Shown here: positions 1 to 64,000 of the stretch, one piece after another
How the letters are laid out: each line of letters begins with the position of its first letter
How positions within the stretch are numbered: position 1 is the first letter of the stretch
From: Candidatus Babelota bacterium
Lineage (GTDB): Bacteria; Babelota; Babeliae; Babelales; Chromulinivoraceae
Direction of reading: 5' to 3'
DNA: 64,000 bases
Assembly: GCA_016183005.1 (NCBI GenBank)
Contig: JACPFN010000008.1
Location: forward strand, 11,016 to 75,015
Program-made: the position numbers and the translations under genes
The notes under the pieces: generated by a model
What the model was told of the DNA's origin: nothing
The model's database searches: none
The model's input: only the letters and a program-made list of their open reading frames with translations

Positions 1-236
1 AATGATTGAACGGTCTGTTCATCCTGTTCTATAGAAATTATAAGTTCTGAAAATGCATCAAATGCTTTTTCTTCTCTGCGCTTGGTATACCAACTATTTA
101 AAAAATATCCGCCAACCAAAATAAATAATAATGTCATACCGATGGTAAATTCTTTAACATATTTAGCAGAATATTGTTCAGAAAGATTTTGATAATATGA
201 TACAATATTTTTCTTAGCTTTTGCATACATACTCAT
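1..236 (-). CDS. hypothetical membrane protein, N-terminal part only (runs off the left edge)
   Basis: Hand translation of the minus strand from ATG at 236-234 gives MSMYAKAKKNIVSYYQNLSEQYSAKYVKEFTIGMTLLFILVGGYFLNSWYTKRREEKAFDAF..., open to position 1. One clear TM helix. No family assignable. Confidence 0.45.
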   Translation of the reverse strand, partial: MSMYAKAKKNIVSYYQNLSEQYSAKYVKEFTIGMTLLFILVGGYFLNSWYTKRREEKAFDAFSELIISIEQDEQTVQS

Positions 237-468
237 ACTAAATTCCTATCCTTTGTATTCCTAAAATTTATAGGAAATATTAATCTCGTTATAAAGGTTT
301 TTTCAATTATAACAAAGTTACCACATACCCTAAAAAATTCAATAAAATGGGCATTAAATCTTTATATCAAATAGATACCATAACCTTATTACAAAATTCA
401 TAGAGCAGTAACTATCAAGTTTTACCAATTAATTAATTGGTAAAATGAAATTTGATTGTTTTTTAAAA

Positions 469-1185
469 TTACTCATTCTTAAAATTACTCAATTGAAGAG
501 CAAAATTTGGAACAAGCAGTAGATCCAATCTTTGGAGTAATTCTTCCAGGCTACCAACTCCAAAAAATCTTTTTTTAACCCATGCCTTTTCCTGCATAAT
601 TCCTTTTTTACAACAGTAATCCCGATATATAAAACCAACATCTGACATTATGCTACATACTGCACCCTCATATTCTAAAGAAGGACAGATTTCTACCCTA
701 ACATATATCCCCATTTTTCTTAGCATATCAAGTCGACGATTTATTTCTTCTACAAGCCTAGAAGGATTTTTATCTGCAATTATTTCTCGGTTTAGTGAAT
801 CTAGCAAAATTTCCGAAAAAGCAACTTTATTTTCAAAAACGTTTTTCAAAACTGCGTCACAATCTTCGCTTGCGCATTTAATTTTTTCAGCAAATATTTT
901 TTGCGCTTCAAGATCTCTTTTATTGCTTTCAGCCAACATTTTAAGAAAGCTTTGCTCTCTTTCAGCCAACGCTTCAAGATCTCTTTTCTCGCTTTCAGCA
1001 ATAAGTAATTGTCTTTCGCGATGTTTTGCTTCACATTGTTGTGCATAGCTTATCCCATCTATATGATCTAATCTTCTAAACGCGGAAGCTAAACTAGGAA
1101 CAAATTTACGCACAGTACTATCACTACAATAATTAGATATAAACAACGAAGAAAAAATAAAAAAATATGTCTTTTGAGATAACAT
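469..1185 (-). CDS. hypothetical protein with hydrophobic N-terminus and coiled-coil repeat
   Basis: 238-aa ORF. N-terminal hydrophobic stretch (YFFIFSSLFISNYC). Internal duplicated segment (AESEKRDLEALAERE / AESNKRDLEAQKIFAE). No family recognised. Confidence 0.55.
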   Translation of the reverse strand: MLSQKTYFFIFSSLFISNYCSDSTVRKFVPSLASAFRRLDHIDGISYAQQCEAKHRERQLLIAESEKRDLEALAEREQSFLKMLAESNKRDLEAQKIFAEKIKCASEDCDAVLKNVFENKVAFSEILLDSLNREIIADKNPSRLVEEINRRLDMLRKMGIYVRVEICPSLEYEGAVCSIMSDVGFIYRDYCCKKGIMQEKAWVKKRFFGVGSLEELLQRLDLLLVPNFALQLSNFKNE

Positions 1186-1260
1186 AAAGCCCCTATATAA
1201 TAAATCTATTTTAATTTTTTTCTAAAATATATTTAGCCCTTACAGCATCAAACTTAAAAT

Positions 1261-1304
1261 ACAATAAAAGTGGCAATCCAAGGTAGGGTTGCCACTTTTA
1301 TTGT
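1261..1304 (-). terminator. hairpin downstream of rpmF
   Basis: Perfect 16-bp inverted repeat acaataaaagtggcaa / ttgccacttttattgt with a 12-nt loop, about 16 nt after the rpmF stop. Confidence 0.6.
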
Positions 1305-1320
1305 ATTTTTATAATCTCGA

Positions 1321-1605
1321 TTAAGCTTCTTGAGAACCTTGTGCATGTTCAGCTTGAGCTGACTTCATCTTTGATTCTTGACGAGCTTGTGCTACTTGAG
1401 CTTTTTGGCTGCGCTTTGCACGACGATCTTCTTTAGTTTCAAGAACCTTTACGCCTTTGTAATATCCACTTACTAAGCAAACAGTATGAGGCATAATTGG
1501 TGTGCCACTATTTGGACACTTAGTAAATGTTTTTACCTCTAAACCTTTATTAGCTGATCTTGAATCACGACGAGATCGAGATGATTTACGTTTGGGACAT
1601 GGCAT
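1321..1605 (-). CDS. rpmF: 50S ribosomal protein L32 with a K/Q/A-rich C-terminal extension
   Basis: N-terminus MPCPKRKSSRSRRDSR matches the L32 signature (xVPKRKxSKSRRD). Small basic protein. Confidence 0.88.
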   Translation of the reverse strand: MPCPKRKSSRSRRDSRSANKGLEVKTFTKCPNSGTPIMPHTVCLVSGYYKGVKVLETKEDRRAKRSQKAQVAQARQESKMKSAQAEHAQGSQEA

Positions 1606-1705
1606 ACTAAATTCCTGATTGTTATAATATTTTTTAAAAATTTGAATATTGCATTACGATAATTACAGTGTACAAAAAAAAGGCCTAAAAAGCAAAAAAT
1701 TCTAT

Positions 1706-2143
1706 TCACCCATTCAAATAACCGAACTGACATTTTCCTTTTACCGGATATCCATCCTGCTGCCATGCAAATATTCCTCCATCAAGAACCTGTACATCGA
1801 CAAATCCAAGATTCTTAATGATTTCATAAGCATGTCGACTCAATGCACAATCTTTTCCAGCACAATAAATAATAATTTTTCTATTACGAGGCCACTTCTG
1901 ACTATTTTTTAACTTTTTATAAAGAATATGTATGGGAATATTAATAGAATTGACAATGGTACAATCTTGGCAAATATATCGAGGCAGAACATTAATTAAA
2001 TACCAACGAGATTCATCTTTATCCGACAAACAATCAATATGATCAGCCACCTCTTTACATGAAACGTACGACACAGAGGCATTATTAACCATAAAAATAG
2101 AGCTTGCTGCCAAAATTCCTAAAAATATTGCTTTAATTTTCAT
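1706..2143 (-). CDS. rhodanese-domain protein with signal peptide
   Basis: N-terminal signal MKIKAIFLGILAASSIFM. Rhodanese active-site region IIIYCAGKDCALSRHAYEIIKNLGF..VLDGGIFAW. Confidence 0.78.
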   Translation of the reverse strand: MKIKAIFLGILAASSIFMVNNASVSYVSCKEVADHIDCLSDKDESRWYLINVLPRYICQDCTIVNSINIPIHILYKKLKNSQKWPRNRKIIIYCAGKDCALSRHAYEIIKNLGFVDVQVLDGGIFAWQQDGYPVKGKCQFGYLNG

Positions 2144-2212
2144 ACTCCCCCTCGCTTCTTATAAATTTATGCCCCATGCTATCAAAAAAAAAATAACAAG
2201 CTCAAGAATTAC

Positions 2213-3364
2213 TCATCTTAAAGACCAAAAACCCATACTATCCTGCATAACAAGGCCCTCAAGGCTTAAAGAAAAGAGTAAATTTTGAACGGCTACCAAA
2301 TCTATATCAACTTTTTGCATTATATGATCCGCAGACATTGGCCTAATCAATATATCAAGAATTAACCGCTCTAAAGATCCCTGTTGATACCGTGTAGGTA
2401 CAATATGATCAGAGATTTTCTGAGAAAACATAGTTAATTGCTCATTATTTTTTATAGATTCACCAACACCTGAACACAATAATCCAAATCCAGCCAAAAT
2501 ATCCTCTGAACTAGCGACTAATTGAGCTCCCTGCTTAATCAGTTCATGACAACCAGCGCTTAATGGATCAAACAATGATCCAGGAACAGCAAAAACTTCT
2601 CGTCCCTGATCAAGAGCTTGCTGTGCGGTTATCAATGCACCACTTTTTAGTGCTGCTTGCACAACAAGACATCCCAAAGATAAACCAGAAATAATTCTGT
2701 TACGTATCGGAAATGTCGTAAGATCCGGCTTTCTGCCCATAGGAAAACAACTAACAATCAAACTATTTTCATATAAAATTCTCTCAAAAAGATCTTTATT
2801 GGTTGGAGGATATTGATGACAAAGTCCTGATCCAACTACCACAATTGTTGATTTCTTAAGATTTAAAGCAAGCTCATGAGCATATCGATCGGCACCAATT
2901 GCACCTCCACTAACAACTATCCAGCCTTCCTGTATCATCGGACCAACTATTTGCGCAAGAGCATCTTTAGTATATAAACGCGCCTTACGAGCCCCCACGC
3001 ACGCAATCATTTTGTCATGCTTCAAAAGAGCTACATTACCCTGACAATACAAAATAACCGGTGGCACATGAATTTCAGACAAAAGTCTACTATATTCAAA
3101 GCACCAATATGTTACTATTTCAACCTGATGCTTTTCAATTAAATCAAGCTCTTGCTCAAGCAAGAGCTTATCAGCAAGCCCATTAACTAAAATTTGAGAC
3201 TTGCTTTCAGAAAAACCTAAAGATATAAAATCTGCAACTGAATATCCATACAAATTCTGTAAATTTTGTAAGCCAACTAAGTCAACAAGCTTTAATATAA
3301 GCAACGGTCCAATGTTAGAAATAAGATTAAGATGTAAAATGATTGATTTGAAATTAGTGTTCAT
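2213..3364 (-). CDS. dprA: DNA processing protein DprA (Smf)
   Basis: DprA core motifs GARKARLYTKDAL, VVSGGAIGADRYAHELAL and PIRNRIISGLS. 383 aa. Confidence 0.88.
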   Translation of the reverse strand: MNTNFKSIILHLNLISNIGPLLILKLVDLVGLQNLQNLYGYSVADFISLGFSESKSQILVNGLADKLLLEQELDLIEKHQVEIVTYWCFEYSRLLSEIHVPPVILYCQGNVALLKHDKMIACVGARKARLYTKDALAQIVGPMIQEGWIVVSGGAIGADRYAHELALNLKKSTIVVVGSGLCHQYPPTNKDLFERILYENSLIVSCFPMGRKPDLTTFPIRNRIISGLSLGCLVVQAALKSGALITAQQALDQGREVFAVPGSLFDPLSAGCHELIKQGAQLVASSEDILAGFGLLCSGVGESIKNNEQLTMFSQKISDHIVPTRYQQGSLERLILDILIRPMSADHIMQKVDIDLVAVQNLLFSLSLEGLVMQDSMGFWSLR

Positions 3365-3552
3365 AAGTAATTCATATGTATATAGATAAAAAAGAGAAAC
3401 ATGAATACACTTCTCTTTTTTACCTAAATAATTCTATATAATATTAAGTATTGTTAATAAAAAATCAGTTTTTCCACATGAAAAGCAATGGAATAACTAA
3501 ATTAAAAATGTAACAAAATTAATACAAATCTAAATTCTAGTTCTCGTTATTT

Positions 3553-4317
3553 TTAATCTCTTGTTGTTTTATCTACATTAGAAAATTGTAATCGCGCTTC
3601 TGCAATCTCTTTTTCTGTAGGATATAGTTTATTCGATTGATCTATATTATCAGAATCAACAACGGTAATCTTAATTATATTACCATTATTTAAAACATGT
3701 GTTCCATATTCACCATTCTTGATTTTTTTTCTAATCTCTTGATCAAGCTCCTCTGGATCCATAGTACCATTCTGCAACTTAACTAAGGTGAAACCGATAC
3801 ATTTTTGTACATCATCATTAGACGGTAAAGAGATCTTATCTGCTCGATTCATAAAAAATATATTTTGCCGAGAATCTTTATTTTTAGGATATTGAACAAA
3901 ACAGATTTTTCCTTCTTCTAATTCTCGACCCATATTTCTAAGATGCTCTATCAACTCTTCTGAAAGAAACTCTTTTGCTGCATTAATTCTATCAATAACT
4001 ATATTTTCATATGCGGCAGATACATAAGAAGCAAAACTATTTTCTTTTTTGTTAAAATCGTAAAATTCTACGCCAAATCCCAATTTACAGCCTAACTGCA
4101 AAAATCTATACCTCAGACAACCTAAATAAGATAATTTATGATTCGGCTTGCTTGCTAAATATCCAACATAAAACAGATTTGGACCAGAACCAACATTTTT
4201 TGATGTCCATGACTTAATGAATGAATGCTTCTCAAAAAGTCCGTAACTTTCCTTCTCTTCTTCAGCTATTACACTCAAGAAATTAAATACTAAAAATATT
4301 CTCAATGTTTTTTTCAT
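3553..4317 (-). CDS. hypothetical secreted protein
   Basis: 254-aa ORF with N-terminal signal-like MKKTLRIFLVFNFLSVIA. No family recognised. Confidence 0.55.
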   Translation of the reverse strand: MKKTLRIFLVFNFLSVIAEEEKESYGLFEKHSFIKSWTSKNVGSGPNLFYVGYLASKPNHKLSYLGCLRYRFLQLGCKLGFGVEFYDFNKKENSFASYVSAAYENIVIDRINAAKEFLSEELIEHLRNMGRELEEGKICFVQYPKNKDSRQNIFFMNRADKISLPSNDDVQKCIGFTLVKLQNGTMDPEELDQEIRKKIKNGEYGTHVLNNGNIIKITVVDSDNIDQSNKLYPTEKEIAEARLQFSNVDKTTRD

Positions 4318-4336
4318 AATGAACCCCTACAATTTT

Positions 4337-4371
4337 AAAAAAGAGCAGCATTTACGATGCCACTCTTTTTT
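4337..4371 (-). terminator. imperfect hairpin plus T-run downstream of gyrA
   Basis: aaaaaagagcagcat / atgccactctttttt inverted repeat with a 2-nt internal mismatch, flanked by A and T runs, about 22 nt after the gyrA stop. Confidence 0.4.
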
Positions 4372-4392
4372 ATCTACATATATCTTTTAATT

Positions 4393-6818
4393 TTATTCCT
4401 GTACGTCACCCGATTCAAAATCTCCGGCGCTGTCACCACCTTGAGAGCTTATAGCTTCTTCAAAGTTTACCTCAAATGCTACAACCGATGACAACTCTTG
4501 ATCTGAATCAAGTCTGATAAGACGAACGCCTTGCGCCTGACGGCCCATAGTGCGAACCTCTTTAGGCGAAATTCTAATAATTTTTCCTGTTTTATCAATC
4601 AAAAGTATCTCAGAATTTTCACCAACTTTTACAAGACCAATCACATCACCGTTACGATCCCCGGTTGGAATTGTTCTAACACCCACTCCACCGCGATGAG
4701 CAACACGAAAATCTTCAATTTTTGTTCGTTTACCATATCCACGAGCTGTTGCAAATAATAAATCACGATCATCAGAAATAACTTCCATTCCTACAACTTC
4801 ATCACCCTTACGTAGACGAATTCCTCTAACGCCCGCAGCTTGACGCCCCATAGAGCGAACTTCTGGCGCCTGGAACCGAATACCCTGACCAAGCTTAGTT
4901 GCAATGACAACGGAATCCGCATCGGCACAAACAGCACAGAATACTAATTGATCACCATCATTAAGACCCAATGCTCGAATACCGGTACAACGAATCTTAA
5001 TAAAGCTTTGACCCAAAGTACGTTTTACGCTTCCATCTTTTGTTACCATAATGATATACTTGTCAGCTATATTTGCAGAATCAAGAAGCTTTACTATGTA
5101 TTCACCATCCTGAAGTGGAAGCAAATTAACAAGTGCACGACCTTTTGCTATTCGAGAACCCTCTGGAATCTCATATACCTTCATACAATATACGCGACCG
5201 AAGTTTGAAAAGAAGAGTAAATCGCCATGTGTTGTTGTAACAAATAGATCTTGCACAATGTCATCTGAATCATCAAGTGACGTCATGCCCATTTTGCCCT
5301 TACCGCCACGATGTTGCACTTCATATGTTTTCAAGGTTACGCGCTTAATATAACCCTTACGAGTCAATGTTACGACAACATCCTCTTCTGGAACTAAATC
5401 TAGATCAGAAAGAATATTAATCGGCCCTTCAATGCGTGTACGACGTACATCTGCATACTCATTTTTTATGTTCTGCAACTCTCTGACAATCTCTTTATCA
5501 AGAGCTGTTGCATCATCAAGAATAATTTGAAGCTGAGAAATTAAAGATTTAACCTCTTTCATCTCTTCTTGAATTTTTGCCTGTTCTAAACCAGTCAAGC
5601 GCTGAAGTCTCATCTCCAAAATCGCTTTTGCCTGAGCCTCAGAGAGCATATATTTTTCATTAAGCTTTACTATTGCCTCTTCAGCAGACTGAGACTTTTT
5701 AATCAATTCAATAATTGGATCAATATTATCCAACGCAATTAAAAGCCCAGCAAGAATATGTTCTCTTGCACGAGCTTTAGATAAATCATACTCGGTACGC
5801 TTGTAAATAATTGTACGACGATGAACCAAAAATTCATCAAGCATACGACGCAATGTAAATATTGTTGGTTTATTATCAAGAAGCGCCAACATCAAAATAG
5901 AAACCGTTGTCTGAAGCGATGTATATTTATACAATTGATTTAATGTGACACTTGGAATTTCTCCCTTTTTAAGCTCAAATACAAGACGCATGCCCTTTTT
6001 ATCAGATTCATCTCTAATATTAGAAATTCCCTCAACAACTTTTTCTTTAACTAAATCGGCAATACGAATAATAAGCTCAGACTTATTAACCATATAAGGA
6101 AGCTGCTTGACCACAAGCTGTGTTCCGCGCTTTCCTTCTTCCTCTTCGATGACTGCGCGCAAGATTAAACTACCGCGGCCTGTTTGATATGCCTTCACAA
6201 TTCCTGCACGACCACGGCATCAATAACTTCACCCAAGTTATGTGGTGGAATAGAAGTTGCCATACCCACAGCAATACCCGTAGTACCATTTACCAATAAA
6301 TTTGGAACTTTAGTCGGAAGAAGTATCGGCTCAATAGTTGATTCATCAAAGTTTGGTACAAAATCTACCGTATCTTTTCCCAAGTCAGCCAAAAGCTCTG
6401 AACTGATCTTGGTCATCTTTACCTCAGTATAACGCATTGCCGCTGCGTTATCACCATCCACAGACCCCCAGTTTCCTTGTCCATCAAGCAATGGATAACG
6501 CTTTGCAAAATCCTGAACCATGCCAACCATGGTATTATACACAGCTTGATCTCCGTGCGGATGAAAACGCCCAAGCACTTCACCAACTACACGAACAGAT
6601 TTATGATAAGGTTTATTATGAAAAAAACCAAGCGTATACATAGTATAAATAATTCTACGATGTACCGGCTTAAGTCCATCACGAACGTCAGGAATTGCTC
6701 GTGATACCACAACAGACATTGCATAATCAAGGAAGGAGGACTTTAACTCATCTTCAATTAATACCGGATATACAGAATTTTTTTTAAGATCTTGATTTGA
6801 ATTGGTATCAGAGCTCAT
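4393..6818 (-). pseudogene. gyrA: DNA gyrase subunit A, disrupted by an internal deletion plus frame change near 6196-6222
   Basis: ORF 6818-6195 has [18 protein letters not shown] and the catalytic AAMRYTE, ending [20 protein letters not shown] 6198-4393 continues with (GRAGIV)KAYQTGRGS...QLPYMVNK...EGISNIRDESDK and the C-terminal beta-pinwheel repeats. The conserved ..LM..I.GPDFPT.. segment between them is absent and the frames differ. Confidence 0.85.
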
Positions 6819-6995
6819 TAATATCCTTAAAACATTTCTAAATTTTCTAAAATAAAATGATTTTTAGATTAAAATAATTTTAATCTACTTGTATGTTTAT
6901 ATAGCTTCAAAATTTTGTCAATTTGAGTAAAAAACACTTAATTTAGTATAACACAAATAGTTAAAAAATAACAATAAAGGTAGCAAGATTCAAAC

Positions 6996-7030
6996 AAAAA
7001 GATCTGCTCAAATTTAAGCAGATCTTTTTT
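6996..7030 (-). terminator. rho-independent terminator downstream of grpE
   Basis: 13-bp inverted repeat aaaaagatctgct / agcagatcttttt with an 8-nt loop and T-run (minus-strand sense), about 20 nt after the grpE stop. Confidence 0.65.
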
Positions 7031-7048
7031 AAGAATTTATCTAAAAAT

Positions 7049-7564
7049 TTATAAAGCGACGGAAACCTTTGCTGGCCTTAAAACTTTATCTTTGAGCATA
7101 AACCCCTTTGATAAAAACTGTACAATTTCACCGGATGAATGATCTTGAGATTCAACTTGCATTACAGCTTCATGAAACTCTGGATTAAACTCTTTAATTT
7201 CAGTCATTGCCTTAACATCATTCTTAGCAAGAATCTTTAAAACTGATTGATACAGCATATCAAGAGCAACTTTGTCGATATTAGGCTGCGTACGTGCAAC
7301 TTCAAATGCATCAACAAACGATAAAAGGTCATATAAAATAGATTCTTTTGCTACATCAGCCCAACGACCCTGTTCTCTTTCTGTTCTTTTTTTAAAGTTT
7401 TCAAAATCAGCAGAAATTCTTTTGCATTGATCTTTCCACAAAGAAAGCTCGGTCAGGCACATATCTATCTCATTTTTATTATTACCATGTTCCACCCCGG
7501 AAGCATTATTTTCTTGATCTTGATTTTCTGGTAAATTATCTAATTCTTCATGCTCAAAATTCAT
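7049..7564 (-). CDS. grpE: nucleotide exchange factor GrpE
   Basis: Acidic N-terminus, then WKDQCKRISADFENFKKRTEREQ (GrpE coiled-coil signature) and C-terminal GFMLKDKVLRPAKV. Confidence 0.88.
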   Translation of the reverse strand: MNFEHEELDNLPENQDQENNASGVEHGNNKNEIDMCLTELSLWKDQCKRISADFENFKKRTEREQGRWADVAKESILYDLLSFVDAFEVARTQPNIDKVALDMLYQSVLKILAKNDVKAMTEIKEFNPEFHEAVMQVESQDHSSGEIVQFLSKGFMLKDKVLRPAKVSVAL

Positions 7565-7911
7565 AAATATACTTTCTTCTGTTACAAAATGTACGCTTTA
7601 TATGATAATGATATCATAAAAATTCATTACACAAAAGATTCAAATTCAGCTGTATAATAAACAAAAAGTTAATAAGCTTAAAGCTTGCGCAACCAACAAT
7701 AATCCTAAGCTACATCTTGACGTGATTATCTATTTGACTAATATTGTGCTACTGAGTCACGTACTCAAACTCAAGCTAACGCTATAAACAATAAAATAAA
7801 TTACAATCAACAAATACTATTTAAATTAAATGCTTACAATTCTATTTTGTTGATTCTTTTATTTTATAGGTACATGAAATATAAATTTTAAAATTGAAAA
7901 CTATAAAAACT

Positions 7912-9144
7912 ATGAAAATTATAAATTATATCGCGCCCATTATAACATTGTTTCTTATCATACCTCATCAAACTCTTAGTATGTACACAACATTTTTTAG
8001 ACCTACTTTCTGGCTAGAAAAACCGAGATTTGATCGCAGAAATATGACCTCTTATGAATTAAGTCCATATTATGCTTGGGCAGATAAGTCATTTGATAAA
8101 AACGGCGAAAAAGTCCCTCTTTTAGCATTTGCAAATCCAGAACCATTACTACCAAGCTTTCTTGAACCAATCAAAAATTGTGCTTATAATTCACGAAAAA
8201 ATGATGAATCTCCAATAGGATATGCTATTTTCGATGCGAAATATGTAACCACGGTAATAACTAATGAAATTATCCAAAATTTTCATGAAAACTTTTTTGT
8301 TCAGATCAACATTCCTCTAGGTCTTGATACCTTAAAAAATATTTCTATTACCCCAACTAATAAAGCAGGGGTCGCCATAGAACACAATGAGGAAATTGAT
8401 ACATACCTTGATGCATTATCATCCAAGCTTTTTGAATCTAAAAATAGAAATATACAATATTCACCATTTATTGGACCATCATTCATACTTTTTGGATTTA
8501 CTAAAAGTTTTACCCATTTTACTCGTTTAGATTTATTAGATTTTGAATTTAAAACTGGTCTAGTATTACCAGATCATAGTTTAGATAAAGAATCAGATTT
8601 TTTGCTATTACCACGTACAAACTTAAATAATTACGGAATACCGTTTCAATTAAAATGCATGATAGGAATATACGATTGGCTTAATTTTGGGGTTTCAGCA
8701 ACAACCGTTCTTCATATTAAAAAGGATTCTATATATAAAATTAATCAACAGCCATACCCAAACATGCTCATAATTCCTACCAAAAAAATGGCCAGCATGC
8801 TACATTATCCATTTTTAGCATTTACAACATATATCGAGGGTGAAAACTTCCTTCCTCACTGGACATGGCACGTTGGATTGAATTTCATAAAACAACTCAA
8901 AACTGTTTTTGAAATTTGCGGAGGAAGCGCTGAAGAAAATCGCATAGCAAACCAATTTCCAAGTCAATTACCATGGGAACAGATCTCTATAACTCTTTCA
9001 TCCGAATTTGATATCTTTTCGCAAGAAGGACGAATTATGCCTAAAATTAGAATTACTTACGCCAACCGCTTATTTGGTAAAAATTGTTTTGATTCATCCC
9101 TTGTTTCAGGACACCTCGGTTTTGACGTTTTATATGATTTCTAA
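7912..9144 (+). CDS. hypothetical secreted protein, possibly an outer-membrane beta-barrel
   Basis: The track ORF starts at TTG 7894; ATG 7912 (MKIINYIAPIITLFLIIPHQTLS) is the likelier start. Signal-like N-terminus and a C-terminus ending in an aromatic residue (GFDVLYDF), typical of OMPs. No family recognised. Confidence 0.55.
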   Translation: MKIINYIAPIITLFLIIPHQTLSMYTTFFRPTFWLEKPRFDRRNMTSYELSPYYAWADKSFDKNGEKVPLLAFANPEPLLPSFLEPIKNCAYNSRKNDESPIGYAIFDAKYVTTVITNEIIQNFHENFFVQINIPLGLDTLKNISITPTNKAGVAIEHNEEIDTYLDALSSKLFESKNRNIQYSPFIGPSFILFGFTKSFTHFTRLDLLDFEFKTGLVLPDHSLDKESDFLLLPRTNLNNYGIPFQLKCMIGIYDWLNFGVSATTVLHIKKDSIYKINQQPYPNMLIIPTKKMASMLHYPFLAFTTYIEGENFLPHWTWHVGLNFIKQLKTVFEICGGSAEENRIANQFPSQLPWEQISITLSSEFDIFSQEGRIMPKIRITYANRLFGKNCFDSSLVSGHLGFDVLYDF

Positions 9145-9596
9145 TTTTCCAGTACGTTGCGCAGTTCATGTAAAGAATCAATATTTTTTCTAATTAAATC
9201 AGAATTAGACTCTGATGAACTACCCTCAAGCTTTTGAATCATTTGATCAATGCGATCAATAAGTCCCTGTAAAAAATCACGCTCATCAGTATGAATCTCA
9301 TTAAGACCCGATTTTGAATTTCTTAAATCATATAAACTATGCAAATCATCTATTTTCTGTAAAGATTTTGTAAGCATATCACTACCTTCATATTCTTTTG
9401 ATACACCCATCTGTTCAATATCTTCTTGCAGTAACAATAATCCTTCATGTAAAAGCTCGCCAAGGCTCAATGGAGCACGAAATTGCGTAACAATAGGATT
9501 AGATAATACAAAATTATGCATGCCACAGAATAAAGAAAAAATAAAAAACATATCTCTAAAATGCTTGCTCAAAAAAGCATTTGAACGTATCTTCAT
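9141..9596 (-). CDS. hypothetical protein with N-terminal hydrophobic segment
   Basis: ORF 9141-9617; the ATG at 9596 (MKIRSNAFLSKHFRDMFFIFSLFCGM) is the likely start. Its stop overlaps the stop of the convergent gene by 4 nt. Confidence 0.5.
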   Translation of the reverse strand: MKIRSNAFLSKHFRDMFFIFSLFCGMHNFVLSNPIVTQFRAPLSLGELLHEGLLLLQEDIEQMGVSKEYEGSDMLTKSLQKIDDLHSLYDLRNSKSGLNEIHTDERDFLQGLIDRIDQMIQKLEGSSSESNSDLIRKNIDSLHELRNVLEN

Positions 9597-9754
9597 AAAA
9601 CCTCCATTTTGCCCCATTACGTCAAATAGGGCATAATTTTATTATCATAATAAAGTTTTTTCTCCAAAAAAGTCAATAGTTACTTAAGGTATCAAGCTAC
9701 ATGATAAATTTATAAATCTGATGAAACATAAGCTTTTGTTAGCTAAAATCCAAC

Positions 9755-9788
9755 AAAAAAAGCCCCGATTTACATCGAGGCTCTTTTT
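9755..9788 (-). terminator. hairpin plus T-run downstream of ssb
   Basis: agccccgat / atcgaggct inverted repeat (one mismatch) flanked by an A-run and a T-run, about 13 nt after the ssb stop. Confidence 0.5.
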
Positions 9789-9800
9789 AAAATCTATTTC

Positions 9801-10376
9801 TTAGAATGGCAACTCTTCTTCAAACGGTGGCTCATCTTTAAATTCAGGAACTATTTGAGTTTCGCCAAGCTCTTTTTTACTGCCAACAGCTACTTTTTTT
9901 GCAGCTTGTTTTTTAGCAACTGCTTGCTCAATCTTTGCAAACTCTGGAGTGTTTTGAGTTGTATATGACGCAGCTGACATAGATGACTGCATAGAATCAT
10001 GCATATCACCACCAACATTATCGGTAGCATCAAGACCAGCCTGCGAGTTATTTGCTAAAAACACCACGCGATCAGCCGCAATACTATGCTTACTTCTATT
10101 TGCACCCTGAGCATCTTGCCAAGTATCAAGCTTTAAGCGTCCTTCAACTAAAACAGCTCTTCCCTTAGCCAAATACTGGCGACAAGTTTCAGCTTGAGGA
10201 CCCCAAACATCTACATCTACATAACAAACTTCTTGTACAAGCATCCCCGTTTGGCGATTTTTAAATGATCTATTGGAAGCAATTGATAAGCGGCATACTT
10301 GGCCGTTACCCAACTGTTTATAGTCAGGATCTTTTGTTAAATTTCCCACCATTATAATTCTATTGTATCCAGCCAT
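9801..10376 (-). CDS. ssb: single-stranded DNA-binding protein
   Basis: MAGYNRIIMVGNLTKDPDYK OB-fold N-terminus, a disordered middle, and an acidic C-terminal tip EEELPF (compare DDDIPF). Confidence 0.9.
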   Translation of the reverse strand: MAGYNRIIMVGNLTKDPDYKQLGNGQVCRLSIASNRSFKNRQTGMLVQEVCYVDVDVWGPQAETCRQYLAKGRAVLVEGRLKLDTWQDAQGANRSKHSIAADRVVFLANNSQAGLDATDNVGGDMHDSMQSSMSAASYTTQNTPEFAKIEQAVAKKQAAKKVAVGSKKELGETQIVPEFKDEPPFEEELPF

Positions 10377-10533
10377 GACTGTGTTCCTTGAAAAAAAAAT
10401 CGATTAATTTAGTACTTTGTATACCATACGTTTTTTTAGCAATTCTGTACAGTTGCTACAAAAAAATTAATTTTTAAAATATTGTTTTTTTTCTTTGAAA
10501 GATTTTATCTTAATAAAAAAAAGGAGATTAAAA

Positions 10534-10911
10534 ATGACTCATCAAAAACCAAGCAACCTTTCACAGGCACATACTATTAGCGCACAAGAGCTTAAAAATA
10601 AGCTGGATACTCAACCAGATATGATTGTAATAAATGTTTTAAATCAAGAAACCTATGTCGACTGCCACATTACTGGATCAATTAATATCCCACTCAACCA
10701 ACTATTAGAAACCATTGCAAGCTGGGACAAAGATAAAGATATCGTTGTTTACTGTGCACAAAATAGTTGCAACGCTAGCGACAAAGCGTTGCAATTATTA
10801 CAAGAAATGGGTTTTTTACATGTATTTTTATATCAAGGCGGAATGAAGGATTGGTTCAAAAAAAACTTTGATACCACAGGAACCTGCACTATGAAATATT
10901 TACATGAATAG
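10534..10911 (+). CDS. rhodanese-domain protein (cytoplasmic paralog)
   Basis: ATG 10534 is preceded by aaggag (the track ORF begins earlier at 10495). VVYCAQNSCNASDKALQLLQEMGF..YQGGMKDW rhodanese active-site region. Confidence 0.78.
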   Translation: MTHQKPSNLSQAHTISAQELKNKLDTQPDMIVINVLNQETYVDCHITGSINIPLNQLLETIASWDKDKDIVVYCAQNSCNASDKALQLLQEMGFLHVFLYQGGMKDWFKKNFDTTGTCTMKYLHE

Positions 10912-10949
10912 GCGTATATTTATTAAATATGCAAATTAATCCTCAATGA

Positions 10950-11483
10950 CTAAAGATTACATACAATTTTAGCATACCTTACCAATAACCATACAGAAAG
11001 CAGTAAATTACCAATCAGCAATACTGAAAAAAATCGAAAACCAACTTCACCAAAAAGAATTAAACTAATAAATAAAAATAATATCAGAAATATCTCTGCT
11101 AGACTTGCAGCACGGGACAATCTACTTGGCTGAATAAAAAAATTATATCGCAGCTTCAAAAATGCACCACCCGAAAGTAAAATTACTTCTTTGAAGAGCA
11201 AACATAGAACTAAAATCTCGTGCCATAGACCAGCCGCAACACTCATCAAAAGAGCGTACAGAGTAGCCATAATCAAGCATTTGTCGGCAACTGGATCCAA
11301 AAGTTGTCCTAAATCACTTTGCTGCTGAAATCGACGAGCAACAAATCCATCAACCAGATCTGTCAGCGCTGCGATAACAAATAGAATAAGAGCAATATCC
11401 CACTGCCCTTGGCGAATATACCATACAACTACGGGAGTAAAAACTATACGAACCATTGTAATGCAAGATGCAATCGTTAACAT
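10950..11483 (-). CDS. pgsA: CDP-alcohol phosphatidyltransferase (PgsA-like)
   Basis: D-x2-DG-x2-AR...G-x3-D-x3-D motif seen as DLVDGFVARRFQQQSDLGQLLDPVADK. Multi-TM protein. ATG 11483 (MLTIASCITMVRIVFTP) is preferred over TTG 11528. Confidence 0.8.
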   Translation of the reverse strand: MLTIASCITMVRIVFTPVVVWYIRQGQWDIALILFVIAALTDLVDGFVARRFQQQSDLGQLLDPVADKCLIMATLYALLMSVAAGLWHEILVLCLLFKEVILLSGGAFLKLRYNFFIQPSRLSRAASLAEIFLILFLFISLILFGEVGFRFFSVLLIGNLLLSVWLLVRYAKIVCNL

Positions 11484-11756
11484 AAATATTCCAAAATAAT
11501 TTATAAATATCACATAAAGTATGGCCAAGGCCTAAAAACTTGTGATATTCAAGTAAAGTAGAATAAATTATAAGACAAGATGCATGATATGACAACATAG
11601 ATTAACCAAAGAGCTTTTAACTAAGATTAAAAACTGATGACAGAAAAATCTTGCAGATCTAGCTAAAACACCAAAAAAACTAACCATAATCTTCTTGGTT
11701 CGAATACTTTACCCATAGTTTAAAAATATAAGAAAAAACAAAAGAGAGCAAAAAAT

Positions 11757-11788
11757 AAAGGGCCATGGAAAAATCTCCAAAGCCCTTT
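11757..11788 (-). terminator. hairpin downstream of the 11813-12328 gene
   Basis: aaagggc / gcccttt stem with an 18-nt loop, followed on the minus strand by a T-rich run. Confidence 0.4.
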
Positions 11789-11812
11789 TATAATTATAAA
11801 TTATAATGATAC

Positions 11813-12328
11813 TTATTTCTTGCTAGAAAATGCATCAACTGCACGACGAGCAGCCTCAATAAGCACATATGTTGCTACTACTTTTGCTGCTAAAGGAACA
11901 ACCTTAACCGTTACTCCACCGTCTACACCAACTGTTGATAAATCGACTGAAACTTGAGTGTTTAATAACTTTCCAACAACTGAAGTAGGTGCTACTGTTG
12001 TATCTACAGCAGTAGCCGCTCTATTCAAAGCTGCTTTTACCGGTGGCACGGTAGCTAAATCATTCACACTTAACGCATCTGCTTGATCTTTCAAAAAAGA
12101 ACGTCTTTGATTTTGCGCATATGCCACTAAATCTGTCTGATTACGATAAAATTCTATTGCTCTAGGGAATCTAATTAATTTGCTTGATGCATAATCAACT
12201 ACGGCAACCGCCCCAAGAAACTGCCCCTTTTCATTAAGTGGACACTGTTTTGATATCCAGCTTGATGCAAATACTGGAACTGCAAAAAAAGCTACAAAAA
12301 CTGCTAAAGATATATGATTTTTTACCAC
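11813..12328 (-). CDS. hypothetical secreted protein
   Basis: 171-aa ORF with GTG start, signal-like ISLAVFVAFFAVPVFASS and an Ala/Val-rich C-terminal half. Confidence 0.55.
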   Translation of the reverse strand: MVKNHISLAVFVAFFAVPVFASSWISKQCPLNEKGQFLGAVAVVDYASSKLIRFPRAIEFYRNQTDLVAYAQNQRRSFLKDQADALSVNDLATVPPVKAALNRAATAVDTTVAPTSVVGKLLNTQVSVDLSTVGVDGGVTVKVVPLAAKVVATYVLIEAARRAVDAFSSKK

Positions 12329-12562
12329 GATATGGACTCCTTATTATTTTTGCTTGAACATACTATAATGACTCATTTTTTATGTCATGCAATGTATCAT
12401 AATAATTAATTTTTTCAAAGACAAATTGCGACAAAAAATTTATCTGGATTTTAGATTACAACGAAGCAAACAACTATTCACGCAACAAAACTATTGCATT
12501 TTATCTATAAAATATGAAAAAATAAAATTGTAGTTTAATTTTTATTTAAAAAAAGGGTTGGT

Positions 12563-13693
12563 ATGCATAAAATTTCTAAAAAAATTCTTTTAATGTCCAT
12601 AGTAACACTCTGCTGGTCACAGGTTGAATTCATTTATGCAGGAGGTGATGATGCGACTGAAATAACTAGACAAACGGACGACAATCCAGAACCAAAAGCA
12701 AAACGACAAGATGAAGAACGCAATGCTTTTCTTAAAAGCATGGTAACATTTCGTGAAAATTTAAAAGAAATGGGCAATAAAGCTGTAGAACATGCTAAAA
12801 ATAAAATCAAAAGTACTTTCGAATCTGTTAGAGCTAAATTCTCTACACCAAAACAAGAAAAATCAATAAGTTCAGAACAGACACAAAAAATAGACGATGA
12901 TCGAAAAGCTCAAGAAGAAGCTCAAAAAAAAGCTAGTAACCTAGTAAATAAAATTGATTTAACAAAAAATATAAATAAACAAGAAGCTGATATAACCAAT
13001 GGACTAAATACAATAACTGATAAAAGTTTTATAACCAATCCCTTACAAGAAAAAATAAATTTATTGGATTCTGAGAAATTTCTTACACTCGATCCTTCGT
13101 ATATTAAATATATAAGCACCGATAAATTATCTAAGTTTAAAGAGATTAATTATCTATCACCAGGCCAATTCGAAGCCTTAACCCCTGAACAATTAAATGC
13201 TTTAACGCCTGAAGTAATGTTAAAATTATCACCTAAAAAATTTAATGAATTAAGCGCAAACAACATTAAATCGATATTAGCAAAACCTACTCTCATAAAA
13301 GATTTAACACCTGAGCAAATACAAGCCCTAAATCCTGATGCTCTTGCAGCTGCAATCAAAGGTGAAAATTCATGGTTAGGAAAAAAATGGTTAGGAAAAA
13401 ACCCACTTCCTCAAGAATTTATTGATGCATTAACTCCTGAACAAGCAATTGAAATTCTAAATACAAGAAGCTTTAAAAGTGATCATAAATTCTACTTCAC
13501 TGACGCGCAACTCAATCATCTGCTTGTAGATAAGCTTAGCAATGAAATTAAAAGATTAAAACAAGAATTAACTAAAGAAAAAGAAGCCCGTATGTTAGAA
13601 ATGACATCAAGAGCATACGATACTTTTAAAAGAACTGGCTTTGGGCTCAGGAAACCTACCTCACAAGAAAGTAAATCAACCAGAAAGAAATAA
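12563..13693 (+). CDS. secreted repeat protein (8-residue L[ST]PEQ-type repeats)
   Basis: Signal MHKISKKILLMSIVTLCWSQVEFIYA. Run of octads LSPGQFEA LTPEQLNA LTPEVMLK LSPKKFNE LSANNIKS ... LTPEQIQA LNPDALAA ... LTPEQAIE. Confidence 0.7.
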   Translation: MHKISKKILLMSIVTLCWSQVEFIYAGGDDATEITRQTDDNPEPKAKRQDEERNAFLKSMVTFRENLKEMGNKAVEHAKNKIKSTFESVRAKFSTPKQEKSISSEQTQKIDDDRKAQEEAQKKASNLVNKIDLTKNINKQEADITNGLNTITDKSFITNPLQEKINLLDSEKFLTLDPSYIKYISTDKLSKFKEINYLSPGQFEALTPEQLNALTPEVMLKLSPKKFNELSANNIKSILAKPTLIKDLTPEQIQALNPDALAAAIKGENSWLGKKWLGKNPLPQEFIDALTPEQAIEILNTRSFKSDHKFYFTDAQLNHLLVDKLSNEIKRLKQELTKEKEARMLEMTSRAYDTFKRTGFGLRKPTSQESKSTRKK

Positions 13694-13812
13694 CCCCTGA
13701 TTCACCATCAACTCCAGGGGTTGGTTTAAAAGATGGAAATAAAGCAGGAGAAGATACTGAATCTTCTCCTGTCATAATTACACAAAAGGTTCATGTTCCT
13801 GACCATGAAACA

Positions 13813-14268
13813 ATGCAAAAATCTGCTCAATTACTGGTACAATTTCAATCACTTGCACATAATTATTATAAAAATATAGATACTTTAATTGATCAAGTAT
13901 CATCTTCAAACATAGATAACATTGCCCAACAAATTAGAAACGAAATTGGGAATATTAAGTTATTACAAAATTCTTATCTAATCGATGATAAAAACTTACT
14001 AGACGAAGACAAACATCAAATAAGCCAAAAAAAATTAACACACGAAACATTAAAATTATTACTCAAAAAAAAGGTAGATGCTCTTGAGAAAAATGATATA
14101 GCTAAAGCTCAAACAATTACCCAGCTTATACAAAAGTTATCTGAACAACTAAATGTAACCATTATAAATCAATCAAAATCTATAGATATATATCCTTATT
14201 CAAACACAACCGATCTCACACTTCCAGAAAAAAATGAACGCCATCAGAAAAGTCTTGCTAATCTATAA
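13813..14268 (+). CDS. hypothetical protein (possibly the 3' part of the preceding gene)
   Basis: 151-aa ORF. Its frame is already open from 13675, overlapping the last codons of the upstream gene. Confidence 0.45.
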   Translation: MQKSAQLLVQFQSLAHNYYKNIDTLIDQVSSSNIDNIAQQIRNEIGNIKLLQNSYLIDDKNLLDEDKHQISQKKLTHETLKLLLKKKVDALEKNDIAKAQTITQLIQKLSEQLNVTIINQSKSIDIYPYSNTTDLTLPEKNERHQKSLANL

Positions 14269-14362
14269 TTTTTTTAAAAAAACAGACAAAACCCTTTATT
14301 TCATGTTGTTTTTTATGACATACTTAATTTAAATGAGCGTTAAATTTTTAATGGAGTTTTAT

Positions 14363-15217
14363 ATGAAAAATTTTATACAGTTTGGACTTATAACTACCTT
14401 AGTAATAACTATGCCTATATTAGGAGCAGAGGCTGAAAGTCAACACATAACTGAAGGTATACCTTTAGATTCCTTTACCTCAAACATACACCTTCTTACC
14501 CGAGAACAAAAAGCACATCTTTTACAAAATGAAAATACACAGCGAGAAGCAGACCTTTTAGCACAAAAGGAGCTAAAGGGTAGAGCGTGGGCATATGATT
14601 CAAGAACAAATCTCCCAGAAGAAAAATCACGGCCACTGCTCTATCAACAAGAATCTGAACCTTTAAGTTTGAAAAATTTAAGTAAAAAAATAAATGTTTT
14701 TTTTAGTGACCTATGGAATGGATTTTGGCTTAAAAGAACAGTAATAAAATTTTCAGAAAATAATGATGTGAGAAAAATAATTTTCAATGAAAAAGATAAA
14801 GAAGCATTCAAAAAATTAAGCAACAGTAAACAATTAGAAGTCATCAATCATTTTGTTAAAAAGGAAATAGAACGACGAGATGATCAAATTAAAGAATTAA
14901 CAAAGCTCAATAAAAGATATGCAGCGGAATTAATCGAAATAAATCATCATCTTACTCTTTTGGCAAAGAATATATCAATACGAACCACAGACACAATAAT
15001 CACAGGTTTTAATGAACGACTTAATAAATTCCGCACACAAATTAACCTATTATTAATAAACCCAAACAAACACCTTGAATATGACATAGCTACTAAAGAA
15101 TTTAAATTTCATGTAGGAGAAGATATATATAATCAACCAGTAACCAACAATATAGAAAAAAATTCAACCAATAATCCAAATGAATTAACAGTACCACCAA
15201 CACGTCCCACTAATTAA
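14363..15217 (+). CDS. hypothetical secreted protein
   Basis: ATG 14363 is preceded by ggag. Signal MKNFIQFGLITTLVITMPILGAEA, with a coiled-coil middle. Confidence 0.6.
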   Translation: MKNFIQFGLITTLVITMPILGAEAESQHITEGIPLDSFTSNIHLLTREQKAHLLQNENTQREADLLAQKELKGRAWAYDSRTNLPEEKSRPLLYQQESEPLSLKNLSKKINVFFSDLWNGFWLKRTVIKFSENNDVRKIIFNEKDKEAFKKLSNSKQLEVINHFVKKEIERRDDQIKELTKLNKRYAAELIEINHHLTLLAKNISIRTTDTIITGFNERLNKFRTQINLLLINPNKHLEYDIATKEFKFHVGEDIYNQPVTNNIEKNSTNNPNELTVPPTRPTN

Positions 15218-15613
15218 GAAATCATTCATCAATCAAAAGAATAAATCCATAATACCCTCTTCAATACCCTCTTCATAATTATTAAACGTATTTCAATTAT
15301 ATAATTTTACTCGATTCTATAACGAAAAAACCACTTCAACGGTTGAATTATTGGACACCTATAGAGTACTTAGATTATTGAGGGGTCAAAATAGCATGAT
15401 TTAATCTCATAGTATAGAACTAGGTCAATCTATTTCACTTGTAACCCCAAAGTATATACCAATGAATATATAGTTCCATTATATCGATTGAGAAATAATA
15501 AAAATAAAAAAAATAACCTGTTCAACAAATGGCAATTTTTTAATTTCAAGCTTAACTGTGTACATAAAGCTAAAAGTAAAGATTAATCCAAAAACAGTTG
15601 CATTAACTTTATT

Positions 15614-16726
15614 TTAAAATGCTTGATCTATCACGCCACCACCCAAACAAACATCGCCGTCATATAATACCGCAAACTGTCCTGCAGCAATTCCTTGACT
15701 GCTTTCTGCCTTAAGCATAATTTTAAGTTTAACATCAAGTGGCCCCACTTTACCTGAACCATTTTTAGAGTAGCTTTCAAGCGTAGACGGGTGTACTGCT
15801 GCTCCATGACGAAAACGTACGTCAAGCTCTGTTTTAAGGCACATGTACCCTTGGTTCCAGTTAAAGTTACTAACAATCATACCGTGTTTATGGACATCAA
15901 CATCCTGGTATCTATTAGAAATGTAGACAATGTTTTTTTCAACATCCTTTGAAACTACATACCATGGACCACCAGAAAGGCCAATTCCCTGACGTTGACC
16001 GATAGTGTAAAACCAAAACCCTTGGTGCGTGCCAAGTTTTTTGCCAGTTTCAAATTCTATAATATCTCCAGGCTTATTGCCTAAGTGTGCTTGTACAAAT
16101 TCTGAAAAATTAAATTTACCTAAAAAACAGATCCCCTGAGAGTCTTTACGCTTTGCTGTTGGCAAATGAAACTGCTCTGCCAAAGCACGCACCTGAGCCT
16201 TAGGTAAATGTCCAATCGGAAATAATGCCCGACGTAATTGGGCTTGAGAAAGATTAGAAAGAAAATAGGTCTGATCCTTTACAGGATCATTGCCCTTTTT
16301 CAAGATAGAGATATCCGGCCCGTGCTCTATTTGTGCATAGTGACCTGTTGCCACATAATCAAAAGAACTATCAATTACATCATAAAATGCACCAAATTTT
16401 ACAAACTGATTACATAAAATATCTGGATTAGGTGTTCTGCCCGCTTTAATCTCTTTGATTATGTAGCTAACGACACGATCATGATACATCTGTTGCATCG
16501 GTATCACCTGTACGGGAACATTCAGCTGTTTGCAAACAGCGGTAACATAATCAAGATCTTCCTGCCATGGGCAAGTACCCAAATAAGAAAGTTCATCTTC
16601 TAACCAAATTTTAAGATAAAATGCATGAAGATCATGCCCCTGCTGTTTAAGTAGTGCCAAAGTAACGGAACTATCAACACCGCCAGATACAAGAACTGCT
16701 ATTTTCTTTTTCATATTCATAATCAT
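15614..16726 (-). CDS. mnmA: tRNA-specific 2-thiouridylase MnmA
   Basis: PP-loop KKIAVLVSGGVDSSV, ATGHYA, DQTYFL and ICFLG motifs. 370 aa. Confidence 0.9.
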   Translation of the reverse strand: MIMNMKKKIAVLVSGGVDSSVTLALLKQQGHDLHAFYLKIWLEDELSYLGTCPWQEDLDYVTAVCKQLNVPVQVIPMQQMYHDRVVSYIIKEIKAGRTPNPDILCNQFVKFGAFYDVIDSSFDYVATGHYAQIEHGPDISILKKGNDPVKDQTYFLSNLSQAQLRRALFPIGHLPKAQVRALAEQFHLPTAKRKDSQGICFLGKFNFSEFVQAHLGNKPGDIIEFETGKKLGTHQGFWFYTIGQRQGIGLSGGPWYVVSKDVEKNIVYISNRYQDVDVHKHGMIVSNFNWNQGYMCLKTELDVRFRHGAAVHPSTLESYSKNGSGKVGPLDVKLKIMLKAESSQGIAAGQFAVLYDGDVCLGGGVIDQAF

Positions 16727-16990
16727 AATTTTTTATCAACAACCTATTAGTATCCTCGTCAACTGACACAAGAATTCAACAACATAAGACGGATGAAAGC
16801 AAAGGAAGTTTTTTCAATTATATTTCTTCAACTCAAAGCTGACATTATTTTAGTATAGCTTAAAAATTAGTTTTTAATATTTTCAAATATTTACCCAAAA
16901 CCAGTAATATAAACCTTGAAAAAAATAACCATTGATAATCAATACTCACTTGCAGTATGAAACATATATATTTAACAAAGGGGAAAATTT

Positions 16991-17791
16991 ATGGAATTAA
17001 CATACCTTAAAATACTTTGGCTCAAAATTATCACGTGTATCTGTATGACTAGAAATAATGAAATACAACAAGAAAATATACAACAAGAAAACAATCAAGA
17101 ATCAACAGCAGAACAAGAAGAAAAAAAACATTCTCAAAATCAAGAAATACCCAAAGATAATGCTACAAAAATGTTTAATGGCGCTCTTTCAACACCCGTG
17201 CAAGGTAAAATTTTTCAAGGAATCGAACAAGCAAATCATCTCATCATTGAAGGTGCACTAAAAAATGGTGCCAATATTAATACAGCTATAAATGGCCTTG
17301 ACCCCTTACAATATGCGATCAGAAATGGCAAAGATAATATCATAGAATTTTTAATCGAAAATGGAGCTATAGTTAAGCGACATCACATAGAATTAGCAGA
17401 AGGCTACCTCGTGATCTATTTTACAAACCTAAAAGAGAATGATATGGTTTTCTCCCAAAATAATGATACAACAACGGTCCTGTATCAAAATATGAATCGA
17501 TACCGAATAATAGCAGATCTTTTAAAACAGAAAATGCATAACCAACAACATCAACAAGAAAAAGAATTATTAGAAAAATATTTGCAACAACAAGAACAAC
17601 AAGAACAACAAGAACAACAAGAACAAGCAAACACATCTTCAACAGCAACTCAACCAACTCATAATAATGCAACGATAAGCCAACAGGCACGATTATCATT
17701 AAAATCTGCTGCAACAAACCTTACAAAGTTTTCTTCTGCATCTGCAACAAAATTACAAAATAGTACCGGTGATGACGACGACGATTTATAG
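16991..17791 (+). CDS. ankyrin-repeat protein with Q/E-rich low-complexity regions
   Basis: ALKNGANINTAINGLDPLQYAIRNGKDNIIEFLIENGA ankyrin units. QQQEQQEQQEQQEQ tract. Acidic C-terminus GDDDDDL. Confidence 0.72.
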   Translation: MELTYLKILWLKIITCICMTRNNEIQQENIQQENNQESTAEQEEKKHSQNQEIPKDNATKMFNGALSTPVQGKIFQGIEQANHLIIEGALKNGANINTAINGLDPLQYAIRNGKDNIIEFLIENGAIVKRHHIELAEGYLVIYFTNLKENDMVFSQNNDTTTVLYQNMNRYRIIADLLKQKMHNQQHQQEKELLEKYLQQQEQQEQQEQQEQANTSSTATQPTHNNATISQQARLSLKSAATNLTKFSSASATKLQNSTGDDDDDL

Positions 17792-17794
17792 AAT

Positions 17795-19108
17795 CTAGCT
17801 AGGATTAATTATCACCTCTCCACCTCGTCGTGTTAACAATGTGGAAACTTGATAATTTCTTAATTTATTAATATCGCCTCGTTCTTCTGTTAAATATCGT
17901 TGAAAATCTTGTTGATCTTTTCCAGTTAATAATTTTAGCATGCCAGATATACCCTCTATACTTATCTGTGTTTTTACCTCACTCGTTTTAGAGCCTTTAT
18001 ATAAACTCCAAAATTTGGATATTACATCTTGGGGTATACGATCTTTACTATGCTTACGTTCATCATTCTCGCCGCGAGTTTTTATAAATGACCAACCATG
18101 AGCTATAACATCCCACAATGTTCCAATTCCATGTGGTTCCCACTTTATAAAAACATAACCATTTTTACGCTGATCAAAAAGCAAATGCGGAGCATTTAAC
18201 GGCAATCCAAGCTCGCCATTTGACACATCAATATCAAGACCAATATTCTTGCCCTCAGTGCCTCCTTTAAAATGGCTCGATGTACGCTTATAAGCTTTAG
18301 TATTCCAAGATTTCCAAAATGATTCATAATTAGGATTAACAAGGCGTGCATAATTTTTAAGAAAATTAAATAAATTACCCTCACTATCTTTAAATGTTAT
18401 AGTACCACCTTCAAATGCTCGACGATCTTCAAGGATTGATAATTTATAAAAATACCACTGCAATTTAATAATAACTTTTTGATATGCTTGCATAAATTTT
18501 TTAAATATTTCAGAATCAAGGCCAGATGCTATACCCGTCTCAAAGGCTTTAATTAAATTTTGGTTATTTTCTGTATTATTAGGTAACAAAATATTTGGAA
18601 AAATTTGATTAAATATTTTATCGTTATTCCCAGCTGTATGCGAAATATTTTTTTTAAGAATTTCCCAAAGCATCTCACCTTCTTGCATATACTTTAAAGC
18701 TGTATCAATATTTTCAGGTTGTTTATTTTTTGGTAAACTTACTAATTGACTCTCAAGGAAATCTTCTTGATCTTTATCTTCTCTTCTTTCTTGTATTTCT
18801 TTATCTAAATCTAAATCATACATAGTATCTGACATAACAACTGGCTCTGGATTATCTTCTGGATTGGGCACCGTGCTTTTTTTGCTAAAAACATTTTTAC
18901 CCCACTTCACAGCTTTATCACGTAAATCTCTTAAGTGGTCTATCCAGGATTTATTCTGTGCTTCAATTTGTTTAATTTGTTCAATTTTATTTTTAAAATT
19001 TAAGTTATCAATATCCCTATGCAGACCCATATAGGCAGTTCCTTCAAAAGGAGAAAAAACTACTTTTGAAATCGAAACTAAAAAAAATAAAATATTTTTT
19101 TTCATCAT
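17795..19108 (-). CDS. hypothetical secreted protein
   Basis: 437-aa ORF with signal MMKKNILFFLVSISKVVFS. No family recognised. Confidence 0.6.
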   Translation of the reverse strand: MMKKNILFFLVSISKVVFSPFEGTAYMGLHRDIDNLNFKNKIEQIKQIEAQNKSWIDHLRDLRDKAVKWGKNVFSKKSTVPNPEDNPEPVVMSDTMYDLDLDKEIQERREDKDQEDFLESQLVSLPKNKQPENIDTALKYMQEGEMLWEILKKNISHTAGNNDKIFNQIFPNILLPNNTENNQNLIKAFETGIASGLDSEIFKKFMQAYQKVIIKLQWYFYKLSILEDRRAFEGGTITFKDSEGNLFNFLKNYARLVNPNYESFWKSWNTKAYKRTSSHFKGGTEGKNIGLDIDVSNGELGLPLNAPHLLFDQRKNGYVFIKWEPHGIGTLWDVIAHGWSFIKTRGENDERKHSKDRIPQDVISKFWSLYKGSKTSEVKTQISIEGISGMLKLLTGKDQQDFQRYLTEERGDINKLRNYQVSTLLTRRGGEVIINPS

Positions 19109-19126
19109 TACTCATTCTTTTTCAAG

Positions 19127-38363: not shown

Positions 38364-38666
38364 ATGTTACACTATAAAAAAATATTTTTAATTGCTGCTC
38401 TGGTGGCCATTTCACAAACCTATCAAGCAAAAGATACCAAAGAAACCAGATTCGAAAAATGGCGCCGTGAACACCGCGAACGTAAAGCTGAACATGAAAG
38501 AGAAAAGGCTAAAAAAGATGAAGAGTTAGCAAAAAAATATGAAAAAAAGGCAGCTAAGCATAAAAGAAGATATTATGAATGGGAAAAAAGGCACCATGAA
38601 CGCAAAGCAGATCATGAAAAACAGAAGGCAGCAAGATTAGAAAAATCGCTAAATAAGCCTAGATAA
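38364..38666 (+). CDS. small secreted basic repeat protein
   Basis: Signal MLHYKKIFLIAALVAISQTYQA, then two similar units KWRREHRERKAEHEREKAKK / EWEKRHHERKADHEKQKAAR. Confidence 0.55.
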   Translation: MLHYKKIFLIAALVAISQTYQAKDTKETRFEKWRREHRERKAEHEREKAKKDEELAKKYEKKAAKHKRRYYEWEKRHHERKADHEKQKAARLEKSLNKPR

Positions 38667-38675
38667 TGTCATCAA

Positions 38676-38710
38676 AAAATGGTGCTTTAATTAATTTAAA
38701 GCACCATTTT
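38676..38710. terminator. bidirectional terminator between convergent genes
   Basis: Perfect 15-bp inverted repeat aaaatggtgctttaa / ttaaagcaccatttt with a 5-nt loop. A-run on one side and T-run on the other. Confidence 0.75.
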
Positions 38711-38724
38711 TCCTAAAATTAATT

Positions 38725-40056
38725 TTATTGTAAATCAAAGGATTGCAAATATTGAGCAACTACAACAGACCATCCAAAACGCTCTTCAATCTTATGTTTT
38801 AAGGATTCTGCAGCCTCTGGTTGGCCATGTGTAACAAATACTTTTTTAACTTTACTTTGAAATGATTCAAGCCATTTTAAAATTTCTTGATAGTCTGCAT
38901 GAGCAGAAAAAATATCTAAATTTTTAACCTCTGCATGCACATCATAAACATTATTTTTTATTTTTATCTGTTTTGCCCCATGAACTAAATCATAACCAAG
39001 CGTCCCTTCAACCTGAAATCCTACAAAAAGTACGGTATTTTTTTTGTCATAAATAAAATGTTTTAAATGATGCAATACCCTTCCACCTTCAGCCATTCCG
39101 CTACCTGCAATAATAATTTTTGAGGCATCACTTTTATCAAGAGCCTTAGACTCTTGTGCTGTACGAATATAAGTAGCTGTAGTCATTATATTACTGCACT
39201 CTAAAGCTGTTATCTTAAGCTCTTGGGGAAAATGACATAAAAGATTAGATGCTCGTATAGCCATAGGACTATCTAAAAAAATAGGAATATCTGGAATAAG
39301 TTTTTGCTCTTTGAGCTTAGATAAGCAATATAATATTGTCTGAGCTCTGCCAACAGCAAATGATGGAATTATCAAAGTACCGCTCTTTGCAATGGTTGCA
39401 TTTATTATCTGAGCCAAAATTTTTAAAGCATCAACTTTTTCATGCAGCTTATTACCGTAAGTTGATTCGATAATTAAAAAATCTGTTTGCTGGAGTAAAG
39501 TTGGTGATTTCATAAGAAATTGATTAAAGCCACTTAGATCACCAGAAAAAGTTACCATATTATTTCCATCTGAGATAATGACAAAAGATGAGCCAATAAT
39601 ATGTCCTGACGGTAACAAAGTAATCTTTAATTTTCCTATATTAATCGGGGTTTGATAATTTACTACCTGAAAGAATCGTAATGAATACTCAGCGTCACGC
39701 TTTGTATACAAAGGCTGCGCAGTTCCATGAGATTCTTTGGCATCTTCCTCTTGAACCAATCCACTATCAACTAATAATATGGAACATAAATCATAGGTAC
39801 CTTGAGAGCAATAGATCTTCCCCTTAAAACCATTTTTAACTAAGAATGGAATATAACCACTATGATCAATATGAGCATGGGTTAAAATAATTGCATCAAC
39901 TTTTTTAGCATCTAATAAAAACTGATCTTTCTGATATTGCTTAATCTCAGGCCCTTGAAAAAGACCACAGTCAACTAAAATATTAATATTTTCATGCTCA
40001 ACTAAATACCTAGATCCTGTTACTTCTTCTGCCGCACCTAAAAAGGTTATCTTCAT
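38725..40056 (-). CDS. metallo-beta-lactamase fold, beta-CASP type RNA-metabolising hydrolase
   Basis: MKITFLGAAEEVTGSRYLV...VDCGLFQG...AIILTHAHIDHSGYIP. Size and C-terminal region are typical of bacterial CPSF73/RNase J-like beta-CASP proteins. Confidence 0.82.
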   Translation of the reverse strand: MKITFLGAAEEVTGSRYLVEHENINILVDCGLFQGPEIKQYQKDQFLLDAKKVDAIILTHAHIDHSGYIPFLVKNGFKGKIYCSQGTYDLCSILLVDSGLVQEEDAKESHGTAQPLYTKRDAEYSLRFFQVVNYQTPINIGKLKITLLPSGHIIGSSFVIISDGNNMVTFSGDLSGFNQFLMKSPTLLQQTDFLIIESTYGNKLHEKVDALKILAQIINATIAKSGTLIIPSFAVGRAQTILYCLSKLKEQKLIPDIPIFLDSPMAIRASNLLCHFPQELKITALECSNIMTTATYIRTAQESKALDKSDASKIIIAGSGMAEGGRVLHHLKHFIYDKKNTVLFVGFQVEGTLGYDLVHGAKQIKIKNNVYDVHAEVKNLDIFSAHADYQEILKWLESFQSKVKKVFVTHGQPEAAESLKHKIEERFGWSVVVAQYLQSFDLQ

Positions 40057-40296
40057 AAATATACTCTCGTAAATCTTCTTTTAATATACCTCATAATACT
40101 TATAATGGCCTTAAGACAATCTAATCTGTAATATTTTAAAAGATTAACAATTCCGCATATCGATCAACAAGATTTTAATATAAAAGCATAAGCAAACTGG
40201 CATAAACAAATAAGAAAATCTCCAAATAAAAATAGCCAAGTTTATATTGTTGTAGTAACTTTTACTAAGTAATTTATAACCAATAAATATATTAAA

Positions 40297-42048
40297 ATGT
40301 TAACTATTAATAGAATATTATTTAAAAAGATATCAACACTCTCATACTTGGTCGTATTATATGCATGCATAATTGTGTTAAGATTATTTTATTTTCAAAT
40401 TATCGAACATGAAAAATTTGAATTATCTGGTAAAAAAAATTTTTTACGCATGAAAGTTATCCCTGCACAACGAGGAAATATTTTAGATTGTAATGGAATT
40501 GCTCTTGCTACAAACCAACCAATTACCAAACTAATTTGGAAAGGAAGCGGCAATATACACCTAAGCAATGAGCAAGAAAAAGCACTTAATAAAATCTATT
40601 CCATTTTACAAAAGGAGCCTGTAAGCAAAGGGCTCATTCAGCGTGCAGAGAAATATTCGCTTGATGTAACAATAGCCCAAAGAATTTCTCAAGAAGAATT
40701 ATCACAAATAGCAGAACAATGCAGCGATATCGAAAATATACATTTTACAACATCTTTTCATAGATTCTACCCTTATAATAAAGTAGCAAGCCACCTACTA
40801 GGATACTTAGGTGATTTATCAGAGTCGGCACAAGGAAAAATGGGTTTAGAAAAAATTTGCCAAGAGACTTTACAAGGAGACCCTGCAATCTTAATGCAAT
40901 CAACGAATTCTTTTGGCTCACTTCTTGATAGCCAAGAGCTTAAACAAGGTAATGCCGGCGAAGATATTGTAACAAGTATCGATTTAGATATTCAATTAAT
41001 GCTTGAAAAAACATTAGAGCAAGAAGAAGCTGGATCTTGTATAATTTTTGAACCCAAAACAGGTTATATCAAAGCATTAGTAAGTAAGCCAAATTTTGAT
41101 CCTTCTATCTTTTCTGAAAAATTAGATGATGAGCAATGGCAAGAGCTTCAAAAAAACAAAGTTTTCTTAAATAGAGCATTTAATGCCACGTACCCTCCTG
41201 CCTCTATTTTTAAATTAGTTACTATCTCTGCAGCACTTGAAGAAAAAATTATCAGCCAGGATTCTCGATTCTTTTGCGCTGGTTATACAAATTTTAAAGG
41301 ACGTGATTATCACTGTAATAACCATACTGGTCACGGATATGTTTCAACAGAAGACTCTCTTGCTCTGTCATGTAATATCCCATTTTTTGAAATAGCAAAA
41401 AAGATACATATCGATACGCTTGCTGATTATGCATTTAAATTTGGGCTAGGAAATAAAACAAATATCCCATTCAGCGAACAAACTGGATTAATACCAACCA
41501 ACAAGTGGAAACTTAAAAACAAAGGTGAACGATGGTGGACTGGAGAAAATCTATCGGCATGTATAGGACAAAGTTTTTTACTCGTAACCCCTATCCAAAT
41601 TGCATGTATGATTGGTGCTATATTTCATGGAAATCTTATAAAACCAAGAATACTCATACATCAACCAATAGAAAAAACACCGATTACCATACAACCTCAA
41701 ACAAGACAATTCTTACAGCTCTGTATGAGATCTGCAAGTAGATTTGGTACAGCAAAAAGAACCAATAAAATTGGTAACTTAATTATTTTTGCAAAAACAG
41801 GTACAGCTCAAACTAAAACTCGAAAAACTAGCGAAGTTCCACAAGAAGCAAAAAATAAAGATGATAAAGAGCATGCATGGTTTGTAAGCTATTTTTATAC
41901 AGAAAATTCAGAACCATTGGTTATGGTTATGCTTTTAGAACATGTAGGTAAATCGATTTATACGGCAAAGGTTGCTGTAAAATTTCTTATTCAATATAAT
42001 GAATGGATTGAAAAAAAGACCATCACCCAAGGTAATGGTCCTTTTTAA
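40297..42048 (+). CDS. mrdA: penicillin-binding protein 2 (class B transpeptidase)
   Basis: N-terminal TM anchor, QRGNILDCNG, and active-site triad motifs SIFK (SxxK), SCN (SxN) and KTGTA (KTG). Confidence 0.85.
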   Translation: MLTINRILFKKISTLSYLVVLYACIIVLRLFYFQIIEHEKFELSGKKNFLRMKVIPAQRGNILDCNGIALATNQPITKLIWKGSGNIHLSNEQEKALNKIYSILQKEPVSKGLIQRAEKYSLDVTIAQRISQEELSQIAEQCSDIENIHFTTSFHRFYPYNKVASHLLGYLGDLSESAQGKMGLEKICQETLQGDPAILMQSTNSFGSLLDSQELKQGNAGEDIVTSIDLDIQLMLEKTLEQEEAGSCIIFEPKTGYIKALVSKPNFDPSIFSEKLDDEQWQELQKNKVFLNRAFNATYPPASIFKLVTISAALEEKIISQDSRFFCAGYTNFKGRDYHCNNHTGHGYVSTEDSLALSCNIPFFEIAKKIHIDTLADYAFKFGLGNKTNIPFSEQTGLIPTNKWKLKNKGERWWTGENLSACIGQSFLLVTPIQIACMIGAIFHGNLIKPRILIHQPIEKTPITIQPQTRQFLQLCMRSASRFGTAKRTNKIGNLIIFAKTGTAQTKTRKTSEVPQEAKNKDDKEHAWFVSYFYTENSEPLVMVMLLEHVGKSIYTAKVAVKFLIQYNEWIEKKTITQGNGPF

Positions 42049-42058
42049 TAAATTTAGA

Positions 42059-43777
42059 TTATTTAGCCTTTTTAATAGAATAGGCAAGCTCAAGAATACG
42101 CTGAACAAATACTGGATCAACTCTTCGATTATCACTTTCTGCGGGCAAGAATTTAGAAGATATTCCTAGTACTGATAACGGCTTAATTTCTAGATTACCT
42201 TTTTCTACGGGTAATACGCTCGAAGAAATTTCAGATACTGATAGCGGCTCAACTTTTAAAGTTTTTAAATTATTTTTTTCTGTTACCAATAATTTAGAAT
42301 ATATTCCAGATAATGCTTTTTTAAATTGTTCAACAATAGATAAGATATTTCCATCAAACTGTTCACGTGATTCAAAGCCTGTAACTATATCTTGAAGCTT
42401 ACTATTTATATTTTCATATCCTACAAAATCAAGATTTGGATTTGCAAAATCTTTCATCCATCTGTTTTGGTTCTGCTGTAATACTGTCAATTTAGTAGCA
42501 GAATTCTCTACAGTTTCAATGCTATTAAATGCCTTACGAATCATATCATTAATTTTTGGTTGAATATTTTGAGTAATTTCATTAAAAAATTCATCTGTAT
42601 ACTGTAAGCGATTTAAATTAATTCTGGCCATTAACTCTTTAAATAAGTTTTCTTGAACTTTTATAGCAGAACTACTCTCTTGAATATTCTTTAAAAGAGT
42701 CTCTATCCTTTTATATAGATTTGTTGCTTTACTATCTTTCTGCACTATCTCTCTTTTTATTTTTGCTAATTGAGCGATCTGTTCTTTTTTAAAATCTTCT
42801 TCTTCTTGCTTAGGAGCCTTCTCAGCTTCTTCCGATGCTCTTTTTACTTGTAATTCTTTTTGTTTACGAACCTTTTCAGCTTCTTCCAATGCTTTTTTTG
42901 CTTGTAATTCTTTAACTTCTAGCTCTCGCACTTTTTTATTAAGCTCTTGCTCTCGTTGCTCTTTTCGTTTCATAATTGCATCAAAATCTACTAGTACAGT
43001 TTCTGAATTTATTCCTTTTGTTTTTTCTTGTTTTTGCAAAGCTAAATATTTTTCTTCTTGTTTTGTTTTATCTTCTAATTCTTGTGTCCTTTGTAACTTT
43101 TGTTCTATTTTTTGTAATACGGTACTTGCTGTTGCTTCTACTTTTTTACTTTTTTGTTCTTCTGTTTGAGCTGTTGCTAATGCTAAAGCAGCTGCATTTT
43201 CTCTTTCTGATTCATTTAATCCTTTTCCTTCCCCCTTTTCTGCCTGTGATTTTTGTGAAATTATAGTTAATCGTTCATTCATTCTTTGCATGTTATCCAA
43301 TACATCCTTATCCCTTGTTTTAATCCTTTGCAATGATTCATTTATTGTTGCTATAGCTTTATCTATGGTAACCGTATCATCTGAAAAAAAGATCTCATAA
43401 GCACTTTCCCATTCAATTAAAGCATTTTTTATAATTTCTATCTGAGATTCTATTACTTTTGAATCACTAGCCACTTTCGTTTTCTCTTTATTAAGCAGTT
43501 GGACTATTATTATATTTGTGGAATTATCTTTTAACTTTGCAGCAATATTTGCCATTGAATCTGCTAAATCTTTTTTCACTTTATCGAAATACTTATTTAA
43601 TGTTGCCCGAACATCTTTAACATTATTTTTATTTTCTTTATCAACCTTGATTGAATAATGTGGTATATCGATATACACGATATTCTTTTGAAAAGATGCT
43701 GCAAAATTAGTACTTGAATATACTAATCCCAAACTCATTACACCGACAGAAAATAGATATAATCTTTTATACATCAT
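42059..43777 (-). CDS. signal-peptide coiled-coil protein, paralog family member 1
   Basis: MMYKRLYLFSVGVMSLGLVYS signal. Long K/E/Q-rich helical core with an internal 54-nt tandem duplication. C-terminal RILELAYSIKKAK motif shared with members 2-4. Confidence 0.7.
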   Translation of the reverse strand: MMYKRLYLFSVGVMSLGLVYSSTNFAASFQKNIVYIDIPHYSIKVDKENKNNVKDVRATLNKYFDKVKKDLADSMANIAAKLKDNSTNIIIVQLLNKEKTKVASDSKVIESQIEIIKNALIEWESAYEIFFSDDTVTIDKAIATINESLQRIKTRDKDVLDNMQRMNERLTIISQKSQAEKGEGKGLNESERENAAALALATAQTEEQKSKKVEATASTVLQKIEQKLQRTQELEDKTKQEEKYLALQKQEKTKGINSETVLVDFDAIMKRKEQREQELNKKVRELEVKELQAKKALEEAEKVRKQKELQVKRASEEAEKAPKQEEEDFKKEQIAQLAKIKREIVQKDSKATNLYKRIETLLKNIQESSSAIKVQENLFKELMARINLNRLQYTDEFFNEITQNIQPKINDMIRKAFNSIETVENSATKLTVLQQNQNRWMKDFANPNLDFVGYENINSKLQDIVTGFESREQFDGNILSIVEQFKKALSGIYSKLLVTEKNNLKTLKVEPLSVSEISSSVLPVEKGNLEIKPLSVLGISSKFLPAESDNRRVDPVFVQRILELAYSIKKAK

Positions 43778-43850
43778 CCTTCATTCTCCTTTTTTAAAAT
43801 TAAATAAGACGATTTTTCATTAGGATACATTTAATATTTTCAAAAAATCA

Positions 43851-43911
43851 ATAAGAAGAGAGAAAGCTTCCTGTTTAGTTTATAGCAGCAAAAAGCTTTC
43901 TCTCTTCTTAT
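43851..43911 (-). terminator. hairpin between family members 2 and 1
   Basis: Perfect 19-bp inverted repeat ataagaagagagaaagctt / aagctttctctcttcttat. Confidence 0.55.
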
Positions 43912-44081
43912 TCTGATTCAAATTGATTAATCATCGAATGGGAATATTTACCTAATCGATGCTCTATTCACAAAGGCTACAGCTCGATTAAAAAACGCAC
44001 ACGGTTTTAATGACGGCTTGGTTTCTTAACGACAACAAAAAGATTTAAAACGCGTGCAACTTTATCCTCTTTTTCTTGCAT

Positions 44082-45722
44082 TTAAGCACGCTTTCTATTG
44101 TCGCGTATCATAGCCTTTCTATCTTTTTCTAATTTAACTACATGAAAAAGCTCAAGTACACGATCAACTGCCTTAAGATCAATTGATAAACTATCATCTT
44201 TTTTCATAAGTAACCCTTGAAGTAATCGTGATATTTTTTCTCTATTTTTTTGTATCAATGTTAATATGTCATTAAAATGATTATGCTCAGAAAAAAAGGA
44301 GTTTGCTAAATAATCCATTCTTCCATCTATTTTTTCAATATCATTAGGATTAGAAATATCTTCTATAAAATCATTTTCCATACGAGATCTTTCTCGATAT
44401 AGACTGATTAAATGATCCAAGCTTATTTTTGCTTGAGAAAAAAGATCAAAAAAGTTTCGTACATCTACCTTTACATCTTCTGATACAGAAGGTAATTTAT
44501 TCAATGTAATATTTAACCCTGTCCAATACTTTACTTGTCCATCTAAAACAGCTTTAGACGTTTCTATGATCTCTTTTAAAGGATCTAATTTTCCTATTTT
44601 AGCTTGGATCTTAGCATCTATCGCAGCATTTTTATCGAATAATGCTACTGTATTCACAAAATTATCTTTGATTTTTTTTATGGCATTATAATTATCATAA
44701 ATTTCTTTCAAATTACTATTAATTAGTACAACATTATCGACATTAACCTTATCAAGAATCTTTCTTGTTTGCTCAATATCACCTATTATTTTATTTGCAA
44801 AATGATAAGCAGCATCTTGATCATTAATTAATTTTTTCTTCTGAACAGAAAGATTTCTTTTAAACTGTTCTGAATTATATTTAAATTTAGCAGAGGTAGA
44901 TAAAGTTAAATATTGAGATTTTCTTATATATTCTTGCATATTGTTTCCAATCTCAAATATGAGATTTTCTTGCTGTTCTCCTACCTCAGTTAGATATTGC
45001 TTGACCAAATTTTGCAAATCGCTCAATTCCTGTTGATTTTTAATATCAGCTATAAATGCTTTTTTATCTGGTATATGTATGCTTACCATGCTGGATGTAG
45101 CAGGGACATCAACAGTATCTGATTTTTTTGTATCTAATATCTCTGTGCTTTCAAAATTTTTTAATACTTTTTGAACTTCATCTTTAATAGATTTTAGCAA
45201 ATCGTACTCTTTTTTAATTTTCTGCAAACTGTCATTAATCTTAATTACAGCAGCTTTTATTTTTTCTTCATTATTTTTGCCAATCACCTTTAATTCTCGG
45301 TCCCAATCATCTAAAGCCATATCTGTCTGCTCAATCTGATCTTTTACTTTTTGACGTATAGATAAAATTGCTTTCTGATCATCCTCAAACATTTTTTTAT
45401 CTCTGCTTAAATTATCTTGAAGCTCTTTTGTATTGCTCGATAATATTACAGATCCAACGGTATCGTTATATGATGCAATATCCGTAGTTATACTTGCTAT
45501 TAATAAACCAAGACCATCTTTGACTTCTTTTAAATAGCTTGCTACTGAATATATTGCTCCATCATTTTCTGAATTGTTTTGCATAGAAAATTTAAGTGGG
45601 TTTTTATCAGGAACATTTATAACAGCATATCCCACCTCAACTTCACCCACAAAACTACCAGGATATACTGCTTGCCAACTCATAATAGAAATCAAAAGCA
45701 AGTGCAATCTTTTATCTATCAT
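44082..45722 (-). CDS. signal-peptide coiled-coil protein, paralog family member 2
   Basis: ATG 45722 (MIDKRLHLLLISIMSWQAVYPGSFVGEVE..YAVINVPDKNP) is preceded by aaaagggagaa; the track start TTG 45746 is less likely. C-terminal VDRVLELFHVVKLEKDRK. Confidence 0.7.
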   Translation of the reverse strand: MIDKRLHLLLISIMSWQAVYPGSFVGEVEVGYAVINVPDKNPLKFSMQNNSENDGAIYSVASYLKEVKDGLGLLIASITTDIASYNDTVGSVILSSNTKELQDNLSRDKKMFEDDQKAILSIRQKVKDQIEQTDMALDDWDRELKVIGKNNEEKIKAAVIKINDSLQKIKKEYDLLKSIKDEVQKVLKNFESTEILDTKKSDTVDVPATSSMVSIHIPDKKAFIADIKNQQELSDLQNLVKQYLTEVGEQQENLIFEIGNNMQEYIRKSQYLTLSTSAKFKYNSEQFKRNLSVQKKKLINDQDAAYHFANKIIGDIEQTRKILDKVNVDNVVLINSNLKEIYDNYNAIKKIKDNFVNTVALFDKNAAIDAKIQAKIGKLDPLKEIIETSKAVLDGQVKYWTGLNITLNKLPSVSEDVKVDVRNFFDLFSQAKISLDHLISLYRERSRMENDFIEDISNPNDIEKIDGRMDYLANSFFSEHNHFNDILTLIQKNREKISRLLQGLLMKKDDSLSIDLKAVDRVLELFHVVKLEKDRKAMIRDNRKRA

Positions 45723-45748
45723 TTTTAATTCTCCCTTTTTGATCAAAC

Positions 45749-45777
45749 AGAATAACGTTTAATCAGACTACACTCAA
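45749..45777 (-). promoter_or_regulatory. candidate sigma70-type promoter of family member 2
   Basis: The minus strand reads TTGAGT - 17 nt - TATTCT about 27 nt upstream of the ATG. The same element is conserved upstream of members 3 and 4. Confidence 0.4.
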
Positions 45778-45799
45778 TATTTTAAAAAAATCAATACGT

Positions 45800-45848
45800 A
45801 TAAAGAAAGCTTCTTATTTGTTTTACAATAACAAGAAGCTTTCTTTAT
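45800..45848 (-). terminator. hairpin between family members 3 and 2
   Basis: ataaagaaagcttctt / aagaagctttctttat inverted repeat (16 bp), about 42 nt after the member 3 stop. Confidence 0.55.
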
Positions 45849-45889
45849 TTAATTCTGATTCAAGTCAATTAATTATCAAATAGTACTAT

Positions 45890-47401
45890 TTACCTATTTG
45901 ATTTTTTCTTTACAAAAACTAAACGACTCAATTCAAGAGTGCGCACAGCTTTAACAATTTTTTGATCCTTAACAGCAACAAAAAGATTTAAAACACGTGC
46001 AACCGCATCCTCTTTTGTTTGCATTTCAACACGTTTTCTAGCTTCGTCCTTCATATCCATTTTATTTTTTTCTAATTTAACTACATGAGAAAGTTCAAGT
46101 ACACGCCCTACTTCTGCAGGATAAATCTTGCGAAATTTTTGTTTTTCAATTAATAATGTTGTAAATAATTCTGATAATTCTCTTTGATATTTTTCAGCGT
46201 CTTTAAGTTTATTTGAAGAAGAATTAGATAATTGACCAAGAGTTAATACTATTTTTGAAATTTCATCATCCATCTTAGCTTTTTCTATAAGATTACTTGT
46301 CTCGCTAATTTTTTCTTCTAATGCTTTTTTATTTTTATTCGATTCTTTAATTTCAGTTAACACATTATCTATATCCGTAATAACTGAATTAAATCCTTTA
46401 AAAATACGATCTCTATCGGGTTTAAATTTATTACCAATATCTTGTATAAACTCAGCTGAATATCTTGAAGAATCAAACTCAATGTCTTTTAATAAATTAT
46501 CAATTCTTCCCAATAATCCTTCCATTAATTCTCTTAATTGAGCAATTTGTTGTATGTTTTGTGCTATATTTTCGTCAAATATTGTTGATCGTTTTTCATT
46601 AAGTTTGACACTTGCCTGTATTGCCACTTTCTCTGCTTCTTCTGCATTTCTTGCTGCTTTTTCTGCATCTTGCTGTGAAACTGTTGCCGCTTTTACCGTT
46701 GTCTTATTAGGGGCTACAGCTGCTGCTTTTTGCGCATCCGCTGCTACTTTTTCTGCTTTTTGCTTATCTGCTCTTGCTTTACGTGCTACTTCATCTGCTT
46801 TATCTTTTGCTGCTTCAGTATCAAATAATGTTATTGAGTTAGTAATGTCGTTCATAATCTTTTCTGCAGCGGTATACTCTTTTAAAATAACCAATAAGTT
46901 GCTATTTATGAAATCTACTTGTGATAATATTCTTCTTTCTTCATTGTGCAAAACTAGACTTAACACATGACCCCATTCTTCCAAAGAAGAATCTATATCA
47001 TTAATTTTTTTTTCAATGTTTTTTACATTAGTTAAAAATGCTACTTGATCATCATTAAATTTTTTTTCCTTTTTATTCGAACTATCGATAAAACCTTGCG
47101 TATAACTAGATTTATCATTATTTACGCGCACAAATTTAGCTAAATAAGATTCAACATCTTTAGCCATCTTTTTTTTAAATGAATCAAGGCTTTCTTTGAC
47201 ACTCTTTAAATATTTTTCTACAGAAGCCATTGCCTTATCATTTTCTCCATTTTTTTGCATATTAAAGCGTAATGGTTCTTTGCCAGGAATATTTATAACA
47301 GCATATCCTGCCGGCTCAACTTCACCCACAAAACTACCTGAATATACTGCTTGCCAACTCATAATAGAAATCAAAAGCAAGCGCAATCTTTTATCTGACA
47401 T
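45890..47401 (-). CDS. signal-peptide coiled-coil protein, paralog family member 3
   Basis: ATG 47401 (MSDKRLRLLLISIMSWQAVYSGSFVGEVE). Ala/Lys-rich centre. C-terminal half is nearly identical to member 4. Three copies of the (R)VLEL..V.K motif at the C-terminus. Confidence 0.72.
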   Translation of the reverse strand: MSDKRLRLLLISIMSWQAVYSGSFVGEVEPAGYAVINIPGKEPLRFNMQKNGENDKAMASVEKYLKSVKESLDSFKKKMAKDVESYLAKFVRVNNDKSSYTQGFIDSSNKKEKKFNDDQVAFLTNVKNIEKKINDIDSSLEEWGHVLSLVLHNEERRILSQVDFINSNLLVILKEYTAAEKIMNDITNSITLFDTEAAKDKADEVARKARADKQKAEKVAADAQKAAAVAPNKTTVKAATVSQQDAEKAARNAEEAEKVAIQASVKLNEKRSTIFDENIAQNIQQIAQLRELMEGLLGRIDNLLKDIEFDSSRYSAEFIQDIGNKFKPDRDRIFKGFNSVITDIDNVLTEIKESNKNKKALEEKISETSNLIEKAKMDDEISKIVLTLGQLSNSSSNKLKDAEKYQRELSELFTTLLIEKQKFRKIYPAEVGRVLELSHVVKLEKNKMDMKDEARKRVEMQTKEDAVARVLNLFVAVKDQKIVKAVRTLELSRLVFVKKKSNR

Positions 47402-47427
47402 TTTTAATTTTCCCTTTTTAATCAAAC

Positions 47428-47456
47428 AAAATAACGTTTAATCAGACTACACTCAA
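47428..47456 (-). promoter_or_regulatory. candidate sigma70-type promoter of family member 3
   Basis: The minus strand reads TTGAGT - 17 nt - TATTTT, followed by aaaagggaaaa and the ATG. Confidence 0.4.
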
Positions 47457-47478
47457 TATTTTAAAAAAATCAATACGT

Positions 47479-47527
47479 ATAAAGAAAGCTTCCTATTTGT
47501 TTTACAACAATAGGAAGCTTTCTTTAT
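47479..47527 (-). terminator. hairpin between family members 4 and 3
   Basis: Perfect 18-bp inverted repeat ataaagaaagcttcctat / ataggaagctttctttat. Confidence 0.55.
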
Positions 47528-47568
47528 TTAATTCTGATTCAAATCAATTAATTATCAAATAGTACTAC

Positions 47569-49074
47569 TTACTTATTTGATTTTTTATTTACAACAGCTT
47601 TTTGATCCTTAACAGCAACAAAAAGATTTAAAACACGTGCAACCGCATCCTCTTTTCTTTGCATTTCAACACGTCTTCTAGCTTCGCCCTTCATATCCAT
47701 TTTATTTTTTTCTAATCTAACTACATGAGAAAGTTCAAGTACACGCCCTACTTCTGCAGGATAAACCTTGCGAGATTTTTGTCCTTCAGTTAATAATGCT
47801 GTAAATAATTCTGATAATTCTCTTTGATATTTTTCAGCGATTTTAAGTGCATTTGAAGAAGAATTAGATAATTGACCAAGAGTTAATACTATTTTTGAAA
47901 TTTCATCATCCATCTCAGATTTTTCTATAAGATTACTTGTCTCACTAATTTTTGCTTCTAATGCTTTTTTATTTTTATTCGATTCTTTAATTACATTTAA
48001 CACATTATCTATATCCGTAATAACTGAATTAAATCCTTTAAAAATACGATCTCTATCGGGTTTAAATTTATTACCAATATCTTGTATAAACTTAGCTGAA
48101 TATCTTGAAGAATCAGACTCAATGCCTTTTAATAAATTATCAATTCTTCCCAATAATCCTTCCATTAATTCTCTTAATTGAGCAATTTGTTGTATATTTT
48201 GTGCTATATTTTTTTCAAATATTGTTGATCGATTTTCATTAAGTTTAACACTTGCCTGTATTGCAACCTTCTCTGCTCCTACTGCATCTCTTGCTGCTTT
48301 TTCTACTTCTCTTGCTGCTTTTTCTGCTGCTACTTTGTTTGTCTTATTAGGAGCTACAGCTGCTACTTTTTCTGCTTCTTGCTTATCTGCTGTTGCTTTA
48401 CGTGCTGCTTCATCTGCTTTATCTTTTGCTGCTTCAGCATCAAACAATGCTATTGAGTCAGCAACCTTATCCACTATTATTTTTGCAGTAGTATACATCT
48501 TTGAAATAACAGACAAACCTTCATTAATTTCATCTAGAAACGATAATATTTTTCCTTCATCATTTTCAGGCTCAAACCAACTCAAAGGATTAAGTGGATT
48601 TTTTCTTTGCTTATTCAGATTAACCAAAGCTGTATCAACCTTATCACTTTTATCTTTTATTTGCTGATCAATCTTTAAAAGAGTTGCTTGATCATCAGGA
48701 AAACCTTCTATTTTTGTACCCTTATTTTTAATAAAATCTACTGTATAATTAGATTTATCATTTTCTACGAGCTTAAATTTAGCTATACCAGATCCAACAT
48801 TTCGAGCCATTTCTTTCTGTAATGAATCAAATTTATTTTTTACTTCTTTTAAATATTGCTTTCCTTCTTCTATTAACACGCCAAGAGCTCCATTGTCTTG
48901 CATATCAGCCGCAAATGGTTCCTTACCTGGAATATTTATAACTGCATATCTTTTAGGCCCCAAAAATGGCGTTTCTCTAAACTCTTCGTTATCTTGGTGA
49001 AATGAGGCGTTTAAACATACTGCTTGCCAACTCATAATAGAAATCAAAAGCAAGCGCAATCTTTTATCTAACAT
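47569..49074 (-). CDS. signal-peptide coiled-coil protein, paralog family member 4
   Basis: MLDKRLRLLLISIMSWQAVCLNA. Divergent N-terminal half. C-terminal half is nearly identical to member 3 but has one fewer C-terminal repeat. Confidence 0.72.
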   Translation of the reverse strand: MLDKRLRLLLISIMSWQAVCLNASFHQDNEEFRETPFLGPKRYAVINIPGKEPFAADMQDNGALGVLIEEGKQYLKEVKNKFDSLQKEMARNVGSGIAKFKLVENDKSNYTVDFIKNKGTKIEGFPDDQATLLKIDQQIKDKSDKVDTALVNLNKQRKNPLNPLSWFEPENDEGKILSFLDEINEGLSVISKMYTTAKIIVDKVADSIALFDAEAAKDKADEAARKATADKQEAEKVAAVAPNKTNKVAAEKAAREVEKAARDAVGAEKVAIQASVKLNENRSTIFEKNIAQNIQQIAQLRELMEGLLGRIDNLLKGIESDSSRYSAKFIQDIGNKFKPDRDRIFKGFNSVITDIDNVLNVIKESNKNKKALEAKISETSNLIEKSEMDDEISKIVLTLGQLSNSSSNALKIAEKYQRELSELFTALLTEGQKSRKVYPAEVGRVLELSHVVRLEKNKMDMKGEARRRVEMQRKEDAVARVLNLFVAVKDQKAVVNKKSNK

Positions 49075-49100
49075 TTTTAATTCTCCTTTTTTGATTAAAT

Positions 49101-49129
49101 AAAATAACTTTTAATTAAACTACACTCAA
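49101..49129 (-). promoter_or_regulatory. candidate sigma70-type promoter of family member 4
   Basis: The minus strand reads TTGAGT - 17 nt - TATTTT at the same distance from the ATG as in members 2 and 3. Confidence 0.4.
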
Positions 49130-49214
49130 TATTTAAAAAAAATCAATACTGTTTTACATCATTACTCTATAAATCTTTAATTGACACTCATTTTATTGCA
49201 TAAATTATACAATA

Positions 49215-49255
49215 AAAAAAATGGTCCATGAAAACTTTCATAGACCATTTTTTTG
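49215..49255 (-). terminator. rho-independent terminator downstream of rpsT
   Basis: atggtccatgaaa / tttcatagaccat inverted repeat (one mismatch) flanked by A and T runs, about 15 nt after the rpsT stop. Confidence 0.6.
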
Positions 49256-49269
49256 TAATTTTAAGAAAT

Positions 49270-49596
49270 TTATTTTTTTGCTTTTTTTGCAACAGTCTTT
49301 TTTGTAACTTTTACTTCTGCAACTGGCTGTTCAAAATGAGCTTTCACTTTCAAGGCTAAACGGCTTACTTTGCGAGAAGCTGTTTTTGCATGTAAAGTTT
49401 TTTTGCCCTTTGCTCGTGCACATTTTGACTGCGCATCGTTAAAAAGCTTTTGAATTTCAGCTTCTGTTTTGCCTTCTTGAAGAGCAGTTGTTACTTTTTT
49501 AAAAGCTGTTTTGATAGAAGTTTTACGAGCAACGTTAATTGCTTGACGTTTAACTGACTGGCGAGCTGCTTTTTTTGCTGATGTTTTATTTGCCAT
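49270..49596 (-). CDS. rpsT: 30S ribosomal protein S20
   Basis: MANKTSAKKAARQSVKRQAINVARKTSIKTAFKKV is the canonical S20 N-terminus. Confidence 0.9.
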   Translation of the reverse strand: MANKTSAKKAARQSVKRQAINVARKTSIKTAFKKVTTALQEGKTEAEIQKLFNDAQSKCARAKGKKTLHAKTASRKVSRLALKVKAHFEQPVAEVKVTKKTVAKKAKK

Positions 49597-49619
49597 AAAA
49601 TTTATAACCTTTTAAATCT

Positions 49620-49832
49620 TTAAAAAACTTTTTGTATTTTACCAGCTTTTACACATTTTGTACAAACTGCATCAAAATGTACGGGAACACGTTTTTTATG
49701 AGTTTCGTTAACTTTAATAAATCTCATTTTGTGAGTGTTTGGATAAACCCAACGCTTAGTCTTGTTATTCGCATGGCTTACAAGATTTCCAACTCGTGGA
49801 CATTTATCACAGATAGAACAAATTCGTGACAT
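49620..49832 (-). CDS. rpmB: 50S ribosomal protein L28
   Basis: MSRICSICDKCPRVGNLVSHANNKTKRWVYPNTHKMRF matches the L28 pattern (MSRxCxxxGKxxxxGNxVSHSxxKTKRxxxPNL). Confidence 0.88.
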   Translation of the reverse strand: MSRICSICDKCPRVGNLVSHANNKTKRWVYPNTHKMRFIKVNETHKKRVPVHFDAVCTKCVKAGKIQKVF

Positions 49833-49994
49833 GATAACCTTTTATTATGCTTAATTTTTTCTTTAAAATTTCGATTTTTTAACCTTCCAAATCACTTTTT
49901 AAGTGTACCCTATTTTTTAATGTTTATCAAATTTTTACCCAAAGCTTAGATAATATCATGCTTTCAGGCTTTCAATGAGATATTTGAACGCGCG

Positions 49995-50762
49995 TTACAA
50001 TATATTGGCATTTAAAATTTTTTCACAAATCATAGGATTTCCTGCTATAACCGTCTTAAATGACTCAGTAATTTCCTGTTTATCATAATCAGACACATAA
50101 CCCCCTGCTTCAAGAATCAATAATTTTCCAGCTGCCGCATCCCACCATTTCAAATTTTCAAAAAGCACTACATCATAGACTCCGATAGCCGTATATGCCA
50201 AATCTACCGCTGCAGCACCACACGCTCGAAATCGTATCCCCATTGCTACAGGCCCTAATGTTTTTTTAATAGTATTCAACTGTTCAACACGTGCTAATCG
50301 GGCAGCGGATGCAACAATTAAAGCCCCGGCAGATAAATAACGCTGTTGATCTATAAGCAATTTTTTACCATTTAACCAAGTACCCAAACCCTTTTGAGCA
50401 CTTATTAGATCATCCATTGCCGGCATATATACCACTGCAGCAATCACCTCTGAGTAATGCATCAATGCAACACTAATACCAAAATAAGGCATTCCTCGAA
50501 CAAAATTTCGAGTTCCGTCGATCGGATCTATGACCCAAGTAAACTCATGCTTAGCATACACATTTAATTCTTCAGCTATACATCCAGAACCTGGAATTAA
50601 TTCTCTTAATTCTTTTTCCAGCCTTTTTTGACTTAAAATATCCACATCCGTATAAAAACTCCATGAATCCTTCGCTATAATATTAAAATCAGTACGATAA
50701 TGTTGCATTATCTCATGACCAACTAATGTGACAATTGGAACTATTTTCTCCATATAATTCAT
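49995..50762 (-). CDS. inositol monophosphatase family protein (SuhB-like)
   Basis: IMPase motifs AEE, WVIDPIDGTRNFVRGMPYFGISVAL and WDAAAG. Confidence 0.82.
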   Translation of the reverse strand: MNYMEKIVPIVTLVGHEIMQHYRTDFNIIAKDSWSFYTDVDILSQKRLEKELRELIPGSGCIAEELNVYAKHEFTWVIDPIDGTRNFVRGMPYFGISVALMHYSEVIAAVVYMPAMDDLISAQKGLGTWLNGKKLLIDQQRYLSAGALIVASAARLARVEQLNTIKKTLGPVAMGIRFRACGAAAVDLAYTAIGVYDVVLFENLKWWDAAAGKLLILEAGGYVSDYDKQEITESFKTVIAGNPMICEKILNANIL

Positions 50763-50783
50763 TTAAAACTCCTTTTAAAAAGA

Positions 50784-50809
50784 AAGGGGCCTGAAAATTC
50801 AGGCCCCTT
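50784..50809 (-). terminator. GC-rich hairpin downstream of ftsH
   Basis: aaggggcctgaa / ttcaggcccctt perfect inverted repeat, followed on the minus strand by a T-rich run, about 14 nt after the ftsH stop. Confidence 0.7.
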
Positions 50810-50822
50810 ATCACAATACCGC

Positions 50823-52658
50823 TTATTTTACTAATCGTAAGTCAACCCTTGGCTCTATGCCAAGTAATTCATATATTTCAGCAGCGTACAATGTCTCTTT
50901 TTCTAAAAGCTCATAAGAAAGCTTATCAAGCTTATCTCTATTTTCACTTAAAAGCTTCATAGCAACATCATATTGCTCATTTAAAATTTTGGTGATTTCA
51001 GCATCTATCAACTCATAAGTTTTTTCTGAAAATCCACCCTTACGTTCATAACTATCAATATAAACACGTTTACCAAGCGCATCAGACATACCATAATCAC
51101 AAACCATGTCACGTGCAATATCAGTAGCATACTTAAAGTCACTTGATGCACCAGTAGAGATTTCATTAAATGCTAATTCTTCTGCAGCTCTACCACCAAG
51201 CGCTGCCGCTATGCTTGCTAAAAGTTCTTCCTTAGTGCGATTATATTTTTCACGTTCTGGCAAGAAATGCGTAACACCAAGAGCTCGACCACGAGGAATA
51301 ATAGTAACTTTATGTAAAGGATCTGTATCCTTTGGCATTAATAATCGTACCAATGCATGACCAGCTTCATGAAATGCTGTAACTTTTTTATCATAATCAG
51401 TTAAGATCATAGTTTTAGATTCTTTACCAAGCATCAACTTATCACGAGCTTCTTCAAAATCATACATCGTTACTTCTTCTTGATTTTTCTTAGATGCGAT
51501 AATGGCTGCTTCGTTAACTAAATTGGCTAAATCAGCTCCAGTAAACCCTGGGGTACCACGAGCAAGCCCTCTAATATCAAGATCAGCAACATATTTTATT
51601 TTTTGAAGATGTACTTTTAAAATCTCTTCTCTGCTTACCAAATCTGGAACAGGAACAACAATTTGACGATCAAAACGTCCTGGACGAATCAATGCTTTAT
51701 CTAAAATATCTGCTCGATTAGTTGCAGCTAAAACAATTACTGGATCTTTACTTGTTTCAAAACCATCCATCTCTGTTAAAAGTTGATTAAGAGTCTGTTC
51801 TCGCTCTTCATTGCCACCGCCAACAGAACTACTTCTTTGACGTCCAATAGCATCAATTTCATCAATAAATACGATACAAGGAGCTTTTTTTCTTGCTTCT
51901 GCGAAAAGATCACGTACTCGAGATGCACCAACTCCTACAAAAACTTCAATAAAATCTGCACCGCTCACGCTAAAGAATGGACAATTTGCTTCGCCAGCTA
52001 CTGCTCGAGCTAAAAGAGTTTTACCAGTTCCCGGCTCACCTACTAAAAGTATTCCTCGAGTAATACGAGCACCAAGTCGTTGATATTTAGGAGCATCTTT
52101 TAAAAAATCTACTACATCTTGCAAATCCTCTTTAGCCTCATGAGCACCAGCAACAGATGAAAAGCGCTCTTTAATCATTGATGGCAAAAACATTTTTGCG
52201 CGACTTTTTCCAATATTAAAAAGACCACCAGATCCGCCTCCACCCTTCATTCCATTCTTCATTTGACGCATGAAATACGCACCTGATACAATAGCAAGAA
52301 GCATTAAAATTCCAAGAATCAAGAACAGATGCCATGCCCCTGTAGACATAGAAGGAGTTGAAACAGAAAAATCTACTCCGTGCTGTTCAAGAAGATCAAA
52401 ATCACCTGGACGCTCTGCAACAACTGTTTCAAAGCGCTTATTATCATGAGTTAATCCTGATAAAAACTGTCCTGATTTATGTACTTTTTTAATTTGATTT
52501 TGACGAACTTTATCTAAAAATTCTTTATAAGAAATTGTTCCGATATCCTTTGCAACATCCTTAAGTTGAATTAAAACTGCAAAAAGTCCTACTACAACTA
52601 TGATCGCGATCAAAAGACCTTTCGGCCCAAATGAATTGAACGGTTTATTTGGTTTCAT
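50823..52658 (-). CDS. ftsH: ATP-dependent zinc metalloprotease FtsH
   Basis: Two N-terminal TM helices, Walker [19 protein letters not shown], Walker [33 protein letters not shown] and zinc site HEAGHA. Confidence 0.93.
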
Positions 52659-52903
52659 AATGCCTTTAATTTATTTAGTATGTTTGAAAATAGTCCTAGA
52701 ATATGATTCTGTTTATTATCGTACTATAAAAGTTAGATACTGTCGATGCCTACTCTGTTTTTTTAAAATATTTTCATGTACCATTTGCAATTCTACAGAA
52801 ACCTGTAATACTTATAACTGTTAGTATAGTTTCACAACTGATTAGTATTGTAACATATATATAAAATACAATAAAATCAGTAGCCTTACAAAGGTCATAT
52901 TTT

Positions 52904-53266
52904 ATGAATAGCCCACAACAAAACACAATTTTCATTGGAAATCTTCCATTCAGCACAACAAAAATGGATTTGCAAGCATTATTTGAAACATTTGGTACAA
53001 TTACCAATATCCACATTCCTGTAAATAAAGAAACAGGTCAAGCTCGTGGGTTTGCATTTGTAAGCTTTGAATCAGGTAACGAAGCAGAAGCTGCTTTATC
53101 TGTTAATGGCCAAGATGTTAAAGGTCGTGCGATCAAAGTTCATTTAGCGCACAATAATTCACAAAACGGAAGCGCTCCTCGTAGTGGCGACCGTGGTCCT
53201 CGCCGTTCATTCGGTAGTGGTAACCGCTTTGAAGGTCGTGGTGGTTTCAACCGCAACCGTCAATAA
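52904..53266 (+). CDS. RRM-type RNA-binding protein with RGG-like tail
   Basis: RNP2 IFIGNL and RNP1 RGFAFVSF. C-terminal RSGDRGPRRSFGSGNRFEGRGGFNRNRQ. Confidence 0.85.
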   Translation: MNSPQQNTIFIGNLPFSTTKMDLQALFETFGTITNIHIPVNKETGQARGFAFVSFESGNEAEAALSVNGQDVKGRAIKVHLAHNNSQNGSAPRSGDRGPRRSFGSGNRFEGRGGFNRNRQ

Positions 53267-53283
53267 TTAAATTGATAATAAAA

Positions 53284-53312
53284 AGACCAGGATTTAATCC
53301 TGGTCTTTTTTT
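53284..53312. terminator. bidirectional terminator between convergent genes
   Basis: agaccagga / tcctggtct inverted repeat with a 5-nt loop. A-run upstream and T-run downstream. Confidence 0.7.
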
Positions 53313-53330
53313 GTTTTAAACAGTTATTTT

Positions 53331-53996
53331 TTATAATTCTGGAAAAGCTGTAAGCATTTCATATATATCACTTTTAGGACGGCGATATAAAACTGTACGC
53401 AAAATAAATTCTGAATTATTTTTATGTTTTACTAGAGCTCTAACAATTAATTTATCACCAACACTTTCTGTCTTAATCATAGAACTTGAACAAATTGCTG
53501 CATAAATATCACCAGGCGTCCAACCTTGAGGAAATGTAGTTTTGTAAAATCTATTACCAATTATATAATCTCTTCCATCAAACAACCAGCAATTAGTCTT
53601 TTCGTCTCTTTCAATTACAGCATTAGAAGATTGATCTTTAGCGGTAAGTGCAGCAACAACTTTATGCATATGACCACCCTGTAAAGTCGCTGTACGATCA
53701 TCCTTAATCACAGGATACATATTAATAATATGCTCAAGATCGATTACTACATTTTTACCATATAACATCTGAGGCTTACCTGCTTTCATTAATAATTCTA
53801 GCTCTATTGAATAATTTAATGAAGTTAATTCCTTACATAATGCTTCTTTTGCATCATGCAATGTTACTCCATTAGGAATTCTTTTATCACCAAACTTGAT
53901 GCTTTCAAGAAGTCCCAATTTATTATTTTTAATCCCAGATGCAACTATTAATGACCCATAAAGTGATAAACTTAATATACCTAATAATTTTTTCAT
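53331..53996 (-). CDS. secreted protein with bacterial EndoU-like nuclease motif set
   Basis: ATG 53996 (MKKLLGILSLSLYGSLIVASG signal). LEHIINM...LQGGHMH....YKTTFPQGWTPGDIYAAI resembles the HI..G..GGH ... K.STFFP..WS...I..AI pattern I recall for the EndoU_bacteria toxin family. Recognised from memory only. Confidence 0.5.
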   Translation of the reverse strand: MKKLLGILSLSLYGSLIVASGIKNNKLGLLESIKFGDKRIPNGVTLHDAKEALCKELTSLNYSIELELLMKAGKPQMLYGKNVVIDLEHIINMYPVIKDDRTATLQGGHMHKVVAALTAKDQSSNAVIERDEKTNCWLFDGRDYIIGNRFYKTTFPQGWTPGDIYAAICSSSMIKTESVGDKLIVRALVKHKNNSEFILRTVLYRRPKSDIYEMLTAFPEL

Positions 53997-54118
53997 ATGA
54001 CACAACCCCTAATAAGAATAAACATTAATGTAATCAATAAAAATTTTCAATAATAATACTTTATTAAAGAAAAAAACATACAGTTCCTTTTGTATATAAT
54101 TCAAGTGCAATTAATTCA

Positions 54119-54528
54119 TCAATCAGCTTTTTCAATTCTTCTTGAAAATAATTCAAGTGTGGCTAATTTATCAGTCAGCATTTTTTCAATTTCAGCAGAA
54201 TATGAATGATCAACATTAATACCAACAAACATGAAAGATCGATCATAAAATAATCACAATACTTCTTCTATTGCTTCATGATGAATCACATGATCTAATT
54301 CTTAATGTAAAACGTCAACATTTCTTCCTTGAATAGCAATATTAAGTCTAACATTAGACCAAGGATGTATTAGTGTTTTAAAATGTGCGCGCTTGGTTGC
54401 TTCTCTCTTGGAAATACTACAAATCTCCATAAAAAGAGCCGCTTGATAGTCAATTGAACCTTGAGACTCCTGCATAGATAATACAATTCCATGACCTATG
54501 CACAATGCAAAAAAATATGCTTTTTCAT
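54119..54528 (-). pseudogene. decayed tandem duplicate of the 54641-55069 gene
   Basis: Same upstream sequence and same start (ATGAAAAAGCAT). The T-tract is one nt shorter than in the intact copy (frameshift). Downstream frame reads CIGHGIVLSMQESQ...RNVDVLH*ELDHVIHHEAIEEVL*LFYDRSFMFVGINVDHSYSAEIEKMLTDKLATLE, colinear with the intact paralog but with two in-frame stops. Confidence 0.7.
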
Positions 54529-54640
54529 AAAAAAACCTGCTTTTAAAGTAATAATAATCATTATAAATATAGCAACTAAAGATAAAACTTAATACCTTTA
54601 ATAAAAATTTTCATCGATAATATTTTATTAATATAGAATA

Positions 54641-55069
54641 CTATAAATTTTTTCCATGTTTTTTTAAACATTTTGAACGCAATACAGTTAATTTATCAAT
54701 TAACATATTTTCAATTGCAACATAATTAGGATCATCAATAGAACCTATAAACATAAGGGGTGGGTTTCGCAATGATCTTAATGTTTCTATTACGCATTCA
54801 TAATTAGTCTCAATGCTTAATTCTTGACGTACAACATCTACATTTTTCGTATGAACAGCCAAATATAATCCAATCTTAGACCAATCATTCATTTGTACCT
54901 GAAAAAAATTTCCTTTGTTATCTTTTGAATGAGAAAATTTACAGAGCTGAGCAAGAAGAGCCGGTGGATATCTAGTGGAAGAAATATCAGAATTTAAAAG
55001 TTGAGTCTTATGCATAGATAATATAATTCCATGACCTATGCATAATGCAAAAAAAAGATGTTTTTTCAT
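54641..55069 (-). CDS. small secreted hypothetical protein (intact copy of the duplicated gene)
   Basis: ATG 55069 (MKKHLFFALCIGHGIILSM signal). 142 aa. Lies immediately downstream of tolB, where pal is usually found, but has no OmpA-like motifs. Confidence 0.55.
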   Translation of the reverse strand: MKKHLFFALCIGHGIILSMHKTQLLNSDISSTRYPPALLAQLCKFSHSKDNKGNFFQVQMNDWSKIGLYLAVHTKNVDVVRQELSIETNYECVIETLRSLRNPPLMFIGSIDDPNYVAIENMLIDKLTVLRSKCLKKHGKNL

Positions 55070-55178
55070 AAAAAACCTGTTTTTTTTGATGATAACAATC
55101 ATTATAAATATAGCAACTAACGATAATTGTTTTATAGAGTTAATAAATATTTTTAAAAATACTGCTTATAAAAAAAGA

Positions 55179-56504
55179 TTATTTATGTAAAATCCCTAAG
55201 ATTTCATCATAAATTGGTGAACAAGATGGATAGGTACAGTTATCTTTTTCAGCTGTTAAAAATTTAATAGTCTTAGTTGGTATATGCAATTGAGCAACTC
55301 TACTTTCTAAACCTTTATTAAGACCAAAAATTATATAATTTCCACAACTAGACCAGCTTCCTTCTTCCTTACTACCAGGGCCATCAGTAATTTGAGTATG
55401 TTTTTCAGTTTTTAAATCATATAAAAATAATTGCATTCCAGCACCCATCATCTTTGAATATACCAACTGTTTTCTAACAAAACTATATGCAGGACACGCA
55501 CAGTATCCCCCATCAGTGATAGACTCTATAGATTTAGTTTTTAGATCTAGCAAATATATTTGAGGTTTCCCCGTTTTATAATCTGAAACAAAGGCAATAT
55601 GAGTATCATCAACAAAACATGGTGCTATATTGTCACCCGTGTTAAATGTTAGTCTATCAAAATGGCGTTGGCCAGATACATGATTAATATATGAAAGATA
55701 TAATTGACTTGTTCCATCTTTAGATAAACAAAAAACAATCTTTTTGCCATCTTGAGAAAATGTTGGTTGCATATTAAGACCATCAAATGAACAGATAACT
55801 TTTCGCTTACCAAACATATTACTCATCACAAGCTGTACGTTTGAAACAGTATTTTCAGAATAAAAAAGTAGCGGACAAGCTACATCATTATTCCATCGCG
55901 GCGCAAAGCTCACGGTTGGAGTATCAACAAAAAGTTGTGGATTAGAACCATCAAAGTCGGTAATCCATATCTGTTTATAAGGTTTATCTTTACCGAATTT
56001 CTTTCTCCAAATCTGTTTTGAATAAGCTATTTTAGAACGAAAAGAACTTTGTGTCGCAAAAAGTTCTGGCCATACTTGATCTGCAATAGTATGCGCTACA
56101 TAATCTAATGTATTAGTGTCTTGCTTAATTTTCTTTCCCGCCAACATTTTTATAGAAGATACATCATATAAATGCCAACTATAAACTTTATGATCATTTG
56201 AAATAATAATGGCAATCAACACATTGGGTTCAAATAAATCTTTCAACTCTCGCTCATGCTTCAAAGTATCTAAATGCTTTTGTTCAACAATACTTTGATT
56301 GCTCCATTCTAAATCCTTTTTTAAACGAGCAAGTAACTGTTTAAATTCAGAATCTACAGTACCCAAACTTACTAAACCTATTTTAATTTTTTTAGTTTTT
56401 TGCGCCTGAACTGATAACTGCAAATCAGAAGATTCTTGTTCAGCTAAAACCAAAAATGAAAGCAATATTATTAATAAACCTAATAGATTGTTAAATTTAT
56501 TCAT
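55179..56504 (-). CDS. tolB: TolB-like periplasmic beta-propeller protein
   Basis: Signal peptide and N-terminal TolB-like domain. Repeated propeller blades of the P.FS.DGKKI.F type (QPTFSQDGKKIVFCLSKDGTSQLYL, APCFVDDTHIAFVSDYKTGKPQIYL). Position after tolQRA. Confidence 0.8.
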   Translation of the reverse strand: MNKFNNLLGLLIILLSFLVLAEQESSDLQLSVQAQKTKKIKIGLVSLGTVDSEFKQLLARLKKDLEWSNQSIVEQKHLDTLKHERELKDLFEPNVLIAIIISNDHKVYSWHLYDVSSIKMLAGKKIKQDTNTLDYVAHTIADQVWPELFATQSSFRSKIAYSKQIWRKKFGKDKPYKQIWITDFDGSNPQLFVDTPTVSFAPRWNNDVACPLLFYSENTVSNVQLVMSNMFGKRKVICSFDGLNMQPTFSQDGKKIVFCLSKDGTSQLYLSYINHVSGQRHFDRLTFNTGDNIAPCFVDDTHIAFVSDYKTGKPQIYLLDLKTKSIESITDGGYCACPAYSFVRKQLVYSKMMGAGMQLFLYDLKTEKHTQITDGPGSKEEGSWSSCGNYIIFGLNKGLESRVAQLHIPTKTIKFLTAEKDNCTYPSCSPIYDEILGILHK

Positions 56505-56526
56505 CCAAAAAACCCCTTTGCAAAGA

Positions 56527-57483
56527 TTAATTACCCAAAACGATCATGATTGTTTTTCCATAAACTTCTTGCGGAAATTCTATTTCCTGTAACGCTGTAC
56601 GCGCCGACATATCAAAAACTAAAATTCCGGAACTTTTTACAATATCGATTACATCAGAATTTCCATCTAAAGAAACCTTTATTTTCATTTCACAAGAAAT
56701 ACCTTGATGCAAACCAACGGGCGGATTCCAACTTTGAATTATAGCATGTTGAATTTTAGAACCAATAACACACTCATCAAATTGCTCATATCCAACAAAA
56801 ATAACATTATCCGATACTTTTGTTACTTCTTCTAATGCAGAGGACTTATCGTTTTCTAACTGCTCAGACTTAAAATCTTCTTTTATTATCTGCTGTTGTT
56901 CATTTGCTGTTTTTACTTCTTGCGTAACCTCAATTGGTTCTGTCTGTTTTTGTTCAATAATTTTGATCTTATTTTTTTTCTTTTTTTTATGATGTAAATT
57001 TTTTTTATTTTTTGAACGCAAGGCCTTTTTGCTTGTTATTTTCTTTTTAATATATGTTTTATCAGCTAAAATTGCCGATGATCGTGATCTATTTTTTTTA
57101 AATTTTTCTTTCTCATCTAATTCTTTATTCAGAACAGCATCAGCCTTACTGTTTTTTTTAGAAACTTTTTTAGCATTCTTTTTACTTTGCAAGTACTCTT
57201 CATATCCTACTACTTGAGATTTCTTAGAAAGATCTGAATTAATTATTGAATTTTTCGAACTATTTATATCAACCCTTTTTTGAAGCGGCATCAAAACGTA
57301 TGTGGCACCCGCCTGATGCATTAAAATAGTAAATTTATCATGCTTATATTGTATTTTTGCAATAAGAAATGGAATTACAAAAATAAATATGTGTAATAAA
57401 AAAACGAACAAAAAAATATTTTGCAAAAAAGATCTTCGTTCAGATACTTTGCTATAAAGCACGCTTGGTAGCAAGTGCAACAT
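56527..57483 (-). CDS. TolA/TonB-like energy-transducing protein
   Basis: Single N-terminal TM (IFLFVFLLHIFIFVIPFLI), long Lys-rich linker and small C-terminal globular domain. Located between tolR and tolB. Start taken at ATG 57483 (32-nt overlap with tolR). Confidence 0.65.
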   Translation of the reverse strand: MLHLLPSVLYSKVSERRSFLQNIFLFVFLLHIFIFVIPFLIAKIQYKHDKFTILMHQAGATYVLMPLQKRVDINSSKNSIINSDLSKKSQVVGYEEYLQSKKNAKKVSKKNSKADAVLNKELDEKEKFKKNRSRSSAILADKTYIKKKITSKKALRSKNKKNLHHKKKKKNKIKIIEQKQTEPIEVTQEVKTANEQQQIIKEDFKSEQLENDKSSALEEVTKVSDNVIFVGYEQFDECVIGSKIQHAIIQSWNPPVGLHQGISCEMKIKVSLDGNSDVIDIVKSSGILVFDMSARTALQEIEFPQEVYGKTIMIVLGN

Positions 57484-57883
57484 ATTTGATACCTCCAGCA
57501 ATTTTTATTGTATCGACCAAGTCAATAACGATACCATATGAAACACCTTGATCTGCTTTTACAAATACTATCTCATCACTATCTTTTTTAACCATTTTCT
57601 GAAGAGCTTTTAAAAGATTATTTAAACTATACTCTTGACCATTAAGATAAATTTTTTTCTGTTTATCTATATATACAATGATCTCCTGTTGCGTATTAGT
57701 CTGAGTTACTCCATCATCAATTCTGCTCGATGGAAGCTCTACTTTAATAACATTATTCATCATCGGTGTTGCTACCATAAAAATGATCAATAACGTTAGC
57801 GCAACGTCAACCAAAGGCATAACATTAATTTCTTGCATTTTATGTTCACGATTTTGAAGTCTACGCCCACGAATTCTTCTCAT
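57452..57883 (-). CDS. tolR: biopolymer transport protein ExbD/TolR
   Basis: EINVMPLVDVALTLLIIFMV TM signature followed by the periplasmic domain. 143 aa. Confidence 0.85.
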   Translation of the reverse strand: MRRIRGRRLQNREHKMQEINVMPLVDVALTLLIIFMVATPMMNNVIKVELPSSRIDDGVTQTNTQQEIIVYIDKQKKIYLNGQEYSLNNLLKALQKMVKKDSDEIVFVKADQGVSYGIVIDLVDTIKIAGGIKYVALATKRAL

Positions 57884-57895
57884 GATATATTTCCT

Positions 57896-58624
57896 CTATT
57901 TTTCTTGATGCATAGCATTAAATACAGAAACAGCCGGAGTAATATGTTCTGCTTGATGATGCGATTGTTGTACCATAGAAATACGTGTTAACAGTGAAAC
58001 TTTATCAATAATCAACATTAAGTTATATTCTAAAGTTTTTATTTTAGTTGCAATATACTGAGAAAAGATAAGTGCTGGAATAGCAACAAACAGTCCTGCG
58101 ATCGTTGTAATCAAAGCCTCAGAAATACCTGGTGCAACTGCCACAATATCAGCTGACTGTTTTTCACTAATACGAACAAAGGCATGTATAAGACCCCACA
58201 CAGTACCAAATAATCCTAAAAGAGTCGCTATAGATGCACTAATATTTAAAACTGAAGTATATGATTCTTCATAATACATAGAATCGTCAAGAATAGATTC
58301 TGCCTGAAGCTGCAAAATATCGATACTACCAACATCTTTTGCTTGTTTAGATGCTGCTAAAAGTTGTACCAATACATATCCCGGCAATGTTTTTTTATGC
58401 TCTTGTGCAATAACAACAAGATCTGACAAATTAACAACTGGACGCATTAATTTTAAAATTTCATTACACTCATTTTGTTTAATACGAAGTAAAATTAATT
58501 TATATAAAGCAATAGCCCAACAGGTTATAGACATTCCAAATAAAATAATCATAACCAATTGAGTTATAAAATCACTTTGAACAATCAAATTCCAAATAAC
58601 CGAACCTTGTGTAATATGTTCCAT
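57896..58624 (-). CDS. tolQ: MotA/TolQ/ExbB proton channel protein
   Basis: Three TM helices. Conserved LGLFGTVWGLIHAF and APGISEALITTIAGLFVAIPA. Confidence 0.87.
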   Translation of the reverse strand: MEHITQGSVIWNLIVQSDFITQLVMIILFGMSITCWAIALYKLILLRIKQNECNEILKLMRPVVNLSDLVVIAQEHKKTLPGYVLVQLLAASKQAKDVGSIDILQLQAESILDDSMYYEESYTSVLNISASIATLLGLFGTVWGLIHAFVRISEKQSADIVAVAPGISEALITTIAGLFVAIPALIFSQYIATKIKTLEYNLMLIIDKVSLLTRISMVQQSHHQAEHITPAVSVFNAMHQEK

Positions 58625-58714
58625 ATCCTATCCTTTATTTAATTTTAATTAGTATAAAGTAGTATAGTTAGTATATAACTATTTAACAGATTTACGATAA
58701 GAAAAATTTTTAGT

Positions 58715-59263
58715 ATGAAGAAAATATTTTTTACTATTTTAACTACTTATAGTGTAACAAGCTTATCAATTTACTGTCAAAACAATCTTAATGATGCAAC
58801 TCAATCTATCATAGACAATATTACTCAATTAAAAGAAAAAATAAGACCAGAAAATCACTCTTTTCCTACATATTTAACGCTCAATGATATTGAACAGATT
58901 TTGATAGCGCAACTATTTATAAAAAATTCTACACCTATTCCAAATGCCCAGCGCTCTAAAAATGGATATGAAAAATTAGAATTAATTATAATGTGGCTTG
59001 AAAAAGAAAAAACAGTTGATGATTGGATTAATTATTTCGCTATTCATAATCAAGTACTTTTTGCAATCAAAAATGAACTCAAAGCAGAACAGAATAATTT
59101 ACAAATCTATAATCAACTTAGTCAAAGAATACTCAGCCTATTCAAACAAGCAGTTCAAAAATTCTATAAAGAAAACAAACAGCCCAATGATATGATATCA
59201 TTGGTATATGTTTATCAAGATTATGAACAATTATTTCAAGAAATAATAAATAAATCGCTGTAA
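58715..59263 (+). CDS. hypothetical secreted protein
   Basis: Signal MKKIFFTILTTYSVTSLSIYC. No family recognised. Confidence 0.55.
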   Translation: MKKIFFTILTTYSVTSLSIYCQNNLNDATQSIIDNITQLKEKIRPENHSFPTYLTLNDIEQILIAQLFIKNSTPIPNAQRSKNGYEKLELIIMWLEKEKTVDDWINYFAIHNQVLFAIKNELKAEQNNLQIYNQLSQRILSLFKQAVQKFYKENKQPNDMISLVYVYQDYEQLFQEIINKSL

Positions 59264-59268
59264 GTTTT

Positions 59269-60567
59269 TTATTGTTTTTGCTTAAGAACTAAATCTAATA
59301 ATTGCTGCTTATCAGAAATTGATTTCTCTAGTTGCAAATTATATGCAAACTTAAGTAAATCTCCAAGATCTTTACCCTGTGCATAAGTTAATAAATCTTT
59401 ACCATTTAAAAGCTCAGGAATTGGATAATATAAAACCTTTGCACTTCGAGCTTGATGTATAAACTTTTCGACAATTTCCTGATTATACCAACAAACGGCT
59501 ATGTCGCTAATCTGTTGTAACGTAATCGTATTGTCTAAAAAAGATGCTATTTTTTGATATACAATATCTTTTTCTTCATGTACCGCCAAAGTAATATAGG
59601 GCAAATACCAACTAACAAGAATTATTTTTTCAATCAAATCTTGAGATCCCATGTATCTCTTTAAAAAATCTGAAAGCATTTTATATTGAGCCAAAGAAAT
59701 TTTGTCATACACAGAAACAGAGGTAATCATTAAATTAATATTTTTTTGTACAATAAAAGACCAAAGACCGACTAGCTTTTGTTCATCTGGTAAAACATCT
59801 TGCTGCGCTAAGCAATCAAGACTATCATATAAACTTTGATCAAATGTTACACCAGGAAAAATTTCACTAAGTCTACCGATCGTTTCAAGCCAACGAACTC
59901 CTATAGAAGGATATTGAGATTTTAAAAACAGCTTAGAAAATTCTTGCCAAATACGCTCAGCAGAAATCTGACTAACATCCATTGTTTGACAAACTTTACT
60001 TAAAGTAGGATCAACGTTCATCTGAAAGCGAGCAACAAACTGCATGACTCGAAATAAACGTAATGGATCTTGCACAAAAAATGATAGATCGGGACTTCTT
60101 ATAATTTTATTTTCTAAATCCTGTAACCCATTAAATGGGTCGATTAATTCTAAACTATGAACATCTATCCCCATAGCATTAATCGTAATATCTCTTCTTC
60201 TAAATGCTTGAGTAAAGCTCATGTTCGGATTCAGTTCAACTTCTGGTCTTCTCCCATAACTATCTGTACGCGGAATAGACCAATCAGCATCAATACCATG
60301 TATACGTAAAACTCCAAAAGATTTACCAATAAAACTTACTACGCCAAATTTTTCTAAAATATCTTGAAGCTGCACAAAAGATATATGATACACTTCAAAA
60401 TCTAAATCTGAACTAATGCATCCAAGTAAACAATCACGAACAGCTCCCCCTACAAGCAAAACTCGTCCTCCCTGTTGGTAAATTTCCTCAAAAATATTTT
60501 TTAGTTGTCGATTATTTTGTATAATCTTTACAATACATATTTGAATACGATCCTGAATAGGTTTCAT
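59269..60567 (-). CDS. cca: tRNA nucleotidyltransferase / poly(A) polymerase family protein (CCA-adding type)
   Basis: LLVGGAVRDCLLG..DLDFEV nucleotidyltransferase head and RRDITINAMG motif. Confidence 0.82.
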   Translation of the reverse strand: MKPIQDRIQICIVKIIQNNRQLKNIFEEIYQQGGRVLLVGGAVRDCLLGCISSDLDFEVYHISFVQLQDILEKFGVVSFIGKSFGVLRIHGIDADWSIPRTDSYGRRPEVELNPNMSFTQAFRRRDITINAMGIDVHSLELIDPFNGLQDLENKIIRSPDLSFFVQDPLRLFRVMQFVARFQMNVDPTLSKVCQTMDVSQISAERIWQEFSKLFLKSQYPSIGVRWLETIGRLSEIFPGVTFDQSLYDSLDCLAQQDVLPDEQKLVGLWSFIVQKNINLMITSVSVYDKISLAQYKMLSDFLKRYMGSQDLIEKIILVSWYLPYITLAVHEEKDIVYQKIASFLDNTITLQQISDIAVCWYNQEIVEKFIHQARSAKVLYYPIPELLNGKDLLTYAQGKDLGDLLKFAYNLQLEKSISDKQQLLDLVLKQKQ

Positions 60568-60589
60568 AATTTATAATCCAAGGAACTTT

Positions 60590-61420
60590 ATGCACTTCAA
60601 TTTACTCAGAATAACTCTGATACTTTCTACTATACCTATCCAAACAAAAATTTCTACATTAAAAATACCAACGAAAATATCAAATTTTTTTTCTAAAAGT
60701 AAAGAAAAAATTTTTCACAATGAATTTACTCATATATCCAATATTGAATTAACCAACCTATACGGAAATATATCAGTAGAGACCTGGAAACAACCTTGTA
60801 TCATGATCGAACAACGCAAAAATGGTACTGTAGAATTTATGAAAAATTCAAACATGATAACCAACGTAGATGGACAAACTCTTACAGCGCACAGTCATAT
60901 TCAAAATAACTACAGAGGCAATTTTAATATCCGCATATTACTTCCTGAACATATTTCACTAAAACTAAAAACAGGTCATGGCTGCATTACTATTAACGGT
61001 CACAATGGTCCTATAGATCTAGTAACTAACCATGGCAACATCTCAATAATTAATGGAAATAACACCGTAATAGCACAAACAATGCATGGTGCAATTATGG
61101 TACAAAGAAAGGTTATTAAAGATGATCATTGTCTTAATTTACAATCTGATTATGGAAATATAACTCTTATGATACCACAAGAGTTAGAATCTGAACTTGA
61201 AGCTCATACGGTTAATGGAAAAATTATATCTGATCTTTTTGTAACACTACAAAGTCAAACAGTTCAACTCAATGAACAAACCTTTAAAAATATGAGACAG
61301 CACGTACAAGGATGGATCGGCCAATACCAGTGTAAAGAAAATTCACCTACCATATTGATGAAAACTCATAATGGAATAATTTCCATTTTGCCGTATTCTA
61401 ATAAGAAATTTAAAAAATAA
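60590..61420 (+). CDS. hypothetical protein with DUF4097-like beta-helix repeats
   Basis: Recurrent G(N/C/A)I(S/T)(V/I/L) units: YGNISVE, HGCITING, HGNISIING, HGAIMVQ, YGNITLM, NGKIISD and NGIISIL. Confidence 0.6.
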   Translation: MHFNLLRITLILSTIPIQTKISTLKIPTKISNFFSKSKEKIFHNEFTHISNIELTNLYGNISVETWKQPCIMIEQRKNGTVEFMKNSNMITNVDGQTLTAHSHIQNNYRGNFNIRILLPEHISLKLKTGHGCITINGHNGPIDLVTNHGNISIINGNNTVIAQTMHGAIMVQRKVIKDDHCLNLQSDYGNITLMIPQELESELEAHTVNGKIISDLFVTLQSQTVQLNEQTFKNMRQHVQGWIGQYQCKENSPTILMKTHNGIISILPYSNKKFKK

Positions 61421-61432
61421 AGGACCCATACT

Positions 61433-63181
61433 ATGTATAAAAAATTAAGCTTATATGCAGCTTTACTACATACTTTCCTTATACAAGGCTACAATATTTC
61501 CATTGATCAACAATCAATAAATTCAGACCAAGAACGATTACAAATCAAAATAGATCTTGATCCTACAGAAAAAATTTTAAAACAAACAATACAGGTTTCA
61601 ATTGATAATCCATCAGTAGAATTAACGCAACTTCAATATCAAACTCCAAGTGAGAAAAAATATATTCCAGAATTTGCAGACTCAAAAGAGATTTTTGAAC
61701 ATGAATTAAATTTTTACGCAGAACTTACAAAAAACACAAAACAAAATATTGATGCTCATGTATATATAAGTTTTTTAACATTACCAGATCATTCAATGCA
61801 TCAAAAGATACATAAAATAAAACTCTTATCTGATCTGCATAAAGATGCGGAAAATCTCAATAACTCAAATATTCATCCAGCTGTAGCATCTCAATTACCA
61901 AAATATAGCGAACAAAAATCATTTACCCAAAAACTACAAGATATGATGCAACACAACGATAGCCTTTGGATTCGCTTATTCTTTGCATTTCTACTTGGCC
62001 TTCTGTTAAGTCTAACTCCGTGTATTTATCCAATGATTCCCATCACTATTGGCGTATTACAACATAATCAAAAAGGTAAATCTGTCGTTGGTAATCTTTT
62101 TATATCTCTTTGTTATGCATTTGGTCTTTCAACAACCTTTGCAAGCTTAGGTCTTCTTGCTGCTTTTGCAGGAGCATCATTTGGCGGACTTCTATCTAAC
62201 CCAATATTTGTACTATTTTTAGTTGTTTTTATTGGATATATGTCTTTGACCATGATTGGTATCATTGATTTAACTCTTCCATCATTTTTGCAAAAAAGCG
62301 CTACAACGAATTCTGCTTTCGGTCCCTATATTTCTGCGTATCTGTTTGGTCTTATAAGTGGTAGCGTAGCTTCACCATGCGTTTCTCCCGGTCTTGCACT
62401 ACTTTTAACTATCGTTGCAACAATGGGTAATATTTTTGCAGGTTTCTTGCTTCTCTTTTTCTTTGGTATTGGAATGAGTATTCCTCTTATTATGATAGGA
62501 ACCTTCTCATCATCTATGAACATGATGCCACAAGCAGGACAGTGGATGGTTGAAATCAAAAAAGCACTAGGCTTTATAATGCTTGCAACCTGCTTATATT
62601 ATTTAAATAATATATTGCCTATTAATATATTTAATTGGCTTCTTGTTGCATACTTTACGTTCGCAGCATTATTTTATATCATCGATTCACAAAAAGATTT
62701 CGACAAAAAACAAAAAACCATTAAAAGTTTTATCGGTATTATTCTTCTTGCTATTGCCGTAGTTATGGGACTTCGTGCATATGATCGTATGGGAACTTCA
62801 AAGCATGAATTTTCAGAACAAGGCATTATTTGGGCAGATAGCTATGAAGCTGCACGAGCAAGTGCTCAAGCTGAAAATAAATTACTTTTACTTGATTTCT
62901 GGGCAAATCACTGTACTATCTGCAAAGCTATCGACAAAAAATTATTTCGAAAAGATTCTGTCTACAATGCACTAAAAGATCACTTTATTTTTGTAAAGGT
63001 CGATTGTTCTAGTAATTCAAATCAAGAAGCAAATCATCTTAAAAGTTTATTAAAAGTTTATGCTCAACCAGCAATTCTTGTAATAAATCCAGAAACAAAT
63101 GATATTATCAAAAAATGGTCTTCTGAACCTTACAGTATGACCCCAGATTCATTCGTTGAAATAATGCTAAAAATTAGATAA
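61433..63181 (+). CDS. dsbD: thiol:disulfide interchange protein DsbD-like (TM core plus C-terminal thioredoxin domain)
   Basis: LTPCIYPMIPIT and SPCVSPGL membrane cysteines. C-terminal thioredoxin fold with FWANHCTICK. The N-terminal periplasmic domain has no cysteine. Confidence 0.82.
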   Translation: MYKKLSLYAALLHTFLIQGYNISIDQQSINSDQERLQIKIDLDPTEKILKQTIQVSIDNPSVELTQLQYQTPSEKKYIPEFADSKEIFEHELNFYAELTKNTKQNIDAHVYISFLTLPDHSMHQKIHKIKLLSDLHKDAENLNNSNIHPAVASQLPKYSEQKSFTQKLQDMMQHNDSLWIRLFFAFLLGLLLSLTPCIYPMIPITIGVLQHNQKGKSVVGNLFISLCYAFGLSTTFASLGLLAAFAGASFGGLLSNPIFVLFLVVFIGYMSLTMIGIIDLTLPSFLQKSATTNSAFGPYISAYLFGLISGSVASPCVSPGLALLLTIVATMGNIFAGFLLLFFFGIGMSIPLIMIGTFSSSMNMMPQAGQWMVEIKKALGFIMLATCLYYLNNILPINIFNWLLVAYFTFAALFYIIDSQKDFDKKQKTIKSFIGIILLAIAVVMGLRAYDRMGTSKHEFSEQGIIWADSYEAARASAQAENKLLLLDFWANHCTICKAIDKKLFRKDSVYNALKDHFIFVKVDCSSNSNQEANHLKSLLKVYAQPAILVINPETNDIIKKWSSEPYSMTPDSFVEIMLKIR

Positions 63182-63188
63182 GCAAAAT

Positions 63189-63220
63189 AAAGGGAACGGA
63201 TAAAATCGTTCCCTTTATTT
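63189..63220 (+). terminator. rho-independent terminator downstream of dsbD
   Basis: aaagggaacg / cgttcccttt inverted repeat with an 8-nt loop followed by a T-rich run, 8 nt after the stop. Confidence 0.7.
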
Positions 63221-63384
63221 TTATATACAATTATTTGATAATTTACTTAGTTGATACAGGCCTACAATTGTTAATTGATTTGAAAAAATGTCTTTCATTA
63301 ATTTTTCAATGTACTCTTAATAAAAAGAATAAAGGAAGCACCTTTATAGCACTTCCCTTATAAGTTATATACTTACTAAATCAA

Positions 63385-63729
63385 TTAACAACATTTTTTA
63401 CGATGTTTTATATCATCAACTAAACGTTCCTTTTTACGCTGTAATTCATTTTCTACAGACTTCATCGTCTCATCAATTAAAGGATACATATCGTGTCCTT
63501 CCTTTTTCATAGTAACATCAATAGCTTGGGATTTAACTCTAACCTCTACTGACATAATATGATGATTATGCTTACCCTCTAAAACGACATGAACAAAAAT
63601 AGAATCAGGATCTTGTTGATGCAAATATTTTTTAAACTTCTCAACGTACTTAGTAACATAATTTTCCATTGCGACTGACGACTCAGTCCCTCGAAATATA
63701 ATTTCAATTTTCACTGCAATCCCTTTCAT
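63385..63729 (-). CDS. hpf: ribosome hibernation factor (HPF/RaiA family, short form)
   Basis: IEIIFRGTESSVAMENYVTKYVEKFKKYL....DMYPLIDETMKSVENELQRKKER follows the sigma54-modulation/YfiA family pattern. Confidence 0.75.
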   Translation of the reverse strand: MKGIAVKIEIIFRGTESSVAMENYVTKYVEKFKKYLHQQDPDSIFVHVVLEGKHNHHIMSVEVRVKSQAIDVTMKKEGHDMYPLIDETMKSVENELQRKKERLVDDIKHRKKCC

Positions 63730-63797
63730 ATTTAGGACGATACAATTTTTACTATGAAATTATCATGACGGACTAACAAGCTCAAGCAAAGAATAAA

Positions 63798-64000
63798 TTA
63801 TTGTCCCTTTGTTTTAATGGTCCATAAAACAGGTACGCTTTTAAGATTTTGAGCTTTACGCAAAATATTTTCAAAAAATGCCTTATGATTATCTTCAAAG
63901 ATAACTGCATTTCGAACAATTAACTCAATACGCATAGGAGCATATCCAATCTGTTTTGCTTTATGAACATAAATCTGTGATTGATTTTTAAATAAAGGTT
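63798..64000 (-). CDS. der: C-terminal fragment of a protein resembling GTPase Der (EngA), runs off the right edge
   Basis: Hand translation of the minus strand gives ...YVHKAKQIGYAPMRIELIVRNAVIFEDNHKAFFENILRKAQNLKSVPVLWTIKTKGQ*. It resembles the Der KH-like C-terminus (PP.F.lF.N.......Y.r.leN.lR....f.G.Pi.l). Confidence 0.45.
   Translation of the reverse strand, partial: PLFKNQSQIYVHKAKQIGYAPMRIELIVRNAVIFEDNHKAFFENILRKAQNLKSVPVLWTIKTKGQ

Follow-up and report, generated by a model that had tools for sequence, protein, structure and literature searches.

Is the gyrA gene of this bacterium broken in the organism, or only in its sequence record? The question is raised by the minus strand of the stretch of DNA analyzed here (64 kb, hereafter the window), where gyrA is written as two fragments in different frames, and it is sharpened by a second lesion in argS of the same window. 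Taken literally, the record describes a Dependentiae bacterium that lacks a normal gyrase A and arginyl-tRNA synthetase, or one that possesses a split gyrase, and either would be remarkable. The gyrA break is most likely not a real biological feature. The organism itself groups with the Dependentiae (Babeliales); its best match among species-representative genomes shows 81% identity, and several other Dependentiae show ~65%.

As written in the record, gyrA extends from 6818 to 4393 on the minus strand in two pieces that are out of frame with each other, as determined from the list of open reading frames (ORFs) and their translations. The 5′ fragment (6195..6818, minus strand) is a 207-aa ORF that carries the catalytic AAMRYTE motif and ends with a stop at 6197–6195, while the frame of the 3′ fragment is open from 6219; both observations had been made in an earlier note based on the letters of the sequence, and both are borne out by translation and, for the 5′ ORF, by the ORF list. 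GyrA homology of the 5′ ORF spans 6818 to 6216 only. Its tail, VVVQEL (six sense codons, 6215–6198), and the stop that follows come from reading the 3′ part in the wrong frame. The 3′ fragment (4393..6215, minus strand) contains the remaining topoisomerase domain and a six-blade C-terminal domain, and the GyrA box (QHRGGKGK) is found in its translation. The 5′ and 3′ fragments are 97.5% and 93.4% identical to residues 1–203 and 233–838, respectively, of the relative P0001.

The identity of the gene is clear from its parts. The AAMRYTE motif, which contains the catalytic tyrosine and belongs to the winged-helix domain, is invariant across the alignment with relatives, and the C-terminal beta-pinwheel with the GyrA box, which separates GyrA from ParC, is present, with six DNA_gyraseA_C repeats (PF03989) recognized by Pfam in the C fragment. 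The DNA_topoisoIV domain (PF00521) is divided between two frames, with profile positions 1–164 in the N fragment and 197–432 in the C fragment, so that positions 165–196 are absent and the window gyrA has no complete, continuous domain of this type. Apart from the junction, the 2.4 kb of gyrA show no further stops or frameshifts of the sort expected under relaxed constraint, and no second gyrA or parC-like locus lies within the 64-kb window. At 6195–6198 (minus strand), the letters GTGA combine the TGA stop of the 5′ fragment with a GTG that opens a 601-aa 3′ ORF. This overlap resembles translational coupling but is a by-product of the frameshift.

The surroundings of the gene are conventional. 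The order grpE-gyrA-(short gene)-dprA is common to relatives that have an intact gyrA at that position. The gyrA neighbourhood is also flanked by two rhodanese-domain genes (1706–2143, minus strand, and 10495–10911, plus strand), both of which match the same region of a relative's locus (L001) by tblastn, and rhodanese genes occur at corresponding positions on relatives' contigs.

What is missing from gyrA can be stated to the base. The earlier note had put the loss at about 27 codons and placed the junction within 6196–6222. A segment is indeed absent, but its size in DNA alignments with relatives is 91 nt, or 30 codons plus 1 nt, and the junction, within the interval given, falls at 6216|6215 (6215..6216, minus strand) by DNA alignment and exact string comparison with the contigs L084 and L085 described below. 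The minus-strand letters at the junction are GATGCC|GTGGTCG, and the absent segment encodes CLA...PAPDFPTGGII. In alignments with solved GyrA structures, 30 residues are skipped at precisely this point.

Relatives show how constant the segment is. The closest proteins in a large protein collection are 838-aa Babeliales GyrA sequences with 91% identity, and the 120 best relatives range from 714 to 923 aa, the 714-aa protein (P0087) covering 85% of the query and being encoded on a 2.7-kb contig. PDFP is found in all 120 of these best relatives, and the spacing from PPHN to TG[RKH]G is 48 residues in every one, versus 18 in the stitched window protein. Not one of these 120 proteins is naturally without the segment or interrupted at that site. 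The suggestion that intact orthologs might do without the segment is thereby contradicted, with 0 of 120 best relatives of this kind and the spacing constant throughout. As for the deletion allele itself, exact look-ups of both gyrA fragment products did not find it in other assemblies, and the 30-nt left flank of the gyrA junction had no match in JGI metagenome contigs, a collection from which the strain is absent.

The junction is bare. It has no filler, repeats or microhomology, and the bases that flank the two breakpoints differ from each other. A repeat- or microhomology-mediated deletion was considered and rejected: TGT codons stand at both edges of the segment in relatives, but they are 90 nt apart and do not match the junction. 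Programmed frameshifting, translational bypass, an intein and an intron were likewise rejected by inspection, as sequence is missing here rather than inserted, and no intein-like sequence was seen beside the junction.

The decisive comparison is with a set of six Logan contigs, L084–L089, that were independently assembled (k=31) from the public run SRR12113422, a run on which no literature was found. Exact look-up of neighbouring proteins led from GrpE, encoded directly upstream of gyrA, to L084 and from the protein encoded downstream to L085. L084 (6.2 kb) agrees with window 12319..6216 at every base. Past 6216, it adds 75 nt of the missing segment and then ends: TGTCTTGCAATTTTGAAAAATAAAAATATGACTGAGGATGAACTCTTTAAATATATTCCAGCACCAGATTTTCCA. 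This extension runs TGTCTTGCA...CCAGATTTTCCA and reads in frame as CLAILKNKNMTEDELFKYIPAPDFP, through ...IPAPDFP. According to the earlier note, an artefact would be marked by additional nucleotides that bring back a single frame and a GPDFPT-like segment, and this is essentially what L084 contains. On the other side, L085 opens with TGTGGTCGTG (in a longer reading, TGTGGTCGTGCAGG), 1 nt ahead of the right breakpoint, and matches window 6215..909 at 100% identity. The 75 nt of L084, 15 unassembled nt and the 1 nt of L085 sum to 91 nt, which is the length found in relatives.

GyrA restored in this manner is 838 aa long, the same as in the relatives P0001 and P0002, and its PF00521 domain is continuous in the Logan contigs except for the 15 unassembled nt. 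Since those nt are left unassembled by Logan, continuity of the intact allele across them rests on the relatives. The lesion is not present in these independent data from the same lineage; contigs of SRR12113422 whose flanks are 100% identical to the window carry the segment. The locus is an ordinary gyrA, and its lack of continuity is confined to this record. The verdict that gyrA is broken accordingly holds for the sequence record and probably not for the organism, since the same-strain assembly has the segment. Of the causes that had been listed for the break, an assembly or consensus error is supported by same-strain contigs that agree with the window at 100% over 21.7 kb, and gene decay and a split gyrase are not, as the same strain carries the segment continuously.

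A second lesion occurs on the plus strand in argS. Its 5′ part (20292..20846) is intact to ...NDAGAQITKLGI and contains Arg_tRNA_synt_N and positions 7–74 of tRNA-synt_1d (Pfam). Next come 32 nt of filler (20847..20878), CGGCCAATCTCGACCTGGTATTGTATCGTGGC, with a GC content of 56%, in place of 219 nt, and then a 3′ part (20879..21769) in a frame that differs from that of the 5′ part, with tRNA-synt_1d positions 152–298 and DALR_1 (Pfam). The letters at the junction include GGAATT|CGGCC. The earlier note had described argS as having the same kind of lesion as gyrA. That a lesion exists is correct, but comparison with L086 reveals something other than a plain deletion: 219 nt have been swapped for 32 unrelated nt, for a net change of -187 nt and a frameshift. 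L087 corresponds to window 18686–20833. L086 starts at window 20828, agrees to 20846, adds 219 nt, and rejoins the window at 20879. Bases 20–238 of L086 are absent from the window and the 32-nt filler is absent from L086, while bases 239–2584 of the contig are 100% identical to window 20879–23224. When L087 and L086 are joined by their 6-nt overlap, one open 554-aa ArgS results, with tRNA-synt_1d continuous over positions 7–298.

No source of the filler was found. There is no second copy in the window within three mismatches, exact matches to either strand of the window or of the Logan contigs extend to 10 nt at most, consistent with chance, and no match was found in JGI metagenome contigs. 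Neither repeats nor microhomology exist at the argS junction, and the filler is without a source in the flanks. Its 56% GC places it in the top ~1% of 32-nt windows; composition alone is not decisive, because conserved genes here reach that value too. In the downstream frame, the filler reads without stops as ...SANLDLVLYRG before EWFSE.

Two further loci in the window were considered as split genes and rejected. At 26561–27119 (plus strand), rnpA, for the RNase P protein, shares 47 nt with a weakly yidD-like ORF that falls below the Pfam cut-off and is read in another frame. The two are separate, ordinary genes; with rpmH directly upstream in the Logan contig annotation, this is the usual rpmH-rnpA-yidD arrangement. 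The exbD/tonB-like overlap at 56527–57883 also consists of separate, ordinary genes. Elsewhere, four tandem paralogous genes of 501–572 aa occupy 42059–49074 (minus strand). Paralogues 2–4 have nearly identical N-terminal leaders (…KRLRLLLISIMSWQAV…), these other three are only 20–27% identical overall to the first, and the group is faced on the opposite strand by long ORFs rich in Ser, Ala and Cys. The only tRNA gene in the 64 kb is that for tRNA-Leu (anticodon TAG; 23870–23956, plus strand), located between frr and a trigger-factor-like gene.

The position of the two lesions relative to the Logan contigs is informative. Over 21.7 kb, L084–L089 and the window are 100% identical except at gyrA (6216|6215) and argS (20847–20878). 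These are local disagreements with an independent assembly between identical flanks, by which local assembly errors are recognized. Both lesions lie 0–20 nt from Logan contig ends, with a 15-nt gap between contigs at gyrA and a 6-nt overlap at argS. For comparison, a control break at 12294–12319 has a 26-nt overlap, and the window agrees with both contigs there. Window ORFs are continuous at the contig ends at 909 and 18686, and the end at 23224 is just within the start of an intact frr-like ORF (23218..23805). Three of the four lesion breakpoints are crossed by Logan contigs without branching, as L084 runs past the left gyrA breakpoint and L086 through both of those in argS. The contig ends near the lesions can be read as coverage gaps, and the short contigs with irregular overlaps suggest a very low depth of the organism in SRR12113422. 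We infer that the reads behind the window were those of this run or similarly shallow ones, and that some step of the pipeline made the wrong joins.

The gyrA and argS lesions are thus probably local assembly errors in a low-coverage metagenome-assembled genome, and we hold this explanation with good confidence. The source would be a genome of a Dependentiae (Babeliales) bacterium assembled from a metagenome in which it was sequenced at low depth, such that read coverage may have been nearly exhausted at one spot in gyrA and one in argS. At both spots, the assembler or a gap-closing or scaffolding step would have misjoined the flanks, with the loss of 91 nt in gyrA and the placement of 32 unsupported nt for 219 nt in argS. 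The misjoining could have come about through a chimeric read, during gap closing, or when scaffolds were joined and no gap characters were written between them. The organism itself would possess an ordinary, single 838-aa GyrA and a 554-aa ArgS. Since de Bruijn assemblers do not normally invent junctions, this explanation has to assume a chimeric read (at least one), a gap-closing step or the removal of gap characters. According to Chen et al. 2020 (Genome Res 30:315, PMC7111523), local assembly errors not supported by even a single read are common in genomes of this kind, and one 1.13-Mb genome contained 13 of them (PMC7111523).

The alternative that fares best is that the deleted alleles are real and exist in part of the population, or in a near-identical co-occurring strain, with the window's assembler having taken the deleted versions and Logan the intact ones. 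A cell that carries deleted alleles would be a dead end unless intact copies of the genome, in that cell or in the same host, complemented it. The junctions are, after all, written in the window, for which assemblers usually need reads, and the intact and lesion versions are otherwise identical, as expected of very recent variants. All known Dependentiae live inside protist cells, as symbionts or parasites, a setting in which complementation can be imagined. It would have to be strong, however, if two essential genes that are single-copy and lie within 15 kb of each other had each acquired an independent null lesion. In addition, two alleles at usable depth should branch a k=31 graph at the breakpoints, yet L084 and L086 run past them, and the coincidence of the lesions with independent contig ends is predicted by an assembly cause but not by a biological one. 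Real alleles therefore appear unlikely. A specific form of the idea, in which deleted gyrA and argS alleles persist beside intact ones in polyploid or co-infecting intracellular Dependentiae, in a heteroplasmy-like state with the window representing the defective haplotype, is quite improbable.

Fixed decay, in which gyrA is a pseudogene and its function is supplied by a second gyrA or a parC elsewhere in the genome, is highly improbable. The gene is certainly broken in the window, and the visible part of the genome amounts to 64 kb. Even so, the missing segment is present in the independent same-strain assembly, the gene has no other disabling mutation and encodes a protein 93–97% identical to that of its nearest relative, and it keeps its place in the grpE-gyrA-(short gene)-dprA order of relatives with an intact copy. 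An assembly error is favoured over a pseudogene because the segment is intact in the same strain, because there is no other decay, and because unrelated filler occurs in a second essential gene. Finally, a tolerated split gyrase, in which the 207-aa N fragment and a 601-aa C fragment (GTG start at 6198) assemble into a working GyrA, can be given almost no credence: the TGA stop/GTG overlap does have the geometry of translational coupling and translation could perhaps be coupled, but the two products together would be missing a 30-residue stretch whose length is constant, and in which PDFP occurs, in 120 of 120 best relatives, GRAGIV would be lost as well, no relative among those 120 is split, and the same strain has a continuous version.

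If local assembly errors are the cause, the record holds at least two of them in 64 kb, and pseudogene counts or claims of essential-gene loss drawn from it would be inflated. More generally, comparing records with independent assemblies of public runs can reveal errors without read mapping.

Three known systems may be set beside these lesions. The first is the local assembly errors of Chen et al. 2020 (PMC7111523), which are similar in being short consensus errors that corrupt protein-coding genes and that occur without repeats. Such errors are frequent in low-coverage short-read assemblies and are exposed via reads or an independent assembly (PMC7111523). Unlike those cases, the evidence here comes not from the record's own reads but from a public run that was assembled independently with k=31. 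The second is bacterial GyrA (PF00521 plus PF03989; structures 4DDQ, 1AB4 and 6RKS), with which the window gene shares AAMRYTE, the topoisomerase domain, six blades and the GyrA box. The window record differs from it in lacking profile positions 165–196 and in its shifted frame, whereas the restored same-strain sequence shows no difference. The third is the pseudogenes of essential genes in endosymbionts. Like the window gyrA, they are housekeeping genes with an internal deletion and a frameshift, and in both cases the bacterium depends on a host and has a small, AT-rich genome. In contrast to such pseudogenes, the lesion here is not found in an independent same-strain assembly, has no added substitutions or frameshifts, and is accompanied by a nearby second essential gene that bears unrelated filler. 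Measured against endosymbiont pseudogenes, the pattern of the lesions points to an artefact.

Follow-up and report, generated by a model that had tools for sequence, protein, structure and literature searches.

A tandem array of fast-evolving, putatively exported helical genes at a fixed chromosomal slot in Candidatus Dependentiae

The M and M-like proteins of streptococci are encoded in the mrp-emm-enn cluster of the mga regulon, in which one to three tandem paralogues occupy a fixed slot. In these proteins a hypervariable α-helical rod lies between a signal peptide and a C-terminal end that are both conserved, and their diversity arises from point change and from recombination between neighboring copies. 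All-helical bundles that bind host molecules are also located on the surface of eukaryotic parasites, including RH5, PvRBP2a and PvRBP2b of Plasmodium and ISG65 of Trypanosoma brucei. In the tandem lipoprotein (lpl) cluster of Staphylococcus aureus, the evolutionary unit is described as running from the 3' end of one ORF through the intergenic region into the 5' end of the following ORF (PMC2568036). Among the Dependentiae, which depend on Sec, orphan genes with signal peptides are common; in Chromulinavorax destructans, 44% of the coding sequences have signal peptides, with enrichment in orphan genes, and vesicles have been observed (PMC6561590). TM6 genomes have type II secretion components in common, two copies of GspD and a degenerate outer membrane (PMC4776705).

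We analyzed a window of 64,000 nucleotides from a MAG of Candidatus Dependentiae, an uncultured, parasite-like organism, in which four tandem genes (m1 to m4) belong to one protein family. The family resembles the streptococcal M proteins in its tandem slot, conserved ends, hypervariable helical middle and mode of diversification. However, it has no sequence or Pfam relationship to them and no LPXTG sortase signal, it is found in a diderm bacterium, and its body is predicted to be an antiparallel six-helix bundle of one chain, in contrast to the parallel dimeric coiled coil of M proteins. As in the lpl cluster (PMC2568036), the unit in the array spans a 3' end, an intergenic region and the next 5' end, although the proteins are unrelated, lack a lipobox, come from another phylum and have a different predicted fold. 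Like the signal-peptide orphans of C. destructans, which are presumed to manipulate the host, the family has a predicted Sec signal peptide and no recognizable domain, and it is lineage-restricted (PMC6561590). That paper treats such orphans as a general class and names no such family. Fixed synteny, tandem amplification, a confidently predicted architecture and a specific C-terminal repeat set the family apart from the general orphans.

As originally predicted, the four genes are on one strand, arranged head to tail. They are intact ORFs and are flanked by rpsT (S20) and mrdA (PBP2) (Table 1). The chance of a 500-codon open frame at ~30% G+C, estimated from base composition, is near 1e-18. 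The copy count of four comes from one MAG contig, which also has two broken essential genes. The four-copy assembly is plausible because the longest exact repeat within the array is only 96 nt. gyrA and argS on this contig are each split, with an internal piece missing, which suggests local assembly errors.

Table 1. Features in and around the rpsT-mrdA slot (coordinates are positions in the window)
Feature	Position	Strand	Locus tag or accession	Description
mrdA-type PBP2 transpeptidase	40297-42048	+		convergent downstream boundary of the slot; Pfam Transpeptidase and PBP_dimer
m1	42059-43777	-	HYV10_02490, MBI2344919.1	572-aa ORF; convergent with PBP2
m1 promoter-like element, 5'UTR and Shine-Dalgarno	43778-43855	-		match 43826-43851, 1 mismatch
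Hairpin after m2 and its tail remnant	43855-43907	-		-26.0 kcal/mol, z -4.9
Decayed m2 tail remnant	43948-44081	-		3' of the m2 TAA; second motif copy MQEKEDKVARVLNLFVVVKK still readable, then further stops
m2	44082-45722	-	HYV10_02495	546 aa from ATG; 554 aa from TTG at 45746
m2 promoter-like element, 5'UTR and Shine-Dalgarno	45723-45798	-		match 45769-45794, 0 mismatches
Hairpin after m3	45800-45848	-		-22.8 kcal/mol, z -7.2
m3	45890-47401	-	HYV10_02500	503 aa from ATG; upstream TTG at 47425 adds 8 aa
m3 C-terminal tail (aa 426-503)	45893-46126	-		three motif copies: GRVLELSHVVKLEK, ARVLNLFVAVKDQK, VRTLELSRLVFVKK
m3 promoter-like element, 5'UTR and Shine-Dalgarno	47402-47477	-		match 47448-47473, 0 mismatches
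Hairpin after m4	47479-47527	-		terminator-like, perfect long stem; -27.9 kcal/mol, z -9.4
m4	47569-49074	-	HYV10_02505	501-aa ORF, adjoins rpsT; hypothetical protein, Ca. Dependentiae
m4 promoter-like element (TTGATT, ~18 nt, TAGTTT), 5'UTR and AAGGAG Shine-Dalgarno	49075-49150	-		match 49121-49146
rpsT terminator	49215-49254			
rpsT (ribosomal protein S20)	49270-49596	-		upstream boundary of the slot; Pfam Ribosomal_S20p, E 2e-18

The proteins had been assigned to no recognized family, and we likewise obtained no significant match in Pfam, NCBIfam, PADLOC, PHROGs, PDB sequences or Foldseek. A word-index search of 5.8e9 proteins returned only the paralogues of the array. An exhaustive HMMER search of 1.84e9 representatives gave 12 matches at E <= 0.001, four of which are the window members. 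The other eight (P0005-P0012; E 8e-43 to 2e-5; 485-668 aa) share the signal peptide, the hairpin and the terminal motif of these four. One HMMER match, to a repeat protein, was rejected as a false hit. Each of the eight relatives occupies the rpsT-mrdA slot, and together they come from six contigs of closely related genomes. Gene order is common to these contigs (tolQRAB - x - RRM - ftsH - IMPase - rpmB - rpsT - family - convergent mrdA), with mrdA at the same position in L001, L002, L004, L005 and L006. The slot holds one family gene in L004, L005 and L006, two in L001 and L002, at least two in L003 and four in the window. In a more distant relative (PBP2 62% identical), it holds two unrelated short ORFs. 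Judged by these searches, the family is previously undescribed and restricted to a genus-level clade of Dependentiae, at one fixed chromosomal slot. The array had been proposed as an undescribed system; the family is indeed undescribed, but it is better regarded as one fast-evolving gene family at a fixed locus than as a multi-component system.

m3 and m4 share 67% identity across the full length. Identity between m2 and m3 is 44% for the N-terminal 220 aa and ~25% in the C-terminal part, and m1 is 23-26% identical to m2-m4 (E 1e-6 to 1e-7). A profile built without any window sequence, with the database size set to 1.84e9, matches m4 (4e-68), m3 (1e-66), m2 (2e-32) and m1 (4e-20), and a profile built without m1 matches it at E 8e-26. 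By these matches the four proteins are homologous over their whole length, including the cores, which have diverged but are not largely unrelated outside m3 and m4, as had been thought. m1 is the most divergent member, with an enlarged central region. m2 has two copies of the N-terminal domain (aa 1-193 and 202-373), each matched separately by the N-domain part of the profile, and its odd core is the second, diverged copy; P0010 also has this duplication.

At the nucleotide level, m3 and m4 are mosaic. Their 3' halves (~740 nt) are 93-98% identical and their downstream intergenic regions near-identical; their 5' halves are 42-72% identical (25-55% in amino acids). Conservation between neighboring copies is highest at the 3' end, in the hairpin-promoter cassette and over the first 20-85 codons of the gene that follows, and the middles differ. 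Copies from one genome mostly cluster (bootstrap 66% for the window and 100% each for m2-m4, L002 and L003). We suspect that one fast-evolving gene at the rpsT-mrdA slot gave rise to all four genes by lineage-specific tandem duplication. Variation could have come from point substitutions accumulating at a near-neutral rate, from tandem duplication, from unequal crossing-over (the duplicated N-domains) and from partial gene conversion, which would keep neighboring copies similar at their 3' and 5' ends and in the intergenic cassette.

Signal peptides were called by reading the sequences. All members have one to three K/R in the first eight residues and an N-terminal hydrophobic stretch. AXA-like sites, mostly near residue 21, are present in all members but m2, which is without a canonical cleavage site. 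Sequence inspection found no lipobox, Tat motif, LPXTG or second hydrophobic segment in any family member. In m4, the signal peptide (MLDKRLRLLLISIMSWQAV) is followed by the YAVINIPGKEP hairpin, the helical body and a tail with two motif copies (aa 442 and 478). AlphaFold models of m3 (pLDDT 73, pTM 0.61) and, independently, P0008 (pLDDT 78, pTM 0.62) match in their six-helix architecture. In the predicted layout, the signal peptide is followed by a small β-hairpin, by six long helices (residues 52-422 in m3) and by a low-confidence tail (pLDDT 35-67, and ~35 for residues 426-503 of m3). Insertions and deletions in the alignment sit at predicted helix ends. These proteins had earlier been labeled as coiled coils; the models predict an antiparallel bundle of long helices and do not demonstrate a coiled-coil oligomer.

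The first-ranked Foldseek match to the m3 model is PvRBP2b (E 0.05, probability 0.93), and PfRH5, PvRBP2a, PvRBP2b and ISG65 are within the top 30 for P0008. Although such bundles recur for both models, the matches are non-significant (E 0.05-1.6, TM 0.15-0.30, rmsd 11-42 Å) and are equaled by generic coiled coils, and the proteins are eukaryotic, with no sequence similarity to the family. We regard this likeness as a lead only.

The tail motif (R-V-L-E-L-x-R-A-V-K; 13-residue consensus [RH]-[VI]-L-[ED]-L-x-[RHY]-[AV]-V-K) occurs in one to three copies per protein. In m1, two degenerate 19-aa repeats come before a single clear terminal motif (QRILELAYSIKKAK), and the third motif has been lost in m4. 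The m2 tail ends after the first copy, the other two of three having been lost through stop codons. The 3' end of m3 is 72% identical to the first 134 nt beyond the m2 stop (blastn), and alignments of m3 and m4 continue past this stop to 44025 (tblastn). When six-frame ORFs from the window and from six loci (about 130 kb) were scanned, an HMM of the motif matched family C-termini only, and the motif had no PDB or Pfam match. Both the shared N-terminal module and the C-terminal motif, claimed as conserved ends, are present. The motif had also been called amphipathic, but its hydrophobic moment is 0.03-0.43, compared with a mean of 0.34 for 13-residue windows in the central region of the family proteins. 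Because the motif is not clearly amphipathic, we infer an anchoring role for this end only tentatively.

The window has four matches to the promoter-like element (TTGATTTTTTWAAAATATTRARTGTA), one upstream of each gene, with 0.01 expected by chance. The entire upstream cassette, including the AAGGAG Shine-Dalgarno, can be aligned across m1-m4; a ribosome binding site of its own had been ascribed to each gene, and a promoter-like element at least to members 2-4. This cassette is also kept upstream of each family gene in all related loci. A downstream hairpin, likewise ascribed to every gene, is strong after m4, m3 and m2 but weak after m1, where the 3' end abuts the convergent PBP2 gene. In alignment, the stems of the m3 and m4 hairpins differ by paired changes. 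Each copy would be its own transcription unit, in which a conserved promoter-like element is followed by a short 5'UTR without structure and by a strong Shine-Dalgarno.

The original prediction had proposed a comparison of copy number and sequence among relatives. In the comparison with six related genomes, copy number was one to four, and over 21 genome pairs the best family pair was 22-44% identical versus 85-91% for PBP2, an outcome in line with that prediction. Flanking proteins of the related genomes are 74-96% identical to those of the window (TolB 75-82%, PBP2 85-88%). For m3 and m4, pN/pS is ~1 overall: the N half gives 0.93 and the C half, with 5 synonymous and 29 nonsynonymous changes, ~1.5 (not significantly >1, binomial p 0.29). 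Flanking genes have values of 0.06-0.23. A pN/pS of ~1 that is not significantly above 1 is compatible both with diversifying selection and with weak constraint on a helical spacer. The same block has other small orphans with signal peptides that are only 29-50% identical, and because these diverge too, the rate contrast may be partly generic to exported orphans of the clade. The pattern of rate and copy number fits a fast-evolving exported protein in an arms race.

Considering these observations jointly, we somewhat favor the explanation that the array consists of tandem duplicates of a fast-evolving exported helical gene, whose product is probably surface-located or secreted and host-facing. 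We infer export, localization, the role of the tail and host interaction from sequence. The product would leave by Sec via a cleavable signal peptide. In the mature protein, a small β-hairpin would precede six long helices packed as an elongated bundle, and the flexible tail at the end would carry the motifs that dock the protein to a conserved partner, which could be part of the envelope, a host target, or a factor for export or sorting. The helical body, as the exposed and variable part, would be at the cell surface or released, for example via the type II secretin or vesicles, and contact there with the eukaryotic host or another antagonist would drive its diversification. The earlier interpretation as variable surface or secreted proteins is partly supported: its conserved ends and unrecognized family hold, and its unrelated cores do not.

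Alternatively, the product could be an abundant periplasmic or envelope spacer, a helical rod that, like Braun's lipoprotein, links the degenerate outer membrane to the wall or sets the distance between them. Only length and helicity would be constrained, allowing fast drift without host interaction, as a pN/pS not significantly above 1 would permit. The gene is at its fixed slot in 6/6 related genomes, its neighbors are envelope genes (PBP2 adjacent, tol genes and ftsH nearby), the promoter-like element and strong Shine-Dalgarno may indicate high expression, and the six-helix architecture is predicted to be kept at 20-30% identity. TM6 outer membranes are also reported to be degenerate (PMC4776705). 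However, the adjacent envelope proteins TolB and PBP2 evolve slowly, and a ruler should keep its length, yet the family varies from 485 to 668 aa, with duplicated domains, one truncated tail and one to four copies. Family members have no lipobox and no conserved terminal lysine, and the distant relative has unrelated ORFs in the slot, so the family is not an envelope component conserved throughout the phylum. We consider a spacer unlikely, but worth keeping in mind.

It seems improbable that the genes are decaying, dispensable duplicates, the array being a neutral amplification of an ancestral gene under little selection, on its way to pseudogenes. Decay could account for the m3/m4 pN/pS of ~1, the motifs lost from the tails of m2 and m4, and the single copy in three genomes. 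However, 13 genes of 439+ to 668 codons are still open at ~30% G+C, and the signal peptide, promoter cassette and tail motif are kept across genomes while ~75% of the remaining residues have changed. In addition, two members fold confidently in AlphaFold from shallow alignments, and every related genome retains at least one copy. We give similarly little credence to an assembly artefact in which two strain alleles, m3 and m4, were joined in series and the true copy number is three. The similarity of their 3' halves and downstream intergenic regions could be explained in this way, and gyrA and argS are broken on the same contig. However, the longest exact repeat is below the usual read length, mismatches recur about every 20 nt, the 5' halves are very unlike, the junctions hold complete, slightly different intergenic cassettes, and two tandem copies are found independently in other genomes.

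Least of all do we expect a multi-component α-helical pore-forming toxin (Hbl, Nhe or Ahl-like), whose exported paralogues would assemble a pore in the host membrane: the array does have tandem signal-peptide paralogues with long helical bundles of 400-500 residues in a parasitic lineage (PMC6561590), but there is no hydrophobic hairpin or tongue (top 19-residue Kyte-Doolittle mean outside the signal peptide <= 1.37), the 12 members have no Pfam toxin-family match even at E <= 10, ClyA, Hbl, Nhe and Ahl structures are absent from the top 50 Foldseek matches of both models, three related genomes have a single copy, and the copies within a genome are mostly recent duplicates and not ancient distinct components.

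Four intact open reading frames (m1-m4), all on the minus strand, lie within positions 42059-49135, so the tandem array of the original prediction is real and was correctly spotted. The genes occupy the slot between rpsT, which encodes ribosomal protein S20, and mrdA, which encodes a PBP2-type transpeptidase. Our data show a new, narrowly distributed family of helical proteins that look exported and are encoded at a fixed locus in variable copy number. The G+C content of the array (~29-31%) is the same as that of the remainder of the window. Pfam matches identify a β-CASP nuclease further out on the PBP2 side, and an inositol monophosphatase (IMPase), FtsH and a tolQ/tolA/tolB-like set beyond S20. 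Because these neighbours are housekeeping genes, we regard the context of the array as housekeeping and not as a mobile element. A word-index search of 5.8 billion proteins returned only the m1-m4 paralogues (locus tags HYV10_02490-02505, from a Candidatus Dependentiae MAG).

Positions of the array genes, their neighbours and other features in the window and in related contigs (L001-L004, L007)
Feature	Sequence	Position	Strand	Remark
m1	window	42059-43777	minus	intact ORF, 572 aa
m2	window	44082-45722	minus	intact ORF, 546 aa counted from ATG
m3	window	45890-47401	minus	intact ORF, 503 aa counted from ATG
m4	window	47569-49074	minus	intact ORF, 501 aa
Ribosomal protein S20 (rpsT)	window	49270-49596		upstream of array; Pfam
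PBP2-type transpeptidase	window	40297-42048	opposite to array	convergent, downstream of array; Pfam
P0010	L002	7849-9855		internal N-terminal domain duplication, as in m2
tolB-RRM orphan ORFs	window	53331-55102		
tolB-RRM orphan ORFs	L001	3577-3876		
tolB-RRM orphan ORFs	L002	3011-3610		
tolB-RRM orphan ORFs	L003	2744-3583		
tolB-RRM orphan ORFs	L004	4643-5287		
rpsT-to-family spacer	L004	9449-10000		552 nt
Slot ORFs	L007	6766-7636	minus	181 and 105 aa
gyrA, split	window	4393-6818	minus	ORFs 6195-6818 and 4393-6198
argS, split	window	20292-21769	plus	ORFs 20292-20918 and 20867-21769
Orphan ORFs, first run	window	11813-12328, 12563-13693, 13813-14268, 14333-15217		run 11813-15217
Orphan ORFs, second run	window	16991-17791, 17795-19108, 19127-20167		run 16991-20167
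Ankyrin-repeat ORF	window	27752-28309	minus	185 aa
884-aa ORF	window	32977-35631	plus	AAA+ domain

An exhaustive HMMER search with a four-sequence profile against 1.84 billion representatives gave 12 proteins at E <= 0.001. Besides the window's own members and one unrelated repeat protein, these were P0005-P0012, eight proteins of 485-668 aa with E-values of 8e-43 to 2e-5, each a singleton cluster. The eight share one layout. A signal peptide of the form M-x-[DN]-K-K-L-x-L-x-L-x-C-x-M-G-x-G-Q-x-x-A comes first, then a short hairpin motif (either INIPGK or IPDL…GKL…FPGG) and a middle rich in Ala, Glu and Lys; in the tail, R-V-L-E-L-x-R-A-V-K occurs two or three times, typically closing the protein (…ARVLELIRAVKLA). 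Their six contigs (L001-L006) come from two NCBI MAGs, one JGI metagenome and three Logan assemblies. In all six, the gene order is tolQ-tolR-tolA-tolB, one or two small orphan ORFs, an RRM gene, ftsH, the IMPase gene, rpmB, rpsT and the family, with convergent mrdA after it. The rpsT/mrdA slot of the window is the same in five further loci; the remaining contig, L003, ends before mrdA. The slot holds one copy in L004, L005 and L006, two in L001 and L002, and at least two in L003. No decayed extra copies were found in the related loci by tblastn. The spacer between rpsT and the family is 552 nt in the single-copy genome L004 versus ~200 nt elsewhere, and tblastn found no family remnant in it. 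The cross-genome comparison proposed in the original prediction thus gave copy numbers of 1-4 per slot and family sequences only 22-44% identical.

As far as detectable, the family is restricted to one clade at genus level. No further members came from pattern scans of GTDB species representatives (two scans) or JGI metagenome contigs (one scan), and a word-index search with the 12-sequence alignment gave the window paralogues and one weak extra match only. A PBP2-anchored search added a more distant Dependentiae genome (L007; PBP2 62% and S20 56% identical), in which the slot contains two short signal-peptide ORFs. Their C-termini (…VLANIVNVVQALKQA and …AAIDLINLAKS) resemble the tail motif by eye, and one of the ORFs has a long Pro-rich linker, PAPTPAPTPAPTPTPIPTPKPPVPPVPPVPPVP, ahead of the tail-like C-terminus VDPKVLANIVNVVQALKQA. 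Neither the motif HMM nor the family HMM supported homology, and the L007 ORFs were therefore left out of the family.

The four window copies are related along their whole length. m3 and m4 are 67% identical over the full length. Between m2 and m3, identity is 44% in the N-terminal 220 residues and drops to ~25% in the final 190, and m1 is 23-26% identical to the other three (pairwise BLAST, E 1e-6 to 1e-7). Full-length profile similarity was significant with the tested sequence left out: a profile of the non-window relatives only matched m4, m3, m2 and m1 with E-values, scaled to a nominal database of 1.84 billion sequences, of 4e-68, 1e-66, 2e-32 and 4e-20. The match runs from the N-terminus through the tail motif in all four, nearly continuously in m1, m3 and m4 and in three separate stretches in m2. 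The earlier description of the cores as largely unrelated was therefore too strong. The odd core of m2 is explained by an internal domain duplication, since the profile finds its N-terminal domain at two places (aa 1-193 and 202-373). The same domain is duplicated in P0010 (668 aa). The first of the two N-terminal domains in P0010 shares 70% identity with that of the neighbouring P0012, which points to unequal crossing-over between adjacent copies.

AlphaFold predicted the same six helices for two members of the family. The m3 model, made from an alignment of the four paralogues only (pLDDT 73, pTM 0.61), has a signal-peptide helix, a β-hairpin (33-36 / 44-47), helices at 52-95, 102-148, 154-229, 233-309, 316-367 and 371-422 (pLDDT 80-92), and a tail (426-503) at pLDDT ~35. 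In the P0008 model, made from 12 sequences (pLDDT 78, pTM 0.62), the six helices are accompanied by a sheet of four strands and by a helix in the tail (pLDDT 51-67). Predicted strands fall at residues 33-47 in m3 and 43-64 in P0008. Gaps in the alignment fall at predicted helix ends, with large insertions at the H3-H4 turn, and this supports the model.

The family proteins are probably exported. At the N-terminus, a signal peptide (M-x-[DN]-K-[KR]-L-x-L...) precedes a short β-hairpin of the INIPGK or IPDL type; one to three of the first eight residues are basic, and there is an N-terminal hydrophobic stretch. AXA-like sites are present in all members except m2, mostly near residue 21; a simple rule found none in m2. 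No hydrophobic segment was found outside the signal peptide (19-residue Kyte-Doolittle mean <=1.37); cysteines number 0-2 per mature protein, and pI values are 5.5-9.0. None of the 13 sequences has a lipobox, Tat motif or LPXTG.

All complete members end in one to three copies of [RH]-[VI]-L-[ED]-L-x-[RHY]-[AV]-V-K (three in m3, two in m4, one plus a remnant in m2 and one in m1), the last at or close to the C-terminus. Six-frame ORFs of the window and the six loci have the motif at family C-termini only. It had been called amphipathic, and we find its helical hydrophobic moment to be at or below that of the family's central region, which does not make for a marked amphipathic helix. We therefore rejected a membrane-binding amphipathic helix; a simple in-plane membrane anchor is disfavoured, and burial in a protein interface is favoured.

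The sequences of the family change rapidly. Between the window and the six related loci, identity is 90-96% for FtsH, 85-88% for PBP2, 78-89% for S20, 75-82% for TolB and 74-78% for IMPase. Over all 21 locus pairs, PBP2 is 85-91% identical and the best family pair 22-44%; the body differs at ~75% of residues between genomes whose housekeeping proteins are ~10% different. Conservation is found in the signal peptide, several helix-core positions and the tail motif (block scores 2.08 for the signal peptide, 1.65 for the second motif and ~0 for the least conserved blocks). Of the contrast drawn originally between ends and cores, the conserved ends and a middle with an extreme rate of change stand, and the cores are nonetheless homologous. 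By the Nei-Gojobori method, the 5' halves of m3 and m4 have pS 0.35 and pN 0.33, and the 3' halves pS 0.035 and pN 0.052 (5 synonymous versus 29 nonsynonymous changes), giving pN/pS ~1 in either half. We rejected positive selection in the 3' half, where the excess is not significant against neutrality (p 0.29); a subset of the last 200 codons would seem significant, a choice that is post hoc. pN/pS is 0.31 for the duplicated N-domain pair of L002, and 0.06-0.23 for flanking genes between genomes, with pS already close to saturation. By these values, the family proteins change at close to the neutral rate. As a control, the small orphan ORFs with signal peptides that lie between tolB and the RRM gene are only 29-50% identical, so fast evolution is general to the exported orphans of this clade and not specific to the family. 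This second variable spot contains one or two such ORFs of 99-224 aa, without a Pfam match, in the place that pal and cpoB have in E. coli.

Dependentiae, a phylum with a wide distribution, live as obligate parasites of protists, and their exported proteins are mostly orphan genes. To our knowledge, almost none of their host-interaction factors has been characterised by experiment. Sec-dependent export is the known route in Dependentiae, orphan genes with a presumed action on the host are enriched among their signal-peptide proteins, and vesicles were observed (PMC6561590). Their outer membrane is degenerate, and their core genes include type II secretion components with two secretins (PMC4776705). 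The most parsimonious reading, towards which we lean, if only slightly, is a protein that is retained at the surface or released, whose helical body would meet the host or another antagonist and whose tail would bind a conserved partner. The host-interaction reading in the original prediction was reasonable in direction: fast change, conserved ends and copy-number variation favour it, and the homology of the cores counts against the way in which it was framed. The evidence supports a new orphan family of a familiar evolutionary kind and not a new multi-component system. The main alternative, which we consider unlikely, is an abundant envelope spacer whose sequence is weakly constrained. Such a spacer could tolerate rapid change, but length, copy number and domain content all vary in the family, and its true envelope neighbours evolve slowly.

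A more specific version of the surface or secreted protein is improbable, and we raise it as speculation. The body could be a bacterial counterpart of the RH5/RBP-like ligands, helical bundles with which eukaryotic parasites bind host receptors, and the repeated tail motif an unknown Dependentiae sorting or anchoring signal that holds a hypervariable coat or invasion protein on an envelope without normal LPS; the rpsT-mrdA slot would then be the clade's main antigenic or host-range locus. In Foldseek searches, the helical host-binding domains of Plasmodium RH5, PvRBP2a and PvRBP2b, a fold built on a paired three-helix-bundle scaffold, and of T. brucei ISG65 recur below threshold for both models. 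PvRBP2b ranks first for m3 (E 0.05), several of these domains are in the top 30 for P0008 (E 0.3-1.6), and the matches range over E 0.05-1.6 and TM 0.15-0.30. Because generic coiled-coil proteins score equally, we treat the likeness as a lead only.

That no known family could be recognised was borne out by searches of Pfam, NCBIfam, PDB sequences and Foldseek. m1-m4 gave nothing above noise in Pfam and NCBIfam, the 12 members had no recurring Pfam family even at E <= 10, and ten isolated tails matched no Pfam family. Family and tail profiles found nothing meaningful among PDB sequences, and Foldseek comparison of the m3 and P0008 models with PDB and BFVD yielded no match at E <= 0.001. In PADLOC and PHROGs, the only matches were scattered, of coiled-coil type and limited to one or two of the 12 members, with no profile common to the members, and we rejected anti-phage defence and phage structural proteins. 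M protein and other Gram-positive coiled-coil surface proteins are anchored by LPXTG, a hydrophobic segment and a charged tail; LP.[TSA]G is absent from all 13 sequences, as are a hydrophobic segment outside the signal peptide and a Pfam match. In variable lipoproteins of the Vsp/Vlp/Vmp type, the signal peptide ends in a lipobox ([LVI][ASTVI][GAS]C), which is absent from the first 40 residues of every member. The tail motif is neither a WH2 nor an IQ motif. Its LLEAIR-like core recalls WH2, an actin-binding motif in which LKKV/T follows an amphipathic helix. However, no Pfam WH2 match was found in the 12 full-length members or the ten isolated tails at E <= 10, LKK[VT] does not follow the motif, several copies of which end the protein, and the tail profile matched no WH2-actin chain in PDB. 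The calmodulin-binding IQ motif (PF00612), suggested by IQxxxRK in the middle of some relatives, was matched in one of 12 members (E 0.033), at residues not conserved in the alignment; IQ-like stretches occur at the start of helix 4 in P0005, P0007 and P0012 (IQMQYRKHKAEQ, IQAIYRKSKADQ and LQMNYRKKKADQ, from L006, L003 and L002). A set of pore-forming toxins, which might also be helical and exported, is very unlikely: ClyA, Hbl and Nhe have a hydrophobic β-tongue or helical hairpin in the head domain, whereas the Kyte-Doolittle maximum (19 residues) outside the signal peptide is <=1.37, there is no Pfam match, and these structures are absent from the top 50 Foldseek matches of both models.

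The copies in a genome seem to have a shared recent history. In a neighbour-joining tree, a simple distance tree from a difficult alignment, same-genome copies mostly group (100% for m2-m4, the L002 pair and the L003 pair; 66% for all four window copies), which points to lineage-specific duplication, concerted evolution, or both. Two deep lineages are retained only in L001. We had considered two ancient subtypes forming a heteromeric pair, A adjoining S20 and B adjoining PBP2, and rejected them because same-genome copies mostly cluster. m3 and m4 are mosaic: identity is 93-98% over the final ~740 nt and the intergenic region downstream of them, and 42-72% over the first 800 nt. m3 also shares with m2 the intergenic cassette and the first 257 coding nt (85%). 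This pattern matches the '3' end - spacer - 5' end' unit described for a tandem lipoprotein cluster of S. aureus (PMC2568036). The tail of m2 is ended by TAA, and the next 134 nt still encode the second and third motif copies; additional stops in this region indicate real decay and not a single sequencing error. The third copy is missing from m4. Neutral decay of the copies as a whole could account for such losses and for a pN/pS near 1, but all 13 family reading frames are open despite AT-rich DNA and the predicted architecture is retained despite near-neutral change, and we give this explanation little credence.

The count of four copies depends on a single MAG contig, and both gyrA and argS appear split in it. 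The two gyrA ORFs overlap by 4 nt, with ~30 DNA_topoisoIV profile positions absent in between, and this could be a local assembly deletion or a genuine disruption of an essential gene. The overlapping ORFs of argS (arginyl-tRNA synthetase) lack ~95 catalytic-domain profile positions, a second sign of local assembly error. The longest exact repeat inside the array is only 96 nt, and independent tandem pairs of the family occur on three other contigs. We consider a partial assembly artefact very unlikely.

Each of m1-m4 looks like its own transcription unit, given a promoter cassette before each gene and hairpins between copies. The promoter-like elements and ribosome-binding sites predicted originally are present before all four genes, as TATTGATTTTTTT…TTGAGTGTAGT, a 45-nt A/T-rich leader, AAGGAG, 8 nt and ATG. 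The promoter part has a TTGATT -35-like hexamer, ~18 nt, and a TAGTCT, TAGTTT or TATCCT -10-like hexamer; its degenerate 26-mer has four matches in 64 kb, one per gene (expected 0.01). A generic sigma-70 scan did not single out these promoters (33 sites versus 38.6 expected), so the argument for them is conservation and not consensus score. The promoter/leader/Shine-Dalgarno cassette is kept upstream of every family gene in the related loci. The downstream hairpins, too, are there, long and perfect, 3' of m4 (-27.9 kcal/mol, z -9.4), m3 (-22.8 kcal/mol, z -7.2) and m2 (-26.0 kcal/mol, z -4.9). We rejected a regulatory RNA in the conserved 5'UTR (consensus fold -0.75 kcal/mol, without covariation; no Rfam match in the leader region). 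We also rejected phase variation through the T-run of the promoter spacer: the run varies from T5 to T8, but T-to-A substitutions, rather than length change, hold the total spacing constant, and there is thus no evidence of slippage.

We regard the locus as a good, tractable candidate for host interaction and strain typing. Because its position between conserved flanking genes is fixed, conserved primers or anchors would serve to amplify it or to retrieve it from metagenomes, and the conserved regulatory cassette, export signal and tail motif, together with the divergent body, add to its value as a concrete target. Were the proteins exposed on the surface or secreted, the locus could be a marker of strain or host range and an entry point to host attachment or manipulation, and the tail motif could show how proteins stay on a degenerate outer membrane. 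Were they instead periplasmic spacers, the family would be a case study of how little sequence a helical scaffold needs.

Elsewhere in the window, two runs of orphan ORFs (151-437 aa) have no Pfam match at E <= 1e-5. The only Pfam match of an 884-aa ORF is a weak sigma-54-interaction AAA+ domain (E 9e-8) near its C-terminal part, with none in the first ~600 residues. One ORF has ankyrin repeats (Ank_2, E 8e-7), a class of eukaryote-like proteins reported to be abundant in Dependentiae.
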